Source: Amphiscolops sp. MND2022 (lineage: Eukaryota). From it: DNA of 63,952 nt. The notes below the pieces were generated by a model, which was given only the letters and a program-made list of their open reading frames with translations, had not been told where the DNA came from and made no database searches. Of the stretch, positions 1 to 63,952 are shown in pieces. Each line of letters opens with the position of its first letter. Within the stretch, counting starts at the first letter, position 1. A program made the translations under genes and the position numbers. The stretch lies in NCBI GenBank assembly GCA_964187785.1, contig OZ076409.1:40054001-40117952 (forward strand), in the 5' to 3' direction.

Positions 1-2789
1 TAATACCAAAAAAGAAGACATGGCGTAAAACCAATGAAATTACTAATATCGAAAATTCATAATATGACGTAATGGAAGTCATTCAGTCTGCCAACTGAAA
101 ACTGTTTCAAGCGGCGTGAACAAGAACAAAAGAATAGGAACCACCACTTGAACGCTCAGATATTCCTTAAGCAGTCGCCTAACGCGATACAACTATTATT
201 ATTCACACTTTTGAGCTTAAAGAAAGATTGCTGTCACCAGAATTCAATTCATCCAACAATTGTTTTGTATTGGACCGCGACTAAGAAGACGCGTACTGAC
301 AATGACCTCAGGCGTTATCAACGCCGAAGAATAAAAATGAAGTGAAACAACCAAGAATTGAGAACCTTTACGAAATCCTCGAAACGACGACGGGCATATT
401 GTGCTATTTCATAAAGTAGCAAATGAATCGCTACTACGTACGGCACAAGACGACCAACCGACTATTCGACGATTTACCATACACAACCCTATGATTCCAG
501 ACGACGCGTTCATGAGCCCGCCCCGAAATTATGAGCAGATGGACAGTTGGATATTCGGGTCCGATAACGGAACAATCAACCCCATTTCGAGCTAACAGTC
601 AACCTTTGTCAACCATTCTTGCATTTCGTTCTCGTAGATTCCTTTATAGCTTTTTCTCCGTCTCCAACTGAACAAAATCAAGTTACTATGTGTTTGAAAG
701 AAATGATCATTACTTTGTGATGTCCCTGCTTAAGTCCCTTTTTTTTCTGGTGAGGGTAATGTCCTGCTCTAGATTTCCTTTTCGTTTGCTTCTGATACTT
801 AGGAGAAGACACTTCGAAGAAATCGAAGTCAAATGCGTAAAGTTACAAACCCAAAGTCGGAAAGCAACGTTAGTACAAATCAATTGATGCGATCGTCGCA
901 CAGATGAAGCATAGCGAGCATTTTGGTTTGCCAGTTTTCAGTCTGATTTCTGTTGTGTCATTGTCGCGAACGAAACGTGTTGATTTTATTTGCACTCAAC
1001 TTTTTGTTAATAAGTATTTTCGGTACAGTGGTATTCAGTTACTTAATGATCATGAATATTTCATTGGTACGTCTTGTTGCTACCTTAATCTTTAGAGTAA
1101 GTTGAATATTTTGAAGCTGCCATTAATGTGTACCATTTGAACAAACCATGATTGAATGTATATTGAAAATGTACTTGAGTATTACTTTGGGAGGCGCAAA
1201 TTTCGTCATCAGAAATTTCGTCGTCAGTAATCTAGTCGAAGGAAATTTCTAATGAAATTATTATTACACACCATAAGGCCACGTTCAGCAAAAGTAAAAA
1301 GTTTGTTACTTGTTTATTTCACCCGCTTGGTGCTTCACTTTTCCTCACAATTGCTCGCCGAACAATCAGTTTTGAACGTTGTTTTGAAGTTTGTGCGTTC
1401 TGAGAATTATCTTCGAAAAACAGTTATCCTGAAAAACAATTGCGTTCCTTTGAAGAATGTTGTTCATAAAAATAACGCGTTTCAATTTTTCGTGAGCAAA
1501 ATAGATACCTGCAGCGTTCATTGGAATTTATTCCATTGTCAATTCATGAAAAACCTAACACAAAGAGGGTTTTCACATTCATTTGCGACAGGGTTTTAGT
1601 TACAAACGAGTTTTTTGTTCAACCACAAAATATTATATGAATTACTCATATTAAAGTGTCAAGCAAACATGAACTAAAGCAAATCGAAGTGTATTTGTGG
1701 AAGACAGTGGATTCAATCAAAACTCCAAGGGAACGGATTCCCCTAATGTCCCAGGCTGCCGCCTCTGATCGAATCCCGTATTTCAACAAGTACTCTTAGA
1801 TCTTATGCAGCACTCCAGTCGACCGAAAGCTGATGCAACCCCACAGTCGCTTGACTAGAATAACCAATTGAATGTCAATTGTTGAATGTATTTTATGATG
1901 CATTTATATATGAGTGAAACAATTTGTGACATTCATTGTGTTAAGGATCTTAAGTATTGCTTTACTCTTACCAATTGTTTGTTGCAGTTCATTTCAACTA
2001 ATATGTCTACACATCGAATAATAAGAGACGATGCCCCAGTCGATAGTTTGAGAATTCTAGAACCGGAGATTCCACCTGGCATGCGAACAGGATTTAACTT
2101 GCTGATTTTGTTTGTGAGCTAATTGCTGGTAGATAATAAGTGCATTTGACGCTTGTTGAGGTCCTTATTTCTTTAATTAAGTGCAGTTTAATCATCCATT
2201 TTGATTGGAAATTCCCAATTTTTGTCAGTAAATTTTCATTCCTTTTCCTGCGTCAGTAGCTAGGTCCATGAACTTCCAATGCCAACTTTAGCGTCGGGTT
2301 CTTGAATAAGCTGGGAATGAAGGAGAAGGGACAAGGAAATGGGACTCGGCAGGAAATGGATCCCACTTTTCTTTGAAAGTGAGATGAAACGGAAAGCCGA
2401 GTCCCGAGGAAGCTTACCTGATTCTGGTTTCCCCTCTTCAGGGGGGCGCCGAGCTGAACGAGGTGTGAGTTCACGCGCGGAATTGATTCCGCATGTCTAG
2501 CGAAAAGTATATATACCTGTCACTGGATTAGGAAGGGAACAGAATTTGTTTTACTGTCTGGAAATATGTTGTTTAGAGTTTGTCAATTCCAACCCTAATT
2601 TCATACAGTCACATTTGATTGACCTTTGTTGTCGCATCCCATTTAGCGATTTGTTTCTTCAGTGTATTTATTGAACCTAGCTGAACACTATTGGAGACTA
2701 CTTCGGACGGAGTTTTGATATTCAAGGAATAAAGTCCGGAAATCAGCTTCAGTTTGATTTTTGAGTTGCCTATGATTTTTCCCCTAGTG

Positions 2790-4050
2790 GGATGTCTGGA
2801 ACATTTAGTAAAGAAGACTGAGGAGAGATTCCCTAAGAGCGACTGAGTCAGAAAACGGATCTGAAGTTCAACAGATCGTCGAAGGCTCTATCGTGATTGA
2901 AAAAGACTTCCACGATATTACAAACAGAAAAGAATGCAATGTTTCTAAAGAACTGAAAGATACAAAATTGAGACAGCGCGAAATCTTTAATTTAACCGAG
3001 GATCTATCGTCGAAAGTAGATAGTCTTGTCCGTCCAAATTCAAAACCTTGCGGTTCCAGTAGAAACCTAAACTCTAGGGAAGATATCTAAAGAGAAGCAC
3101 CTCTGAGATTGAAGAGATTCAAGAGGGAATCACCCAAGTCAACTACAACATGATGACAGGAACCATTAATGAACCCAAACACCAAAAACAACTCCCAGCC
3201 TCGATCCTCAAGCCTGTCGCGTCTGAATCAGAGGGATTTCGACAAAATCATCGATACATTATTGCAATTCTTGTTTACTGCAAACAGACACCGGCCTACC
3301 TCGCCTCCCAAAAGCACTCTCTACAACCATGGCAACCTTCGACGGAGAAACAGAATTTCAAACATTTCGAAAACCTTTTTCAAACAAGTTTGAAGGTCTA
3401 ACCACTCTTTTCAGAACAGAAATCATCCAATACTTTCGTTTCCTGCTTCGAGGGGATGCTTTCGAATTTTTCTGCAACATGACGGAGGCCATTAAAACCG
3501 ATCCCTACGACATCATAGCAGGATCCTGCAGACGATACGTCAAAATCCAATCAGTAGCAACAGCAAGATGTAGGTGGGAAAGCCTCAACTTCGACCCAAT
3601 GAGTCCAACTGTTCAAGACTTCTTGGAACGTTACCAAAAATTGGCACAAGGAGCCTACGCAGGTGACGCGCCGAAGTACATTGGAACGTCATTCTATGTC
3701 AAAACGCCTGTCCTTAAAAAGACAGTACTCGACCAAGCCCATCGGGAAAATGCGTCTTATAAAATGATGGTCTATCACCTCGAAAGGAAAATGGAATTGA
3801 ATGGTCCCGTAGCTCCACATACAACCTCATTCACAGGCATCAAAAACATCGAACATGCACCCAACCCGAGCCAAGAACGAACACAAATGGTAACAGGCCC
3901 ATACTTCGGATGTGGTCACCCAGGCCACCTTCTTCGTAGTTGCAGGAAAATCAGCCGATGTGGGCGGACAAAAACACCGAGCTAGTTCAACCATAACAAC
4001 TCCTTGCGAAACATGTGGCAAAAAGAGCCACGAGATTAAGGTTTGTTACT
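2790..4050 (+). pseudogene. Degenerate gag of a distant relative of the 33110 element
   Basis: TFDGETEF, LLRGDAF, RRYVK..S.ATAR..W..L.FDP and HLERKMELN align with Gag 34120; decayed knuckles (GCGHPGHLLRSC, CETCGKKSH); frameshifts and stops. The left limit is approximate. Confidence 0.85.
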
Positions 4051-4299
4051 CAGGTGCCAACAGTCAATCAACAATCACAAACTACAATTGAGTTGACAAG
4101 GAAAAATGGAATTCGTGACTTTTTACATTCGTTGTCAACTACTCGTTGTTTATTAGATTTTTTCAGAACATGTGAGTGGAATCTGCCAGAAAGGATTTTA
4201 TCATTGGAAACGATAAATATTCAACAATTCATTTTATTCTATGTTAGATTGTCTTAGTTATTTTTTTTTTCGCGTTTTTACTTCTATTTAATTATTGCG

Positions 4300-5396
4300 T
4301 AATAATATTATTTGCCATACTTGGAGACAATTCATTTGTTATGCTGTACTCATTTGTTATAGTAAATAGGCCATGTCCGACCATACGCCTAACAAAGGAC
4401 GCCATGGGAAGGCAAATGGCCGAATTAGGCCATAGTGTTAAAGAGAAGTAATTAGCCAAGCAGTATTTGACTAATGCGTTCGTTTACTATAGCTGTAATT
4501 GAATGGCCAGGCTCAGCCATGCGCCGTAGACAACCTGGCAGTAGACGACACTTGGCCGGACAAGGCCTTATTAATACAAAACTTTGATGCTTTTGTTTCA
4601 AGCGCTGTATCATTCATGTTCAAATATGTCTTTTCGCTTGGCGTGGTGGACCAGAGGTCCAATTTTCAATTGACCAATCAGAGGCGCTTATTTTATTATA
4701 TTAGTGTTGTGATTAAATACATGTACCGGCTTAATCAGATCAAACGGCGAGTACGGCCAATTGTGAGCGGAAACGGACAATCAAGTCAATCTGCCGAGTA
4801 CGGTTTTTCCATGCAAGTTAGAATGAAACTGTTAGGAATTTAGTTAACAGAAAGTAAATGCGCCGTGTTATACTGTTAACCGAAGTAGTTAAGGTTTCCA
4901 TTGTTTAGAGTCTTCATTTCAGTTATAGTTGAAAATAAAAATCCCATCGTTTGCAGTAAGAACCCAAACTATATTGTGACATGAAGGACATCATGCCACT
5001 TGTAGTGAATTATCTGCATGAAAACATACGTTTTGTTGAATTACATGTATGATTGTTGATGTGTTCTTCATATGACCGAAGGCTGCCTTGTAGACAAATA
5101 CCAATAGAATTGAATCTCAGGTTATCTCAAACGATCGATTCGCTCATGAACATCCTGCAAGTGCAGATAAGTAGAGCGATCAATTCTGCTAGCAATGATA
5201 GAGAGCTCCCAGAGATACAAAATATTATGGGTTCAATGTCTTTTGGACAAAGAGACATCGAGTAGAGTCGGAACGCCCACTAACAATCAAGATTTCAGTG
5301 AGAAAACAAACGGGTTAATTACAAAACTACCAAAGGAGGACTCTAGGTCTGCCTTCGATTTTGAATTTAAAGACTCTGGGGACCTAAGTCCTTACA
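4300..5396 (+). mobile_element. Degenerate LTR fragment of the gag-in-LTR family (left end uncertain)
   Basis: 5100-5396 translates to ELNLRLSQ..QISRAI..PEIQNI..DSRS, matching the LTR-encoded Gag N-terminus; similarity stops at CTTACA, the LTR end motif. Confidence 0.7.
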
Positions 5397-7331
5397 ACTA
5401 TTTTTCAAACGCTGTATCTTTTTTTGAAATATCTTTGTTTGGCTGGGGATATTCCCGACTAGCTTGTTTGCTAAACTGGCTGAAAAAATTCAAAGACATT
5501 TCCTCTTGATTTCGTTTCATCTTGGCTTTTTTATAAGAGTGTTGTTCAATTTGGCGGACGTTTCGACTTTCATCTCTGTTCAAAGACAATTGAAAAACCA
5601 ACGAAAACAAATATTAGAAAAGGAAGAAATAAAAAAAGGGATGGCTCCGCGGTTTTGAAGAGTATTGTTGGAAATAGCAATGGTCAGTGATTATTATGGA
5701 AAAGCTGTGTAGTGAAACTGAGAAATCCACCTGCAGATGCAATAATGGAACCTCCTGGACTCAAAGCTCAGGGAAAATTCGAAAAAAGGCGTGATTATCT
5801 GGATACATTTATGGTGGAATTAAGCACAGACTACATACTACACGTACACATTTGCTCTTGTTGTACTCAGCAGCTATTGAATTACTGTAGTTCACGTAAC
5901 GAATTTTTTCATTTTCGTTTTCGTTAGAAATCTGCCTATTTCGTAACTGTTTATCTTTCAAAAACAGTCTCATTTGATACAACATCGATTGAAAAGGTGA
6001 AATAAATTTTGAATGGCTTTTTATCAAAACAGTAGTAAATTCTATTGATGGATTTTATGTGCAACTTTTGAACAATATATAAACGCGTTCTACTTTTGAA
6101 ACCTCATTTCTTCAAGTGAAAATGTCTTTGCTTTTTGATTTGTAAAAAGTGTCGATATTTCTGTCTCATTATGAGCAAAATGTCTGGCCTTAAAATGCCT
6201 TTCCTGATTTTACGAGATTAAAACAGAACAGGCAATTTTACTTTTGATTTCTATTTATATGTGAGCGTGATCAAGTTAGTATTTTTGGATGGTTTGTTCA
6301 GCAAATCGTTCAAAAATATCAATTATTCAAAGAGTGCCGATGATTGAAATATTAATGCATAATGAGTTGGTAATATGCGGCAAGTGACGAAATTAGAAAG
6401 TTGTGATCAAATTTATTCTACCTGACAGAATTCTGGAGTTTTGGCGTTTATTTGAGATGGTCTTTCTCTATTGGATGTCAATCAAGCATCAACGCAAGTG
6501 CTGTACTTCAAAACGTGAATGATTTTCATTCGAACAATTGTTCAGTTTTTCTTTTCATACAGATTGGTCGTTATATTCATGCTTAAGCAATCGCATTCAG
6601 CTCAAATGAAGCTTTTATTTTTTTGATAAAATTGGCCATATGGTCAAAATAAAAGACAAATCATTTGTCTGCGCCAACAAACGTAACCTGTTTTCAGCTC
6701 AGCCTCTCAAGTAATCTGCGCTGAAAGCTTCTTCGAACACACTCATACACCTGGCAATGTGACCAATTTGACGTATGGATTATTTACTTGATTAAATCGC
6801 CCAAGTGAATAACTTATTATTCAAAATGGACATTCTGCAGAACATGGCCAACTCAGGTGACCCTTTAAAGGGTCAATTGACACAAGGTCATGCCACTCCC
6901 ACTCCGGTCACTGCCAGGTCAACGGGGGGTGTGGGGGCGCCTCCCGTCTTGAAGTCTGAGAGGCAGGGATCATACAAACATTCTGAAATGGAAGTTTTTT
7001 TCATATCATTGAAAATCTGAAAACCAATTTTCATTTCTCAGGTGTCGGCAACGAAATTAATTCGAAGAAAGTTCCGTAATTTTGAAAAAATGCAAAATTT
7101 GGCCTTAAATAGCTGGAGTATTTTTGTCAGTGAGACCTGAAGTCGAGGAGATAAAAAAGTTACAAACCGATCTTTTCTCCATTTTCAATGGAGCATCTAA
7201 TTGGCAAAATATGATGTTCCTAAATTTGGTCCGTTTTTTGCATTGCCAAAACAGTAGTTTTTGATCATCTATTTCACTGAAGTAATTAATCATAATTAAC
7301 TAATTAACTAATTGCTGATGATCCCTGTTAG

Positions 7332-7543
7332 GGAATGTGGGGACAGGACGCAGTTCATGGTGCAGCAAGTGATTGCGGGTCAGAACGAAGGGGCGGCAGA
7401 CAAGTGGCTCACCCAAAGGGAGAAACGCCACCGCGAGAGGGCGGAGAAGCTCAGGGAGAGTCTGAAACAGAAGCTCATCCTAGAGAAGCAGATGCAGCTG
7501 CTGGCTGGGAAGAGCCTCGACATCAACAACAACAACCTACTCG
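7332..7543 (+). CDS. Probable host-gene exon (coiled-coil-like)
   Basis: GC-rich island bounded by CTGTTAG| and G|GTATGT; open frame ECGDRTQFMVQQ..REKRHRERAEKLRESLKQKLILEKQ; ends in phase 1. Confidence 0.6.
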
Positions 7544-8049
7544 GTATGTCGACATTCTTATGTATGCAAGCCATCTTTCCATTTTTACTCGTGTCAGAAT
7601 TCAATTTATACTTGAATTTCGAATCTCTTGCAAACTAACTTCTCTTTGGAATAACAAACTCTATTGTCAATCTCTTTGAGAGACTTTTCTAGCTAGTTTT
7701 TAACATTGAAAAAGGGTCCGGATCCAAAGCAACATTCAATTCTATACACGGAACAACATGCTTTCACGTGATAGTTTCATACCGTTTTCATACCTGGCTG
7801 TTCCTGTTGGTTGTTGTCGTGGCTTTCAGAGAAGCAGCACTGCTTATTCGGCGTCCACCCCGCAAAATCGGGGAAATAAACCTTTCTTTCTTCGGTTATG
7901 GGGTTGAAAAACAACATAGGATCAAGATCTTTTTCATAACCTAGCAGCATTGTATTGTATTCGAGAACATCAAGTTGTGTACGTATTCTAAAAATGTTTG
8001 ACTTTACGGAAAGTAGTTGAAGTTTGCCTAATAACACCTTTCTATCAAG

Positions 8050-11000
8050 GCAGTTGAGTTCTGTCCACGTGCCAAATTGACGACCAATTTTCTCAAACAT
8101 TTTCAAAAACTAAATCGTTCGTATAGTTTTAAACTGAATTATTTCGAATTGCACATTTTTTAAAATTTTTAGGAACACGCAATTTCGAATTTCAATTTAA
8201 GTTTCAGTTTTAACTCGAGTTTCCGTTCAGTTGCAATTTTATTACTAATTTCAGTTCTAAAGAAGACGGGAACGTCTAAAGTCGGCGCTATAACTACAAC
8301 TCAAAAAGCGCAAAGTTCCTAAAATATGCCAGGACGTCTATTTGAAAAGCTCAGAAAACAGTTTCGATACACCCAAAGGGTGCCTTTCATGTTCGATAAG
8401 AATCGGAAACCACTTTTCTCCGAAAAAAACTATATTTTTAAAAAAATCGTATTTTTCCTTTCGGGAAATGTCGCATTGTACCGAAAGCCCTAGGAGTCCT
8501 CTATGCTCGTAAAAGGTTTCGTTTCTACTAAAAGTTGAGGGGCATTGATAAAAAGCAAATTTGAAAAAAAGTTACATAAAAAATCCCCAGTCTTAAAAAA
8601 CAAAATCCAGATATAGCGTGCTGAGAAACTTTTGAAACATTTCACAATGCCGAAATTTGTAAAACGGGGACCCTTTGGGATTTTTGAAAATCCAATTTGT
8701 AGAAAAATATCAAAAAATTGAAGCAGGAACCCTTTGGAGACATTGATAAAAAAATTGCGAGAAAAAATGAGAATTTTGAACAGTGTCACAGTGCCACAAA
8801 ATGTATAAGGGGGACCCTGGGATTTTTTAACTTCCATTGTGTGGCAAATTATCAAAACAATTGAAGGGGGGATCCCTTGGTTTAATTCAAAAGTTTGAGA
8901 AAAAAGTCTCATAGTGCCGAAAAAAGTCTAAGTGAAAAACACCAAGATAGCCAATGGAGGACCTGTACTATATTTTCGACGTTCTGGACGTCGGTTTTGT
9001 TTTGGACGAAGTTCTGAGGTTTCGAGTTCCAGTATGTTTTGAACATTTAAGTTGTTGAACACATGAACAAAAAAGTGGACCTTACGCATTTAAACAACGA
9101 CCCAATGTAAGAGTCGGGTACTTTCCTTCAAAAGTGGCGACTAAAAATTGCCGTTTTAGTCAAGCAGTTGGCCCGGAGTGTACATTGTTGCCCTGCGCAG
9201 CCGGTATTTCGGTCCCAGATACAGAAGTCAGTGTATTTCATTGTGAAGTGTATGCTATTAACCAACACCTTGTGAAACTTATTCAAAATTCAGCTTCAAT
9301 TTTTGAACAATTTCTGAACAAAAGATTGCGTGAAACGTTTAAGAAATTTTAAAACCGTTTTTTTGTGACTTTTTGAGGCACTTTTCATTTTCGGCACTTT
9401 AATAAAAAGTTCAAAACACTTTACAAATACCGCAAATACGAATGTTACGAAAATGAATTTCTCTTCATTAACTGTAGTAAAAGAACCTGTTTCTATTTGG
9501 CGCTTTTGTATAAAGTAACAGACTCTCAAAGTGGCTAGTTTTTTCTTCAGCCTAACAGGAAATGTCCACTTTGAAAAAATTCATTTTCATAAACTCTCGA
9601 TGTTCCCTTTCTGGTTTTTGATGAGTGTACTTATAAATAAACTTTGCACTTTTTGATCCTTTAGCGGTGCGCGGACTCGGGCCGTTACCGGCTTGTTTTT
9701 TAGTATAAAAGCGTAACATCACAAAAGCAAGTAAAAAACGCAGTTGAGAGTGTATATTTTGTTTCCTCATGGAATATGGGCGGAAAATCATACTGAGCAC
9801 CATTTTGGGCTGCTCCCGCTGGTGAATTAATAACGTGGATGAGCATTCAAAATATGCCAGAAAATCTCTTTGCAAGACAACACTTAAAGTTGAAATAAGG
9901 GCAGTTTAACTGCTTGCATTGAGTTGATTAACCCTTTTCAGCATCGCGGTACATATTTGCACCACTTAAGATCTGCTAACTTCTAAAGGCACCAGCCCAC
10001 CGTATGGTAAAGAAAACTCTTGAATAAGATTTTCAGACAAAACAATAGAGAATTGCACGCTTTTTCACGGATTGTTGACTTGATGTCTCTAAAATCAGAA
10101 AAACGGGACCAGAGAAAAAAAAATAGCCCAAAATGTCCCATTTTCCTGGCGCTAGCATGTTTCGAAACAAGCTGAACTGCAGCCAGAGACACCACGCGTG
10201 CAATGTTTTGGCGCAAAGTCCGGAGCCACGCTAGCGGGCCCCCAGCCCAGCAGTTTCAAATTGATCTGAAAGCCCTGATGCTCCTCTTTCGAACGCTGTA
10301 TAAATCGTTTGTCGGACTCGAATAGTTTTGGAGATATTCCGGTTTAAAGTTTAAGCAGTTGAGTTCTGTCCACGTGCCAAATTGACGACCACTTATCTCA
10401 AACATTTTCAAAAACTAAATCGTTCGTATAGTTTTAAACTGAATTATTTCGAATTGCACTTTTTTAAAATTTTTAGGAACACGCAATTTCGAATTTCAAT
10501 TTAAGTTTCAGTTTTAACTCGAGTTTCCGTTCAGTTGCAATTTTAATACTAATTTCAGTTCTAAAGAAGACGGGAACGTCTAAAGTCGGCGCTATAACTA
10601 CAACTCAAAAAGCCCAATGTTCCTAAAATATGCCAGGACGTCTATTTGAAAAGCTCAGAAAACAGTTTCGATACACCCAAAGGGTGCCTTTCATGTTCGA
10701 TAAGAATCGGAAACCACTTTTCTCCGAAAAAAACTATATTTTAAAAAAAATTGTATTTTTCCTTTCGGGAATTGTCGCATTGTACCGAAAGCCCTAGGAG
10801 TCCTCTATGCTCGTAAAAGGTTTCGTTTCTACTAAAAGTTGAGGGGCATTGATAAAAAGCAAATTTCAAAAAAAGTTACATAAAAAATCCCCAGTCTTAA
10901 AAAACAAAACCCAGATATAGCGTGCTGAGAAACTTTTAAAACATTTCACAATGCCGAAATTTGTTAAACGGGGACCCTTTGGGATTTTTGAAAATCCAAT

Positions 11001-12658
11001 TTGTAGAAAAATATCAAAAAATTGAAGCAGGAACCCTTTGGAGACATTGATAAAAAAATTGCGAGAAAAAATGAGAATTTTGAACAGTGTCACAGTGCCA
11101 CAAAATGTAAAAGGGGGACCCTGGGATTTTTTAACTTCCATTGTGTGGCAAATTATCAAAACAATTGAAGGGGGGATCCCTTGGTGTAATTCAAAAGTTT
11201 GGGAAAAAAGTCTCATAGTGCCGAAAAAAGTCTAAGTGAAAAACACCAAGATAGCCAATGGAGGACCTGTACTATATTTTCGACGTTCTGGACGTCGGTT
11301 TTGTTTTGGACGAAGTTCTGAGGTTTCGAGTTCCAGTATGTTTTGAACATTTAAGTTGTTGAACACATGAACAAAAAAGTGGACCTTACGCATATAAACA
11401 ACGACCCAATGTAAGAGTCGGGTACTTTCCTTTAAAAGTGGCGACTAAAAATTGCCGTTTTAGTCAAGCAGTTGGCCCGGAGTGTACATTGTTGCCCTGC
11501 GCAGCCGGTATTTCGGTCCCAGATACAGAAGTCAGTGTATTTCATCGTGAAGTGTATGCTATTAACCAACACCTTGTGAAACTTATTCAAAATTCAGCTT
11601 CAATTTTTGAACAATTTTTGAACAAAAGATTGCGTGAAACGTTTAAGAAATTTTAAAACCGTTTTTTGTGACTTTTTGAGGCACTTTTCATTTTCGGCAC
11701 TTTAATAAAAAGTTCAAAACACTTTACAAATACCGCAAATACGAATGTTACGAAAATGAATTTCTCTTCATTAAATGTAGTAAAAGAACCTGTTTCTATT
11801 TGGCGCTTCTGTATAAAGGAACAGACTCTCAATGTGGCTAGTTTTTTCTTCAGCCTAACAGGAAATGTCCACTTTGAAAAAATTCATTTTCATAAACTCT
11901 CGATGTTCCCTTTCTGGTTTTTGATGAGTGTACTTATAAATAAACTTTGCACTTTTTGATCCTTTAGGGGTGCGCGGACTCGGGCCGTTACCGGCTTGTT
12001 TTTTAGTATAAAAACGTAACATCACAAAAGCAAGTAAAAAACGCAGTTGAGAGTGTATATTTTGTTTCCTTATGGAATATGGGCGGAAAATCATACTGAG
12101 CACCATTTTGGGCTGCTCCGGCTGGTGAATTAATAACGTGGATGAGCATTCAAAATATGCCAGAAAATCTCTTTACAAGACAACACTTAAAGTTGAAATA
12201 AGGGCAGTTTAACAGCTTGCATTGAGTTGATTAACCCTTTTTAGCATCGCGGTACATATTTGCACCACTTAAGATCTGCTAACTTCTAAAGGCACCAGCC
12301 CACCGTATGGTAAAGAAAACTCTTGAATAAGATTTTCAGACAAAACAACATAGAATTGCACGCTTCTGCACGGATTGTTGACTTGATGTCTCCAAAATCA
12401 GAAAAACGGGACCAAAGAAGTAAAAAAAATAGCGCAAAATATCCCATTTTCCTGGCGCTAGCATGTTGTGAAACAAGCTGAACTGCAGCCAGAGACACCA
12501 CGCGTGCAAAGTTTTGGCGCAAAGTCCGGAGCCAGCGCTAGCGGGCCCCCAGCCCAGCAGTTTCAAATTGATCTGAAAGCCCTGATGCTCCTCTTTCGAA
12601 CGCTGTATAAATCGTTTGTCGGACTCGAATAGAGATATTCCGGTTTAAAATTTAAGCA
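8050..12658. repeat. Tandem duplication, 2 x about 2305 bp
   Basis: 8050-10354 is repeated at 10355-12658 with scattered substitutions; GCA at the junctions. Confidence 0.93.
8261..9147 (-). mobile_element. HINE-like element copy (second copy about 10565-11451)
   Basis: Same terminal motifs (GACGggaaCGTC, AGTCGGCGC ... AGTCGG..GCGACTAAAAA) and A-rich internal repeats. Confidence 0.6.
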
Positions 12659-14507
12659 CCAGATTTTTGGATGCATCCAGAAATTTCCACCTCCATTCCG
12701 GGTTAAGAGCAGTAAAATGCTGTTAGCTTTTATTGAGCTACAGAAAAATGTTTCGAGATTTTTTAAAATGGAGTCTCTGAATTATACATTTCAACGAAAT
12801 TAGCTCCCAAGCATCCGCGGGGAAGTATACAAAGTTCTCCTGAAGTCTGGACTAGAGCAGCTATACAAAACTTGCAACTCGGATCTTCAAACATTTGTAA
12901 AAAATGTTGTAAAACTTTATGTATCATCATAGAAATATTAAGTCTGACAGACACCTTCTAGTTTTAAAAATGTTTTGCACTTTCCCATTAGCACTTTTCA
13001 TCGAGGACTTTTCATCAAGCCGCCATGAAGATGTGCTTCATATGCTTTTCATCAAGTTTATGAGCTCACAATTCACTACTAAACCAACTCATGTTGACTA
13101 AACTTCGCTGTAATCTTTTGACGGCCACCCTGCTTTCCATCATATCATCATAGCCCCACAGGCAACAACTACGCATTTTGCATTGGCTATGGGTGGACCA
13201 CCGATGTGCTATCAGCGAAAATGTTTTGCAAGAAACATGGCATTGGACGGAACCAAAAGACATCCTCAATTCTACCTTAGCCCAGTTTTTGGATTCAAAA
13301 TTTTTACACCATCGGGTTATCACCGCGGTTGGGAATGATAGAAAAGGAGACACTTGATGGTCCAAAAGACATCCTAAATTTAGTACAGAGTATTATTATT
13401 CTTCTTTTTTTTTCTGTACTGTGATATTGGGAATTTATTGAAAAGAGAATTCTTGACGCTTTGAAGTACTTGAAGTACTTTGCTCTTTTTGAGTCTTGAG
13501 CGAGGTGCCGACTTTTGCCGTTTCATGCTTGTTTTCCTTTTTGACTGTCAATACGGTCCTATGAAATATGACGTCAAAATTTTTGATGTGTCAGAAAGTC
13601 TCAATACGATGAAACAAGTTGAAAAAATGAAGGTCAAAATTCAGTTCGTAGAAATAGAGCATTTGATACCAACTTGAACGCTAATGGCTGGAGAGGCAAT
13701 TGTTTCCCCCAAGTTTCCTCCATTATTTTTGTCAAGGGCTGAAAATGAGACATAAATTAGATTGAACGTTGCGAATTTATTTGACCTGTTTTCGTGACCA
13801 GAGCAGTGAAATTCATTACAATTGAAATGCTTGAGTTGTTTTTATCAATCAGGATTATAAGTAAACTCGTTGCCTTGTTCTCCAGAAACAAATGTATGAA
13901 CATTATAACATTATAATCACAATTTAATGCAGGTGTAAAAACGGCTTGCAATGAATGCGATGACAATGCACACGAGATTGCAATATTAGGTCTCCTTTTG
14001 ACACCTAAGAATGGAATGAGGCGTTTCAAAGGAAGGATTATCTGCTCTTTTAGGAACATGATTTGTAATCTGAACATACAAGAATGTGAGTTCTATTAAG
14101 AGTTTCCTATGAGAGATTAGAGCGACTACTATTTCATAACGAAAAATGACCTCTTTTCGAATAGTTGGAAGTTGATTCAAAAAATAATTTCAAAATCTCA
14201 GTCAATCTCTTCTTATTCAAATCGATCATTATATGCAAATGATCATCAAGTAAAACCTTGCCACGCTGGGGAATCTTGAACATAAGTCATAAATAAACAA
14301 AGTAAATCCCAATAGGATGCGATGCATTCAAACTGAAGAATCGTTTACGCAAAGAACTCAGCATGATTTTTCCAGCATTGTAGTATCTCAAATTTCTTTT
14401 CTTAGTGGCACTATTTTTCATGGAAAATGGTATATCCGCAAATAGACAAAATTTAGTTCATCTTTTTCTATTGTTTCATCGTATATCATGGTCTTATGGC
14501 TGCCAAG

Positions 14508-17500
14508 TAGGGTTGGCTTTTAATGTTGGATTAAAAGTTTTTAAATTATTTTAATCCGAATAAAAATCAGGATGCAGGAAGCTGATTTTTGAAACAAATA
14601 AATTCGGAAGATGGATCAAAAAACGGGAGTGGACCACTATCTTCAACAGTCCACCGAGAAGTTGAAAAATTGACTATTATTTGGCAAACTTTTTTCAAAG
14701 CTTCATGCTCTACGAATAATAACCGAAGCTCAAATCTGTTTTCTGCTCCTGAAAGCCCTTGAACTAAACTTTTAAATCCACACTAGTTAGACATGGAGTT
14801 GGGGTGATAGCGCTACCCCGTTAGTGCGGACAGGCCTTCGCAGTACATTTGAAATGCCGATCGTGTTCATACCTGAAGCTTCATTGAAAAAACTTCTATA
14901 TACGTTCTAAATGGTGGCCCACTGTGTTATTAGAGTGGGGCAGTAATTTAGCACACAGTAGCTCAGTTATCGAGAAAAAAATCGAAGTATTTTTTTTGCA
15001 AATTTTCACTTTTTCCCAGTTACTTTTTTGCCGGTGGCTCGGAAAAAAGATTAATATGACACAAATAACAACTCATCCCATTTAAACCAACAGTGTTAAA
15101 AAAGGCTATTTTTTGTTCTCGTACATGTTTTTTGTGTTTCATATTTGGGGCTCGAGCTTTGCGAGGTGCCCATATGGTGACGGTTTCATCTTTCGTGACA
15201 TGTGAGGCAAAGTTTGAAGACTTTTCAAACTTGTGAGGCAAATTTCCTCAAAACCCAGAATATATATGGACACCATATTTTTGCTAAAAATTGCGCAAGA
15301 TCCTCGGCTACATTTTCGTCGAAACAAATTTTCAAAAAGAATTTGGTTTCATTTTTGAAAAAACGCAATTTTCGAGTGTTTTTCATCTTTGATCCCCTAT
15401 ATCTCAGACCTGAGACTAAATACAGGGTTAGTGGTTTCGTAAATTGAACAAGCGTTTCATACGCAAAGTTTTGGCCGGAAAATTACGTCAAAAAATTTTT
15501 CATACTTGTTTTTTTGGGCAAAAAAAGCATGGACGTAGGCTACTTTTTGGACCAACAAAGTTTCTGTCATCGAGTATATCGCCTTCGTTTTTCTGCCAAA
15601 AATACTTGATTTTTTCTTTTTACTTGAGCTCCTATGTTTCATGACCGAGCCCAAATATGGGGGTCATGGTTTCATTAATTGTTTGAGGCTTATGTAGGCT
15701 ATGTTTTAGGCCAAAAGTGACGTCGATATTTTTTTCGCTCTGGATTTCTTTGAGCAAATAAAGTATTGAAAAAATTTTCCTGAATTTTTTCCCATTTGTT
15801 CCAAATTGAACATTTTTTTCTCAGAACTTTAAATAGATACGAAAACAATTCTCCCTCACAAAGTGAGGCAAGGATGTAGGCTACTTTTTTACGATCAAAG
15901 TTTCCGTCATGAAGTACGACGCCTTCGGGTTTCTGCCAGAAATTCATTTTTTTCATTTTTCTCAAAAAGCTTTCTTCTTAATCTTTTTAGTTCTTCCATC
16001 ACAATATCCTGATCTGAAACTCGATATGTTCACTAGGTTTTGGGCCCTTGGATATACTCCATTTGTAGCACCTTCTTCAGACCATTGAACGTTTCTGCTC
16101 GAGGCCAAGCGCGAAATGCCGTCGCACCCATGTTTTCCATTGTTTGCAAAAAAAATTCGCTGTTCTCATATGAGAACGAAATCACTGTCGTGGCTATGCA
16201 GACGGTGCACTAAGCCAACGAAATATATTCCTTTTCATCGTGTGACTAAATCATTTAAACGCGCGATTAAATTCATTCTCAAATTTGGCGAAGGTTCATT
16301 CCAAATGTATGCGAATAATAGTACGTGTAAACGAAATAGTGTCGATCATAAATTACGATAACGTAGTCAGCTAAGGTCAAATACATCTAATGCCCTAAAT
16401 GCAGGAGCGAAATGAAGCGGAGTGACGTGCCACTAATCGTTCAGTGGCTTGTTTTGACGACGGTCGATCTGAAGTAGCGTGAAGCGCCGCGGAATGAGGA
16501 AGGCCGAGTCTTACAACCAATATAAAAACAATCTATGCACAGTCGGCATAGTGAACCGTCGGCATTGTGTACCGTCGGCTTAGTGATGTGATACGGTTGA
16601 TTCCGATTGACTTTCACCAAGCTGAGGTTTAGACATTTTAGCAAGTTGTTTACTAACAAACTTGATTGAAAAAATACATTTTGTACCCATTGTTTGATAT
16701 AGTTTGATACGATACAGTTACATAAAAAAAGACTCTTATATTACAATTCTTGTTCTTTCCTAACTTAGCTTTAGAGTATAACAAGTGAACCGTTAGCTTA
16801 GTGAACCCCAGAAAACCAGTGGTTCGAGTTTTTAAACTCCAATTTGATTTTAAGTCTTCGAAAGAACAAAGTCTAAAGTGATGAGAACTGATTCCGATTT
16901 TAGAGTGCTCGGAGAAAGTCATAAATTGCGAATTCAAATAACTGATTGAAGTGAAACAAGCCGAGAACGGCCGAAGTCGGCGCTATATCTATGGCTCAAA
17001 AAAGTTTTAAAAATTAAATAAAGGGGACGCTTTGGGCTTTTTGAAACTCCAGTTTGTTGCAAAATATGAAAAAAATTGAAGGAGGGGTCCTGTGGAGACT
17101 TGAAAAAAATTTCGAAAAAAACAAGAAAATGAGATTTTTGAACAATGTCACAGTACCAAAAAATGTAAAAGGCCCTTTGGGATTTCTTTTCTTAACAACA
17201 CCGATTCTGTTGCAAAATATACAAACAAATGAAGAGACCCTTTGGCGCAATCCAAGTTTTTTCAAAAAAAATCTCATGGTGTCAAAAAAAATCGAAGTCA
17301 AAAACACCAAGATAACCAGAGAGGGGATCCTAGTATGTTTGTAAAATTCTGGACGTCGGTTTTGTTTCTTTTTGTTTTGGCAAGGTTCTGAGGTTTCGAG
17401 TGTTTTGAACCTTCGTAGTTCAACTTGAAGTTGTTGAACAATTGAACAAAAAAGTGGACATTACGCGTCTAAAAAACTACCCACTGTAAGAGTCGGGCAC

Positions 17501-17613
17501 ATTTCTTCAAAAGCGCCGACTAAAAACTGGGTATTCTTACTGATTTTAATCAATCATGATTAGAATAATTTTAATCAATTTGATTATAATCTGATTATAA
17601 TTAGCCAACCCTG
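14508..17613. mobile_element. hAT-like non-autonomous TIR element with nested insertions
   Basis: Termini TAGGGTTGGC ... GCCAACCCTG; 8-bp flanks CTGCCAAG/ATGCCAAT (6/8 match). Confidence 0.5.
16956..17526 (-). mobile_element. Helentron/DINE-1-like non-autonomous element (HINE-like)
   Basis: One end ACAAG-GCCGagaaCGGC hairpin-AGTCGGCGC; other end AGTCGG..GCGCCGACT-AAAAA (subterminal inverted repeats). Confidence 0.65.
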
Positions 17614-17682
17614 ATGCCAATGATGACATTCGTTGATCCTCTTGGCTTACATGACAGCATCATAGTTAATCTATAATACAAG

Positions 17683-19660
17683 TGTAAGAAAATCCAATTC
17701 GGGGGTCGGAGAGAGTTTTACCTCGGATTGGAAGCTTAACAGACAAAAAGGTTGTTTTAGTGAGTTAGCCAATTCTCTTGAAGTTACTGTCTATTTCTCT
17801 CTCCAGATTTGCTCTATCGGCTCGCGTCTTCCAAAAGCTTCGAGTAATGGAATAATAAAATTACTTCTTTAACGGAAACAATGACACTGGGTAACTCAAA
17901 TCAGTCAAACTAACTAATACTCATCAATCGAAGAATCAATCTTCGATTCAGCCAATTACAGGTTTATCACAAGTCCCGGACTTGTCATGTAAATCTACTG
18001 AACTGGCGACAACGTTATCTTCTAGAAGTGTCTCTTGTCTCGGCGAGACTCAACCTTCTAGTTCTCTTACTCGCTTGTCGAGAAACGCGAGTATTAATTC
18101 GAACAAGTATCTTGCCTCCGCGAGACTCAACTTGATTCCAGCTTTCTAACTCGGTTCTGCCTATTCAAGTATATTGCAAATCCGCCTTGATTATATTTGT
18201 TCATCGCCCGCATTTTTGTTGTACCGATGTCGCTCTTTTATTTGCATGCTTTTAACTTCATGTAGTTTCATTCCTTTTATGGCACGGCGGCGCCCTAGTT
18301 ATATTTCGGCCAGACATACTTCGCCGCCAACGGCAAATAATTCAACAAAGGTTGTACAAAGTTCACATATCAATAATAATTCAAGTCAACCAAGATATTT
18401 CCAATATCGAGCCAATCGTTTAATGACCTTCAGTTACATGGTTTACATGCTCTCTACGTGTTAGGGTTACTTTTCCGTCCTTTTGGGCGCAATGCCTCGC
18501 AAATTGTTCCGCCTGGCTGAATTGCATAAATTATCACGCAAAGATGCTGATTTACATGATTTATCGTAAGTTTCTCTAAATGTTCCGGTGTTGCATCGGA
18601 AATGACCTTGAGGTCCTTCTATGACCTTGAAGTTAATCATCCTCATCCAGAGTTGCTACATGCCAAGTTATATCCTCCTAGGGTCAATGGTCTTCGAGTT
18701 ACATGATATGCGTATCGTTTGTTTACTTAAAGCGGTTACCCCCGCATGGGTTACAAATAAGTTTCCATTCACGTTATAAATCGACTACATTCATCATTCC
18801 GGTTCGTTTGATATATTACAAGCCGAGGTCAAATACCTTTTATCGGTTGGGCCCGCGCGTCCGGTCCCGCGTGCCTTAAACAAACATTAATCCGCGCGTG
18901 GAGGGTCGGTCAATGTATCTTTCATGTATATAAGTTAGGGTTACTAGGTGAACATCTTGGGTAAGTTTCATGATCTTAGGGTCATCCGGTGGCGATTTAC
19001 ATAACGTTCGGTGTTTATTTACTTAGGGTCCGTGCTCCTCCTACGCGCATCGTAGGGTTCCCAAAACATTCGCAAACGGCCTAATATCATATGGGCTATC
19101 GATCCTATATATACTACGACTTCTTCCGTGCTTGGCCGACGAGTTCAGAGGGGGGTTGACCTAGGTCACTTTCGGTGCTAATAGCCCGGGACTGGGGGTC
19201 TCGGTTCGGTTCCATTTTCATAGATCCGTAGCATAACAGCTCAGGTATACGTGTGCCAAAATTCAGGTCTCTACAATAAATAGTCTTTGAGAAAAACGGG
19301 GAGGGGGGTTTCCACGTTTGTCACACTTGGTTTTCCTGGGTGGTATCTTAGAATATTTCCGCTCTTAAATGGGACTTAGTAAAATTCGCTCTCAGAGATT
19401 GACTCTGACTTAGCCGATTCGAGTCATTTCATCGCTGACGTCACTCGCTAACTTGTTAATTTTTGCCTAAGACGTTTCGTTTACTTTATAAAAGTCTAGT
19501 TTGCCAAATAAGCCATATCGAAGCACACTATTGTCATCCTTCTCAGCTGTTTTCACTTTTCCGACGGTCTTAAAACGTGATTAAAACAGTTCAATCTATC
19601 GTATGTACTTCGCGCAAAAGCAATGGGTTTTCGTGGACGCCAAAAACTAAAATTTCCACA
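17683..19660 (-). repeat. 3' LTR of the minus-strand element (1978 bp)
   Basis: Highly similar to 23250-25235; adjoined by CTCTTCCCTTC (minus-strand PPT). Confidence 0.93.
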
Positions 19661-19671
19661 CTCTTCCCTTC
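19661..19671 (-). promoter_or_regulatory. Polypurine tract GAAGGGAAGAG
   Basis: Pure purine run on the minus strand abutting the LTR. Confidence 0.8.
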
Positions 19672-20429
19672 TGGACTTTTATTCTCCCGAATAAACTTAA
19701 CATCGTTATCGCTGGCTGAACCGAGGGATATGGGTTAAACATAAACAATACAGTATGGTTGTAGGGTGGGGATAAGGTAGTCAAACATCAATAGCTCCGA
19801 TGGTTCAAACTATCTACAATAACTATGAACTAGCCTAACATCGACATTAAAGAAGACGATGAAAAATGCAATTTAAACATATAATCAGAAAAACACCGAA
19901 ATCTCATTAAAAATAAATCTCTAAAGTAAATTTTGGGGTGGGCAACCAAGACAAAAAGTATAGTTTAGGGTTCATAATATAGCGGTGTGGGTTAAACAGG
20001 CGGGGGGTTTTTACGGGCTTACAGAGGAAAAGACAGGTTTAGCACTGGGGTGAGAGTTATGAGAAAGGGGATGTGGGTTTGCCCGTGGACACAGTACTAG
20101 AAAAATGGTTAGGGTCGGCGGTTTGGGATAACCCAATTTAACAGCATAATTTCAACAAGTGTATAAAGAAACAATTGGATGGGCCGGGGTCTCGAAACGA
20201 ATAAAGACCAAGACCATTCCCGAACTTCTGCATGTATTTTCTACTTATTACTGGGCAGCAAAAGAAACAAAAAAACTTTATATCTTCAATACTGTAACAT
20301 CGTTCCTCCAAAATGTAACATGCCGTGCTTTGCAGGAATTCAGCTAGTTTGGTCACATAGATCCAAGAAAAAACTAGTTCAAAATTGAAAAAATTTAGTT
20401 GATGTTTTTAAATAATGACTAATCTTTCG

Positions 20430-22310
20430 TCACCAGTTTTCATTTGACATCTCACAGTCTTTTGGGGAGATATCTTGTGAACACATTGTCGTCACCCTAT
20501 ATGTCATCTTTTTCATCACGTCTTGCGCTGCAAGTTCCTCCGCTTTCCACCTTCCGTGCTTCCTGTGACTGATCCAGCTGAAAGAATCAGCGCTTGGCAC
20601 AGCCACATTTCGTTTTTGTTCCACACCAGCCTCGCATTGTCCACTGTCACTGACACATCTTGGAACAGGCCTCTTCTGGGGTTCGCATGGGGCTGGCGGG
20701 TGGCAGAACCACTTCCCTTCTGGAGTTAACATCGTCTTGCGCATCACTTGGCCTGTGTCGCCACCACTCAGTTTCATTTTTCCTCTGTCGTAGACTTCCC
20801 TCGCAGTCCTGTGCTCGTCTCTCATAGTTACGCTCTTCGATGAGTTCCATGAACTAAGTTGACTTCCTCTCGCATGGTCACCCAGTGGTTTACCACTAGT
20901 TTCTCGGGGCTCACTCACCGATGTCACCTCAGTCTCGTGGCATGGGTGCGTCAGACAAATCCTAGAGAGTTTTAGGAGCATCATTCGGGAGGGCGTGCTG
21001 AGAGGCTTCGCTTCTAGAATTTGTCCACGTGGATTGTCTCGAGGGACTTCAGCCAGCTTCTCATTCACTTCTGTGTGGTTGTTCTCCATGTCAACAATGG
21101 GGACACTCGTTTTCGCGTCTCCACTATCAGAGTTCAACCGCATCAGCTCAGCTCCAGGATTGCGTTTGTGTCGAATCCAACTTCGATCGCTCTGTTCAAA
21201 GCTGTGAGACACCTTGCCTTCTCTCCATTTCGTGGCTTCCCAGCGGCATACCGGGGAAAGATATTGCCTGTGCTGCACCCAGTCTTCCTCACACAACAGT
21301 GACGCAGCTCGACCCCAATTAACATACGGAGACCAAAGCGCATTATCCCATCCGTTGGGACATCTGGGTAAAGACTTTCCACAGTCAGACAATACGTTTA
21401 CTTGCACCCACAAGGCAGTCATGAACCTCAGAAATGAAGTCCAAACTTTTCTCTTGCGTCTCGCAGAGCATGCTTCCGTCAGCTTGATACCAGCGTTGCG
21501 GTCTGGCACACGCTGATATGCTGTCCTCGCAACTTCAGTACTGGGTCTCGGGTTCCATTGTGGTTCAGCTCCAACAACAAAGGTCTGAATGCCGTGCCAC
21601 GGCCTTTCTGCTTCAGTCTTTGGTGCACACATGCAGTCCGGATTGCCTTGCTTCACGCATTCCAGTTTTAAATCAGCTAGCTCTTCTGTGGCTTTGAAGT
21701 TCCATTCCACTGCTTGGGTGGTGCAGTGCCCACCTTCGACTTCCCACGTTTCATCAGTTCTTTGTGAGAGCTCCATTCGTGCTTCCAATGTGAAAGAACA
21801 TCTTTCACTGGACAGCGTCGTTCTCTCAGCACTCATTTGTTCAAAATCTGCGGCGGCTTCTTCATGGTTCAGTCGAACAATTGCGCTTTCCATCAAGCCA
21901 CGTTCTGGACAATCAACGTAATCCATTTGAACGTTTATCTTCACATCAGACTCGACCCAAAGGCGTTGAACAACAACTTTCCCAGATCTCACGTGGAAAA
22001 CTGATGAACGCTCAGCAGCTTCATTGTTCCACATCAAAGTTTCTGGGGTTGGCACCAACTTGCAACCTTTTTCTGGCGCTGTGAGGCTCTCATGGTTTCC
22101 GCTGGCAAGTATAGCTTTCTTGCTTTCGTCAAATTGTCTAAGACTCGTACGGACAATCATAGTCAACGTCGCTATACAACTCGCTCCAGAGCTCATCGTT
22201 CTCTTCATCTGAGCTCTCTTCGTCACTGGAATAACTCCACAATTCGGTACGTTGATGCTGCTTGTGCGCAGTACCTTCGTGGTCTCCAACGAGATCATCA
22301 CAATCGTCAC
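20430..22310 (-). CDS. ORF2 (up to 626 aa), unknown function
   Basis: Long open frame overlapping ORF1 in the +1 frame; no polymerase or integrase motifs. The true start is uncertain. Confidence 0.55.
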   Translation of the reverse strand: MTIVMISLETTKVLRTSSINVPNCGVIPVTKRAQMKRTMSSGASCIATLTMIVRTSLRQFDESKKAILASGNHESLTAPEKGCKLVPTPETLMWNNEAAERSSVFHVRSGKVVVQRLWVESDVKINVQMDYVDCPERGLMESAIVRLNHEEAAADFEQMSAERTTLSSERCSFTLEARMELSQRTDETWEVEGGHCTTQAVEWNFKATEELADLKLECVKQGNPDCMCAPKTEAERPWHGIQTFVVGAEPQWNPRPSTEVARTAYQRVPDRNAGIKLTEACSARRKRKVWTSFLRFMTALWVQVNVLSDCGKSLPRCPNGWDNALWSPYVNWGRAASLLCEEDWVQHRQYLSPVCRWEATKWREGKVSHSFEQSDRSWIRHKRNPGAELMRLNSDSGDAKTSVPIVDMENNHTEVNEKLAEVPRDNPRGQILEAKPLSTPSRMMLLKLSRICLTHPCHETEVTSVSEPRETSGKPLGDHARGSQLSSWNSSKSVTMRDEHRTAREVYDRGKMKLSGGDTGQVMRKTMLTPEGKWFCHPPAPCEPQKRPVPRCVSDSGQCEAGVEQKRNVAVPSADSFSWISHRKHGRWKAEELAAQDVMKKMTYRVTTMCSQDISPKDCEMSNENW

Positions 22311-23145
22311 CGCTGTCTTCCTCTCCCCAGTATGACGCTTTCCACGCTGATGTTGACCTCGTCACGTGTGCAGCGTTTGTGTGCGCCATGCTTTCTGATT
22401 TCGTTTCTTCGTTCTTACGTTGGGCAGCATTGGAACTGTCCACGTCAGCGACGCTTCTCGTCTGCTTCTCCTTCGACAAGATCGTAACTTTCTGGAGACT
22501 TCCGCTACTTTGGGCAACACTAAAGTTTTCTTTGTCGGTCGGCATCCTTTCTGCTTGAGCCTGTGGCTCAGTGTGACGACGTCTAACTCGATGCATTTTG
22601 GCCCACAACCCATTAAGCTGCTGTTCCAAGCAATCTTGGCGTTCCAACTCTCGAACAATCAGGGTAACTTTCGCATGATCTTTCACAACATCTCGGAGGC
22701 ACTCGTCGTTCAAGCCCGACAAACAATTGGAGGCCCAGTGCTCATCACTGAATGTTTTCAGAGCAAGCGTCTTGAATGCGCCTACCCTTCGTGCATAGTC
22801 TGAGATATTTTCTCCTTTCCTCTGTCGAAGCTCCAGAAGCAAACGTTCTTCAATAAGTTCAATCTGGGAAACTCCAATCACTTGCACAGTTCGGCTGAGA
22901 AGGTCCGAAACACTAGGTCCCTCCAGTTCTACTTCAACAAAGAGCTTGGCTTCCAAAAATGCATTGAACAGTGCTCCCCTGAGAGATTCCGACATCATCT
23001 GACAACACGTTTCGTAGTCCCAATTTAACTGCTCGGCCGTGCTCAAGAACTTCAGCAGCCACCCTCTCCAGCTGGGGGAATTGCTACTCGGGAACTCTCC
23101 GACGTCCACTTGGTCTCTCGCAAGACCTCTTACCTCAGTCTCCAT
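22138..23145 (-). CDS. Gag-like ORF1 (335 aa) with acidic tail and no zinc knuckle
   Basis: Starts 85 nt after the PBS; capsid-like motifs WLLKF..TAEQLNW, LRGA and LRQRKGENISDYARR. Confidence 0.75.
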   Translation of the reverse strand: METEVRGLARDQVDVGEFPSSNSPSWRGWLLKFLSTAEQLNWDYETCCQMMSESLRGALFNAFLEAKLFVEVELEGPSVSDLLSRTVQVIGVSQIELIEERLLLELRQRKGENISDYARRVGAFKTLALKTFSDEHWASNCLSGLNDECLRDVVKDHAKVTLIVRELERQDCLEQQLNGLWAKMHRVRRRHTEPQAQAERMPTDKENFSVAQSSGSLQKVTILSKEKQTRSVADVDSSNAAQRKNEETKSESMAHTNAAHVTRSTSAWKASYWGEEDSGDDCDDLVGDHEGTAHKQHQRTELWSYSSDEESSDEENDELWSELYSDVDYDCPYES

Positions 23146-23229
23146 CTCTCAGCAAGATAACTCTGTAAAATCCACTGATCTCTTCAACAGAGTCTACAAA
23201 CGTCCACAGTAACATCAAAAAGAATGGGT

Positions 23230-23248
23230 AGCCCACCCAGGAGCGCCA
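23230..23248 (-). promoter_or_regulatory. Primer-binding site complementary to the tRNA-Asn 3' end
   Basis: Plus strand AGCCCACCCAGGAGCGCCA resembles the animal tRNA-Asn 3' end (..AGCCCACCC.GG..CG-CCA) and lies 1 nt from the LTR. Confidence 0.85.
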
Positions 23249-23249
23249 C

Positions 23250-25235
23250 TGTAAGAAAATCCAATTCGGGGGTCGGAGAGAGTTTTACCTCGGATTGGAA
23301 GCTTAACAGACAAAAAGGTTGTTTTAGTGAGTTAGCCAATTCTCTTGAAGTTACTGTCTATTTCTCTCTCCAGATTTGCTCTATCGGCTCGCGTCTTCCA
23401 AAAGCTTCGAGTAATGGAATAATAAAATTACTTCTTTAACGGAAACAATGACACTGGGTAACTCAAATCAGTCAAACTAACTAATACTCATCAATCGAAG
23501 AATCAATCTTCGATTCAGCCAATTACAGGTTTATATCACAAGTCCCGGACTTGTCATGTAAATCTACTGAACTGGCGACAACGTAATCTTCTAGAAGTGT
23601 CTCTTGTCTCGGCGAGACTCAACCTTCTAGTTCTCTTACTCGCTTGTCGAGAAACGCGAGTATTAATTCGAACAAGTATCTTGCCTCCGCGAGACTCAAC
23701 TTGATTCCAGCTTTCTAACTCGGTTCTGCCTATTCAAGTATATTGCAATTCCGCCTCGATTATATTTGTTCATCGCCCGCATTTTTGTTGTACCGATGTC
23801 GCTCTTTTATTTGCATGCTTTTAACTTCATGTAGTTTCATTCCTTTTATGGCACGGCGGCGCCCTAGTTATATTTCGGCCAGACATACTTCGCCGCCAAC
23901 GGCAAATAGTTCAACAAAGGTTGTACAAAGTACACATATCAATAATAATTCAAGTCAACCAAGATATTTCCAATATCGAGCCAATCGTTTAATGACCTTC
24001 AGTTACATGGTTTACATGCTCTCTACGTGTGAGGGTTACTTTTCCGTCCTTTTGGGCGCAATGCCTCGCAAATTGTTCCGCCTGGCTGAATTGCATAAAT
24101 TATCACGCAAAGATGCTGATTTACATGATTTATCGTAAGTTTCTCTAAATGTTCCGGTGTTGCATCTGAAATGACCTTGAGGTCCTTCTGTGACCTTGAA
24201 GTTAATCATCCTCATCCAGAGTTGCTACATGCCAAGTTATATCCTCCTAGGGTCAATGGTCTTCGAGTTACATGATATGCGTATCGTTTGTTTACTAAAA
24301 GCGGTTACCCCCGCATGGGTTACAAATAAGTTTCCATTCACGTTATAAATCGACTACATTCATCATTCCGGTTCGTTTGATAAATTACAAGCCGAGGTCA
24401 AATACCTTTTATCGGTTGGGCCCGCGCGTCCGGTCCCGCGTGCCTTAAACAAACATTACTCCGCGCGTGGAGGGTCGGTCAATGTATCTTTCATGTATAT
24501 AAGTTAGGGTTACTAGGTGAACATCTTGGGTAAGTTTCTTGATCTTAGTGTCATCCGGTGGCGATTTACATAACGTTCGGGGTTTGTTTACTTGGGGTCC
24601 GTGCTCCTCCTACGCGCATCGTAGGGTTCCCAAAACATTCGCAAACGGCTTAATATCATATGGGCTATCGATCCTTTATATACTACGACTTTTTCCGTGC
24701 TTGGCCGACGAGTTCAGAGGGGGGTCGACCTAGGTCACTTTCGGTGCTAATAGCCCGGGACTGGGGGGGTCTCGGTTCGGTTCCATTTTCATAGATCGGT
24801 AGCATAACAGCTCAGGTATACGTGTGCCAAAATTCAGGTCTCTACAATAAATAGTCTTTGAGAAAAACCGTTTGGGGGGGGGTTTTCCACTTTTGTCACA
24901 CTTGGTTTTCCTGGGTGGTATCTTAGAATTTTTCCGCTCTTAAATGGGACTTAGTAAAATTCGCTCTCAGAGATTGACTCTGACTTAGCCGATTCGAGTC
25001 ATTTCATCGCTGACGTCACTCGCTAACTTGTTAATTTTTGCCTAAGACGTTTCGTTTACTTTATAAAAGTCTAGTTTGCCAAATAAGCCATATCGAAGCA
25101 CACTATTGTCATCCTTTTCAGCTGTTTTCACTTTTCCGACGGTCTAAAAACGTGATTAAAACAGTTCAATCTATCGTATGTACTTCGCGCAAAAGCAATG
25201 GGTTTTCGTGGACGCCAAAAACTAAAATTTCCACA
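23250..25235 (-). repeat. 5' LTR of the minus-strand element (1986 bp)
   Basis: Highly similar to 17683-19660; adjoined by the PBS. Confidence 0.93.
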
Positions 25236-25236
25236 A

Positions 25237-25310
25237 CAAGCACAACATTTTACCGAAGACTTCTGGCATGCCAAGCACAACATTTTACCGAAGACTTCTG
25301 GCATGCCAAG
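25237..25310. repeat. 35-bp perfect tandem duplication adjoining the TSD
   Basis: CAAGCACAACATTTTACCGAAGACTTCTGGCATGC x2 plus CAAG. Confidence 0.9.
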
Positions 25311-26171
25311 TCAAACTAATTTGTCGAACTCGAAGTTGCTGAAAATTGCGGAAGAAATTGGCTACAGCGTTTCAACTCAAATGAAGCCTTTTTCTTCAAC
25401 GTAATAAAAACGCATTTTTTAATTGCTTGATTTGATCCTTGAGCAAGTTTAATTACTTTCAAGTTTGAACCAAAATGTCTTCGATTGGAAAAAACTGTGA
25501 CCGAAGCTGCGGGTTTGAATACGATCATATGATTTTTGGCCATTTCTTTATACTGTTCAAACCACTTAATTGTTGTGGAACAGTCAAAGATGGTACAAAA
25601 AGTATTTCAATCAGCTCAAGTCTTTGTTAATTACTTCGAACGTAAACACAGTTCATAAATGCATATCAGTGTTTCAGACGAATTCGCCAATTAAAATCTA
25701 ATGATGCAATAAAAGCTATGATTGAGAGCATAAAAATCTGAAAACATTAGACAACGAAAAAACCAAATGGACGAAGGACTTTTTATTAACTCTGTCTTAG
25801 AAATTATATTTTAAAGTTTTAATAGTGTGTCAGTGTGTTTCCTGAGGAAGTTTTAAGTCTCCAATAGAAAAATGTTGAAAGCCTATATGGTAACTTCATA
25901 GACTTTTTCAATTTTTACGACAAAGCACCCAAATTAAATTCAGTACCCTTCAATTAGACTTCGCTATCACTCAATCTTTGAAATTGGATTGGCTCGCAAA
26001 AATTGCGATGACTAATTTGGGTATTGTACTAAAAATTTTCATTTTAATCGTGCGTGTTGAATGAGATTTGAGGAAACTGTGGAAAGAGAGAACGTTCAAC
26101 TTAAATCTATAGGTTGAGCGTGCCAGTTGAGAAGCAGTGATTACATCACGGGAGTGCCTTAGGTGTCAAAG

Positions 26172-26321
26172 TGTGACCCCGTACTGATACTACAGGACAA
26201 CCCACTGATGATCACCCATGGACCACTAATGACCATGGGTTGAAATTGATTAGCCCCTTTTAATACCTTTCGGGTCGGTGTCCATTGGTGGGTTGCCAGG
26301 AGTCTCAGGAATGCGGTCACA
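26172..26321. mobile_element. Small MITE-like inverted repeat (~150 bp)
   Basis: TGTGACCCCGTACTGATACTACAGGACAACCCACTGATG pairs imperfectly with the reverse complement of 26283-26321. Confidence 0.5.
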
Positions 26322-27867
26322 GCCTTTTATGTTGCTCGGTGAACAAAAAAAATTCGAAGCTCAAAAATTCGACTTGAATTATGCAACAAGCTCAAAAATA
26401 TTGGATTTTTTTCATTTTCGTCGAAAAGAGCGTTAAATGACAGCTGTTTTGTATTGTAACAATTAATTATTTTATAGTAAAAACTATGCCTTGTTTTATG
26501 CCCAATTTCAAATAGACAAAATAATAGATACAGCCAATTCAAAATTTGTTTATACTGTTCTTTTGCAATTACGTTAACTGTTCGTAGTTAACTGTTGTCG
26601 GGCATTTTTTTCTGAAATAAAATGAAGAAAATTTATTTTCTCATTCACAAAACTCGATAAGAACGAATATTAAAGAACAACCATATACAGTGTTTTAGCT
26701 CGTTTTATATTTACTAATGTACATGCAGCATTAATGAATGTAATTACATTCACATGTGTGGCATTTTGAATTTCAAAATACTGGTTTGAAAATTCTGACA
26801 ATTTAAGCAACCCAAGTTACAAAATCTGATGTCATTAAAAATTTATGAGAAAATTTGTTCATTCTTGTTCCTCCGAGTTTATCAAATATTCACGAAATCC
26901 ATCGAATGAGATTTTACACGAACTTGGTGAAAAGTTGCATCAAAAATTTTTAATTAGTGAACAATGAAGCTGTGGTTTTACCATGGTAGGTGGAGTCAAG
27001 GTTTCATGTTGCGAGTTTTCTTTTCGTTCAGAAAATCAATCAATTTTTGAGCAGATTCGAGAAGGAGCTTCTCCTAAATGTTCATTTTAATGGCAGATGT
27101 TTCTCTGCGACAGTTTTCCAACCACCTTTGAAAATTTGCTCGAAAACGATAAAATTTGTGAAGATATGTTTTGGATTCAATGCCTGGATAAGTCTGTGTT
27201 AGCTTTTGCTGGAGACAGCGTATAGAAGTACCTTACGAACATGTGTGTCATCGTCTCGCATGGCAGGGCTTGGGAAAAGTCATGCATGGAAAACACAAAA
27301 GGAGGAAACAAATTGGTTATTCTGACTCATCAATCGAGGCGGAGATGGAAATAATATCCTTCTGAGGGCAGAAAACTGAAAATGAAATTATTTTTTTTAT
27401 AAAGTAGAAAATAGAAGTTCTAGCTTCTGATCATCAAAAAACTACTCTACAATTTCAGTCATTCAACTTCCAAATTGAAAGAAAAAACATTTGAGAGCCT
27501 TCATACGTTATTGTCACCAGCTCGTTAACAGTAACGTTTCTCTTATTTTTCCTCGTGACCTATTTTATAGGTAACTGATTTTTTGACGGTCAAATTGACC
27601 TATTTAGAAGAAAAAGGTGGGTAAAAAAGTTAAAATCAGAAAACCACAGTCTGTTGATATTCAGGAGAAATTTGTTCAAGAAGCAGCATTTCGGTTGGAA
27701 AAAGTCGGTCTGTTAAAAAACAAATAGAACAAACATAAATAGTAGCTTTATTCCGAATTCTGTTATAGTCTAAACAAGTATTTTTGACAAGTATATGCAG
27801 TTTTCTTTTGGAACATGTTCGAATATTTTGTTCTGCATAATCATGGAATTAGTAAATTCAATTTCAG

Positions 27868-28120
27868 ATTTCACCGCGTTGCCTTCCAAGAAGAGCTTTG
27901 GTAGCAGTGACGTCATGGGGCTAAGAGAGAGGAGTCTGATGGACTCCCTGGGCAAACTGACGGGCGACGGGGAGACAACGGATGAGCGCAAATTGTCAGG
28001 CCCTTCGGCATTCCTGCTGCCTCCCCTGCCAGATACTTTGAGGAAAATCAGCGAACCCACTTTCATTCACAGCTCCACAGCAGCTCAGCCCAAACACAAA
28101 AAAATATCATTGCAATCCAG
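27868..28120 (+). CDS. Probable host-gene exon
   Basis: TTTCAG| acceptor (phase 1) and CAG|GTGCGT donor (phase 2); GC-rich open frame FTALPSKKSFGSSD..RKISEP. Confidence 0.65.
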
Positions 28121-28294
28121 GTGCGTATAGGTATTTGAATCAGTAATTTTGTAAATTCAAGTTCCAAATTATTCCAAATTACAGCCTTGAACCTTGAAAC
28201 AATCGTTTTTTGACCACTCGAAATTTCACTCGAAACCTGTCAAACAACTCAATATAACTTTTAAAAAATGCTTATATGATCACTGTGAAAACAG

Positions 28295-28540
28295 GGAATC
28301 TTTCATACCCACATGGCGTGAACAGAGCCAGTTGAATCTGCAGAAGAGACAGCAGAGCCAGTCTCTGGACACGATGCCCCAAGTGTCCAGCTCCCCCTGG
28401 GCCAGCAATAGCACTCTGCCCACCGCAGACAGAGCACTGCCGCCAAAGAAGCTATACCCCGACAATGCGAGGGGCACCAGTAGTAGAAAGTACGCCATCA
28501 ATTTCTGTCATCTTGCAGACGCGCCCCTCTCTTTTGCCAA
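28295..28540 (+). CDS. Probable host-gene exon (3' boundary uncertain: 28489 or 28540)
   Basis: ACAG| acceptor in phase 2 matches the previous exon (R-ESFIPTWRE..); candidate donors GTACGC (28490) and GTGAGT (28541). Confidence 0.55.
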
Positions 28541-29476
28541 GTGAGTTTTTGTCTCTCGCAGCCTCCCTGGAAAAATGAAAAAAGCTTTAAAAGCCAGAAA
28601 CTGTAGTTCAAAACAAGGTGAGATTTTCAGTTGAGATGGCTCAGAGTGAAATGAGGAAAAATAGAAGAAAAATCGGAAAAGTCATTAAGAGTTTACCAGG
28701 GTTAAAACTATCATTTGGTTTCAATTGAAATCCGATCTGATAAAAGTGCGATTTTAGCGGGTCACGGACGGGATCAAAGAATGTTTCGGTACGTGTATGA
28801 AAAAGTCGGAATTTGCAAAAGAAAATAATTCAAGCATGTAAACTTCCAGTTTCTCCCAGCTCACCTTCAAGCAAGTTCTTAATCTCTAGCTTCGTTGAAA
28901 AAGCAAAGCTGAGCTGACAGACAATCTGACTTTGAAATCACCTTTTTGGTGTCGATCATTGGTGTACCACGAGGACCAGATGGTTGCATGTTCGGTATCT
29001 TAGCTTGCTTTCGAAAAGAGTTCAAACTGCAACAGGTCGCCTCACAATTATCAACCCAAAATAAGCATGGTTTTGAGAAATTGGAACTAAAATTATTAAG
29101 TTGTCATATCTCATTTGCCATTATAAATTAGGAGGCCGCAGTCCTATCAGACCTTACGATGCTAGCTCAAGACGCAAGGGCTCTCTTGATACACTAGGGT
29201 ACCAAAAAACTAAAAACATTTGATTTCAAAGTTCAAATCGCAATAATTTTTTCCATAATCAATACACACAAAAGTCATTGGAGCAAAACCTTCTCGAACT
29301 TTGGTCAGAATTCCAGGGGTATTTTTCAACCCACACTAAAAACTTGTAGAAAACAACAAAGTTAGTAGCTAACAAAAGTCCGCTAGTTTTGACGTTTGGT
29401 GTTTTTCCAAAATTATCATGCATTATCTCGAGAAATGTTGTTCTCAACAAAAAGCGACAGAGGCAAACTTTGTATC

Positions 29477-31295
29477 TGTAGAAAATTTAGATTGCCTGGG
29501 CGGAGAGAAATTTCCAGGAATCTTACTCTATCAGAATAAAAGAATTTTTGGTGAGTAAGTTCAGTTCTTTTTATCGTGCATGCAAAATCTCTCCGGTAGC
29601 TCAAATTATTCGGCTCTCTTGAAGTGACTAAGAAATTTTCGAGTTCAATAAAGAAAGTCAAATCTTTTTCAGTAACAATTGTCACGAATTGCCAATTATC
29701 AGCCAACTCAGTTGAACGGCAAAACACAAATTACCGACTTGCAGAAACCTAATTTCTGCCGGAGCTACCGACGAATCAGTTCTTTTCGCTTCGACTCAAC
29801 TTGCTTGTAGCTCTCGAACTCGGTTTTGCCTCTTCCAGTATATTCCAATCATGCTTGTTCATCGCCCGGGTTCCTAGTGATCTGATTTTCACATTCTATC
29901 ATACTTAACGTTTGCATAATATCGGGCATCGGCATCCAAGGTTTGAGTGCAGTCGTTCTTATGTTTACATCTCCTTTTCTGGTATGTCAACAGCCTCTAA
30001 ACATACTTCGACTAAACATTCTTTGCCACCAATGACAAAGACTGTAACAGCTTGTCCGAAGTTCACAACCCGTAAAAATTCAAGTCTCCTAAGATACATC
30101 TAACGTCAGGATAGTCGCTCAATGACCTCCAAGTGGGAGGTTTATTTCCGTCATTCTAAGTGTGTTTCCTCGCAAGTCCTTTGGCCAAACTGAAATGAAT
30201 AATGTATCACGCATGTCAAGCTCGTTCAATGTTTTCATGTACGTCTTCCTATATGTTCAGGGGCCGCCCCTGATGTGACCTTGAGGTTCGCCCGTGGACT
30301 TGAAGTTGTTTGTGGCCATCCAAAATGCTACATAGAAATGTATAGGGTCCTAGGGTTAATGATTCCCGAGTAACATGATATGCGTATAGTTTGTTTACTT
30401 GGAGCGCTTACCCCCGAACGGGTCTCCAGTACAATGTCAATCACGTTAGTAATCAACTACAATCGTTATTGCGTCTCTCTGGAGGTATTACAAGGTCAAA
30501 TGCAGAAACCGGTCCCACATTCCTCGAATAAACAATAATCCGCGCGTGATGGGCCGAATAATGTAACTTCCATGTATTTTACATAGGGTTGGTTGGTGAG
30601 TATCTTGGACAAATTGCATGATCATTGGATCAACTGGTGACGGTGTACTTGACTTCGGGGGTTTCACATTGTGTCAGCGCCCAAGCTTTCGCGTATCTCA
30701 TGGTTCAAGAAATTTGCAAAAATGGCTCAAACTTAGATTGGGTATCACTTCCATTCAAAGTATCACTTCTTTCGAGCTCAGCCAAAGCTCCTTTGGACCT
30801 AGTTAACTTACTGTACTAATATCTGGGGGTCGCAACTCGGTTCCAATTTTATTAACGCGTAACATAACAGCTCATGTATTTGTGTGCAAAATTTCAGCTC
30901 TCTACGATTAACGGGGGGGGGGGGGTGTTTGCAGGTTTTGTCAAACTTGATTTGCCCGTATAATATGTTCAGAATGTTTTCGGTCGAAAAACGAACTCAA
31001 GTTAAACAACGTCAAAGTTGAATTTCACTCCAAGAGATCAACTCTGACTTAACCGATTCGAAACATTTTATTGCTGACGTCAAATCTATATTTGAGAGCT
31101 AGAAAGTATCGTCTACTAAGTATACACCAGGTTTGCTAAATAGCCCCTAATAAAACACGTTTTGATTAGCCCTTTCAGCTGCTTTTACTAATTGAGCGGT
31201 CTCGAAACGTGATAAACATAGTTATGTCTATCGTGTGGGCTTCGCGCAAAAACACTTGGAGTTTTATAGAAATGCCGGAATCTAAACTTTCCTCA
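29477..31295 (-). mobile_element. Diverged solo LTR related to the 17683-25235 LTRs
   Basis: Collinear similarity throughout (e.g. tgaccttgag, catgatatgcgtat, ctctgactta.ccgattcga, cttcgcgcaaaa); TG..CA ends; flanks GTATC/GTATG (4/5 TSD match). Confidence 0.8.
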
Positions 31296-33109
31296 GTATG
31301 CTTGCTTCAAAACTCCGACGTTTTAGTTGAACACGTTTTCTGAAAACGCCCTCCTTAAGATTATACACCGCAAAATGGTAACAAAATGCGAAATCTTTAG
31401 TTTTTGCTCAGTGAAAATTCTAATTCGACTAATTTCCAAACGTTTTTGCCTGTTCATTCTTTCGGAAAGCATATTCAGAATGACTGTTAAAATCGAAAGT
31501 TAAAAAACGGCGTTATCGAGACACCGATGATCGAACACATTATCCAAGGAGGTTTTTCTTCTGACCCGTAATCTCTGAGGTAATGCCTAATGAAGTTCAG
31601 AAAATTCCAAAAGTCTTCTCTCCGAAATACAAGGTGATATATCTTTTTAAATTGCGATTCGATTTTAAAAAAACTACCGCTGTAATTCGTATCAGAATTT
31701 GAGTGAGCTTTGCTTCTGAGACTTTTTTGTAAAAATGAATTTATTAAAATATTACGCGCCTTGAAATTTTCCGTTTCAGCGTCCTCAGCGTTTTGGTACC
31801 CAGTGTAACTCAGTGTAACCCACAGTCAGATTTTAGAACATCATCTCAGGATTTTAACCTGAAAAGAGCTTCACCGAGTTCATCGAATGGTCGTTAGGAC
31901 TCACTTTTCAACTTCATGTGAGATATTTTGGGGTGTTTTTTTGCTGAAACTAGGAAACATGCCAGCCAGTTTTTCTGAGTTCAAGAGATCTGCAAACTTT
32001 TTTGTGCCATTCCTGGGGTCTTTTCGACCGATATAAAAATACACATCATCTCAACTTGAGAGATTGACCTAGAAAATTCCGGCTTTTTTATTGACCTGAA
32101 ACCACCATAATGCTTTCAGCCACTATTTGCAAGAGCGCAACAAAGAACAGCTGGATTACCGGACTATTTGTTCTTTCTGGCTGCAGCATCTGGAACACTT
32201 TGAGCAGTTCTACCAGATAAACGAGAGTCTCAGTCTCCACAGTCCTCAAGAGGAGATTTATGACGAAACTTGGGATGAGTTATAACTAAATTATAACAAA
32301 ACTCCCTTTTGCCACCGCCATATTAGTGCTCGCAGAGTTGTTAACTAGTTATTAGAAAAATTGGCACAAACAGAGGTTAATCATCAAAAACAACATCAAA
32401 CATTTCATAGTAATTTCAAGGATGCCTCAAATGAAACTAATTCCAGTTATGAATGGTTTGCGAAACTTGCCTTAATCAAGTATCAGAGGTTTCGGAACTA
32501 TCCTTATTATCAGTGGTTTTGGAAGTTTGTCTGCAATGAAACAAGTTTGGCTTCAGAAGAAAAAAATGTCATTTAGTAAGCAATCGAAGGACAACTTTGA
32601 AAAGCGGTTGGAAATTGGAAATTGAAAATTGACAATGCACAAAAATAGATTTAATAGATTTCCGGTGCAATGAGAGTAACTGCTGCTAATTTTAACCCAA
32701 TAGTAGAGAACAATGTCTGACTGGTTGGTATATGGTGATATACGTTTTTCAAATTTTATATTTTACTACAAAAAAGTAGATATATTTTCAAACATCCATC
32801 TCGTTTTCTAAAACCAAAAGTGCAGAACAAGGTAACTCAATTTGCCGAATTTCAGTGCCTCAGAAAATTATGAATTGAGGCCACAAATATCTCGTCAATC
32901 TCTCACAAGTCTAAAATTGGCGCCAAGCTAAAATCTCAAACAGTGCAACGTCTTTTGAATATGCTAAGATGCTGTTTTCATGAAAAGTCTCAAAATCTCA
33001 CACTACTGAAATAAATACAGAGAGAGACCATAGAAACGGAAAAAATTCTCCAATCCGCAGCTTTCAAAACAACCAAATGGGCGGCAATAAAAAAGTTTTT
33101 CGAAGTCTC

Positions 33110-34669
33110 TGTCCCAGGCGTCCGCCTGTGATGGCAACACATACTCAATCTGCCATAGCTACAAGAAAGCAGAACCCTTCACCCTTCCATTAAATTAGAA
33201 AACTTACAAGGAAAACTATTATTGTTGCTCTAAAAGGTCATGTAAAACTCTATATATTTCATTTTGTGCAAGTTATATTATGTAATTCTATGCATTAATA
33301 CGAGTTAATTGGACACCAAGGCGTACAGGTAAAGGAAACGCGTTCAAATGTTTTCTTGCCTGTCGCCTTGGTCCGCAAGTCCGACTAACTCGTCATCCAA
33401 TCATAGCGCAGTGTTATGTAACCTTTACTCGTGCTAGCTTAATAGAATTAAAAGACTAGACAGCTATATGCCGCCTGCTAATAAAGCGCTGGGCTGTACC
33501 AGTCTATTGGACACTGAGTCCGCGCTTTAATTGAGAGTGCTATTCTATCTAGCAGTACTGGTTATGTAATAGATAATCTTTTGATAGCTAATAAAAGGCG
33601 CTATTAGTCCTCAAAGGACTGATTTAATATTTTAGACTTAGTTTGATGGTGTTGCTTTATATGTAATTTGCGCAATATATTTAGAATATATGTAAAATTA
33701 CTATCTATACATGTAATAAGCATTTCATACATGTAATATGTATTTCATACATGTAGCACGTTGCTTAGTATGCATGTAAGCAGTTGCTTGTCCTAACGGA
33801 CTCATGGTCCCACCGCCACATTTGCCGCCAAGAGGGACCTTTGATCTACATGATGTAATGTTGACGTTGCCTGCTATTTATAGATTGTAGCTATATTTAG
33901 AAAGCCTTTAAGGCTATTTTTAGATTATGACCACCATTTTATTGAGTGTCATGCAAATTCAAATATATATAACCGGGACTGGTGGGCCCGGGGACAGAAT
34001 TATCCTGATGATACTTTGATGTGTTACTGTTGCGAATTGTTTATTAAAACTACCCGTTCATTTTCACTTTGCAAGCCCAAGATATTAATTTAAATTCTTG
34101 CCTCTTGCAATAATCTCTTATGCCTTCTACTAGACGTCAGAAAGCCAAAGCTAGGAGATCTAGAGAAATGGACATACTGTCCGACTATGATAACCTAGAT
34201 GTGATGCTGGGAAATGAAAATAACAATCCCATTGAAAGAGAACTAGCTGAAGCAATAGATCAGTCATCGGCCCACGGGGACGGTGATACAAACGTGTACC
34301 ATGAAAATGAGTTTAGAGATTACTTACATGAAAATGAACCTTTGAGACAAAACGAAGTCAGGCAATCCTTTGAAGCCTTTTCAAGTGAGTTTAATCTTAG
34401 ATTATCTCAAGAAATGGAATCTATGATGTCAATAATGCATAGCCAAATAAATAGAGCTATATCGACAGCTATAGCTGAAAGAGTTATTCCAGAAATACAG
34501 AATATTGCAAACTCGATGTCCTCTATGGGACACAGGGACACTGAGGCCAGTTCGTCCCCGAATAGCCAGGAAAACAGGGAAAGCGCACCCGGGCCTAAAA
34601 TAAAAATTGCAAAGAAAGATTCAAGATCTGTAGGTGACTTAAGAGATACCATGGGTCATGGTTCTTACA
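33110..34669 (+). repeat. 5' LTR (1560 bp)
   Basis: Near-identical to 47153-48712 (about 4 substitutions seen by eye); TG...CA termini. Confidence 0.96.
33964..34048 (+). promoter_or_regulatory. Candidate LTR TATA box (33964-33972) and ATTAAA poly(A) signal (34043-34048)
   Basis: TATATATAA followed about 70 nt later by ATTAAA, both upstream of the gag ATG; order fits U3-R-U5. Confidence 0.4.
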
Positions 34670-35808
34670 TGGTGACAGGAGCTACCGACACCCAACCGCA
34701 AATTCCCGAATTTCTGACCGGACGAATCCACTCAATCCCGAACCTAGAGAGACAACAATCTACACACAATATCTCTCTGGACACGACTCTGCCAGCCCCG
34801 GCCCCAGAGGCTCCTGAACCTCCTCAGGACCCGTTTAATAGATTAGCCGACGTATTGGTCAATTTGCAAAACAAACCGCAATCTATGACCATCAGACCCG
34901 TACAAACAACCCCGATGACATTTGATGGGAAAAGTGAGAAATTTGAGCTCTTTGAGGACTTGTTCCATACGATGATCAAAATGCAGCCCACAATGACAGA
35001 ACAAATGAAAATTAATCACTTTCATTCTTTGCTACGAAAGGGAGCATTACAGACATTCAGGAACATAAACTCAATCAACCGTCAAACTCTCGAGGACGTA
35101 CTGGTCATATTCCGGAGGAAATATGTCAAACCGGAATCACAAGCAACAGCAAAGCATAAATGGCACCGATTAACCTTCGACCCAAGTACAATGAAACTAC
35201 CAGACTTCTTGGAAGAACTGAACCAAGGTGCAGAAAAAGCATTTGGGGAAAACGCTAAAAGCATGATCGACAGCTTGTTATACGCGAAATTACCCCCAAA
35301 ATTGAAACGATCTGTCAACATGGCCCGTCTGGAGAATGGCACGTATGAAGAAATAGTAGCTCATCTTGAAAGAGAACTGGAACTCAATGCATTAGAAGAG
35401 TCAGATGATCTGCCAATGGCCACTATGGCCTCGGCGTCCACGAGCCATAACAACTTATTGTCCAATGGTATCAACACAAATAAAGACGCCCAATGCTCAT
35501 ACTGCAAAGCGACAGGTCATTATTACAAAAACTGCCCGAAACTCAAGAAGAAAAAGGAAATGGAGGACAAAGACGGTAAAAAACCTCAACGTCCAACTTA
35601 CCCACCGTGTGACACATGTGGCAAAAAGAACCACCCAACCGAAAGATGCTGGCAAGGCGCTGGCGCCCACCTGCGACCCAAAAGGATGCAGACAGAACAA
35701 AATGACCGAAATGCTATAGACTCCGAAGGAAAGCCTAAAAAAGCAAATGACTCAGAAACGGCTACTTCAAGCCAATCCAATACTAAAAAATCTGATTCAA
35801 AAAACTAA
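34120..35808 (+). CDS. gag: Gag (562 aa), two CCHC zinc knuckles
   Basis: Capsid-like region (FDGKSEKFELF...), CSYCKATGHYYKNC and CDTCGKKNHPTERC (both CX2CX4HX4C), located upstream of pol. Confidence 0.93.
   Translation: MPSTRRQKAKARRSREMDILSDYDNLDVMLGNENNNPIERELAEAIDQSSAHGDGDTNVYHENEFRDYLHENEPLRQNEVRQSFEAFSSEFNLRLSQEMESMMSIMHSQINRAISTAIAERVIPEIQNIANSMSSMGHRDTEASSSPNSQENRESAPGPKIKIAKKDSRSVGDLRDTMGHGSYMVTGATDTQPQIPEFLTGRIHSIPNLERQQSTHNISLDTTLPAPAPEAPEPPQDPFNRLADVLVNLQNKPQSMTIRPVQTTPMTFDGKSEKFELFEDLFHTMIKMQPTMTEQMKINHFHSLLRKGALQTFRNINSINRQTLEDVLVIFRRKYVKPESQATAKHKWHRLTFDPSTMKLPDFLEELNQGAEKAFGENAKSMIDSLLYAKLPPKLKRSVNMARLENGTYEEIVAHLERELELNALEESDDLPMATMASASTSHNNLLSNGINTNKDAQCSYCKATGHYYKNCPKLKKKKEMEDKDGKKPQRPTYPPCDTCGKKNHPTERCWQGAGAHLRPKRMQTEQNDRNAIDSEGKPKKANDSETATSSQSNTKKSDSKN
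34670..34682 (+). promoter_or_regulatory. Primer-binding site TGGTGACAGGAGC (probably tRNA-Leu type)
   Basis: TGG directly after the LTR CA; its complement ends CTCCTGTCA-CCA, close to tRNA-Leu 3' ends. The tRNA identity is tentative. Confidence 0.75.
35799..35805 (+). promoter_or_regulatory. -1 ribosomal frameshift slippery heptamer A AAA AAC
   Basis: X XXY YYZ heptamer in the gag frame immediately before the gag TAA; pol lies in the -1 frame and is open across the site. Confidence 0.8.
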
Positions 35809-35810
35809 TT

Positions 35811-38800
35811 TTGCCACGACTCCAAATACATGACTATATGTCGGTTCGACAATATGTCATTTCAGATCCTCCAATAATCAAATACAGCCAAACAATCAAG
35901 GATACAAAAGGAATTCCCACTGTTGTCTGGCAGCAACAAATGGAAAAAGCCTGTATCCGAACTTATAAAATAGTACATAATGATCGCCCAGACCGATTTT
36001 ACGAAATAGACTATACTAAAGACTTCGAGACTCAATTCCGTCCCTTACCCTTGATCGAAGATTATCACCCTCAATACCCCGATCCTGATTATGGCAAAGA
36101 CCCGTATTGGGACGACGAACTCTACGACAGACAAAAACTCCAGTTTAGACAAGACGAATATCCACCAACGGACGATGAGGATGATCCCCCGATAGTGGAC
36201 AACAAACTATCCAGAGCCCTCATTGAACTTTGGCAGCCAAATTCCGAAGCACTTTTAGAAGAAATCGAGGAAACTCAAGAGCAAGAAGACTTTCACGGCC
36301 CTGACAGCCTTTTAGACGAAACAGCCTTCTTGCACATTTTAGTGGAAGAACAAGGAGAACCGTCATACGTTCCCCTCTCCACCAACCTTGGCCTCAAAAT
36401 CAAAAGGAGGATGCTATATTTCCCAATGGACTTTGGAGAACTAACATTAGATGGTCTCATAGACACTGGGGCCCACTCCAGTGCAATACCAGAAGCTGAC
36501 CTTCGGAAAATACGGCTACTTGCACCCCAATCAATAGTGAAAGAGGGTCCTGCCCCGTCATTCCAAATTATGGTCGCAAATGGAGACCTGGAAACTCCGA
36601 AGAGTACAGTAGAACTGAAGTTCGAAGTAGGGGACATAGAGTTCCATGAAATCTTCATAGTGATGGAAAAATTATCCAGCCCCATAATTGGACTTATGTT
36701 CTTACAAAGAAACCACACAGTCCTAGATATGCGCCAAGGCATACTTAACTTTCCCTTCTTCTCGATGCAATTGAAAACAGCTGACCATAAGTACTCCAAT
36801 GTGATGGAACCTATCCTCAACCCCGAGGATATAACGATTCCCCCAAATGGACGAACAATCATCCCTATCCAATCTCAAATTTATGCGGAAAACGCTGTCA
36901 CTGGAATCTTACAACCCAGTGACCTTCTAAATGAAGAAAATGATATAACATTTTGTGCCGCCATAGTCACATTGGACGAAGGGACTACGAGGATCCATGT
37001 CAACAACTTCACAGATCAGCCCTTTAAACTCAAAAAAGGAATGCACATAGCGAATTTCTCTGTGATGACTCCAGAGCAAATGAAGCATGTTAGGCCAATA
37101 GACCCAGTGTCCACTTGGCACCTACTCAATGAAAATGAAGAAGACGCTATTTATTATATCAGCAGTCTTCTCAAAGCCAACAGGAACAATGACCAATACG
37201 AAAAATACTGGTTTCCAACACCCGAAAACCCAGGGGACGAAGAGTCCCATATTCCAATACAAAAGAGAATTCTTAGAGAATTACGAAACCTGCAAGAAGC
37301 AGAAAAACTCAACCCACAAGACAATGAAGAATCTCGACAAAAATTCCTCAGTAACTTTGACTGGAGGGACTCAATGCTACAACAGCATGAAATCAAACAG
37401 ATAGAAGCGCTATTAGTCGAATTCCACGACATATTTGCCCGTCATAGGTTCGACATTGGTATGAATGAGGAGTTCACGGTCAAATTGACCCCGAAGGACG
37501 ACTCTCCTGCCTACAGCCAGAGCTTACCAACTCCGGTCAATTTAAAAGAGGACATACTGGTCGAATTAGCGTCACTACACAAATATGGTATTATAACAAC
37601 ATTACCATTCTCAAAGTACGCTAGCCCTATCTTTGCACAAAAGAAGCCTAATGGGAAACTACGACTACTGGTAGACCTCAGGAAGATCAACAATCTTATT
37701 TCTGATGATTATATCAACAACAACCATCCAGTCAGCACCTTAACGGACGCTGCTCAACATATGGCCGGAAAGAAACTTTTCTGTAAACTTGACTGTTCGC
37801 AAGCGTACCACTGCCTTCAAATGGCGGACCAACGGTCTATAGAGATGTTGGCCTTCAACTTTGCCAGCCGAACGTTCGCATATCGAAGATTGGCCCAAGG
37901 TTTCAGCAGAGCCTTATCGGCATTCTCCAGTGTTATGAGAGAATATTTGGACCGTGTCATCAAAGCCGATCAATGCGCCCAATACGTGGATGATATTGGC
38001 ATTGCGGCCAACGACGCGGAGCATCTCATTAAAAATCTCAGAGCAACTTTCGAATGCATCCGAGAGGCTGGATTGAAATTAACGATGCATAAATGCCACT
38101 TTGGAGCAACTGAGATTGATTTCTTAGGAAGGACAATCACCCCTGAGGGTGTCAAGCCCCAGAAGGAACGAGTCACACAATTCCTAGAAAAAACGAAATT
38201 CCCAAAATCCAAAAAAGCCTTACAACGTTACCTCGGATTCCTCAATTATTATAGAAACTACATACCGAGGTTATCAGAAAAATTAGTCCCTTTCTTTCAA
38301 CTATTAAAGAAAGACGAAAAGGTCTTAGTCACAACGGAACTGATCGAACAATTCAACGAGATCAATAGAGATTTGGACAGATGCACCCAGCTAGCCCTTA
38401 GGCAGCCCTTGCCAAACCGACAGCTAGTCCTGATGACAGATGCTAGCTTTACAGCAGCCGGATATGCTATACTTACTGAAGATGATCCAAATCAGAAATT
38501 TACCTCAACCAAGAAATCCTATGCGCCTATTGCATATGGTTCAAAAACTTTTACTCCTTCACAACTTAAAATGTCAATTTATGCGAAGGAATTTTTAGCC
38601 ATCTATTACGCCTTCAAAGAATTTGGACATATATTCTGGGGCACACCTAAGCCGGTGATTATCCTCACAGATAACAAATCGGTCACAAGGTTCTTCCAGA
38701 CTAAAATAATACCGCCGCCATTATGGAACGCGTGTGACTTTGTAATTCAGTTCAATTTCACTATAGCGCACATTCCAGGCAAAAACAACACAGCGGCGGA

Positions 38801-40958
38801 CTACCTGTCCCGCATGGAAATGGACCCCACTGAAAAGTTAGTCCTAAAAATCCGAGCGGACGTTGAAACCCAACCCATTGAAGTCAATGTCCAATCAGCC
38901 GGCGTGTCTGAAGAAGAACAAGTGTTCTTTACCGAAGAAGACAATGAAACAGAAGAACAAATTTGGGAAAGGAAAAGACAATCAAAAGCAGGACTCAAGG
39001 TCGACGAGACCGTCATCCAAATAGATACTATATCTGAAAATGTAGTGGATGAAAGTACCAATTTCACCCAGAAACTACGTAGAACCAACCAAATACTACT
39101 AGAACAATCCAAAGATCCGATTTTGCTTCATTTAAAAGCAAAAATTCAAAATGAAGAATACTCTGAGGAAATCCTTCAGCAGGACATTCGGTATAAACAT
39201 TATTTAAATAATTTAGACCGTATAGTCCTCAAGGACGAAATAGTGACCCGACAGTATTACGACGAAACGGGACAAATCAAATACCACCAAATCTTACTAC
39301 CAAAGCACCTGTTGAAAGAACTACTGCAAGCAATACATGGCACGGCACATCGACATCCTGGCATCTCTAAAATGCTGCAAGAGATCCGCCAAAAATACTA
39401 CTACCCTGGCATAGCAAAATACGTTAAAAAATGGGTAGAGGGATGCGAAACGTGCGCTAGAGACAAAAGAGTCCCAAATAATACAAGTACAGCAGAATTG
39501 TTGAACTTGCCCGAATGGGACCTTGGTCCAGAAGATGCCATGCAGATAGACTTATTACCAAACTTACCGACTAGTGGCGGATACCAGACGGTGATGACAG
39601 CTATAGATGTATTCTCAAGGTACTTATTCGCCTACCCGCTAATTGAGGCAACAGCCACGAATGTAGCCAAGGTGATAATTGATATCATGACGAAACATTC
39701 ATATTTACCAACAACTCTCATCACAGACAAAGGGTCCGCATTTACATCGACCATCATAGCTGAGATAACTCAAATTTTGGGTATAACACTCAAATGTGCT
39801 ACTACAAAGCACCCGCAAACAATTGGCAAACTCGAAAGGACGCATGCCTCACTCAAAACAAATTTGAAAATGGCCTCAGGGGAATATCGACGCCAATGGC
39901 ATAAATATTTACCATTAGCAGTACTCAACTACAATACCACATACCACTCTAGTATTGGATGTGAACCGAGTAAAGTCTTCCACGGCCGGATTCCCTATAA
40001 CGTCCTAGACCACAAATTGGGAAATAACCCCAATAAAAATTTTTTGCCAACTACAGAATTTGCGGAGGAAGTACAGCAGAGGACACAAATCCTCATAGAT
40101 CAAACGAAAAAGAACATCATGCAGTCTTATTTGAAATATAAGGACTATTACGACCGAAAGGCAAAGGCTGCCCCGCTTAAAGAAAAGGACTATTGTTTTG
40201 TTCTACAACCTAAAGCGGACAGTCAAGCATCAAAAATTCCATTCAAGGAATACAGGTGGATTGGACCATTCGTCATTCAAAAAGTACTGTCCAACGACAA
40301 TTATATTGTCCGTCGTCTAAATACAAATAAAACTCAAATACTTCATCGCATTAGACTAAAGAAATTTGTCCCGAATGCCCCTTTAGAGGACAAATACGAT
40401 GGAGAAAAACTACAACCCGACAATGAGATAGTAATCCCGCAAGACGATTTGTACACTATCTCATGGGAAGTAGACTTTGAGTACGACTTATTTGAACCGA
40501 GGAAGGAAAATTGGACAGACGTGGCCACACGCCGGCCGACGGACGCCGAGTCCACTAATACGGACAATGACGTTACCGACGAGGAAAGCGCTATCAATGA
40601 AAGCTGCAGCGAGCGCACGACAAGAAATTACGTCACCGAGAACGAACGCGTCAGCAATGAAAGTTACAATGAGCGTACGACAGAATATGACGTTACCGAG
40701 GACGAAATATCCCCGAGAGAGAACAATAGCAGTGACGAACCGTCCCCCCCGACTCAAACGTCACAGCGCACTGAGAATGAAAATGACGTCACTAATGATT
40801 TACAAGATACGGAAAACGTTTCAAACACAGGCGCAGATATTACCGTGCCCGGAATATCAAAAAATGGAAATTCAAATGAAAATTCGAGCCCTAGAGGAGG
40901 GAAATACAATCTTCGACCTAACCCTACCCCCAACTTTACTGATGAATACAGATACTAG
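35811..40958 (+). CDS. pol: Pol polyprotein (protease, RT, RNase H, integrase); probably translated as a Gag-Pol fusion rather than from the listed TTG
   Basis: LIDTGA protease motif; YASP..KKPNGKLRLLVDLRKIN and YVDD RT motifs; TDAS/TDNK RNase H; HHCC zinc finger, D-D-E (QIDL, ITDKG, LERT) and GPF integrase motifs; 1715 codons uninterrupted. Confidence 0.97.
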   Translation: MPRLQIHDYMSVRQYVISDPPIIKYSQTIKDTKGIPTVVWQQQMEKACIRTYKIVHNDRPDRFYEIDYTKDFETQFRPLPLIEDYHPQYPDPDYGKDPYWDDELYDRQKLQFRQDEYPPTDDEDDPPIVDNKLSRALIELWQPNSEALLEEIEETQEQEDFHGPDSLLDETAFLHILVEEQGEPSYVPLSTNLGLKIKRRMLYFPMDFGELTLDGLIDTGAHSSAIPEADLRKIRLLAPQSIVKEGPAPSFQIMVANGDLETPKSTVELKFEVGDIEFHEIFIVMEKLSSPIIGLMFLQRNHTVLDMRQGILNFPFFSMQLKTADHKYSNVMEPILNPEDITIPPNGRTIIPIQSQIYAENAVTGILQPSDLLNEENDITFCAAIVTLDEGTTRIHVNNFTDQPFKLKKGMHIANFSVMTPEQMKHVRPIDPVSTWHLLNENEEDAIYYISSLLKANRNNDQYEKYWFPTPENPGDEESHIPIQKRILRELRNLQEAEKLNPQDNEESRQKFLSNFDWRDSMLQQHEIKQIEALLVEFHDIFARHRFDIGMNEEFTVKLTPKDDSPAYSQSLPTPVNLKEDILVELASLHKYGIITTLPFSKYASPIFAQKKPNGKLRLLVDLRKINNLISDDYINNNHPVSTLTDAAQHMAGKKLFCKLDCSQAYHCLQMADQRSIEMLAFNFASRTFAYRRLAQGFSRALSAFSSVMREYLDRVIKADQCAQYVDDIGIAANDAEHLIKNLRATFECIREAGLKLTMHKCHFGATEIDFLGRTITPEGVKPQKERVTQFLEKTKFPKSKKALQRYLGFLNYYRNYIPRLSEKLVPFFQLLKKDEKVLVTTELIEQFNEINRDLDRCTQLALRQPLPNRQLVLMTDASFTAAGYAILTEDDPNQKFTSTKKSYAPIAYGSKTFTPSQLKMSIYAKEFLAIYYAFKEFGHIFWGTPKPVIILTDNKSVTRFFQTKIIPPPLWNACDFVIQFNFTIAHIPGKNNTAADYLSRMEMDPTEKLVLKIRADVETQPIEVNVQSAGVSEEEQVFFTEEDNETEEQIWERKRQSKAGLKVDETVIQIDTISENVVDESTNFTQKLRRTNQILLEQSKDPILLHLKAKIQNEEYSEEILQQDIRYKHYLNNLDRIVLKDEIVTRQYYDETGQIKYHQILLPKHLLKELLQAIHGTAHRHPGISKMLQEIRQKYYYPGIAKYVKKWVEGCETCARDKRVPNNTSTAELLNLPEWDLGPEDAMQIDLLPNLPTSGGYQTVMTAIDVFSRYLFAYPLIEATATNVAKVIIDIMTKHSYLPTTLITDKGSAFTSTIIAEITQILGITLKCATTKHPQTIGKLERTHASLKTNLKMASGEYRRQWHKYLPLAVLNYNTTYHSSIGCEPSKVFHGRIPYNVLDHKLGNNPNKNFLPTTEFAEEVQQRTQILIDQTKKNIMQSYLKYKDYYDRKAKAAPLKEKDYCFVLQPKADSQASKIPFKEYRWIGPFVIQKVLSNDNYIVRRLNTNKTQILHRIRLKKFVPNAPLEDKYDGEKLQPDNEIVIPQDDLYTISWEVDFEYDLFEPRKENWTDVATRRPTDAESTNTDNDVTDEESAINESCSERTTRNYVTENERVSNESYNERTTEYDVTEDEISPRENNSSDEPSPPTQTSQRTENENDVTNDLQDTENVSNTGADITVPGISKNGNSNENSSPRGGKYNLRPNPTPNFTDEYRY

Positions 40959-41194
40959 TCAGAAAACTTGAATTACCAGTCCCTTTACTTCACTTCCAGC
41001 CCTTGAGGACTTTTATTTTTTACTTGGGACTACTCTGACTGATTTTTCTTATCGATTACTGGAACTAATTATATACGAAAAGAGAGACTCAGTGGCGAAT
41101 AATACAAAGCCACACAAACAGGCAACAAAGAAGAAATAAATATAATGCAATTTACAACAAGTACAGTCTAGAAACAAATGTACTCTTTGTACAT

Positions 41195-42345
41195 TTAAGA
41201 TTTAGAAGTTCCAGGAGCGTTTGCATCACTGGACTTTGCGGCTTCAGTCTCACCAGCTGCCCGAAAGCCAACTTTCTTGCCTTTACCAGGGGACAGCTTA
41301 CGTTGTTTCCCCCCTTCTTTGGACGAGGAATTGGAAGCGGACTCGATGTCAGGACGGACACTCTTGCCCAGAGCCTTGTAGACTGCAATTAAAGTTTTAT
41401 GCAAATTAGCCTTGCCGAAACTGTCTACGTGTGACCAAGGGTCTCCTGGGACGTTGCCAATACTGAACCGGAATTCCAGATCTTTGAAGGTACCCAGGGA
41501 AGCTTCTGTAGTGCACACAGCCACTGAATTAGCAACATTAGCTAGGTAAGACTGTGCAGGCATGATGACATCGAAAAGTCTACTTCGGGGATCATTACAG
41601 TCAACTCCAGAGAATTTGATGGCTGGGAGCTCTGGCAACTTAGAAGTCAGGCACAGACAACTCAACTGGAAGATGTAGAACAGATGCTTCCGCAACTTCA
41701 ATTCAGGCATACCAATCAGAAAGGCTACCATGTCGGTGAAGACCTCTGGGGTATCTTTGACTCCAGAATTGGCTTGACGGAAAAACTCCACGAAATCGAT
41801 GTACTCATCTCGGGCATCAGTCTCTGGGGAATTCTCTAACCAGCCTCGCAAACTAAAGGATCTGTACAGAGCGGAGAAACAATATGTGGCTTGCTCAAGC
41901 GGCAGACTCAGGAGGGCTACTGGATCGAAACTGCCCAGACCTCTTACGATACCAGCATTCAAGCTAATGTCGGCAAGGAAGACTTTCAAAAGATGGACGA
42001 GGTAACCTCGGGCCTTGGTGGCGAAATCGTCCCGAAGGGCCTCAGCTGCTGTCTCCGTCTCTTCAGGCGTCAGTTGCTTCTCGCTATAAATTCTCCTGAC
42101 ACGAGCATGGCAGGCGGCATCCAAATTTTCTTTGAGCTTCAAGCGACTCAAGAAATCGCGGTTAGACAGTTGTCGCCAATTCTGTCCTTGCAAATCTCCC
42201 AGCGACTTCCAGTCCAGAATATCAGGCACGTGTCTGGGAAGTAGTGCTCGACCTGCCAACTTGCGAATGAAAGTATGGAACTCTCGGAAGGTGTAGAAGC
42301 CACTGTCCCTTCGCTGTGCAAACTGACTCTCGAAGCTCTTGGTGT
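41195..42345 (-). CDS. Antisense cargo gene, terminal coding exon 4 (1151 nt)
   Basis: Acceptor TTTTGTTTTCCAG|AC in phase 1 joins the 390-codon ORF; minus-strand AATAAA at 41012-41017 downstream. Confidence 0.82.
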
Positions 42346-42495
42346 CTGGAAAACAAAACATTACCATCCTGAAGGGTCTTTATGACACCATTAGACCTAG
42401 CATGTCAATCTACTATATCTAGCATGAGCCTCAAATAGTGGTAAGACAAACTGGGACCATGAGGTCCGTAGACAAGAGAAAACCAATATACTAAC

Positions 42496-42712
42496 AATCG
42501 CGGACAATTCGTGCGAAGAACTCCAGCTTGATGGTGAAGAAATCATCAGCTATGATTTCCCACTCGAGGCTTTGGGGCTTGTTTTTGACCCCCTGGTGGA
42601 CCTGTGGTGGTGCTATCTTCGTCAAATGTTGGTGTACAGACTTCCAGTTCGCAATTAGTTCCGAACATATGGCAGGTACAGCGGCAATCTCCAGGTGATA
42701 TGTAGTCATCGC
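42496..42712 (-). CDS. Antisense cargo gene, coding exon 3 (217 nt)
   Basis: Acceptor TTGTAG|GCG ATG in phase 0; donor GAT T|GTTAGT (phase 1) removes the in-frame stop. Confidence 0.78.
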
Positions 42713-42780
42713 CTACAATCAACATGCTTATTGGAGGCAATTCAAAACTGGACCTACAGTCTTACGGACAGTGACCTTAC

Positions 42781-43266
42781 CTTGACGAATTCTGGCATCA
42801 GGGCGGCCCAGGGCTGTCCACCGCAACCGTCCAAGAAGGTAATCAGAAATTTCAACTGAGAGAAGAAGCTGATACTGCCAAACACGCTGCCCCATCGTTC
42901 ATGCATCAGGTCTGGCAGACAAAGAGCATCAAATCGGAAAGGGTACTCAATCCCTTTTTGGAAGAGGCAAGAACGTTCAAGAAGAGGAATCACCTCTGCA
43001 GGACACCCGGACACGCTCACGATCTGAGGTTGTGTTGATAGGACGGACAAGAGGCGGGAAAGTACCAACAGGAAACCAGCTGCAGGCTCTGAAGCAGTCC
43101 GGTATCGTAGCAAACGGACGACATTGAGGGATTCGCCCTTCCAGAACCGGATCGAGATAAAGCTGTAGGTGCCTCGCATTTCAAACTCCAGAGAGTACTG
43201 ACCCGTGACACTGACTTGATAGGCGATGTCAGCGATGCCACAGAGGAAGATGTGATGAAAGATCGT
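42781..43266 (-). CDS. Antisense cargo gene, coding exon 2 (486 nt)
   Basis: Acceptor TTTTGTTTTAG|ACG, open in phase 0 into the MRGTYSF ORF; donor AAG|GTAAGG. Confidence 0.82.
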
Positions 43267-43351
43267 CTAAAACAAAATTAACCAGGATGAAAATGAGTCG
43301 GGTCTACGTTAGGACTAAAGGACCCTGAGGCTAAAAACCGCCGATACTTAC

Positions 43352-45181
43352 TGTCAGTTTGGAGGAGCCCCAATCGTAAGGAGAGAACAGACTCTGATGA
43401 TTGGTAACAGTGCCAATCTGTGACCATAGCGACTCAAGGACGTTTAGATCTCCACAACGGGGAGCGAAGAGAGCAACCATGGAGATTTGAACACACAGTC
43501 TGATCTCCTCCTGCCCAGCGATGGAGCCAAGGCCAGCCATATGGTCCTCGTAGAAGGGGTTACTGCTGCCAGTTTCGACCAAAGGGACTTGCATAAAGAA
43601 AGGCTTCTCTTTCTCAAGCTCCAAGGGGGTCAACAATTGGCCCTTCTTCCCTCTGACTTCGTACACAGTCCGGCCAGTCACCTTGTCCTTCTTCCTTAGG
43701 TGCTCATACCTCCAGCGCTGATCTTTGCGAAAATGCGACTCACTCTGGAAATGGCGGACAATCTCCCGGGCTCCTTTTGAGAAAATGGAAACATTCGTCT
43801 TACATATCTGGCAGTAGAACTTATGTTTGTTGTGTTCTGGGTCAAGGGGGCCAGTGACGAATGTCCGAGTCCACTGAATTCCTTTGAAATAGGCTTCTTT
43901 CATTACTTTGCCTGTGCGTACTGGAAGCCGGCGACGTTTGCGAGGTGGACTTGAGGCAGAAGCTTGGTCAGCGGTCAATGTGGCTAGAGGCTCATAGTCA
44001 GTCGAGCAGAATCCTGGACTAGGGACTTGCTGTGCGGATGAAGGGCCAGGTGTTGATGTCGAACCTTGATCTGGAGGACTTGGAGGAGGATTGATGCTCA
44101 GATCCTTGCTGGTTCTCTGAGAATTGATGACGAACTCATCTTCCGAACTGAGGGCTCCGCTAGTGTACCCCTCAGTCCCAACGTCACTGTCTTCCGCACC
44201 TGATCCAAGGCTGCCGCTCTGCTTACGGAAGATCTTGATTCGCTGCTTCCCGGATCCTTGAGGAGTACCTTGGGAGCGAATTCCTGCCCGGATCGCTTCT
44301 TCCAGCATGTTCTTCATTTGATGAAGGGAAGAAGTAATGGTCTCCGTGGAGACGGCACGCAAGATGGAATGGACTTGCCCCTGATTGAAGGCTACAGTCG
44401 CATGGCCTACCGGGAGGATACATGGGTTGGTCTCATTGAAATGCTGATTTATGAGCGTTCTAGCAGAGGCAGATAAAGGTCTGGTTGGACTGAAGGGCTT
44501 CGGAGAAGATGTGCCAGGTAACTCAGCCGAGGTGGATGGCTTAACATTCTCATGGGTCTCAGTCCCAGTGGAGCTTAGCGCATCCAGTGCAATCATGAAA
44601 GGTGGTTCCTTGATGGTCTCAGCACCGGAACTATCGAGTATTTCTTCAGCGTCGCTGGTATCAGTTTGGAAATAGTCCGCCTTGGTGACGGAAAATCCAG
44701 CCTCACTGACAGCATCATCGCCCCGCTCAATCTCAGCCTCAGGAGACTCCTTGTCTTGCGACCCAGTCGTGACCTGGGGAATTGGTTCCGACTCAGAAGT
44801 TTTCTCAGCGATTGACTTTGGTGCATTGTCTACAATGGCAGATGTAGTAGGAGGCAAGAAGGAGATGTCAAGTCCAAGGCTCTGGCAACCCAAAGTCTGC
44901 AATTGACGGTCAATGTAAGCGGAAATGCTTTCATCCGTAGAAGGGCTTGGGGTCGGAGCAGTCTTATCAGGATCATCTCCTGGCGGCACAAGTTGCGTGG
45001 ACTCAGGGTCAACAGGGATCGAAGTGGCCTGACTAGTACCAGCTTCTTTGGGGATGGCAACTTCTTCTTCAGTCATGAATGCAGTAGCGGTGGCAGGAAC
45101 AATATCGTTTTGCTCTTCGGACGACATGTCTAAACAGAAAGAGATAAACTCAAGCGGATAACTTCCTGAGAAAGAGTCCAT
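43352..45181 (-). CDS. Antisense cargo gene, coding exon 1 (S/P/E-rich N-terminus, NLS-like PPRKRRR, BED-like zinc finger); start at 45181 or more likely 45127
   Basis: 616-codon ORF ending at a perfect donor ACA|GTAAGT (phase 0); contains W..FYCQICKTNVSIFSKGAREIVRHFQSESH. Confidence 0.85.
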
Positions 45182-46401
45182 TACCGCGTTAAAAAATCTT
45201 CCGGAAGTAGATATTTCGAACTCAAGTGAATACTTGTGTTATGGGACAGGAAGTACGTGAATGAAATGAGAGCCCTGATCAAGCCTCAGATTAATTCAAT
45301 ACTAAAATAGAAACAAAACCTGAAAAGCTACTGACCTGTTTGAAAGTAGAGAAGGATGTCTTGAGAAGGGAGTACTGTGTACAGTTAGACTGGTGGTCAC
45401 TGAATTGGAAGCTGAGCGATCAGTAGAGAAGGATGACGAAGCTGGACTGGTGACAATACAGCAACAGTTGTAGGGAGAAGACAAATTCTTCTTTGATGAA
45501 GGACAAGAAAGATTGCTGGAGATGAATTAGCAAAAGGGACTCAGTGTCGATTGTCCTAGGATGACCCAAGAAATCCACAAAAGACGTAATTGGAAGAAAT
45601 TACAAATGACTACTTTAAATGAATACTGAGTAAATACGACTAGAAGACTAAAAGACTAGAGATGATTAAATACTGGACGATAATACAAAGAGTAACTGGA
45701 AAGAATTTGAAAATAATGAATTGAAAAGAGAATTGGCAATGTGACAAGATGTCAAAGTTGGAGTTCGTGGCTATACAATTTGGTGTCAAATTTACAAGAT
45801 ATTTACAAGTTACACTATTATGTGGATAGAGTCTGCCAGCGATATCTACATTCTTCCATTTATCTTATTTCGAAACTTTACCATTTTATTAAATATTTCA
45901 TGATTTTACCAGGATTTTATTTAATTTCAGGTCATTTTATATTATTCCTTATATGGATTTACGACCTTGGGAAGCCATTTTTATTCAAGAGAAATTTTGC
46001 TGCATTCCTATTGGTTGATCAGAAACGCTGATGGACGGCGTGGCCGTCTGCCATAGCTTCACCCTCTTGAAACTTTTAAGTGCTTGTTGAGTGTTAATAA
46101 ACACTTGAAGCGACGCCCTTAATATGGAAGTGTTGATAGAGTTGATGTAAGTCAACAAAGCCTCAGTCGGCATTTTCAAAGAAGACCGAGCGGCTAGTTG
46201 AAAGAAACCGAAGAAAAGGAATTTTGTTATTGAGGATTTGGTGAGCCGAGAAGGGCAAAATCCCGGGAAACTGAAAAGAAAATCCCGCTAGTCGACGGAG
46301 GAAGAAATCGCCATTGTTTCAGTTTCAATCTCGAAATTCAGCTGCTTATCAAATTTCAAAACCTAAAACTAACAACTTCCAAGATTGCCAAAAAAGCAAT
46401 A

Positions 46402-47241
46402 ATGAATAAATTCCTTGCAAGTCAATTTGACTCAGAGTCCCCTGAGTATTACCCTGAAGATTTTCAAGGAGCAGCCCCGGGAGACGGTGTTATTTGCATC
46501 TCTAGTGACGACGACATGGAGTGCGCAAGCAGGGCGTCCGTGGATGACTTGGAGAGCCTGTCTGATGACGACGAAATGGCCCTCTTGGCCCAATGTGTGG
46601 AAAGACAACTGGACTTGCCGTCGACTTCAACAGGAATTCAAATCCCCTCAGCTTCAGGAAAGCAAGAAGTGACCCGAGCTACTACTCCCAGGCTTGCATA
46701 CGTGCCGGGACCGATGTTCGACGCTGGGTACTTTGAGCTGGGAATGGGCAGAGGACCAATTGCGAGGGATTCACGGCTTAGAAACGACCATCCAATTAAC
46801 TTGTGCAGCCAACTGATCCCGATGGTCGACACACCCATGTCGCCCCCAGCAATTGATAAATATCCTACGGGCGACTGGAGGATAACCGCAGAAGCCACTT
46901 CTAGCAGCTCCCAACGACACGAAGGTGGTATTCACTTCCGTGGACCGACCGCAGCAGATAACCCGTATATTACAGGGTGCACAGATTGTCTCGTATGTGG
47001 AAAATCTGTGGAACAGATTCAGGACGAAGCGGTCATAGATTATCTTCACAAGACGGCCGTCCGAGGAGAATCCGCCGAGCAGTTCAATGCGAGACGACTA
47101 GCCTTCTTGGAAGGAATGAAGGTGGGCCGCTTTATGCTTATTCCAGGGGGAGTGTCCCAGGCGTCCGCCTGTGATGGCAACACATACTCAATCTGCCATA
47201 GCTACAAGAAAGCAGAACCCTTCACCCTTCCATTAAATTAG
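46402..47241 (+). CDS. Extra sense ORF (279 aa), acidic SIM-like N-terminus and Cys cluster; function unknown
   Basis: ATG-initiated ORF with GC content above the flanks; VICISSDDD and CTDCLVC motifs; crosses the PPT and ends 89 nt inside the 3' LTR. Confidence 0.75.
   Translation: MNKFLASQFDSESPEYYPEDFQGAAPGDGVICISSDDDMECASRASVDDLESLSDDDEMALLAQCVERQLDLPSTSTGIQIPSASGKQEVTRATTPRLAYVPGPMFDAGYFELGMGRGPIARDSRLRNDHPINLCSQLIPMVDTPMSPPAIDKYPTGDWRITAEATSSSSQRHEGGIHFRGPTAADNPYITGCTDCLVCGKSVEQIQDEAVIDYLHKTAVRGESAEQFNARRLAFLEGMKVGRFMLIPGGVSQASACDGNTYSICHSYKKAEPFTLPLN
47145..47152 (+). promoter_or_regulatory. Polypurine tract
   Basis: AGGGGGAG directly abutting the TG of the 3' LTR. Confidence 0.75.
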
Positions 47242-48712
47242 AAAACTTACAAGGAAAACTATTATTGTTGCTCTAAAAGGTCATGTAAAACTCTATATAT
47301 TTCATTTTGTGCAAGTTATATTATGTAATTCTATGCATTAATACGAGTTAATTGGACACCAAGGCGTACAGGTAAAGGAAACGCGTTCAAATGTTTTCTT
47401 GCCTGTCGCCTTGGTCCGCAAGTCCGACTAACTCGTCATCCAATCATAGCGCAGTGTTATGTAACCTTTACTCGTGCTAGCTTAATAGAATTAAAAGACT
47501 AGACAGCTATATGCCGCCTGCTAATAAAGCGCTGGGCTGTACCAGTCTATTGGACACTGAGTCCGCGCTTTAATTGAGAGTGCTATTCTATCTAGCAGTA
47601 CTGGTTATGTAATAATTAATCTTTTGATAGCTAATAAAAGGCGCTATTAGTCCTCAAAGGACTGATTTAATATTTTAGACTTAGTTTGATGGTGTTGCTT
47701 TATATGTAATTTGCGCAATATATTCAGAATATATGTAAAATTACTATCTATACATGTAATAAGCATTTCATACATGTAATATGTATTTCATACATGTAGC
47801 ACGTTGCTTAGTATGCATGTAAGCAGTTGCTTGTCCTAACGGACTCATGGTCCCACCGCCACATTTGCCGCCAAGAGGGACCTTTGATCTACATGATGTA
47901 ATGTTGACGTTGCCTGCTATTTATAGATTGTAGCTATATTTAGAAAGCCTTTAAGGCTATTTTTAGATTATGACCACCATTTTATTGAGTGTCATGCAAA
48001 TTCAAATATATATAACCGGGACTGGTGGGCCCGGGGACAGAATTATCCTGATGATACTTTGATGTGTTACTGTTGCGAATTGTTTATTAAAACTACCCGT
48101 TCATTTTCACTTTGCAAGCCCAAGATATTAATTTAAATTCTTGCCTCTTGCAATAATCTCTTATGCCTTCTACTAGACGGCAGAAAGCCAAAGCTAGGAG
48201 ATCTAGAGAAATGGACATACTGTCCGACTATGATAACCTAGATGTGATGCTGGGAAATGAAAATAACAATCCCATTGAAAGAGAACTAGCTGAAGCAATA
48301 GATCAGTCATCGGCCCACGGGGACGGTGATACAAACGTGTACCATGAAAATGAGTTTAGAGATTACTTACATGAAAATGAACCTTTGAGACAAAACGAAG
48401 TCAGGCAATCCTTTGAAGCCTTTTCAAGTGAGTTTAATCTTAGATTATCTCAAGAAATGGAATCTATGATGTCAATAATGCATAGCCAAATAAATAGAGC
48501 TATATCGACAGCTATAGCTGAAAGAGTTATTCCAGAAATACAGAATATTGCAAACTCGATGTCCTCTATGGGACACAGGGACACTGAGGCCAGTTCGTCC
48601 CCGAATAGCCAGGAAAACAGGGAAAGCGCACCCGGGCCTAAAATAAAAATTGCAAAGAAAGATTCAAGATCTGTAGGTGACTTAAGAGATACCATGGGTC
48701 ATGGTTCTTACA
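47153..48712 (+). repeat. 3' LTR (1560 bp)
   Basis: Copy of 33110-34669, preceded by the purine tract AGGGGGAG and followed by the TSD GTCTC. Confidence 0.96.
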
Positions 48713-48771
48713 GTCTCACCTTGCCGAAAAAGTTTGAAGATGGTTCCCTCTTGTTTCTTCTCGATGCGTAA
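48163..48771 (+). CDS. 3'-LTR copy of the Gag N-terminus (183 aa) reading out into flanking DNA (202 aa total)
   Basis: Identical to Gag residues 1-183, then diverges exactly at the LTR end (GSY-SLTL versus GSY-MVTG). Expression unknown. Confidence 0.5.
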   Translation: MPSTRRQKAKARRSREMDILSDYDNLDVMLGNENNNPIERELAEAIDQSSAHGDGDTNVYHENEFRDYLHENEPLRQNEVRQSFEAFSSEFNLRLSQEMESMMSIMHSQINRAISTAIAERVIPEIQNIANSMSSMGHRDTEASSSPNSQENRESAPGPKIKIAKKDSRSVGDLRDTMGHGSYSLTLPKKFEDGSLLFLLDA

Positions 48772-49159
48772 AATAGTAAAACTATCCGTCATGAAATTAT
48801 AGAACGTTTGAGATGTCCTTCCTAAACAACCGGGTACGTTATACACGAATTTCATATTTTATGGCCGAAAGATTTTAGGTTAGACTCGTTAATTATTTCA
48901 AAATCTGCAATTAGTGTGACTCAATCTGAAAAGATGAGAACACCAGCGTTAGCTATATTCGAACCCCCAATAAGAGCCTGATTAGAAGCAAAAAATAAAA
49001 AAAAGCTAAAACTGATTTTTTGACTCAATATCCGATTTATAATATTATATATCCGTTATATCCGAAAAAGCGCTTATTTCGACGTATGAGGAATTTATCA
49101 CTACATATATGTTATATCCGGAAAGGCAATTCTTATAGCAGTTCCATTTGAGAACAACC

Positions 49160-49230
49160 GGTGCCGAGTGGGCTTCTAACCCGCTGACAGTTTCCCAACC
49201 CACCCGCTAACCACTTGGTCATCAAAACGC
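49160..49230 (-). repeat. Degenerate tRNA-like (SINE head-like) segment, one per triplication unit
   Basis: Minus strand TGACCAAGTGG (A-box-like) and GGTTAGAAGCCC (degenerate B box); no full cloverleaf. Confidence 0.3.
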
Positions 49231-49849
49231 ATATTCCCTTCCTTCAGTGCAAATCATAAAAATAGTGACCTTTACAAACAGTGACAGCTGGAGGAGAAAA
49301 ACTTATCTTGTTGCAAATTTTATTCAAAATGCGTCGACAACAAAAATTCTCCTTGGATCTTTTATTGCAATAAATAAAATAGAATATATTATTTTGAAAT
49401 ATTAGAAATAGAAATAAATATTTTAAAAGTAAATTAATTTTGAATTATTTTAACAATTACTTCCGCACATCCAACTATGTAAAATAATAACCAATGGGAG
49501 CAATATTACTGATTGTGGTGTAAGCAAACAATGCACACAATTAATGACGTTAATTGCCTCAGTCCAAACTTCGCTAAATAGTCCAAGCAAGCGAAGCAAG
49601 GATAACAACATTACAGTGCACAGGCAAGCTTTTCGCTGCTTTTCGTGGAATCCGGAACACGAAAATTGAGAAAAGTCGTGGAATCCAGGACAAAATTTCT
49701 CTTTGATGTTAAGCGTGTCTTGGATTCCACGACAGTGCTTGTTCTGGATTCCACGCCAACACTGCTGCTATAATGACACTTTTGCCGCTGCTCTCTGATT
49801 GGTCCGCTGATTTTGAGTAATCATTTTTGGAAAGGTAGAAAAATTTAAA

Positions 49850-50725
49850 TTAATTCAATTTTATATCAAAGGAAATTGTTTTGACTGACACGAAAAATCC
49901 CAAAGTACGAATAGAGATACTCGTGACTGGTACCAAAATTAAAGCATGTCATCAAATAATGGCAGATTGTGATGATCTGGCAGTTTCTTCAAAACTGGTA
50001 CTAAACTGAAAAATACGAATATTTGTGCTATATAATATGCATTTTGCATGATCATTATTTGAAAGGAAAAGAACTTCAATTAAATCAATTTTATATCAAA
50101 AAAAATTGTTTTGATTAACACGAAAAATCCCAAAGTACGAATAGAGATACTGGTGACTGGTACCAAAAATGAAGCTTGTCATTAAAAAGTGGCAGATTTT
50201 GATGATCTGGCAGTTTCTTCAAAACTGGTACTAAACTGAAAAATACGAATATTTGTGCTATATAATATGCATTTTGCATGATCATTATTAGAAAGGCAAA
50301 AGAACTTGAATTAAATCAAGTTTATATCAATGGAACTTGTTTTGATCGACACGAAAAATCCTAGAAGTTCGAAAAGAGATACTCGTGACTGGTACCAAAA
50401 TAAAAGCATGTCATCAAATAATGGCAGATTGTGATGATCTGGCAGTTTGTTCAAAACTGGTACTAAACTGAATAGTACGAATATTTGTGTAATATAATAT
50501 TCATTTTGCATGATCATTATTAGAAAGGCAGAAGAACTTGAATTGAATCAATCTTATATCAAAGGAAATTGTTTTTGATTGACACGAAAAATCCAAGAAG
50601 TACGAATAGAGATACTCGTGACTGGTACGAAAAGTGAAGCATGTCATTAAAAAATGGCAGATTGTGATGATCTGGCAGTTTGTTCAAAACTGGTACTAAA
50701 CTGAAAAACCTAAAAATTTTGTGTG
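49850..50725. repeat. About four diverged ~230-bp tandem subrepeats (also about 52596-53470 and 55347-56220)
   Basis: The motif ttatatcaa..gacacgaaaaatc..gtgactggtac..gatgatctggcagttt..aaaactggtactaaactgaa recurs with a period of about 230. Confidence 0.9.
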
Positions 50726-53700
50726 ATATTGGTGTGATTGTCTGAATCATTTTGAATTAATGTACGAAAAGTAGTGCATAATATTATGTTTGTTCAGTCT
50801 TCCACTTTTTTAAAAAAGAATACAGAGAACTATTTGATTTCATTCTGCCAAAACTTTTAGTGAATATAAGACCATTTCTGATAGAACCATTTTTTTAGTC
50901 GGCGTTTCATGAAGTGAAACGCGACTATTATGGTGACTCTTTTTTTCTTTTTTTTCAATCCACACGAACTGACCAAAATAGTTCTCAAAAGTTCTACCAA
51001 ATATTATGGTGTTGAATTGCACTATTTGGACTAGCGAACTGGACCAAAAAAAGTTTTTCCTGTTTTTCTGCGTAACGTACCATACCGGGCGAGACCAAAG
51101 GGTCCCCCTTTTCAATTTTTTTTGGCACTGCGAGACTTTTTTTCGGAAATTTTTTTCCCCAAAGAGCCTCCCCTTCAATTTTTTTGCTGTTTTGCGACAG
51201 AATGGATGTTGAAAAACCCCAAAGGCTCTTTCCCCCTTTCAATTATTCGGCTTTGTGAGACTTTTTTCTAAATTATGTTTTTTCGCCAAAGGGTTCCCCC
51301 TTCAACTGCGACAAAAATGGTGACAATTTCAGAAGTGCCCCCCCCTTTTAGCGCGCCAGGGCTCGCGTTAGCTGGCCCCGGCGCGTCACTCGGTCCACTT
51401 TTTCTGGTTTTTCGATTTTCGAGTACTGTAAATTGACACTTGGAAATCCTTTTGCTATTTTTGAGCCTTGGATATGGCGCCGACTTGGTTCCCTCTTGTT
51501 TCTTCTCGATGCGTAAAATAGTAAAACTATCCGTCATGAAATTATAGAACGTTTGAGATGTCCTTCCTAAAAAACCGGGTACGTTATACACGAATTTCAT
51601 TTTTCATGGCCGAAAGATTTTAGGTTAGACTCGTTAATTATTTCAAAATCTGCAATTAGTGTGACTCAATCTGAAAAGATGAGAACACCAGCGTTAGCTA
51701 CAATCGAACCCCCAATAAGAGCCTGATTAGAAGCAAAAAATAAAAAAAAGCTAAAACTGATTTTTTGACTCAATATCCGATTTATAATATTATATATCCG
51801 TTATATCCGAAAAAGCGCTTATTTCGACGTATGAGGAATTTATCACTACATATATGTTATATCCGGAAAGGCAATTCTTATAGCAGTTCCATTTGAGAAC
51901 AACCGGTGCCGAGTGGGCTTCTAACCCGCTGACAGTTTCCCAACCCACCCGCTAACCACTTGGTCATCAAAACGCATATTCCCTTCCTTCAGTGCAAATC
52001 ATAAAAAAAGTGACCTTTACAAACAGTGACAGCTGGAGGAGAAAAACTTATCTTGTTGCAAATTTTATTCAAAATGCGTCGACAACAAAAATTCTCCTTG
52101 GATCTTTTATTGCAAAAAATAAAATAGAATATATTCTTTTGAAATATTAGAAATAGAAATAAATGTTTTAAAAGTAAATTAATTTTGAATTATTTTAACA
52201 ATTACTTCCGCACATCCAACTATGTAAAATAATAACCAATGGGAGCAATTTTACTGATTGTGGTGTAAGCAAACAATGCACACAATTAATGACGTTAATT
52301 GCCTCAGTCCAAACTTCGCTAAATAGTCCAAGCAAGCGAAGCAAGGATAACAACATTACAGTGCACAGGCAAGCTTTTCGCTGCTTTTCGTGGAATCCGG
52401 AACACGAAAATTGAGAAAAGTCGTGGAATCCAGGACAAAACTTCTCTTTGATGTTAAGCGTGTCTTGGATTCCACGACAGTGCTTGTCCTGGATTCCACG
52501 CCAACACTGCTGCTATAATGACACTTTTGCCGCTGCTCTCTGATTGGTCCGCTGATTTTGAGTAATCATTTTTGGAAAGGTAGAAAAAGTTAAATTAATT
52601 CAATTTTATATCAAAGGAAATTGTTTTGATTGACACGAAAAATCCCAAAGTACGAATAGAGATACTCGTGACTGGTACCAAAATTAAAGCATGTCATCAA
52701 ATAATGGCAGATTGTGATGATCTGGCAGTTTCTTCAAAACTGGTACTAAACTGAAAAATACGAATATTTGTGCTATATAATATGCATTTTGCATGATCAT
52801 TATTTGAAAGGCAAAAGAACTTCAATTAAATCAATTTTATATCAAAAAAAATTGTTTTGATTAACACGAAAAATCCCAAAGTACGAATAGAGATACTGGT
52901 GACTGGTACCAAAAATGAAGCTTGTCATTAAAAAGTGGCAGATTTTGATGATCTGGCAGTTTCTTCAAAACTGGTACTAAACTGAAAAATACGAATATTT
53001 GTGCTATATTATATGCATTTTGCATGATCATTATTAGAAAGGCAAAAGAACTTGAATTAAATCAACTTTATATCAATGGAACTTGTTTTGATCGACACGA
53101 AAAATCCTAGAAGTTCGAAAAGATATACTCGTGACTGGTACCAAAATAAAAGCATGTCATCAAATAATGGCAGATTGTGATGATCTGGCAGTTTGTTCAA
53201 AACTGGTACTAAACTGAATAGTACGAATATTTGTGTAATATAATATTCATTTTGCATGATCATTATTAGAAAGGCAGAAGAACTTGAAATAAACCAATCT
53301 TATATCAAAGGAAATTGTTTTGATTGACACGAAAAATCCAAGAAGTACGAATAGAGATACTCGTGACTGGTACGAAAAGTGAAGCATGTCATTAAAAAAT
53401 GGCAGATTGTGATGATCTGGCAGTTTGTTCAAAACTGGTACTAAACTGAAAAATCTAAAAATTTTGTGTGATATTGGTGTGATTGTCTGAATCATTTTGA
53501 ATTAATGTACGAAAAGTAGTGCATAATATTATGTTTGTTCAGTCTTCCACTTTTTTAAAAAGAATACAGAGAACTATTTGATTTCATTCTGCCAAAACTT
53601 TTAGTGAATATAAGACCATTTCTGATAGAACCATATTTTTAGTCGGCGTTTCATGAAGTGAAACGCGACTATTATGGTGACTCTTTTTTTTCTTTTTTTT

Positions 53701-56389
53701 TTTCAATCCACACGAACTGACCAAAATAGTTCTTAAAAGTTCTACCAAATATTATGGTGTTGAATTGCACTATTTGGACTAGCGAACTGGACCAAAAAAG
53801 TTTTTCCTGTTTTTCTGCGTAACGTATCATACCGGGCGAGACCAAAGGGTCCCCCTTTTCAATTTTTTTTTGGCACTGCGAGACTTTTTTTTTCGGAAAT
53901 TTTTTTCCCCAAAGAGCCTCCCCTTCAATTTTTTTGCTGTTTTGCGACAGAATGGATGTTGAAAAACCCCAAAGGCTCTTTCCCCCTTTCAATTATTCGG
54001 CTTTGTGAGACTTTTTTCTAAATTATGTTTTTTCGCCAAAGGGTTCCCCCTTCAACTGCGACAAAAATGGTGACAATTTCAGAAGTGCCCCACCCCCCTT
54101 TTAGCGCGCCAGGGCTCGCGTTAGCGGGCCCCGGCGCGTCACTCGGTCCACTTTTTCTGGTTTTTCGATTTTCGAGTACTGTAAATTGACACTTGGAAAT
54201 CCTTTTGCTATTTTTGAGCCTTGGATATGGCGCCGACTTGGTTCCCTTTGTTTCTTCTCGATGCGTAAAATAGTAAAACTATCCGTCATGAAATTATAGA
54301 ACGTTTGAGATGTCCTTCCTAAACAACCGGGTACGTTATACACGAATTTCATTTTTTATGGCCGAAAGATTACAGGTTAGACTCGTTAATTATTTCAAAA
54401 TCTGCAATTAGTGTGACTCAATCTGAAAAGATGAGAACACCAGCGTTAGCTATATTCGAACCCCCAATAAGAGCCTGATTAGAAGCAAAAAATTAAAAAA
54501 AAGCTAAAACTGATTTTTTGACTCATTATCCGATTTATAATATTATATATCCGTTATATCCGAAAAAGCGCTTATTTCGACGTATGAGGAATTTATCACT
54601 ACATATATGTTATATCCGGAAAGGCAATTCTTATAGCAGTTCCATTTGAGAACAACCGGTGCCGAGTGGGCTTCTAACCCGCTGACAGTTTCCCATCCCA
54701 CCCGCTAACCACTTGGTCATCAAAACGCATATTCCCTTCCTTCAGTGCAAATCATAAAAATAGTGACCTTTACAAACAGTGACAGCTGGAGGAGAAAAAC
54801 TTATCTTGTTGCAAATTTTATTCAAAATGCGTCGACAACAAAAATTCTCCTTGGATCTTTTATTGCAATAAATAAAATAGAATATATTATTTTGAAATAT
54901 TAGAAATAGAAATAAATATTTTTAAAGTAAATTTATTTTGAATTATTTTAACAATTACTTCCGCACATCCAACTATGTAAAATAATAACCAATGGGAGCA
55001 ATATTACTGATTGTAGTGTAAGCAAACAATGCACACAATTAATGACGTTAATTGCCTCAGTCCAAACTTCGCTAAATAGTCCAAGCAAGCGAAGCAAGGA
55101 TAACAACATTACAGTGCACAGGCAAGCTTTTCGCTGCTTTTCGTGGAATCCGGAACACGAAAATTGAGAAAAGTCGTGGAATCCAGGACAAAACTTCTCT
55201 TTGATGTTAAGCGTGTCTTGGATTCCACGACAGTGCTTGTCCTGGATTCCACGCCAACACTGCTGCTATAATGACACTTTTGCCGCTGCTCTCTGATTGG
55301 TCCGCTGATTTTGAGTAACCATTTTTGGAAAGGTAGAAAAATTTAAATTAATTCAATTTTATATCAAAGGAAATTGTTTTGATTGACACGAAAAATCCCA
55401 AAGTACGAATAGAGATACTCGTGACTGGTACCAAAATTAAAGCATGTCATCAAATAATGGCAGATTGTGATGATCTGGCAGTTTCTTCAAAACTGGTACT
55501 AAACTGAAAAATACGAATATTTGTGCTATATAATATGCATTTTGCATGATCATTATTTGAAAGGCAAAAGAACTTCAATTAAATCAATTTTATATCAAAA
55601 AAAATTGTTTTGATTAACACGAAAAATCCCAAAGTACGAATAGAGATACTGGTGACTGGTACCAAAAATGAAGCTTGTCATTAAAAAGTGGCAGATTTTG
55701 ATGATCTGGCAGTTTCTTCAAAACTGGTACTAAACTGAAAAATACGAATATTTGTGCTATATAATATGCATTTTGCATGATCATTATTAGAAAGGCAAAA
55801 GAACTTGAATTAAATCAAGTTTATATCAATGGAACTTGATTTGATCGACACGAAAAATCCTAGAAGTTCGAAAAGAGATACTCGTGACTGGTACCAAAAT
55901 AAAAGCATGTCATCAAATAATGGCAGATTGTGATGATCTGACAGTTTGTTCAAAACTGGTACTAAACTGAATAGTACGAATATTTGTGCTATATAATATG
56001 CATTTTGCATGATCATTATTAGAAAGGCAGAAGAACTTGAATTAAATCAATCTTATATCAAAGGAAATTGTTTTGATAGACACGAAAAATCAAAGAAGTA
56101 CGAATAGAGATACTCGTGACTGGTACGAAAAGTGAAGCATGTCATTAAAAAATGGCAGATTGTGATGATCTGGCAGTTTGTTCAAAACTGGTACTAAACT
56201 GAAAAATCTAAAAATTTTGTGTGATATTGGTGTGATTGTCTGAATCATTTTGAATTAATGTACGAAAAGTAGTGCATAATATTATGTTTGTTCAGTCTTC
56301 CACTTTTTTAAAAAAGAATACTGAGAACTATTTGATTTCATTCTGCCAAAACTTTTAGTGAATATAAGACCATTTCTGATAGAACCATA

Positions 56390-57001
56390 TTTTTAGTCGG
56401 CGTTTCATGAAGTGAAACGCGACTATTATGGTGACTCTTTTTTTTTCTTTTTTTTCAATCCATACGAACTGACCAAAATAGTTCTTAAAAGTTCTACCAA
56501 ATATTAAGGTGTTGAATTGCACTATTTGGACTAGCGAACTGGACCAAAAAAGTTTTTCCTGTTTTTCTGCGTAACGTACCATACCGGGCGAGACCAAAGG
56601 GTCCCCCTTTTCAATTTTTTTTTGGCACTGCGAGACTTTTTTTTCGGAAATTTTTTCCCCAAAGAGCCTTCCCTTCAATTTTTTTGCTGTTTTGCGACAG
56701 AATGGATGTTGAAAAACCCCAAAGGCTCTTTCCCCCTTTCAATTATTCGGCTTTGTGAGACTTTTTTCTAAATTATGTTTTTTCGCCAAAGGGTTCCCCC
56801 TTCAACTGCGACAAAAATGGTGACAATTTCAGAAGTGCCCCCCCTTTTAGCGCGCCAGGGCTCGCGTTAGCGGGCCCCGGCGCGTCACTCGGTCCACTTT
56901 TTCTGGTTTTTCGATTTTCGAGTACTGTAAATTGACACTTGGAAATCCTTTTGCTATTTTTGAGCCTTGGATATGGCGCCGACTTGGGCGGTCCCGGCTT
57001 G
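56390..57001 (+). mobile_element. HINE-like element copy (hairpin-less copies at about 50891-51488 and 53636-54241)
   Basis: TTTTTAGTCGGCG ... CGCCGACTTGGGCGGTCCCGGCTTG. Confidence 0.65.
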
Positions 57002-57220
57002 ATTTGATAAATATAGTATACATATTGCTTGGTAAGTTATAGGCAATTGCTAACTCAAATGATTGAGTCTGACGTAAAGCAGAGAAACAGCATTTAGCTC
57101 AATTTGAATTTCATTTTTCATTCAAGTGTTGAGAAGAACATTTCACGATATCGCTATTTGTATATGGAGTTTTACTCGCCATGGAGCAGCAGTTATATTG
57201 TTGGCGGTTCTTCGTTTATA

Positions 57221-57605
57221 ACAAGCCGGGAACGGCCCAAGTCAGCGCCATATCTAAGGCTCAAAAAGACTCGAAAACCACTTTTTCTACAACTGGAGAC
57301 AACAAAAGCTCTCAAAAAACTAAAAATTGAGAAAAAAAATCCAAATTTTTTTTGAATTTTTTTTTCGAAAATTCCGGTAAGTCGCATAGTGCCGCAAAAT
57401 GTAAAATGTAAAAGGGGGGACGCTTTTTATCTCATGTTAGACGCTTTGGATGCGTTGAAAATGAAGTACTAAGTACATATGGTAAAAATTGGTAAATGTG
57501 CATTAATTGCCTTAATGCACAAAAAGTGGACGTTCGCGTTGAACTGACGAAAAAAAACTAGCCACTGTAAGAGTCGGGATTTTCTTCGAAAACGCCGACT
57601 AAAAA
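57221..57605 (-). mobile_element. HINE-like element, short copy
   Basis: ACAAGCCGGGAACGGCCCAAGTCAGCGCC ... AGTCGG..CGCCGACTAAAAA. Confidence 0.65.
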
Positions 57606-60179
57606 ATAGAATACTACTGTTTCTTGTAGAATTTTTTATCGAAAAAAAATATGAAAAGCGTCATTCTGCTGTCTACTAAGACGAGTACTTCTTTTAGTTT
57701 CACATTGAATCTGGTGGCTAATTGTTCCTGACAATTTCAAGAGAGGTTAAAGTGTTTGCTGTCACATACACTAAGATGCTCTTCAAGCACCCATTTAGCG
57801 CTAAAGTACCTGCCTCGATTTGATGCAATCTCTGCTGTAATTGTTTTATCAGAGCTAACATGTACGTATAGCTAGACCGTAAATTTAAACACTCGGTGTA
57901 CGTCTTTACACGACTTTTGGGCCAGTAAAGCGTGAATAGACACTCAATGACACATCCGAAGGGCTTGAGACTAGGGAATTTGAAGTGAAAAGATCTAAAA
58001 TATCCAAAAATTCCTTCAATTTAAGGAATTCCTTCCTTTCCGAGAAGGAAGAGTTGTTCCTCTAGAATAGCTTAGCTTTACAATGGGCGTTTGTAACATT
58101 TTTCGATCGTTTTTTTTCTGCAGCAGTTCAAAATTTTTTGAGGCACGAAATGCAATTTTTGTAAGACGTTTGTCTAATTTATGGATTTTTTGTAACATTC
58201 TGAGCAGAAAAATGCAATTCTTGCAAGATTTTTGCAAAAGTTAGATTCTATAAATGCATTTTCTTACGATATCTTACAAGAATTCTTGTGAGAATTTTGC
58301 AAGAGTTGTGATTTTTGTAACCTGAGAGTTGAGGGCGACGACACTCGACAGATCAATAAACGTACGATCAGGTCGGTGGAACGGACTTGTTCACGAAAAC
58401 TGTCTACTCCGATCTTGAAAAAACACGGCAACAGAACGTTGAAACTGGCGTGAAACAATTTTCCTATAAGAAATGATTACCTTGACGGGAAATTAGCCAG
58501 AGTTTAGAGAAAAGCTCGTACTAGAGATAGAAGACATCTTTATTCAGGCAAAAAAAGATGTAATGGAAATAACAAAACCCGTTAGTGAATGATTCCTTCT
58601 TGGTACATCCAAAAGTAACAAAAGTAAGAAAATTATCATAACTTCAAAAACCTATACATTACTGAAAACAACTTCGTTAACACACTTGGGCACCAAAAAG
58701 CTAGAGACGCTTGTTTTGGCTCACGGCAATTTTCAAAGCGCCCACTCTTTTAATATATGCTGTTGGCGCCAGTCAATTGCAAGACAGAAAAATCAGTTTT
58801 AAGCATTACGGATTGAAAAGAAAACTGAAAAGTTATACAAACTCTTACAAGAATTCCGGTGAAAATTGAGCCGCAAGTGTTCTAAAACAAAAAATTCTTG
58901 GCAGAACAGGATAAAACTTGGCACACCTATGCAAGCACCGTTCGATACCACCTCGGCCAAGTTTCAATGCCATCCTTCCATTTTTATCCCTCTTACCCTT
59001 CATGTGTTTTCCGAGGTCAATAAACCGAAATGTAATAATGGTGATCTACCTAAATGATCCTAATGGAAACTTTGTAATATTGGATTTGGTGATATTTACC
59101 TTGTGTATACACCCCTGGTGAGTCCATCTGACGAGCACTCTCCAGGTTTAAACCCTTGATTTATTGACATCAGCAATTACTTTCACATTACACGTGAATG
59201 TCAAATTGCCCATGTCATTTTTGTGAGTTATTGCTAACTATGCTTCAAGAGTGTTATATTACGATTTGTTAAAGAGGTTATTTACGATTACTATTTAGGC
59301 TCAAGAAGATTCAAGATCTGTAGTCAAGTCAGGCATTAGGCATCAATTCGCCATCATTAGATCCCAGTAAATCGACATACAATCTATTTCTACAAAGAAA
59401 CAAGATGTGTTCAGAAACGGTCTGTGGTCTAAAGCACCGGATTCAGAGCAACGTGATGTTTGGTTCAGCAAAAGAATCAGGCAGGCATAACCGATTCGTT
59501 TGAAAAAGTCTCTACTCCTGAAAGAGGACGTTTTCAGGAAGATTGTATGTCAAAATTGAGATCATCGATACAAAAAGTACAAACCTTGTTTCAGGATTTT
59601 TCCTCGAAAACAGCTGTTTTTGGGGTTGGTAACGCAAGAAATCATAATGATAGCGTAATATCAATAATGCACGTAGCATAAGTGGGTCAGTCGTTGCTTT
59701 TGAACCGGTCTGCGCGAGTTCAAATCTGTGGAGCCGCTTTTTTTGTTAATCTTTGTTCGCTCAAATCTCGGTCGACCTGTAACATCGCAAGTCAAATTTT
59801 GTGACCTTATTGCTGCTCGTTTTCCGTTCATACACTCAATCGATCATTGCTCCTTCAAGCAAACTTTATGTTTGACCATATGTGAACAACCTGTTCAGAT
59901 CTTTTCATTGTTCCTTTGACTGTGAAAGTTGCCGTTGCTAGCTAGCAACCAAGTAACAACCAATATCTTCCCTTCTAATTTCTTTTACATTTCTTTCATA
60001 ATGCCAATAAACGTTATCAAATACAGCCCTGTTGCATTCAGACAAGACTCAAATCTTCAATATCTTGAATTCGATGCTTGCGTTATTTCATCCCTTCAAT
60101 CCCTTTAGTCCAAGTCGTTCTTCAGTTACCTTCTTGTAGTTCCCTTGACAGATACCTCGAAACATTGATGACCACGATG

Positions 60180-61030
60180 TGATGGCAGAAAGTTCAGGTG
60201 GCTCATTGCGGTGCTCTCATTAGACAAGGCAAGCCGCTTTGGAGTTTTCATTACCGTAGCAGGATCCTGTCTGAGTTGGATGCACAGTTGCAACGACTCA
60301 TTGAAGAAGACGACGACCTAGTCGATGTGGAGGATGCTGTTGATGTGTTAAGGGCAACAGAAAAAGCAGTGAAGTGGTGCCAGGGCGAGATCGAAGAGTT
60401 GCAGCCTCCACGCACTAGCGGCGGCCTCATTGAGTGGTAGTCTAACTACGAAGCTTCCCAAGGGGAGAGGAGCGATACAACAACAACCGTTCAATTGTGA
60501 AGGTTTACTTAGCTGCAGTTCATGCGCCACCAGCCGTAAAGAAGGAGTCTTATGTCGAGCTGCTAAAGTTGTTGGGTTCGACGAATGGTTTATTGGTGTA
60601 TTGGCTGCTGGAGAAACTAGATGTTGAAGCGAGAAGGCAATTTGAATAGGCACGTCCCTGCACAGATTTGATAACTTTCAAAGTTTACTACATTCATGGA
60701 TAGAAAAAGCTGCGCATTGGAACCCAGTGGTAACCAGTGTGAAGCTTACACTCCCAAGACGACTCCTAAGAAGGTGCATCAAGAAGCTCCCTCCATAACT
60801 GTTGAGCACTCCGCAAGTTGTCACATGAATGAATGCAATGGGTCCCTTTCAATCTCCCAGAATATTTTTGGCTACAAGCAGATGGGCACGAGTGAGAGAA
60901 AGACAGTGGCGAGGAAGCTGGAACTGTGCATAAACTGTCTGGGGGTTTTTTTGTGGCTGACAGTCTATCGAAGTTCAGCTGCCGAAGTGCAACGGAAGGC
61001 ATCATGCATCACTGCACATTGATCGTCCAG
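60180..61030 (+). pseudogene. Degenerate BEL/Pao-type gag relic
   Basis: KLPK motif; ERKTVARKLELCINCLG, then (frameshifted) SKFSC..CNGRHHASLH, resembling the BEL/Pao Cys/His array; several frameshifts and stops. Confidence 0.65.
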
Positions 61031-61476
61031 TCGAACCGCAAAAACGAGTTTGTTAATGAAAACGAAAACTAAAATGTAAAAACCTTATACGTTTTTGAAC
61101 AAAAAGGAAAACATGAAATCTTTTAAATGTAACATACGCGGCTACTCGAATCGGTACTTTAGTACATGACTGCTCAACGAAGAGGAAAATCCGCAAACGG
61201 CAATGTAAAAGACACACGCTAAACAGCGCTTAAGACGTTTCTTGTACTGAAAACAAAGTGTTTCGTTAATTTGGAAAACGGACGCAATAAACCGAACATT
61301 CCTTGTACTACCTATGCCTAGAACCTAGAACGTACTTAACATTCTGGAACATCTTTTGTTAATTCATTCAAGGGAACCTAAAAATTCAATTGGTTTTGGT
61401 GAACAGCCAGTTTTTGTGGGTTTGTTGACGGGAAGATAGCGGTAAACGTTTCTTTTCGGAACAAATTGAAAGTGTA

Positions 61477-61950
61477 CTTAACCCCGATTGAAGGAAGAAT
61501 TTTCGTGATCCACCCAAAAATCTTGTACCTAATTTTCCAAAACTATTCAAGTCAGACAAACAATTTATACAGCGTTCGAAAGAAGCTTGGATTTATGCAG
61601 CATCAGGGCTTTCAAATCAATTTTTAATTCGAAGAGCTGGGGGCCCGCTAGCGCGGGCTCCTCTCGGGCAAAGTTTTTTGCGGGTAGTCCTCCGCTGGCG
61701 TGCGGCTTCGCTGCACTGACTTAGGACTTTGCGCCAAAACTTTGCACGCGTTGTGTCTCTGACTGGATTTCAGCATGTTTCAAAACATGCTATGGCCACT
61801 ATGGCCACAGAAGGAAACAGGAAAACGACGTTTTTGCGAACAGTTTTTTTGGTTTTTTGGTCCCGTTTTTTTGATGTTGGAGACATCAAGTCAACAATCC
61901 GTGAAAATGCGTGCAATGCTGTGTAATCACGTCTAAAAATCTTGTTCAAG
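61477..61950 (-). repeat. Dispersed repeat, inverted homolog of about 12320-12706; end resembles TTAA-CCC (piggyBac-like)
   Basis: Shared translated text MRQNFARVVSL..DIKSTIRE on opposite strands; shared tatacagcgttcgaaag/catcagggctttca; ends TTAACCC / GGGTTAA. Confidence 0.55.
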
Positions 61951-63952
61951 AGTTTCATTACGACGCCAAACAGGGAAGTTTTGACTGCAACAGATCTGTT
62001 GCAGTGTGGTGTGGATTCTTCACTTCGATTACAATACATGGGTTTTCAAGAAATGAGGAAAGTGGAGTGGAACACTTTCCTGGATTCTTGCACTAATACC
62101 GTGTGTAACCTGCGAAGAATCGCCGAAACAAAATTTTCACTGTTTTCCTGAATTCTTGAAGTTTTGTGGATTCTTCCTTTTAGCAATTATTAGCAATCAT
62201 TAGTTTGCGGTGATTCTTCACTAATTAGGTCCACTTAAACGTTTGTGGATTCTTAAAAAGTTGTGGATTCTTCAGTTTGGCAATTATTGCAATTATTATT
62301 TCGCGAGGATTCTTCACTAAATAGGTACTAAAATTTTGTGGATTCTTCGCTTCGTGTGAATTTGCACTTCTAAATTTTGTGGAATCTTCGTTTCTTATAA
62401 ATTCATCATTATATCAATACAAGAGTTTGAGCCCCAACTTCAGTTCTGGAAAAAATATTTTTCGGCGGAAAGAAAGTTCAAAATCTCTCCAGTTTAAATA
62501 TAAATTTCTCAGATGACAAGAAGTTAAATTTGTTGGGGGGATGTTTTTCAAATTAGATTTTAATTCTTAAATTACTTTCCGGGATGAACCGGGGAAAGTT
62601 CTGAACATTTTTGATTTCTTAAAAATACATTGGACCATGTGATCTATTTCCTCCCAGGTACACCTTGTTAGGAATTTTCCCCCAAAACGAAAACGGCTTT
62701 TTCACAAGTATATTAATTATTGAATGAATAAAACAAATTGATATGCTTACAAATATTAACAAACGCGTGAATTTAAACTTCGTGGCAAAAGACCCAAATT
62801 TTTTAAATGCTGAATGCAAATTTCGTAGTTTTGTAAATATGGAAGTATGTCCGTTTGGAAGCACATTTCAAAGAATAATGATTTATTTTAACTGTCAATC
62901 AATGTAAGAGATATGATTATGTCGACATCAATTATTTTGTTAGACTAAAATTTCAACGCAACGATGTCGACATAATGGTATTTGACTATTTAAGATGTTA
63001 TGTCGACATAATTAATTCGTTTAAAACTACTATTTGAACCTACTGGATTATTTTCCCCCCATCGCAGTTTGGGGGGGAAATAGATCACATGGTCCAATAC
63101 ATTTCTCATATGAAGTGTAATGAAACAGTTTATTTTGGAACGACTCCAGGAGCGCTCAAATAAAATGTATCCCCTCAAACACTTCTTATCACGTGTAAGG
63201 AGAAGTTAATTTTAGAACGACTCCAGGAGCATTCAAATAGAATGCCTCACGCATCGTCCTTTTAGCCAGAAAGTCATTTCAACTTCAAAGAAACTGGTAA
63301 TTTTGAAACGACTCCGGGAGCGTTCAAATGAAATGTATCAAGCACGTCGCCCTGTTTCAAATTGGAAAAATTTTATATCAATTGAAATTAAAAAAAAATT
63401 TTAGAAAAAGCTGTTTTCTAAAACTTTCTGATTTCTAGTTTTAACTTAATATCAAGCGTTCAAATGATACCAAATTATATCACCCTGTTTGACAAATTCA
63501 AAAAAAAATTGTCATAACTATTTTAATGAAACATTTGAACATTATTGAAAGATATACATTCGTTCCTCAAAATTCTTTTACCTTACTTACATGTAATGCT
63601 TGTTCAGTTACGACGAGGAAGTACATGTATTTAGCATGACACGCAAGTTTTTGTTTGTCATTGTGAATCATCTAGCGACCTCGGCAATCGAGTTACATGT
63701 ATTGAAGTTGTTAATCAACCAGTGTAGCTACAAAACAGTTGCTTTACTTCGAACTCTCGAATCCTCTTAATTGACTCCAGTTGAAAACTCCACTTCCAAA
63801 GCCTGATCAAATTCACCCAATAAAGAAGTAAGTTTTTCTTTGAAGTATTGTTATTGGAAATATTTTCAATCAATAAAAACAAGAACTGTTACGAATTTTT
63901 CATTAAATTTAGTACAAATAATGAAAATATAGAGTAATGTTTTTATAATGAA

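Follow-up and report, generated by a model that had tools for sequence, protein, structure and literature searches.

A PBS within the gag frame has been described for the Ty1 element of Saccharomyces, a member of the Ty1/copia superfamily, in which GAG starts in the U5 part of the LTR and overlaps it by about 13 codons. According to the accessible part of one report (PMC4974528), the Ty1 PBS maps to nt 94-104 of the genomic RNA, within the GAG ORF, and therefore translation through an LTR end and the PBS was already a known principle. The same numbers would limit the overlap to about 30 codons at most, compared with 183 in the element described here and 114-223 in its relatives. Moreover, Ty1 belongs to another superfamily and has neither a whole domain in its LTR nor a 3' ORF that runs through the polypurine tract (PPT). 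The first-pass annotation of the locus, which described gag as usually starting downstream of the PBS, had missed this precedent.

Coding sequence is also known at the other LTR end, since nef, a 3' ORF of HIV-1, extends over the PPT and U3, and MMTV sag lies in the LTR. These cases concern the U3 end only, and the likeness is one of layout, with no sequence similarity implied.

Among the Ty3/gypsy elements (Metaviridae), the bdelloid Juno, Vesta and TelKA, likened here by description, share the order PR-dUTPase-RT-RH-IN, two zinc knuckles in some of them, a gag-pol frameshift and extra 3' ORFs. However, their LTRs are 159-551 bp long, and gag in the LTR is not mentioned in the accessible part of the source (PMC5408684). 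In the Gag of Cer1 from C. elegans, a long coiled coil is predicted on the N-terminal side of the capsid in place of a matrix domain, but the LTR of this element is 492 bp long and positions in its 5' UTR are given as nt 957 and 1175, so that Cer1 Gag would start well downstream of the LTR (PMC10309623, accessible part). Antisense 3' genes are reported in the plant elements Retand and Grande (PMC7264820, accessible part); these have unrelated hosts, and the predicted four exons and zinc-finger-like stretch found here are likened to them without shown homology. The accessible parts of three further papers, on Tor elements (PMC4402516), LTR structure (PMC3601003) and microsporidian elements (PMC4202319), contained no mention of gag inside the LTR. 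In the literature searched, which consisted of the main texts of largely open-access papers, we found neither a whole Gag domain inside an LTR nor a lineage with both LTR ends coding.

Here we describe an element in a window of 63,952 nt from Amphiscolops sp. MND2022 (GCA_964187785.1, contig OZ076409.1, positions 40,054,001 to 40,117,952 of the forward strand). What appears to be new, judged from the literature searched, is the scale: a whole Gag domain would be encoded in the LTR across a lineage, with an overlap several-fold to about tenfold that of Ty1, and coding overlap occurs at the other LTR end too.

Results

Structure of the element

An intact LTR retrotransposon was present at 33110-48712 of the window (Table 1). 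Its direct LTRs had TG...CA ends and 4 mismatches in 1560 nt, a target-site duplication flanked the element, and the PBS and PPT adjoined the LTRs. Gag combined a retroviral-type capsid fold with a CCHC knuckle, and the order in pol was PR-RT-RH-IN (PR at residues 212-305, RT 616-781, RH 847-971, IN 1169-1340). By these features the element is a young gypsy-type (Ty3/gypsy) LTR retrotransposon. Among solved structures, its RT matched those of foamy virus, caulimovirus-type elements and Ty3 (E 1e-31 to 1e-23). Membership in Ty1/copia was rejected because IN did not precede RT, and the likeness to Ty1 was confined to the PBS overlap.

A dUTPase-like domain was located between the protease and RT (window 36822-37070, pol aa 343-425, Pfam E 4.9e-5); such domains are described as rare in retrotransposons in the accessible part of PMC5408684. 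A tRNA gene search across the window found none. Outside the element, tandem or direct duplications occupied 8050-12658, 17683-25235 and 48741-56987, with periods of 2.3, 5.6 and 2.75 kb; the last contained inner 231-bp repeats and began 28 nt past the 3' LTR. Decayed frames were found on the minus strand at 20430-23148, between the repeats spaced 5.6 kb apart.

Table 1. Positions of features of the element in the window
Feature	Position	Strand	Remarks
Target-site duplication GTCTC, 5 bp	33105..33109 and 48713-48717		flanks the element on both sides
5' LTR, 1560 bp, TG...CA	33110..34669	+	99.7% identity to 47153-48712
TATA-like box TATATATAA	33964..33972	+	putative promoter; putative start near 33995
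ATTAAA, candidate poly(A) signal	34043..34048	+	77 nt upstream of gag ATG; LTR position 934
gag, 562 aa	34120..35808	+	capsid fold about aa 270-426; two zinc knuckles
gag codons inside the LTR, 183	34120..34668	+	basic N-terminus aa 1-31; conserved helix about aa 73-134; predicted disordered linker
att end ACA joined to PBS TG	34667..34671	+	A/TG is Met184
PBS TGGTGACAGGAG, about 12 nt	34670..34681	+	no spacer after 5' LTR
pol frame, 1720 aa stop to stop	35796..40958	+	-1 frame relative to gag; PR, dUTPase, RT, RNase H, IN
A AAA AAC heptamer before gag stop	35799..35805	+	candidate -1 frameshift site; T TTA AAC at the same place in L001 and L002
Predicted four-exon antisense gene, 1209 aa	41195..45127	-	zinc-finger-like stretch; consistent phases, no internal stops
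3' sense ORF, 279 aa	46402..47241	+	read through PPT (GGVSQ) and 89 nt into 3' LTR; same frame and GGVSQ in L001
PPT AGGGGGAG	47145..47152	+	adjoins 3' LTR
3' LTR	47153..48712	+	
3' LTR copy of gag N-terminus	48163..48771	+	open: 183 aa and 19 aa from flanking DNA

The gag frame inside the LTR

The first-pass annotation had placed the start of gag 550 nt inside the LTR, and this was confirmed: the ATG at 34120 corresponded to LTR position 1011 and opened the 562-aa frame, the 550 nt comprising 183 codons and the A of codon 184. The LTR-terminal A and the TG of the PBS formed an in-frame Met184, also as proposed, the junction TAC A/TG GTG ACA GGA GCT reading Y-M-V-T-G-A. The claim that the PBS encodes MVTGA needed one refinement: the PBS seemed to fix only M-V-T-G plus the G that begins the following codon, and among 263 occurrences the fifth residue was A, D, V or E in 260.

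Over the 549 LTR nt, the gag frame had no stops versus 12 and 26 in the other two frames, and none of 20000 base shuffles of these nucleotides was stop-free. In the 921 nt of upstream LTR sequence the three frames contained 22, 19 and 21 stops. One other frame across the junction was closed by TGA. A single one of the 4 differences between the LTRs fell in the LTR gag stretch, where it was synonymous, and one site carries no weight. No special RNA structure was detected at the junction (z 0.52), nor any Rfam match beyond one at E 0.92. Two upstream ATGs between the TATA-like box and the gag ATG, at 34008 (3 aa) and 34019 (24 aa), opened only short frames. AATAAA also occurred at 34446 and 34599 inside the coding part; polyadenylation there would mean a long R and a short U5.

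A comparable arrangement at a distant locus

A profile search for related DNA returned two loci, of which L002 was too short to reach the LTR; none was found in metagenomes (single-protein query), viral contigs or prokaryote genomes. The capsid of the other locus, L001, was 46% identical to ours, and its LTR had no nucleotide similarity to those of the window element. The order in L001 was PPT, TGT at 7959, TATAAA at 9165, AATAAA at 9301, gag ATG at 9362, 129 codons, and CA/TGGTGACAGGAG at 9750, the ends of this single LTR resting on the PPT and PBS motifs. AATAAA was 61 nt upstream of the gag ATG, TATAAA was at a place comparable to the TATA-like box in the window, and the strong-stop DNA was estimated at 555 nt. 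The locus as a whole read pol, antisense gene, 3' ORF, single LTR, gag, pol, which may reflect either a tandem arrangement in which one LTR serves two copies or an assembly that was circularly permuted.

Position of the LTR end in related Gag proteins

Across all proteins collected, 249 of 252 occurrences of MVTG had Y, D, H or N as the preceding residue. These are the four NAY-coded residues, and this fits an LTR end in ACA (...NAC A/TGG). Similarity was lost at residue 183 in 31 of 188 anchored proteins, one of which, a Pol protein that happened to match the pattern, was left out. In every one of the remaining Gag-derived proteins (30/30), the next residue was one that an A-initial codon can encode; the background in the same tails was 42%. 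We take these 30 proteins to represent frames that run on from a 3' or solo LTR into the adjoining DNA. Outside the 188, P0052 had a junction break without an A-codon residue and was a deletion joined to Pol. The earlier proposal that every LTR copy carries the N-terminal Gag domain was supported for the 3' LTR and for the 30 read-through proteins, and it is likely that each LTR copy carries a promoter together with a genuine protein domain.

In-frame degenerate repeats of the att/PBS junction were observed in L001 (9743-9800) and in proteins P0183, P0283, P0191 and P0217. In L001, CCCTCACATGG recurred 42 nt downstream, and P0283 had three DMV motifs 14 residues apart.

Conservation of the LTR-encoded part

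A search with residues 1-183, a query that selects for the extension, gave 203 matches. The best 120, which were examined, were nearly all Gags of 546-571 aa or truncations of them, with the same start and MVTG at 184. The LTR part fell to 68% identity (P0121: 123/181) while the capsid remained about 98% identical (166/170); the LTR-encoded part diverged far faster than the capsid, and much of it looked unconstrained. Because this search selects for the extension, a profile of post-PBS Gag only (A1) was built from 16 rows without it. In the best 120 of its 4391 matches, an MVTG-type motif was preceded by at least 100 residues in 104 cases, by 20-99 in 9 and by fewer than 20 in 4, and was absent in 3; counted by cluster members, the same classes among these 120 were 958, 112, 22 and 6.

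When 175 full-length Gags, picked for having the extension, were grouped at 80% identity, the resulting 27 groups had 181-217 residues before the motif and two blocks conserved down to 26-33% identity, one of them a basic start that closes with D-x-M-L-G, the other an amphipathic helix. M1 and the basic motif were kept at this level, and length changes among the groups were in-frame. More distant representatives (35-50% identity overall) had 114-223 residues before MVTG and again a basic start. On a capsid tree of 26 rows (2 rows without an anchor were dropped), extensions of at least 100 residues occurred on both sides of the midpoint. A profile of the LTR part, compared with 14 sequences, matched P0316, P0190 and P0183 strongly and L001 (E 1e-4), P0211 and P0233 weakly, with no match in P0195 or P0269; any shared ancestry of the most distant extensions is tentative. 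A search of the ESM Atlas with residues 1-183 gave no usable match.

In five pairs (50-55 differences) substitutions had mean BLOSUM62 scores of 0.02-0.44, versus -0.41 +/- 0.23 in 150 neutral simulations, the pairs not being mutually independent and 8% of the simulations being likewise stop-free. The P0506 pair (93 differences) was neutral-like at -0.39. These comparisons suggest a conservative-substitution signal of moderate strength in the LTR part. The dual coding constraint proposed by the first-pass annotation was partly supported, in the form of coding-type conservation of the LTR part and the att/PBS junction, at the protein level in many families and at one distant DNA locus, while its assignment to U5 remains putative. 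The database relatives were computer-called frames and show open frames rather than translation.

Several capsid relatives began at or near MVTG (P0191, P0200, P0226, P0452, P0459 and P0181). The last three neighboured extended forms on the capsid tree, like decayed copies; P0191, P0200 and P0226 may be decayed copies or families without the extension. The sequence comparisons as a whole indicate that gag in the LTR is a trait of the lineage and no recent accident.

Mosaic Gags were observed among P0015-P0039: P0025 resembled P0048 over most of the LTR-encoded part and P0001 after the PBS (76/77), as if LTR segments recombined separately from the internal region. The window itself contained a decayed distant relative at 2881-4061 (53% to the P0233 capsid) with a degenerate same-frame junction YN-MMTG at about 3145 and a remnant N-terminal extension upstream. 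A decayed LTR-type Gag N-terminus at 5008-5395 (73% to P0319 over 52 aa) ended in ...TACA with no capsid behind it and was probably an old solo or 3' LTR.

Predicted structure of Gag

The best structural match of the capsid was the PNMA2 capsid (E 3.9e-4), the only match below E 0.001, and the dArc capsid was also among the top matches; the pLDDT of the capsid model was about 90. A first structure model had low confidence (mean pLDDT 44.6). In the LTR-encoded part, a helix was predicted at residues 73-134 (pLDDT 78-90 over 81-130), followed by a linker at 135-236 with pLDDT below 50. A predicted complex of three copies of residues 62-142, the only copy number tried, scored 0.59 versus 0.01 for the best control, with contacts agreeing at least 72% between runs and pLDDT of at least 70. 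In calibration, 21 of 30 solved same-chain pairs attained the mark for this score, whereas none of 23 single chains did; this calibration was on two-copy microbial proteins (eukaryotes 17/29, animals 7/16) and fits only roughly. The LTR-encoded helix is predicted to self-associate as a coiled-coil oligomer.

Genes at the 3' end

The antisense gene was predicted to have exons at 45127-43352, 43266-42781, 42712-42496 and 42345-41195, with introns of 85, 68 and 150 nt. It had a homolog in L001 (about 2500-6900, minus strand; E 6e-22), and the zinc-finger-like stretch was common to both. The antisense gene and the 3' sense ORF diverged across non-coding 45130-46400, a stretch that may be a two-way internal promoter.

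The 3' ORF also read through the PPT/U3 end of the LTR, which had been absent from the first-pass annotation. In L001 the corresponding ORF (7318-8037) encoded GGVSQ across the PPT and the U3 att end and ended 79 nt inside the LTR. The two 3' ORFs gave no significant alignment and had only GGVSQ in common. Since the PPT is read into U3 in both families, both LTR ends would be coding. Each 3' ORF had a hydrophobic-acidic motif (VICISSDDD and IVIIDSDS), which to us recalls SUMO-interacting motifs. No Pfam envelope match was found in the 3' ORFs, which looked low-complexity or zinc-finger-like.

Discussion

The gag frame started 550 bases inside the LTR and ran without a stop through the att end and the PBS as far as the capsid region and beyond, and we consider it likely, with a probability of about 0.8, that it is translated from the ATG at 34120. 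As modelled, the LTR thereby likely contributes to Gag a basic N-terminus and a helix for which a coiled-coil oligomer is predicted.

The near invariance of Met184 could suggest that Gag is made mainly from this codon or a later in-frame ATG, the upstream frame being little used, or that both starts yield a long and a short Gag. We regard this as improbable. Since CA/TGG forces an ATG in the gag frame, conservation of Met184 is no evidence of its use as a start, and at least nine in-frame ATGs precede it. The first start has a weak context and two upstream ATGs before it, but M1 was kept along with the basic motif in the most divergent groups. A few representatives begin at Met184, yet P0452, P0459 and P0181 are placed on the capsid tree as decayed copies would be.

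It is even less probable that the LTR frame encodes a separate or spliced accessory product, as the CERV protein of Cer1 is made from a spliced RNA, and that its continuity with gag is incidental. The frame was continuous with the capsid in 104 of the best 120 (of 4391) matches, and no conserved splice donor was found in the DNA of two families. An arginine-rich basic start with an oligomer helix is what one might expect of a nuclear factor or one for RNA export, and the element has predicted spliced and extra genes elsewhere. According to the accessible part of PMC10309623, export of Cer1 gRNA uses a spliced accessory protein, but in Cer1 an N-terminal coiled coil is predicted for Gag as well.

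That the repeat exceeds the true LTR, through a segmental duplication or a mis-set boundary, so that the real LTR would exclude gag, has only the unusual layout in its favour and was refuted by the TG...CA ends, the directly adjoining PPT and PBS, the 5-bp target duplication and the break at residue 183 in 30 of 30 independent copies.

Translation from the ATG at 34120 would fit the following cycle. The RNA would start about 30 nt past the TATA-like box, near 33995, and ATTAAA would direct polyadenylation such that R is short (about 70 nt) and gag takes up most of a long U5 of about 600 nt. Ribosomes would translate through U5, the att end and the PBS, and a -1 shift at A AAA AAC would yield Gag-Pol. 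The att/PBS peptide (Y/H/D/N)-MVTG would sit in the predicted disordered linker between the helix and the capsid, where a peptide fixed by its nucleotides should cost little. In particles, a tRNA would prime at the PBS, and minus strong-stop DNA of about 675 nt would copy the domain into the 3' LTR. The copy in the 3' LTR would lie past the poly(A) site and hence be absent from the genomic RNA.

A bolder and doubtful extension is that the LTR is a self-contained gene cassette with both integrase ends coding. Each solo or 3' LTR would then supply a promoter, the oligomerising N-domain of Gag and a random tail; its capsid-less products would poison or tune assembly as copy number rises, acting as a copy-number brake, and might seed host genes. 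LTR exchange would swap the domain as a module, and the LTR end would creep along the Gag linker by in-frame att/PBS duplication.

Annotation tools work on the assumption that LTRs do not code for protein, and this lineage appears to break that rule. About a third of the LTR would encode a structured Gag domain, as predicted, and the att ends, PBS and PPT all lie within reading frames. It becomes testable how a gypsy element copes with a long strong-stop DNA and with translation of its PBS. It can also be tested whether the many solo LTRs yield truncated Gag that restrains the family, which would parallel Ty1 p22 (PMC4551931, accessible part) but from the opposite end of Gag.

Follow-up and report, generated by a model that had tools for sequence, protein, structure and literature searches.

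Introduction

The closest described counterparts of the gene considered here are antisense genes that lie between pol and the 3' LTR of LTR retrotransposons, known from plant elements and from Boty of Botrytis (PMC7264820). In plants, such aORF-3R genes are carried by the Ty3/gypsy elements Grande (gene23), RIRE2, Retand and PvRetro13 and by Tat lineages with PMD or Transposase_28. They are described as present in most copies of a family, with a degree of conservation similar to that of the proteins of the element itself, and their products are thought to be nuclear or DNA-binding regulators, with no function assigned (PMC7264820, PMC11963269, PMC4408406). Outside plants, an additional antisense gene, brtn, is reported for Boty-like Ty3/gypsy elements of Botrytis cinerea and Sclerotinia (PMC8365987, PMC7264820, PMC4227169). 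HBZ of HTLV-1 and the antisense genes of other deltaretroviruses are likewise encoded on the minus strand, and they have an antisense transcript of their own and act as nuclear regulators of the element (PMC11963269).

The window, a stretch of 63,952 nucleotides from Amphiscolops sp. MND2022 (contig OZ076409.1), contains a young Ty3/gypsy element of 15.6 kb and, on the opposite strand between its pol and its 3' LTR, an antisense gene with three introns. The original prediction, made from the letters of the window, valued the novelty of this arrangement too highly, given the similar antisense genes of plants and Boty that are described in PMC7264820. Judging from the sequence of the window and of related copies, the gene is likely to be the element's own accessory gene, functional and travelling with it.

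Results

The carrier element

The element is bounded by two LTRs of 1560 bp, each beginning with TG and ending with CA (33110..34669 at the 5' end and 47153..48712 at the 3' end, both on the plus strand), with 4 mismatches between them, and by a 5-bp target-site duplication, GTCTC (33105..33109 on the left and 48713-48717 on the right). A primer-binding-site-like stretch beginning with TGG, read from the sequence, stands directly after the 5' LTR (34670..34688, plus strand), and a polypurine-tract-like CCAGGGGGAG lies immediately 5' of the 3' LTR (47143..47152, plus strand). A gag-like frame, open from stop to stop and beginning within the LTR (34114..35808, plus strand), matches DUF1759 (E 5e-5) and gives a hint of a zinc knuckle, both under the Pfam cut-offs. 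Pol is an open frame of 1720 codons (35796..40958, plus strand) in which Pfam finds the domains in Ty3/gypsy order: protease (positions 211-304), dUTPase (342-424, E 5e-5), reverse transcriptase (615-780; RVT_1, 5e-23), RNase H (846-970; RT_RNaseH, 2e-16) and integrase (1168-1339; Integrase_H2C2, 1e-15, and rve, 1e-11). By its LTR pair, duplication, primer-binding site, polypurine tract and order of pol domains, the carrier is a Ty3/gypsy (Metaviridae) element.

A further sense-strand open frame of 335 codons (46234..47241, plus strand, first Met at 46402) extends 89 nt into the 3' LTR. Its part from 46234 to 46681 is free of stops in all 30 copies analysed (defined below), with 47, 35 and 79 variable sites at codon positions 1, 2 and 3. 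The frame has a shared-variant pN/pS of 0.23-0.35, and a Pfam search with it gave no match. It is possibly a fourth gene of the element. The stretch 45880-46681 is 74%, 89-94% or 100% identical to that of the window, in each case beside an antisense gene that is 98-100% identical. This variation is independent of the gene, and a simple co-evolution of the protein with binding sites in that stretch gains no support from it.

Structure of the antisense gene

Four minus-strand exons join into 3684 nt, specifying 1227 residues and a stop codon with no internal stop. Exon 1 (43352..45181; 610 codons, residues 1-610) encodes an N-terminal part rich in S, P and T, then a basic cluster and a zinc finger. 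It is separated by intron 1 (43267..43351; 85 nt, phase 0, GTAAGT..TTTTAG) from exon 2 (42781..43266; 162 codons, residues 611-772), whose product has a predicted RNase H-like order of strands and helices. Intron 2 (42713..42780; 68 nt, phase 0, GTAAGG..TTGTAG) leads to exon 3 (42496..42712; 72 codons and 1 nt, residues 773-845), and intron 3 (42346..42495; 150 nt, phase 1, GTTAGT..TTCCAG) leads to exon 4, which includes the stop codon (41195..42345; residues 845-1227) and encodes a confidently modelled all-alpha domain and a disordered tail ending in GTSKS. The introns were recognized by their GT-AG ends and by the joining of frames. The ATG at 45181 is the start common to diverged relatives, since their tblastn matches start at residue 1; a second ATG at 45127 (codon 19) would give 1209 residues. 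The original prediction had named the same introns and phases, joining four minus-strand frames, both product lengths, the antisense position between pol and the 3' LTR, and an element with near-identical LTRs and a perfect target-site duplication; every one of these was recovered when recomputed.

Transcription of the gene, its promoter, its splice junctions and its poly(A) site are predictions from sequence. An AATAAA about 180 nt past the antisense stop codon (41012..41017, minus strand), kept in 30 of 30 copies, is a candidate poly(A) signal that may be used by the gene. On the other side, the conserved stretch 5' of the ATG (45182..45880, minus strand) has few shared variants and is a candidate 5' UTR and internal antisense promoter; between 45200 and 45600, identity stays at 94-99% also where the gene bodies of the compared elements are 64-81% identical. 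A scan of the upstream region for bacterial promoters and terminators gave results at chance level, with models that do not apply to a eukaryote.

Might the four frames be something other than one spliced gene, having arisen by chance, as several small genes, or as the shadow of a sense-strand constraint? One observation against this is that no plus-strand open frame within 41195-45181 exceeds 134 codons. Others come from copies and diverged lineages (below).

Copies in the genome and selection on the gene

The 30 copies analysed are the best genomic matches, the window's own included, and the sample is biased towards young and intact copies because the best matches were chosen. Within it, 26 copies preserve the spliced frame in full together with each of the six splice dinucleotides, and 29 keep all six dinucleotides. 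The frame is evidently more than chance, since the copies keep it together with the splice sites, and the bias of variable sites (58, 47 and 184 at codon positions 1, 2 and 3 of the minus frame) tracks the minus frame. Variants shared between copies comprise 24 nonsynonymous and 99 synonymous changes (pN/pS 0.074), and singletons comprise 82 and 90 (pN/pS 0.277). The 3' end of pol in the same copies has a pN/pS of 0.19 for shared variants and 0.24 for singletons. The singleton value for the gene, about 0.28, is below what post-insertion decay would give and probably reflects sister copies that were not sampled. Against a diverged allele (L033), the gene has dS 1.44, dN 0.114 and dN/dS 0.079, and its core (residues 421-845) has dN/dS 0.02-0.03. 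By these measures, the antisense gene is at least as constrained as the 3' end of pol.

Like the aORF-3R genes, it occurs in most copies of its family and is conserved in them. The 3' end of pol adjoins it in 30 of the 30 copies fetched by means of the gene. Conversely, among the 86 pol matches scored and listed, at least 49 have, no more than 1.5 kb downstream, a partner match to exon 4 on the opposite strand (the spacing from pol to exon 4 in the window is 243 bp), and three of three "unpaired" pol copies that were fetched also carry the gene, as a diverged allele. Copy number is at least 37 by full-length matches and at least 109 by exon-4 matches, in addition to thousands of unscored first-look candidates. 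No stop interrupts 98 of the 109 scored exon-4 matches among those listed. Many diverged multi-copy families of the gene occur within the same genome, and exon 4 matches 435 protein clusters at E<=1e-3 and 75 at E<=1e-30.

Perhaps the gene is nonetheless a passenger, a host or foreign gene captured by transduction and copied along with no role for the element. Such capture by LTR elements is documented (PMC7264820, PMC6431247), and the composition of the gene fits a separate origin: its G+C fraction is 0.498 and its CpG observed/expected ratio 0.65, unlike those of gag-pol (0.429 and 0.89) and of the flanking genome (0.36-0.39 and about 0.96-0.99). A passenger would be expected to decay, yet the shared variants, whose origin lies in lineages that were replicating, are mostly synonymous, dN/dS stays at 0.079 over a dS of 1.44, and the constraint is at least that of the 3' end of pol. 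Also, the gene keeps its place, orientation and introns in lineages that are only 37-48% identical, and, as weak evidence, no single-copy host homologue or annotated full-length protein was found by search. A passenger is therefore very improbable. What had been proposed at the outset, a maintained gene that travels with the element, is what the copies display: retention beside pol, splice sites and intron positions kept across distant lineages, and no sign of the neutral decay that had been named as refuting it.

Diverged lineages, introns and probable exchange of the gene

All three introns are found at the same positions and in the same phases, with GT-AG ends, in two lineages (L031 and L032) whose proteins are 37-47% identical; their junctions were read from the sequence and from the exon-2 scan, the automatic junction finder being ambiguous at some of them. 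The L032 copy lacks the upstream pol apart from its last ~150 nt. Of 13 diverged loci, 11 have an exon 2 of exactly 162 codons flanked by AG and GT, while the introns vary in length and sequence (56-71% identity, versus 64-81% for the gene body). In other lineages, stop codons occur inside the in-frame introns. These observations, with the in-frame canonical junctions and the splice dinucleotides kept in nearly all copies, leave next to no probability that the four frames are chance frames, separate genes or a sense-strand shadow. They are read here as one spliced gene.

Intron content differs between lineages, some of which have one extra intron inside exon 3. A supposed absence of introns 1 and 2 in four loci (L040, L041, L044 and L045) was rejected, because the long matches there run on across introns that are in frame but interrupted by stops.

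Divergence differs between the gene and its neighbours. In the same elements, dS is 0.045 in pol and 1.44 in the gene, a 30-fold gap between modules 240 bp apart, and the flanks are 93-99% identical while the gene body is 64-81% identical. The gene body behaves, by this pattern, as a recombining, exchangeable cassette, with anciently diverged alleles beside nearly identical pol. Template switching between co-packaged RNAs of different lineages would be the simplest explanation.

The predicted protein

The product consists of a disordered N-terminal third rich in S, P and T, an RKRRR cluster, a C2H2-like zinc finger and a strongly constrained core. The RKRRR cluster (residues 414-418; 43928..43942, minus strand) resembles a nuclear localisation signal, and from this type of motif we presume a nuclear role. 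The zinc-finger-like motif, CxxC..(16)..HxxxxxH (residues 457-483; 43733..43813, minus strand), matches zf-C2H2_ZN292 at E 1e-3 to 4e-3, under the Pfam cut-off, in three of the four exon-1 versions, and the atlas offers as a lead the finger of Spin-doc/GT2D2 (score 0.90).

The exon-2 part was modelled with the order alpha, beta, beta, beta, alpha, beta, alpha, at a mean pLDDT of only 60.4. Hermes transposase ranked first among 48,161 chains (Z 6.3, 121 residues aligned, rmsd 3.9), in a match list rich in proteins of RNase H fold; in a second look, the top four entries were all Hermes, with Z 6.3-6.4 and the next row at 5.4. The exon-4 model is all-alpha (pLDDT 78.7) and matches residues 367-607 of Hermes (Z 5.0, rmsd 6.0), no other entry in the list having an alignment over most of the model (here 176 residues). 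These scores, 5.0-6.4, are modest and lie inside the range reached by unrelated models. Foldseek against PDB and BFVD gave nothing at E<=0.001 and nothing below E 0.03. The Pfam models for hAT (Dimer_Tnp_hAT), DUF4371 and zf-BED matched none of 11 exon-2 and 44 exon-4 sequences, even at E<=10; a profile search of the sequences of solved structures gave one chance-level match for exon 4 (E 0.81) and none for exon 2; and an atlas search with exon 4 gave no usable match. No longer or annotated full-length protein containing the zinc-finger region or exon 4 was found by search, all 80 of 80 near-length matches being ENA frames without names, and a metagenome scan with alignment A2 produced 156 pattern matches, 0 of them confirmed.

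According to the models, then, exon 2 would have the strand and helix arrangement of a transposase domain of RNase H-like type and exon 4 would form the large all-alpha domain. Is the protein still an enzyme, one that gives the element a second, DNA-level route to move or integrate, or that cuts host DNA? The predicted RNase H-like fold with Hermes as best neighbour, an invariant glutamate on predicted strand 1 (E637, E27 of exon 2) and the very strong constraint on the core would all suit an active nuclease or transposase. Against this, predicted strand 4 is followed by S-G-C, with S and G invariant, C nearly so and no invariant acidic residue, and for that reason an active DDE site is not supported, the positions of acidic residues having been judged on a low-confidence model and not by residue-level superposition. 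Also, no Pfam transposase model matches, and the element shows the usual hallmarks of an LTR element, together with its 5-bp duplication. Terminal inverted repeats flank neither the gene nor the element, and a nested DNA transposon was rejected on the same ground. An active enzyme is accordingly unlikely. The models point, by a slight preference, to descent from a hAT-type DNA transposase, with a DDE triad no longer recognisable.

Discussion

The account proposed here is that the antisense gene would be transcribed from an internal promoter within 45182-45880, and that its transcript would lose the three GT-AG introns by splicing and receive its poly(A) tail near 41000. The introns would outlast every round of copying of the element. 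That antisense introns survive retrotransposition is an established principle: the RNA that is reverse transcribed is the sense transcript, in which the introns are present as their reverse complement, so the spliceosome is blind to them. As for the role of the protein, we tentatively suggest a putative nuclear DNA-binding helper of the element, perhaps one that activates transcription, counteracts silencing or targets integration. The complete scenario, with all its parts taken jointly, is speculative to a similar degree. In it, a Ty3/gypsy clade, probably of an animal, took over a hAT-type transposase gene with introns as an antisense accessory gene and came to use the disabled zinc-finger protein as a lineage-specific DNA-binding factor, with diverged alleles shuffled as cassettes and introns gained and lost inside the retroelement.

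Retrotransposons are usually viewed as gag-pol machines. Additional genes are seldom met in them, and little about these is understood. To our knowledge, almost nothing has been described of extra genes in animal retrotransposons beyond those of env type. Here the extra gene is under apparently stronger constraint than the 3' end of pol and has a conserved multi-exon structure. Together with the very large allelic series within one genome, this makes the function of such genes directly testable. Retrotransposition assays use an antisense-intron reporter, of which the gene is a natural counterpart. Since synonymous divergence differs 30-fold between adjoining modules, the elements offer a clean setting in which to study how co-packaged retroelement RNAs recombine. 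Differences in intron content within the family may inform on intron loss and gain where reverse transcriptase abounds. If the transposase origin is true, then one class of mobile element has domesticated the enzyme of another.

Comparison with known systems

A literature search outside subscription journals and Repbase reports found no animal LTR retrotransposon described as carrying an antisense gene with introns. The aORF-3R genes of plants occupy the same place and orientation as the window gene. Their proteins are unrelated to its product, which has no Pfam match to PMD or Transposase_28, and the window gene is large, multi-exon and probably in an animal host rather than a plant. The words "intron" and "introns" are absent from the available text of two plant aORF-3R reviews, and cassette exchange against near-identical pol is not described for the plant genes within the portions covered.

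The brtn gene is reportedly the subject of Zhao et al. (2011, Virology 417:248). It is reported to share with the window gene an antisense position, with pol on one side and the 3' LTR on the other, in a gypsy element that is not from a plant; brtn itself is fungal. HBZ, too, codes for a protein from the minus strand of a retro-element, and its main mRNA is spliced. It differs in being a small bZIP protein whose transcript begins in the 3' LTR, whereas the protein of the window gene has 1227 residues and no bZIP was found in it.

With hAT transposases such as Hermes, the protein would share the domain order of N-terminal zinc finger, RNase H-like core and large all-alpha domain, and for two parts that were modelled independently the best structural neighbour is Hermes, with modest scores. 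The gene has no sequence match to any hAT model, however, and no inverted repeats. Host-domesticated hAT derivatives that have lost catalysis include the ZBED proteins, GTF2IRD2, SPIN-DOC and DAYSLEEPER. The zinc-finger lead to GT2D2/Spin-doc and the apparent loss of the catalytic site would bring the window protein close to these, with one difference in ownership: the domesticated derivatives belong to the host, but the owner of the window gene would be the retrotransposon.

The antisense gene and its carrier element

Four open frames on the minus strand within 41195-45181 join, at the exon boundaries originally predicted (45181-43352, 43266-42781, 42712-42496 and 42345-41195), into 3684 nt, that is, 1227 codons and a stop, with no internal stop. 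The three introns (85, 68 and 150 nt; phases 0, 0 and 1) begin with GTAAGT, GTAAGG and GTTAGT, and each ends in a pyrimidine-rich tract and AG, as canonical GT-AG introns would. An AATAAA lies about 180 nt past the stop codon in all 30 copies analyzed (see the next section). The composition of the gene (G+C 0.498, CpG observed/expected 0.65) differs from that of gag-pol (0.429 and 0.89) and of the genome flanking the element (0.36-0.39 and about 0.96-0.99), which could reflect a separate origin or methylation linked to transcription.

The carrier is a 15.6-kb element whose LTRs (33110-34669 and 47153-48712, 1560 bp each) differ at 4 positions. It has TG..CA ends, a 5-bp duplication, GTCTC, on both sides, a primer-binding site starting TGG and a polypurine tract, so the description of near-identical LTRs and a perfect target site duplication was accurate. 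On its plus strand are a gag-like frame and a pol of 1720 codons (35796-40958), the latter in the Ty3/gypsy order of protease, dUTPase, RT, RNase H and integrase. The dUTPase domain (pol residues 342-424) has a Pfam E-value of 5e-5, just over the cut-off; the same placement, between protease and RT, is reported in rotifer, planarian and fungal gypsy elements (PMC5408684, PMC6431247).

A sense-strand open frame (46234-47241, plus strand, 335 codons, first Met at 46402) separates the antisense gene from the 3' LTR, spanning the polypurine tract and stopping 89 nt into the LTR. It had no Pfam match. Over 46234-46681 it has no stop in any of the 30 copies, some only 74% identical there; variable sites number 47/35/79 by codon position, and pN/pS for shared variants is 0.23-0.35. 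The element may thus possess a fourth gene.

Elsewhere in the window, two LTR-like sequences (17683-19660 and 23250-25235), 98.2% identical to each other, form a second pair. On the minus strand between them are open frames of 336 and 643 codons, neither of which matches Pfam or resembles the antisense protein or pol. Directly beside the element are tandem duplications (48741-56987 and 8050-12658): one has roughly three 2.75-kb units, 98.4-98.6% identical, with internal 231-bp repeats about 90% identical, and the other two units of 2.3 kb (97.7% identical).

Constraint and linkage to pol

A DNA search with the antisense gene in its own 1.07-Gb eukaryotic assembly gave 1307 first-look candidates, among them at least 37 scored full-length matches at 98-100% identity. 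The best 30 matches were analyzed, a sample that includes the window's own copy and is biased towards young copies. In 26 the spliced frame is complete and all six splice dinucleotides are present; two others each carry a single premature stop, a third has an altered acceptor and a fourth a frameshift. By codon position (1/2/3), variable sites number 58/47/184. Variants common to at least two copies must have arisen in replicating lineages, and these comprise 24 nonsynonymous and 99 synonymous changes (pN/pS 0.074); singletons comprise 82 and 90 (0.277). Over the final 420 pol codons of these copies, the ratios are 0.19 (shared) and 0.24 (singletons). Constraint on the antisense gene is therefore no weaker than on this segment of pol. 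Exon-4 matches are free of stops in 98 of 109 scored cases, at 89-100% protein identity.

The 3' end of pol aligned at all 30 loci. In the reverse direction, a search with the last 499 pol residues gave at least 86 scored matches; of 86, 60 lie within open frames of at least 1711 codons, and at least 49 are followed within 1.5 kb downstream by an opposite-strand exon-4 match (the window's own spacing is 243 bp). Three pol copies that seemed unpaired were fetched for a direct test. Each has the gene beside it, the 3684-nt spliced frame unbroken and the three introns (83, 68 and 157 nt) all bounded by GT..AG. The gene thus travels with the element, as had been proposed.

At L032 (G000:C1:35418725-35428600, same genome), the gene is preceded by only the last ~150 nt of pol and otherwise by A+T-rich, tandemly repeated sequence; three more copies have exon-4 matches of identical score. 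L032 is possibly a non-autonomous derivative retaining only the accessory gene. One diverged lineage has three same-strand exon-4 matches of equal score at G000:C5:3368637-3397971, spaced at exactly 14,102 bp, which suggests a tandem array of whole elements.

Exchange of the gene as a cassette

In the three formerly unpaired elements, the gene body is 64-81% and the introns 56-71% identical to the window's own in nucleotides, while the region upstream of the ATG (45200-45600) is 94-99% identical, the first 60 codons 97% identical in protein, and the 3' end around 41000-41200 93% identical. Against L033, a diverged allele of the same genome beside a near-identical pol, the window's gene has dS 1.44 (pS 0.64), dN 0.114 and dN/dS 0.079 (Nei-Gojobori); over residues 421-845 this last ratio is 0.02-0.03, and over residues 61-420 it is 0.156. 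Taken with the intact copies and the low ratio for shared variants, this bears out the prediction of a maintained gene and speaks against neutral decay. The last 499 pol codons of the same two elements have dS 0.045, a gap in synonymous divergence of about 30-fold between modules 240 bp apart. Recombination between lineages explains this simply; the breakpoints lie around codons 60-90 and close to the stop codon, and there is a further boundary near 45880. Over 45880-46681, the 30 copies fall into discrete classes of identity to the window (74-75% in seven, 89-91% in two, 94% in 15 and 100% in six), beside antisense genes 98-100% identical, and these classes mark the second module boundary of the mosaic.

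Family depth and intron turnover

In a library of 1.84 billion representatives, exon 4 alone (382 residues) matched 435 clusters at E≤1e-3, of which 75 reached E≤1e-30; the best 150 of them are short, unnamed frames. The genome itself holds many diverged multi-copy lineages (7,400-7,750 first-look candidates per query, which are not copy numbers). L031, one such locus, is 85% identical to the window in pol protein but only 37-47% in the antisense protein; L032 is 38-42% identical in the latter. Both have, as read from sequence, three GT..AG introns at the same codons and phases, different in length and sequence. Exon 2 is exactly 162 codons, with AG/GT bounds at identical positions, in 11 of 13 diverged loci; of the others, one is damaged and one lacks the region. 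Apparent long matches bridging introns were rejected, as they read through in-frame introns with stops inside.

At least seven diverged lineages of the genome (L031, L032, L037, L038, L039, L040 and L044) have an additional GT..AG interval within the sequence corresponding to exon 3; it is 73-118 nt long, changes the frame and falls between the positions equivalent to residues 816/817 and 818. No such interval occurs in the window's lineage or in L033, and intron 3 is absent from two foreign relatives, P0022 and P0141. Intron content in this family is evidently not fixed, and its variation implies gain or loss of introns during the gene's residence in retroelements.

Nature of the protein

Pfam gave only sub-threshold C2H2 zinc-finger matches (E 1e-3 to 4e-3). 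A CxxC..HxxxxxH motif occupies residues 457-483, with RKRRR ahead of it at 414-418, and residues 1-420 are rich in S, P and T. The atlas lead for the finger region is the Spin-doc/GT2D2 finger (score 0.90), along with unnamed mollusc proteins. The exon-4 model (44 sequences; pLDDT 78.7, 198 residues at 90 or above) is all-alpha. Foldseek found no match to it, and a wide structural search gave short-helix matches up to Z 5.7; the only one covering most of the model was residues 367-607 of the hAT transposase Hermes (Z 5.0, rmsd 6.0, 176 aligned). The weak exon-2 model (11 sequences; pLDDT 60.4) runs helix, three strands, helix, strand, helix, an order typical of RNase H-like domains. Against 48,161 chains it ranked Hermes first (Z 6.3, 121 of 162 residues aligned, rmsd 3.9), followed by proteins of RNase H fold (P element and Transib transposases, retroviral integrases, Argonaute, IscB and actin-like ATPases); in a second look, the top four were all Hermes (Z 6.3-6.4; next 5.4).

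Taken together, the finger lead and the two fold matches leave a hAT-type origin as the best available reading, although the structural scores are modest and sequence models gave it no support. Predicted strand 1 of exon 2 bears an invariant glutamate. Predicted strand 4 is followed by an invariant S-G and a nearly invariant C but no acidic residue, so an intact DDE site is not evident. At the C-terminus (41198-41212), most of 10 relatives with only 28-43% identity retain the pattern ..G-[ST]-S-K-x-stop, in which K381 never varies; this contrasts with the rest of the tail, which is disordered and fast-evolving.

Possible mechanism and known systems

An antisense-oriented intron stays in the sense genomic RNA and, not being removed, is copied. 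The sequences themselves establish the gene's anatomy, its conservation and constraint, its linkage to pol and its exchange as a cassette. The gene would be transcribed from a putative internal antisense promoter within 45182-45880. Its transcript would be spliced and polyadenylated near 41000, and the protein may be nuclear and DNA-binding, a helper of the element.

Deltaretroviruses code for antisense proteins. In plant Tat and Retand elements and in Boty of Botrytis, additional antisense ORFs located between pol and the 3' LTR are well described (PMC7264820, PMC11963269, PMC4408406). The original prediction of a maintained accessory gene within a retrotransposon is supported, except in its degree of novelty. 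No animal counterpart of an antisense intron-bearing gene was found in literature outside subscription journals and repeat-database reports. The gene differs from all these systems in its probable host group, in its size and multi-exon structure, in the deep conservation of that exon structure, in a protein that appears transposase-like, and in the demonstrated exchange of the gene as a cassette.

What the first reader, a model, noticed from the sequence alone, without database searches (positions are those of the whole stretch)
46402..47241. Extra sense ORF with SUMO-interacting-like motif that reads through the PPT into the 3' LTR
Seen: a 279-aa ORF in the env position without an obvious signal peptide or TM segment. 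It has VICISSDDD and LESLSDDDE (hydrophobic core plus Ser/acidic run) and a CTDCLVC cluster. The PPT encodes Gly-Gly and the last ~29 codons are in the LTR. Known: V/I-x-V/I cores followed by S/D/E are typical SIMs, and SUMO is used in animal transposon silencing. Inference: candidate counter-silencing protein. Together with gag, both internal LTR junctions are spanned by coding sequence.
Basis: partly seen in the sequence, partly recalled or inferred. Interest (0 to 1): 0.72.

Follow-up and report, generated by a model that had tools for sequence, protein, structure and literature searches.

The report
Retrotransposon accessory gene with SUMO-binding motif
A young, intact jumping gene carries an extra gene with no named relatives, whose protein keeps a SUMO-binding-like motif across very distant copies and runs into the element's end repeat; it may help the element handle the host's silencing machinery, but binding and function are untested.

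Summary
Real and conserved; function inferred. The 279-aa ORF lies in a young, intact Ty3/gypsy element (LTRs 4 mismatches in 1,560 bp, 5-bp target duplication). It crosses the PPT, and its last 89 nt lie in the 3' LTR; gag starts 550 nt inside the 5' LTR. A profile finds 493 representative proteins, with no Pfam, PDB or fold match. One distant DNA copy shows coding selection, even inside the LTR (pN 0.12, pS 0.65). Published SIM patterns occur in 23 of 24 divergent lineage representatives (shuffle maximum 9) and in 0 of 102 proteins of the neighbouring antisense family. One clade lost the first core, and 3 of its 4 members carry a reversed SIM. Corrections: LESLSDDDE fits no published SIM pattern; Gly-Gly at the PPT holds in only 8 of 21 lineages; a probably spliced antisense gene lies between pol and this ORF. 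Best reading: a mostly disordered SUMO-reading adaptor with a small Cys-rich domain, placed like HIV nef but not env-like. SUMO binding is likely (about 0.7); counter-silencing specifically is about 0.4. No expression or binding data; host not identified.

The parts
33105..33109 (.). Left target-site duplication GTCTC
33110..34669 (+). 5' LTR, 1,560 bp, TG...CA; holds the last codons of the ORF without a start and the first 550 nt of gag
34120..35808 (+). gag, 562 aa; starts inside the 5' LTR and reads through the LTR end and PBS; weak DUF1759 and zinc-knuckle hits
34670..34687 (+). PBS-like stretch starting TGG directly after the 5' LTR (primer tRNA not identified; right end approximate)
35838..40958 (+). 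pol, 1,706 aa: protease, dUTPase, RT, RNase H, integrase (Ty3/gypsy order)
41195..42367 (-). Antisense gene, last open segment (390 aa); 102 homologue clusters; no Pfam or PDB match
42754..43266 (-). Antisense gene, middle open segment; begins exactly at an in-phase splice acceptor
43331..45181 (-). Antisense gene, first segment (616 aa): Ser/Thr/Pro-rich N-terminus, basic RKRRR patch, weak C2H2-like finger; donor at 43351 in phase with acceptor at 43267 (85-nt intron predicted)
45182..46401 (.). 1.2-kb spacer between the head-to-head antisense gene and the ORF; possible internal promoter or splice-acceptor region (not shown)
46402..47241 (+). The finding: 279-aa accessory ORF (P0001)
46489..46515 (+). 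Site 1: type-a SIM pattern VICI followed by SSDDD (aa 30-38), in a predicted disordered stretch
46564..46611 (+). Site 2: conserved amphipathic helix aa 55-70; its start fits the reversed SIM pattern here and is a beta-branched reversed SIM in the clade that lost site 1
46789..46848 (+). Conserved HPIxxC ... [DE][TS]PxSPP block (aa 130-149); candidate metal ligand C135 and proline-directed phosphosites
46984..47187 (+). Conserved C-terminal domain (aa 195-262): CxxC, helical hairpin 203-241, SQAxACDG with C257; candidate Zn site (inferred)
47145..47152 (+). Polypurine tract AGGGGGAG, inside the ORF
47153..48712 (+). 3' LTR; first 89 nt are the end of the ORF
48713..48717 (.). Right target-site duplication GTCTC

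Best explanation
The ORF is a true accessory gene of a large Ty3/gypsy lineage. It encodes a soluble protein of about 30 kDa: a disordered acidic N-terminus with a SUMO-interacting motif whose flanking serines are likely CK2 sites, an amphipathic helix, a proline-directed phosphosite block, and a small Cys-rich C-terminal domain that probably binds zinc and a partner. Most likely it is an adaptor that binds SUMOylated chromatin factors at copies of the element and blunts SUMO-dependent transcriptional silencing, by competing with SIM-bearing repressors or by bringing an activating partner. The zinc-finger antisense protein of the same element could supply sequence specificity. Shown: ORF, position, coding selection, conservation of motif and domain. 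Inferred: expression, nuclear location, SUMO binding (about 0.7), zinc binding, the partner, and the counter-silencing direction.
For: Family: 75 homologue clusters among 615 candidates; 493 representatives at E<=0.001. Coding selection against L001, one pair, 244 codons: pS 0.83, pN 0.45; C-terminal part pN 0.29; first 11 codons inside the LTR pS 0.65, pN 0.12; no overlapping antisense frame over 115 aa explains it. SIM: published patterns (PMC4086084, passages) in 23 of 24 hand-picked lineage representatives, type a in 20 of 24, against shuffle means of 2.2 and 3.5 and maxima of 7 and 9 in 1,000 rounds; 0 of 102 antisense-family proteins and none in gag, pol or the antisense segments. S34, S35 and D36 are among the best-kept N-terminal columns (23, 22 and 21 of 24; median 9). 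Five proteins whose best profile stretch starts after position 95 (P0198, P0219, P0246, P0254, P0278) all carry a SIM pattern. A clade (support 100/99) lost the site-1 core; 3 of its 4 members have a reversed SIM, one reading DSDIEVI, close to the SUMO-binding DSEVEIV of PMC12751080 (passages). The motif lies in a low-pLDDT stretch. Background: SUMO recruits SetDB1/Wde for piRNA-guided silencing in flies (10.1101/533091, passages); viral SIM proteins counter nuclear defences (PMC8616421, passages).
Against: A SIM gives no direction: SetDB1 and Wde, which silence, use SIMs. The consensus is degenerate and many predicted SIMs are not functional (PMC8616421); the type-a pattern had 52% precision in the GPS-SUMO benchmark. 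With my stricter pattern only 6 of 12 proteins under 45% identity matched. Lineage representatives were hand-picked and are related, so they are not independent. The reversed pattern at site 2 also occurs in 5 main-clade proteins, where the region is predicted helical, so the turnover story is only suggestive. In the one DNA pair, the 12 codons around the SIM have pN 0.53. There is no basic nuclear-localisation patch, no recognised DNA-binding, RING or enzyme domain and no SUMO acceptor consensus. The host is not identified, so its silencing system is unknown.
Confidence: 0.4

Rival explanations
1. Gene-expression factor that works like Rev/CERV or a viral transactivator: the acidic N-terminus and helix 55-70 form an activation or export-factor-binding module, and the SIM only places it in nuclear bodies or is a look-alike CK2 motif for another partner.
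For: 18 Asp/Glu in the first 70 residues with spaced hydrophobic residues; a conserved amphipathic helix; the element has a predicted intron and many splice-like sites; Cer1 encodes a phosphorylated export protein (PMC10309623, abstract).
Against: No arginine-rich RNA-binding patch (23 Lys/Arg in 279); forward and reversed SIM patterns in different clades fit a SUMO groove better than a helix-binding site.
Confidence: 0.2
2. Integration or nuclear tether: the C-terminal domain binds integrase or Gag and the SIM steers new copies to SUMO-rich heterochromatin, doing the job a chromodomain does in other gypsy elements (chromodomain role recalled).
For: No chromodomain hit in pol; this copy sits in a repeat-dense window; conserved SIM and small folded domain.
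Against: No evidence of contact with integrase or Gag; one insertion site says little; insertion bias could not be measured because no genome was held.
Confidence: 0.17
3. Self-restraint factor: the protein recruits SUMO-dependent co-repressors to the element's own LTR and limits copy number.
For: SIMs recruit silencing complexes; self-control strategies of transposons are discussed in PMC6719617 (passages).
Against: The family is abundant and recently active: clusters of 128-163 near-identical proteins and 99.7% identical LTRs.
Confidence: 0.13
4. Env substitute or small fusogen for cell-to-cell spread.
For: Sense ORF just upstream of the 3' LTR; env-free spread through a small membrane protein exists in fly elements (10.1101/2025.03.14.642691, abstract and section 7).
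Against: No TM-like segment (maximum 19-residue hydropathy 1.07), acidic N-terminus, mostly disordered model.
Confidence: 0.04
5. Not a working gene: a chance or decayed ORF whose conserved end only reflects DNA constraint on the PPT and LTR end.
For: Val/Leu-Ser at the junction is what an LTR starting TG-T would force (21 of 21 lineages with the motif); broken and short copies are common (27 of 90 listed cluster members; most of the 150 listed hits are fragments).
Against: 0 of 2,000 shuffles give such an ORF; silent changes far exceed amino-acid changes, also inside the LTR; motifs 600 nt upstream of the PPT are kept at 25-45% overall identity.
Confidence: 0.02

Closest known systems
HIV-1 nef (gene position)
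   Same: Sense accessory gene that contains the PPT and att site and overlaps U3 of the 3' LTR (PMC11076291, passages).
   Different: No sequence match of the family profile to PDB chains; starts Met-Asn, not Met-Gly (nef myristoylation recalled); the element has no env; gag also starts 550 nt inside the LTR.
Additional ORFs between pol and the 3' LTR of gypsy elements (plant Retand/Grande/RIRE2; bdelloid ORF3)
   Same: Long pol-to-3'LTR region with antisense and sense extra ORFs, mostly of unknown, possibly regulatory function (PMC11963269 and PMC7264820, passages; PMC5408684, abstract).
   Different: No TRP28, esterase, exonuclease or env match in Pfam for this ORF or the antisense segments; a SIM or a read-through into the LTR is not mentioned in the passages I saw.
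Viral SIM proteins (HSV-1 ICP0, KSHV K-bZIP and K-Rta, VZV ORF61)
   Same: Phosphorylatable SIM used by a parasite to deal with SUMO-based nuclear defence (PMC8616421, passages; ORF61 from the search listing).
   Different: No RING or bZIP domain found here; no homology shown; function here untested.
VANC anti-silencing proteins of VANDAL DNA transposons
   Same: Transposon-encoded accessory protein that lifts silencing of its own family (PMC6719617, passages).
   Different: Plant DNA transposons acting on DNA methylation; no homology found; 'SUMO' occurs 0 times in the Arabidopsis TE-product atlas (PMC13547354, term search).
CERV of Cer1 and sORF1 of MDG1-group elements
   Same: Nuclear accessory proteins of animal gypsy elements (PMC10309623, abstract; 10.1101/2025.03.14.642691, section 7).
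   Different: sORF1 lies upstream of gag; CERV comes from a spliced mRNA and exports RNA; homology with either was not tested because their sequences were not on hand.

Membership tests
Ty3/gypsy LTR retrotransposon | pol order protease-RT-RNase H-integrase | tested here: met
   RT closest to foamy-virus, caulimovirus-type and Ty3 entries in PDB (organisms partly recalled from entry names)
Ty3/gypsy LTR retrotransposon | Paired TG...CA LTRs, target-site duplication, PBS and PPT | tested here: met
SUMO-interacting motif, type a | [PILVM][ILVM]x[ILVM] followed by three D/S/E | tested here: met
   VICISSD at aa 30; 20 of 24 lineage representatives, 72 of 87 full-length proteins
SUMO-interacting motif, type a | Accessible, disordered context | tested here: met
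   pLDDT below 50 at aa 29-34; a prediction only
SUMO-interacting motif, type a | Binds the SUMO groove; binding lost on core mutation | not testable with these tools
SUMO-interacting motif (second motif LESLSDDDE) | Fits one of the three published SIM patterns | tested here: not met
   only the adjacent DDEMALL fits the reversed pattern, and it is predicted helical
env / env-like or sORF2-FAST fusogen | Signal peptide and/or transmembrane segment | tested here: not met
   hydropathy scan, maximum 1.07
env / env-like or sORF2-FAST fusogen | Homology to a fusion glycoprotein | tested here: inconclusive
   no Pfam, PDB or BFVD match
Lentiviral Nef | Gene overlaps the PPT and U3 | tested here: met
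Lentiviral Nef | N-terminal Met-Gly myristoylation site (recalled) | tested here: not met
   protein starts MNKF; no Gly at position 2 in the aligned homologues
Lentiviral Nef | Nef core fold | tested here: inconclusive
   not among fold matches; models only partly confident
SUMO-targeted ubiquitin ligase (ICP0/RNF4 type) | RING domain | tested here: not met
   only four well-kept Cys, spread over aa 135-257; no RING hit in 105 members
Transposon anti-silencing protein (VANC type) | Expression lifts silencing of the cognate family | not testable with these tools
   needs experiment
CERV / Rev-like export factor | Needed for export of unspliced element RNA; homology to CERV | not tested
   no CERV sequence on hand

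The most novel reading that the evidence does not exclude
An animal gypsy lineage has evolved, independently of retroviruses, a two-gene head-to-head counter-defence cassette: an antisense zinc-finger protein that finds the element's own DNA and a nef-positioned SIM adaptor that intercepts SUMO-dependent silencing there. It would be a retrotransposon protein that targets the SUMO step of transposon silencing, of which my searches found no described case, and its motif turnover across dozens of subfamilies would record an arms race with the host.
Probability: 0.25. Interest if true: 0.85.

Novelty: new variant of a known kind. Interest (0 to 1): 0.58.

Why it matters
Few transposon proteins are known to counter silencing, and the most convincing case named in PMC6719617 (passages) is a plant DNA transposon. 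SUMO is a hub of piRNA-guided silencing in flies. A small, easily expressed retrotransposon protein with a conserved SIM makes the question of whether animal retrotransposons fight back at the SUMO step directly testable. Whatever its function, it is a large protein family with no Pfam, PDB or fold match. The element also has coding sequence across both inner LTR junctions, so the U3 end, U5 end, PPT and PBS all evolve under protein constraint.

Tried and rejected
No whole genome was held, so intact versus broken copies and genome-wide dN/dS could not be counted. Pfam: 0 families for P0001; among 105 members no family hit more than 3, best E 0.0038. PDB sequence profile: one chance-level hit, E 0.76. 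ESM Atlas: no usable hit, whole protein or C-terminal part. Fold searches: only generic helical hairpins, best Z 5.9 (rmsd 2.3, 48 aligned) and 5.1 (rmsd 2.6, 46 aligned); BFVD 0 matches at E<=0.001; none of this shows a new fold. Homodimer of residues 125-279 with zinc: no verdict, score 0.29 against a mark of 0.32. Longer fused forms: none among 8,000 candidates, weak evidence. RNA runs: no RNA holder listed. More DNA copies: 1 locus from metagenome contigs, none from viral contigs or genome contigs. Conserved upstream promoter: rejected, 80 of 1,000 shuffles scored as well. Rfam: 0 matches in the element. Antisense gene as a hAT-derived gene: only my impression of the finger; no Pfam or PDB support. 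Earlier findings of this scan: nothing returned. Gly-Gly as a family feature: rejected, 8 of 21. Literature searches for a prior description listed none; subscription journals, Repbase and supplementary files were not seen and could hold one.

Full report
Observation. The ORF is as described: 46402-47241, plus strand, 279 aa, with the three quoted motifs. It belongs to one Ty3/gypsy element at 33110-48712. The LTRs are 1,560 bp, begin TG, end CA and differ at 4 positions; a 5-bp target duplication flanks them; a TGG-starting PBS-like stretch follows the 5' LTR. pol has protease, dUTPase, RT, RNase H and integrase in gypsy order. The 3' LTR begins inside codon 251, so 89 nt of the ORF lie in it, and the 8-nt purine run before it is coding. 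gag begins 550 nt inside the 5' LTR and reads through the PBS. The ORF is not next to pol: 5.4 kb with a probably spliced antisense gene lie between, head-to-head with the ORF across 1.2 kb.

Is it a gene? None of 2,000 base shuffles of the region gave an ORF this long. A single-sequence search found 75 homologue clusters among 615 candidates, 37-96% identical. A profile found 493 representatives at 50% clustering, of which 150 were listed, many of them fragments. All looked-up members came from ENA or JGI assemblies and none bore a name. Of 90 listed members of six clusters (15 each, from clusters of 27-163), 63 are at least 95% of full length; this counts called genes only and overstates intactness. 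One distant DNA copy was found, L001. Over 244 aligned codons pS is 0.83 (saturated) and pN 0.45; 57 of 84 identical residues use different codons; codons 194-248 have pN 0.29; the first 11 codons inside the LTR have pS 0.65 and pN 0.12. No antisense frame longer than 115 aa overlaps the ORF in either copy. The protein is under selection, including the part in the LTR. This rests on one pair, and the LTR edge in L001 is inferred from a G-rich run followed by TGT in the same codon phase, since that contig has no second LTR.

Is the read-through general? In 21 of 24 lineage representatives the junction motif is present (three are truncated), and in all 21 it reads Val or Leu, then Ser, which is what an LTR starting TG-T in this phase would encode. 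The overlap is therefore probably family-wide, but that is inferred from proteins. Gly-Gly occurs in only 8 of the 21.

The motif. In this protein alone a SIM-like hit is unremarkable: 7.5% of N-terminal shuffles give one. Conservation carries the case. Using three published patterns (PMC4086084, passages), 23 of 24 hand-picked lineage representatives carry a SIM and 20 of 24 the type-a pattern; shuffles gave means of 2.2 (whole) and 3.5 (40-residue blocks) and maxima of 7 and 9 in 1,000 rounds; 80 of 87 full-length proteins match; 0 of 102 proteins of the antisense family and none of gag, pol or the antisense segments do. My own stricter pattern, which leaves out Pro in the first position, gave 76 of 87, 15 of 21 below 60% identity and 6 of 12 below 45%. 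Five proteins whose best profile stretch lay outside the N-terminus all have a SIM pattern, so the result is not only a product of the search. One clade (100/99) keeps Ser-Ser/Leu-Asp but has lost the hydrophobic core; 3 of its 4 members have a reversed SIM about 20 residues downstream, and P0254 has a type-a motif elsewhere. This looks like compensation, but the reversed pattern at that site also occurs in 5 main-clade proteins, where the model is helical. LESLSDDDE fits no pattern. The flanking serines amid acidic residues are the kind CK2 phosphorylates to raise SIM affinity (PMC12751080, passages). Limits: the consensus is degenerate (PMC8616421, passages), and the type-a pattern had 52% precision in the GPS-SUMO test.

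The rest of the protein. The model is mostly disordered (mean pLDDT 62.5, pTM 0.30), with a helix at 55-70 and a confident hairpin at 203-241. Among 105 aligned members, C135 (68 of 76), C196 (95 of 101), C199 (97 of 104) and C257 (98 of 102) are kept, with H130, H178 and a [DE][TS]PxSPP block. A zinc site is a reasonable inference, not shown. There is no TM-like segment and no Pfam, PDB, Atlas or fold match.

How it most likely works. The anatomy is that of an adaptor: a short linear motif and a helix in a disordered arm, a phosphorylation block, and a small folded domain, with no enzyme or DNA-binding domain. SUMO binding is likely, about 0.7. What it does with SUMO is open. In flies SUMO recruits SetDB1/Wde through SIMs for piRNA-guided silencing (10.1101/533091, passages), and viruses use SIM proteins against nuclear defence. 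An abundant, recently active family that keeps such a motif most simply uses it in its own favour, so I put counter-silencing first (0.4). The antisense zinc-finger protein could give family specificity; nine shared contig lengths hint that the two genes travel together, but no contact is shown. Rivals: expression or export factor (0.2), integration tether (0.17), self-restraint (0.13), env substitute (0.04), not a gene (0.02). How the ORF is expressed is unknown; an internal promoter and splicing are both possible, and upstream conservation with L001 was not significant.

Comparison. The position copies that of HIV nef, which contains the PPT and att site and overlaps U3 (PMC11076291, passages), but nothing suggests homology. 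Extra ORFs between pol and the 3' LTR are known in plant and rotifer gypsy elements (PMC11963269 and PMC7264820, passages; PMC5408684, abstract). Nuclear accessory proteins are known in Cer1 and MDG1-group elements, and an anti-silencing protein in VANDAL DNA transposons (PMC6719617, passages). So the kind is known; this protein family and its SIM were not found in eight searches, which miss subscription journals, Repbase and supplements. The host is not identified. The gag start reminds me of acoel predicted proteins (recalled, untested); acoel genomes are LTR-rich (10.1101/2022.08.27.505549, passages), which is compatible but no evidence of origin.

Verdict. A real, selected, unnamed accessory gene with a well-conserved SIM-type motif and a nef-like position. 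New variant of a known kind. Interest 0.58; 0.85 if it proves to be a counter-silencing cassette (probability about 0.25).

Noticed in passing
window 41195-45181 (-): A probably spliced antisense gene of about 1,150 codons in three open segments, with a basic patch and a weak C2H2-like finger; first intron (85 nt) in phase; the join to the last segment is unresolved. Its last segment has 102 homologue clusters and no Pfam or PDB match. Nine contig lengths, including 8,599 and 12,850, are shared between its hit list and that of the sense ORF, a rough sign that they travel together.
   Followed up: partly
window 33110-34669 and 48163-48771: The LTR holds the first 183 codons of gag, so the 3' LTR copy opens a 202-aa ORF that runs into flanking DNA; the ATG at codon 184 is formed by the last LTR base and the PBS.
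   Followed up: partly
window 3311-5262: A decayed relative: gag residues 259-446 match at 32%, and gag residues 67-142 match downstream at 43%, as expected if its 3' LTR also held the gag start. No match to the sense ORF profile there.
   Followed up: partly
window 35838-40958: pol carries a dUTPase domain between protease and RT, as some bdelloid lineages do (abstract).
   Followed up: no
window 17683-25235: Two direct repeats of about 1,986 bp (98% identical) flank overlapping minus-strand ORFs of 335 and 622 aa with no clear Pfam match; looks like a non-autonomous LTR element; a 65% identical copy of the repeat lies near 30003-31254.
   Followed up: no
window 48741-56987: Three tandem units of about 2.75 kb (98% identical), each with three internal repeats of about 231 bp, start 28 bp after the 3' LTR.
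   Followed up: no
window 8050-12658: Two tandem units of about 2.3 kb, 98% identical.
   Followed up: no
window 47523, 47633, 48007, 48489, 48642: AATAAA sites lie both upstream (47523, 47633) and downstream (48489, 48642) of a TATA-like box (48007) in the LTR; the sense ORF could use an early poly(A) site of its own. Untested.
   Followed up: no
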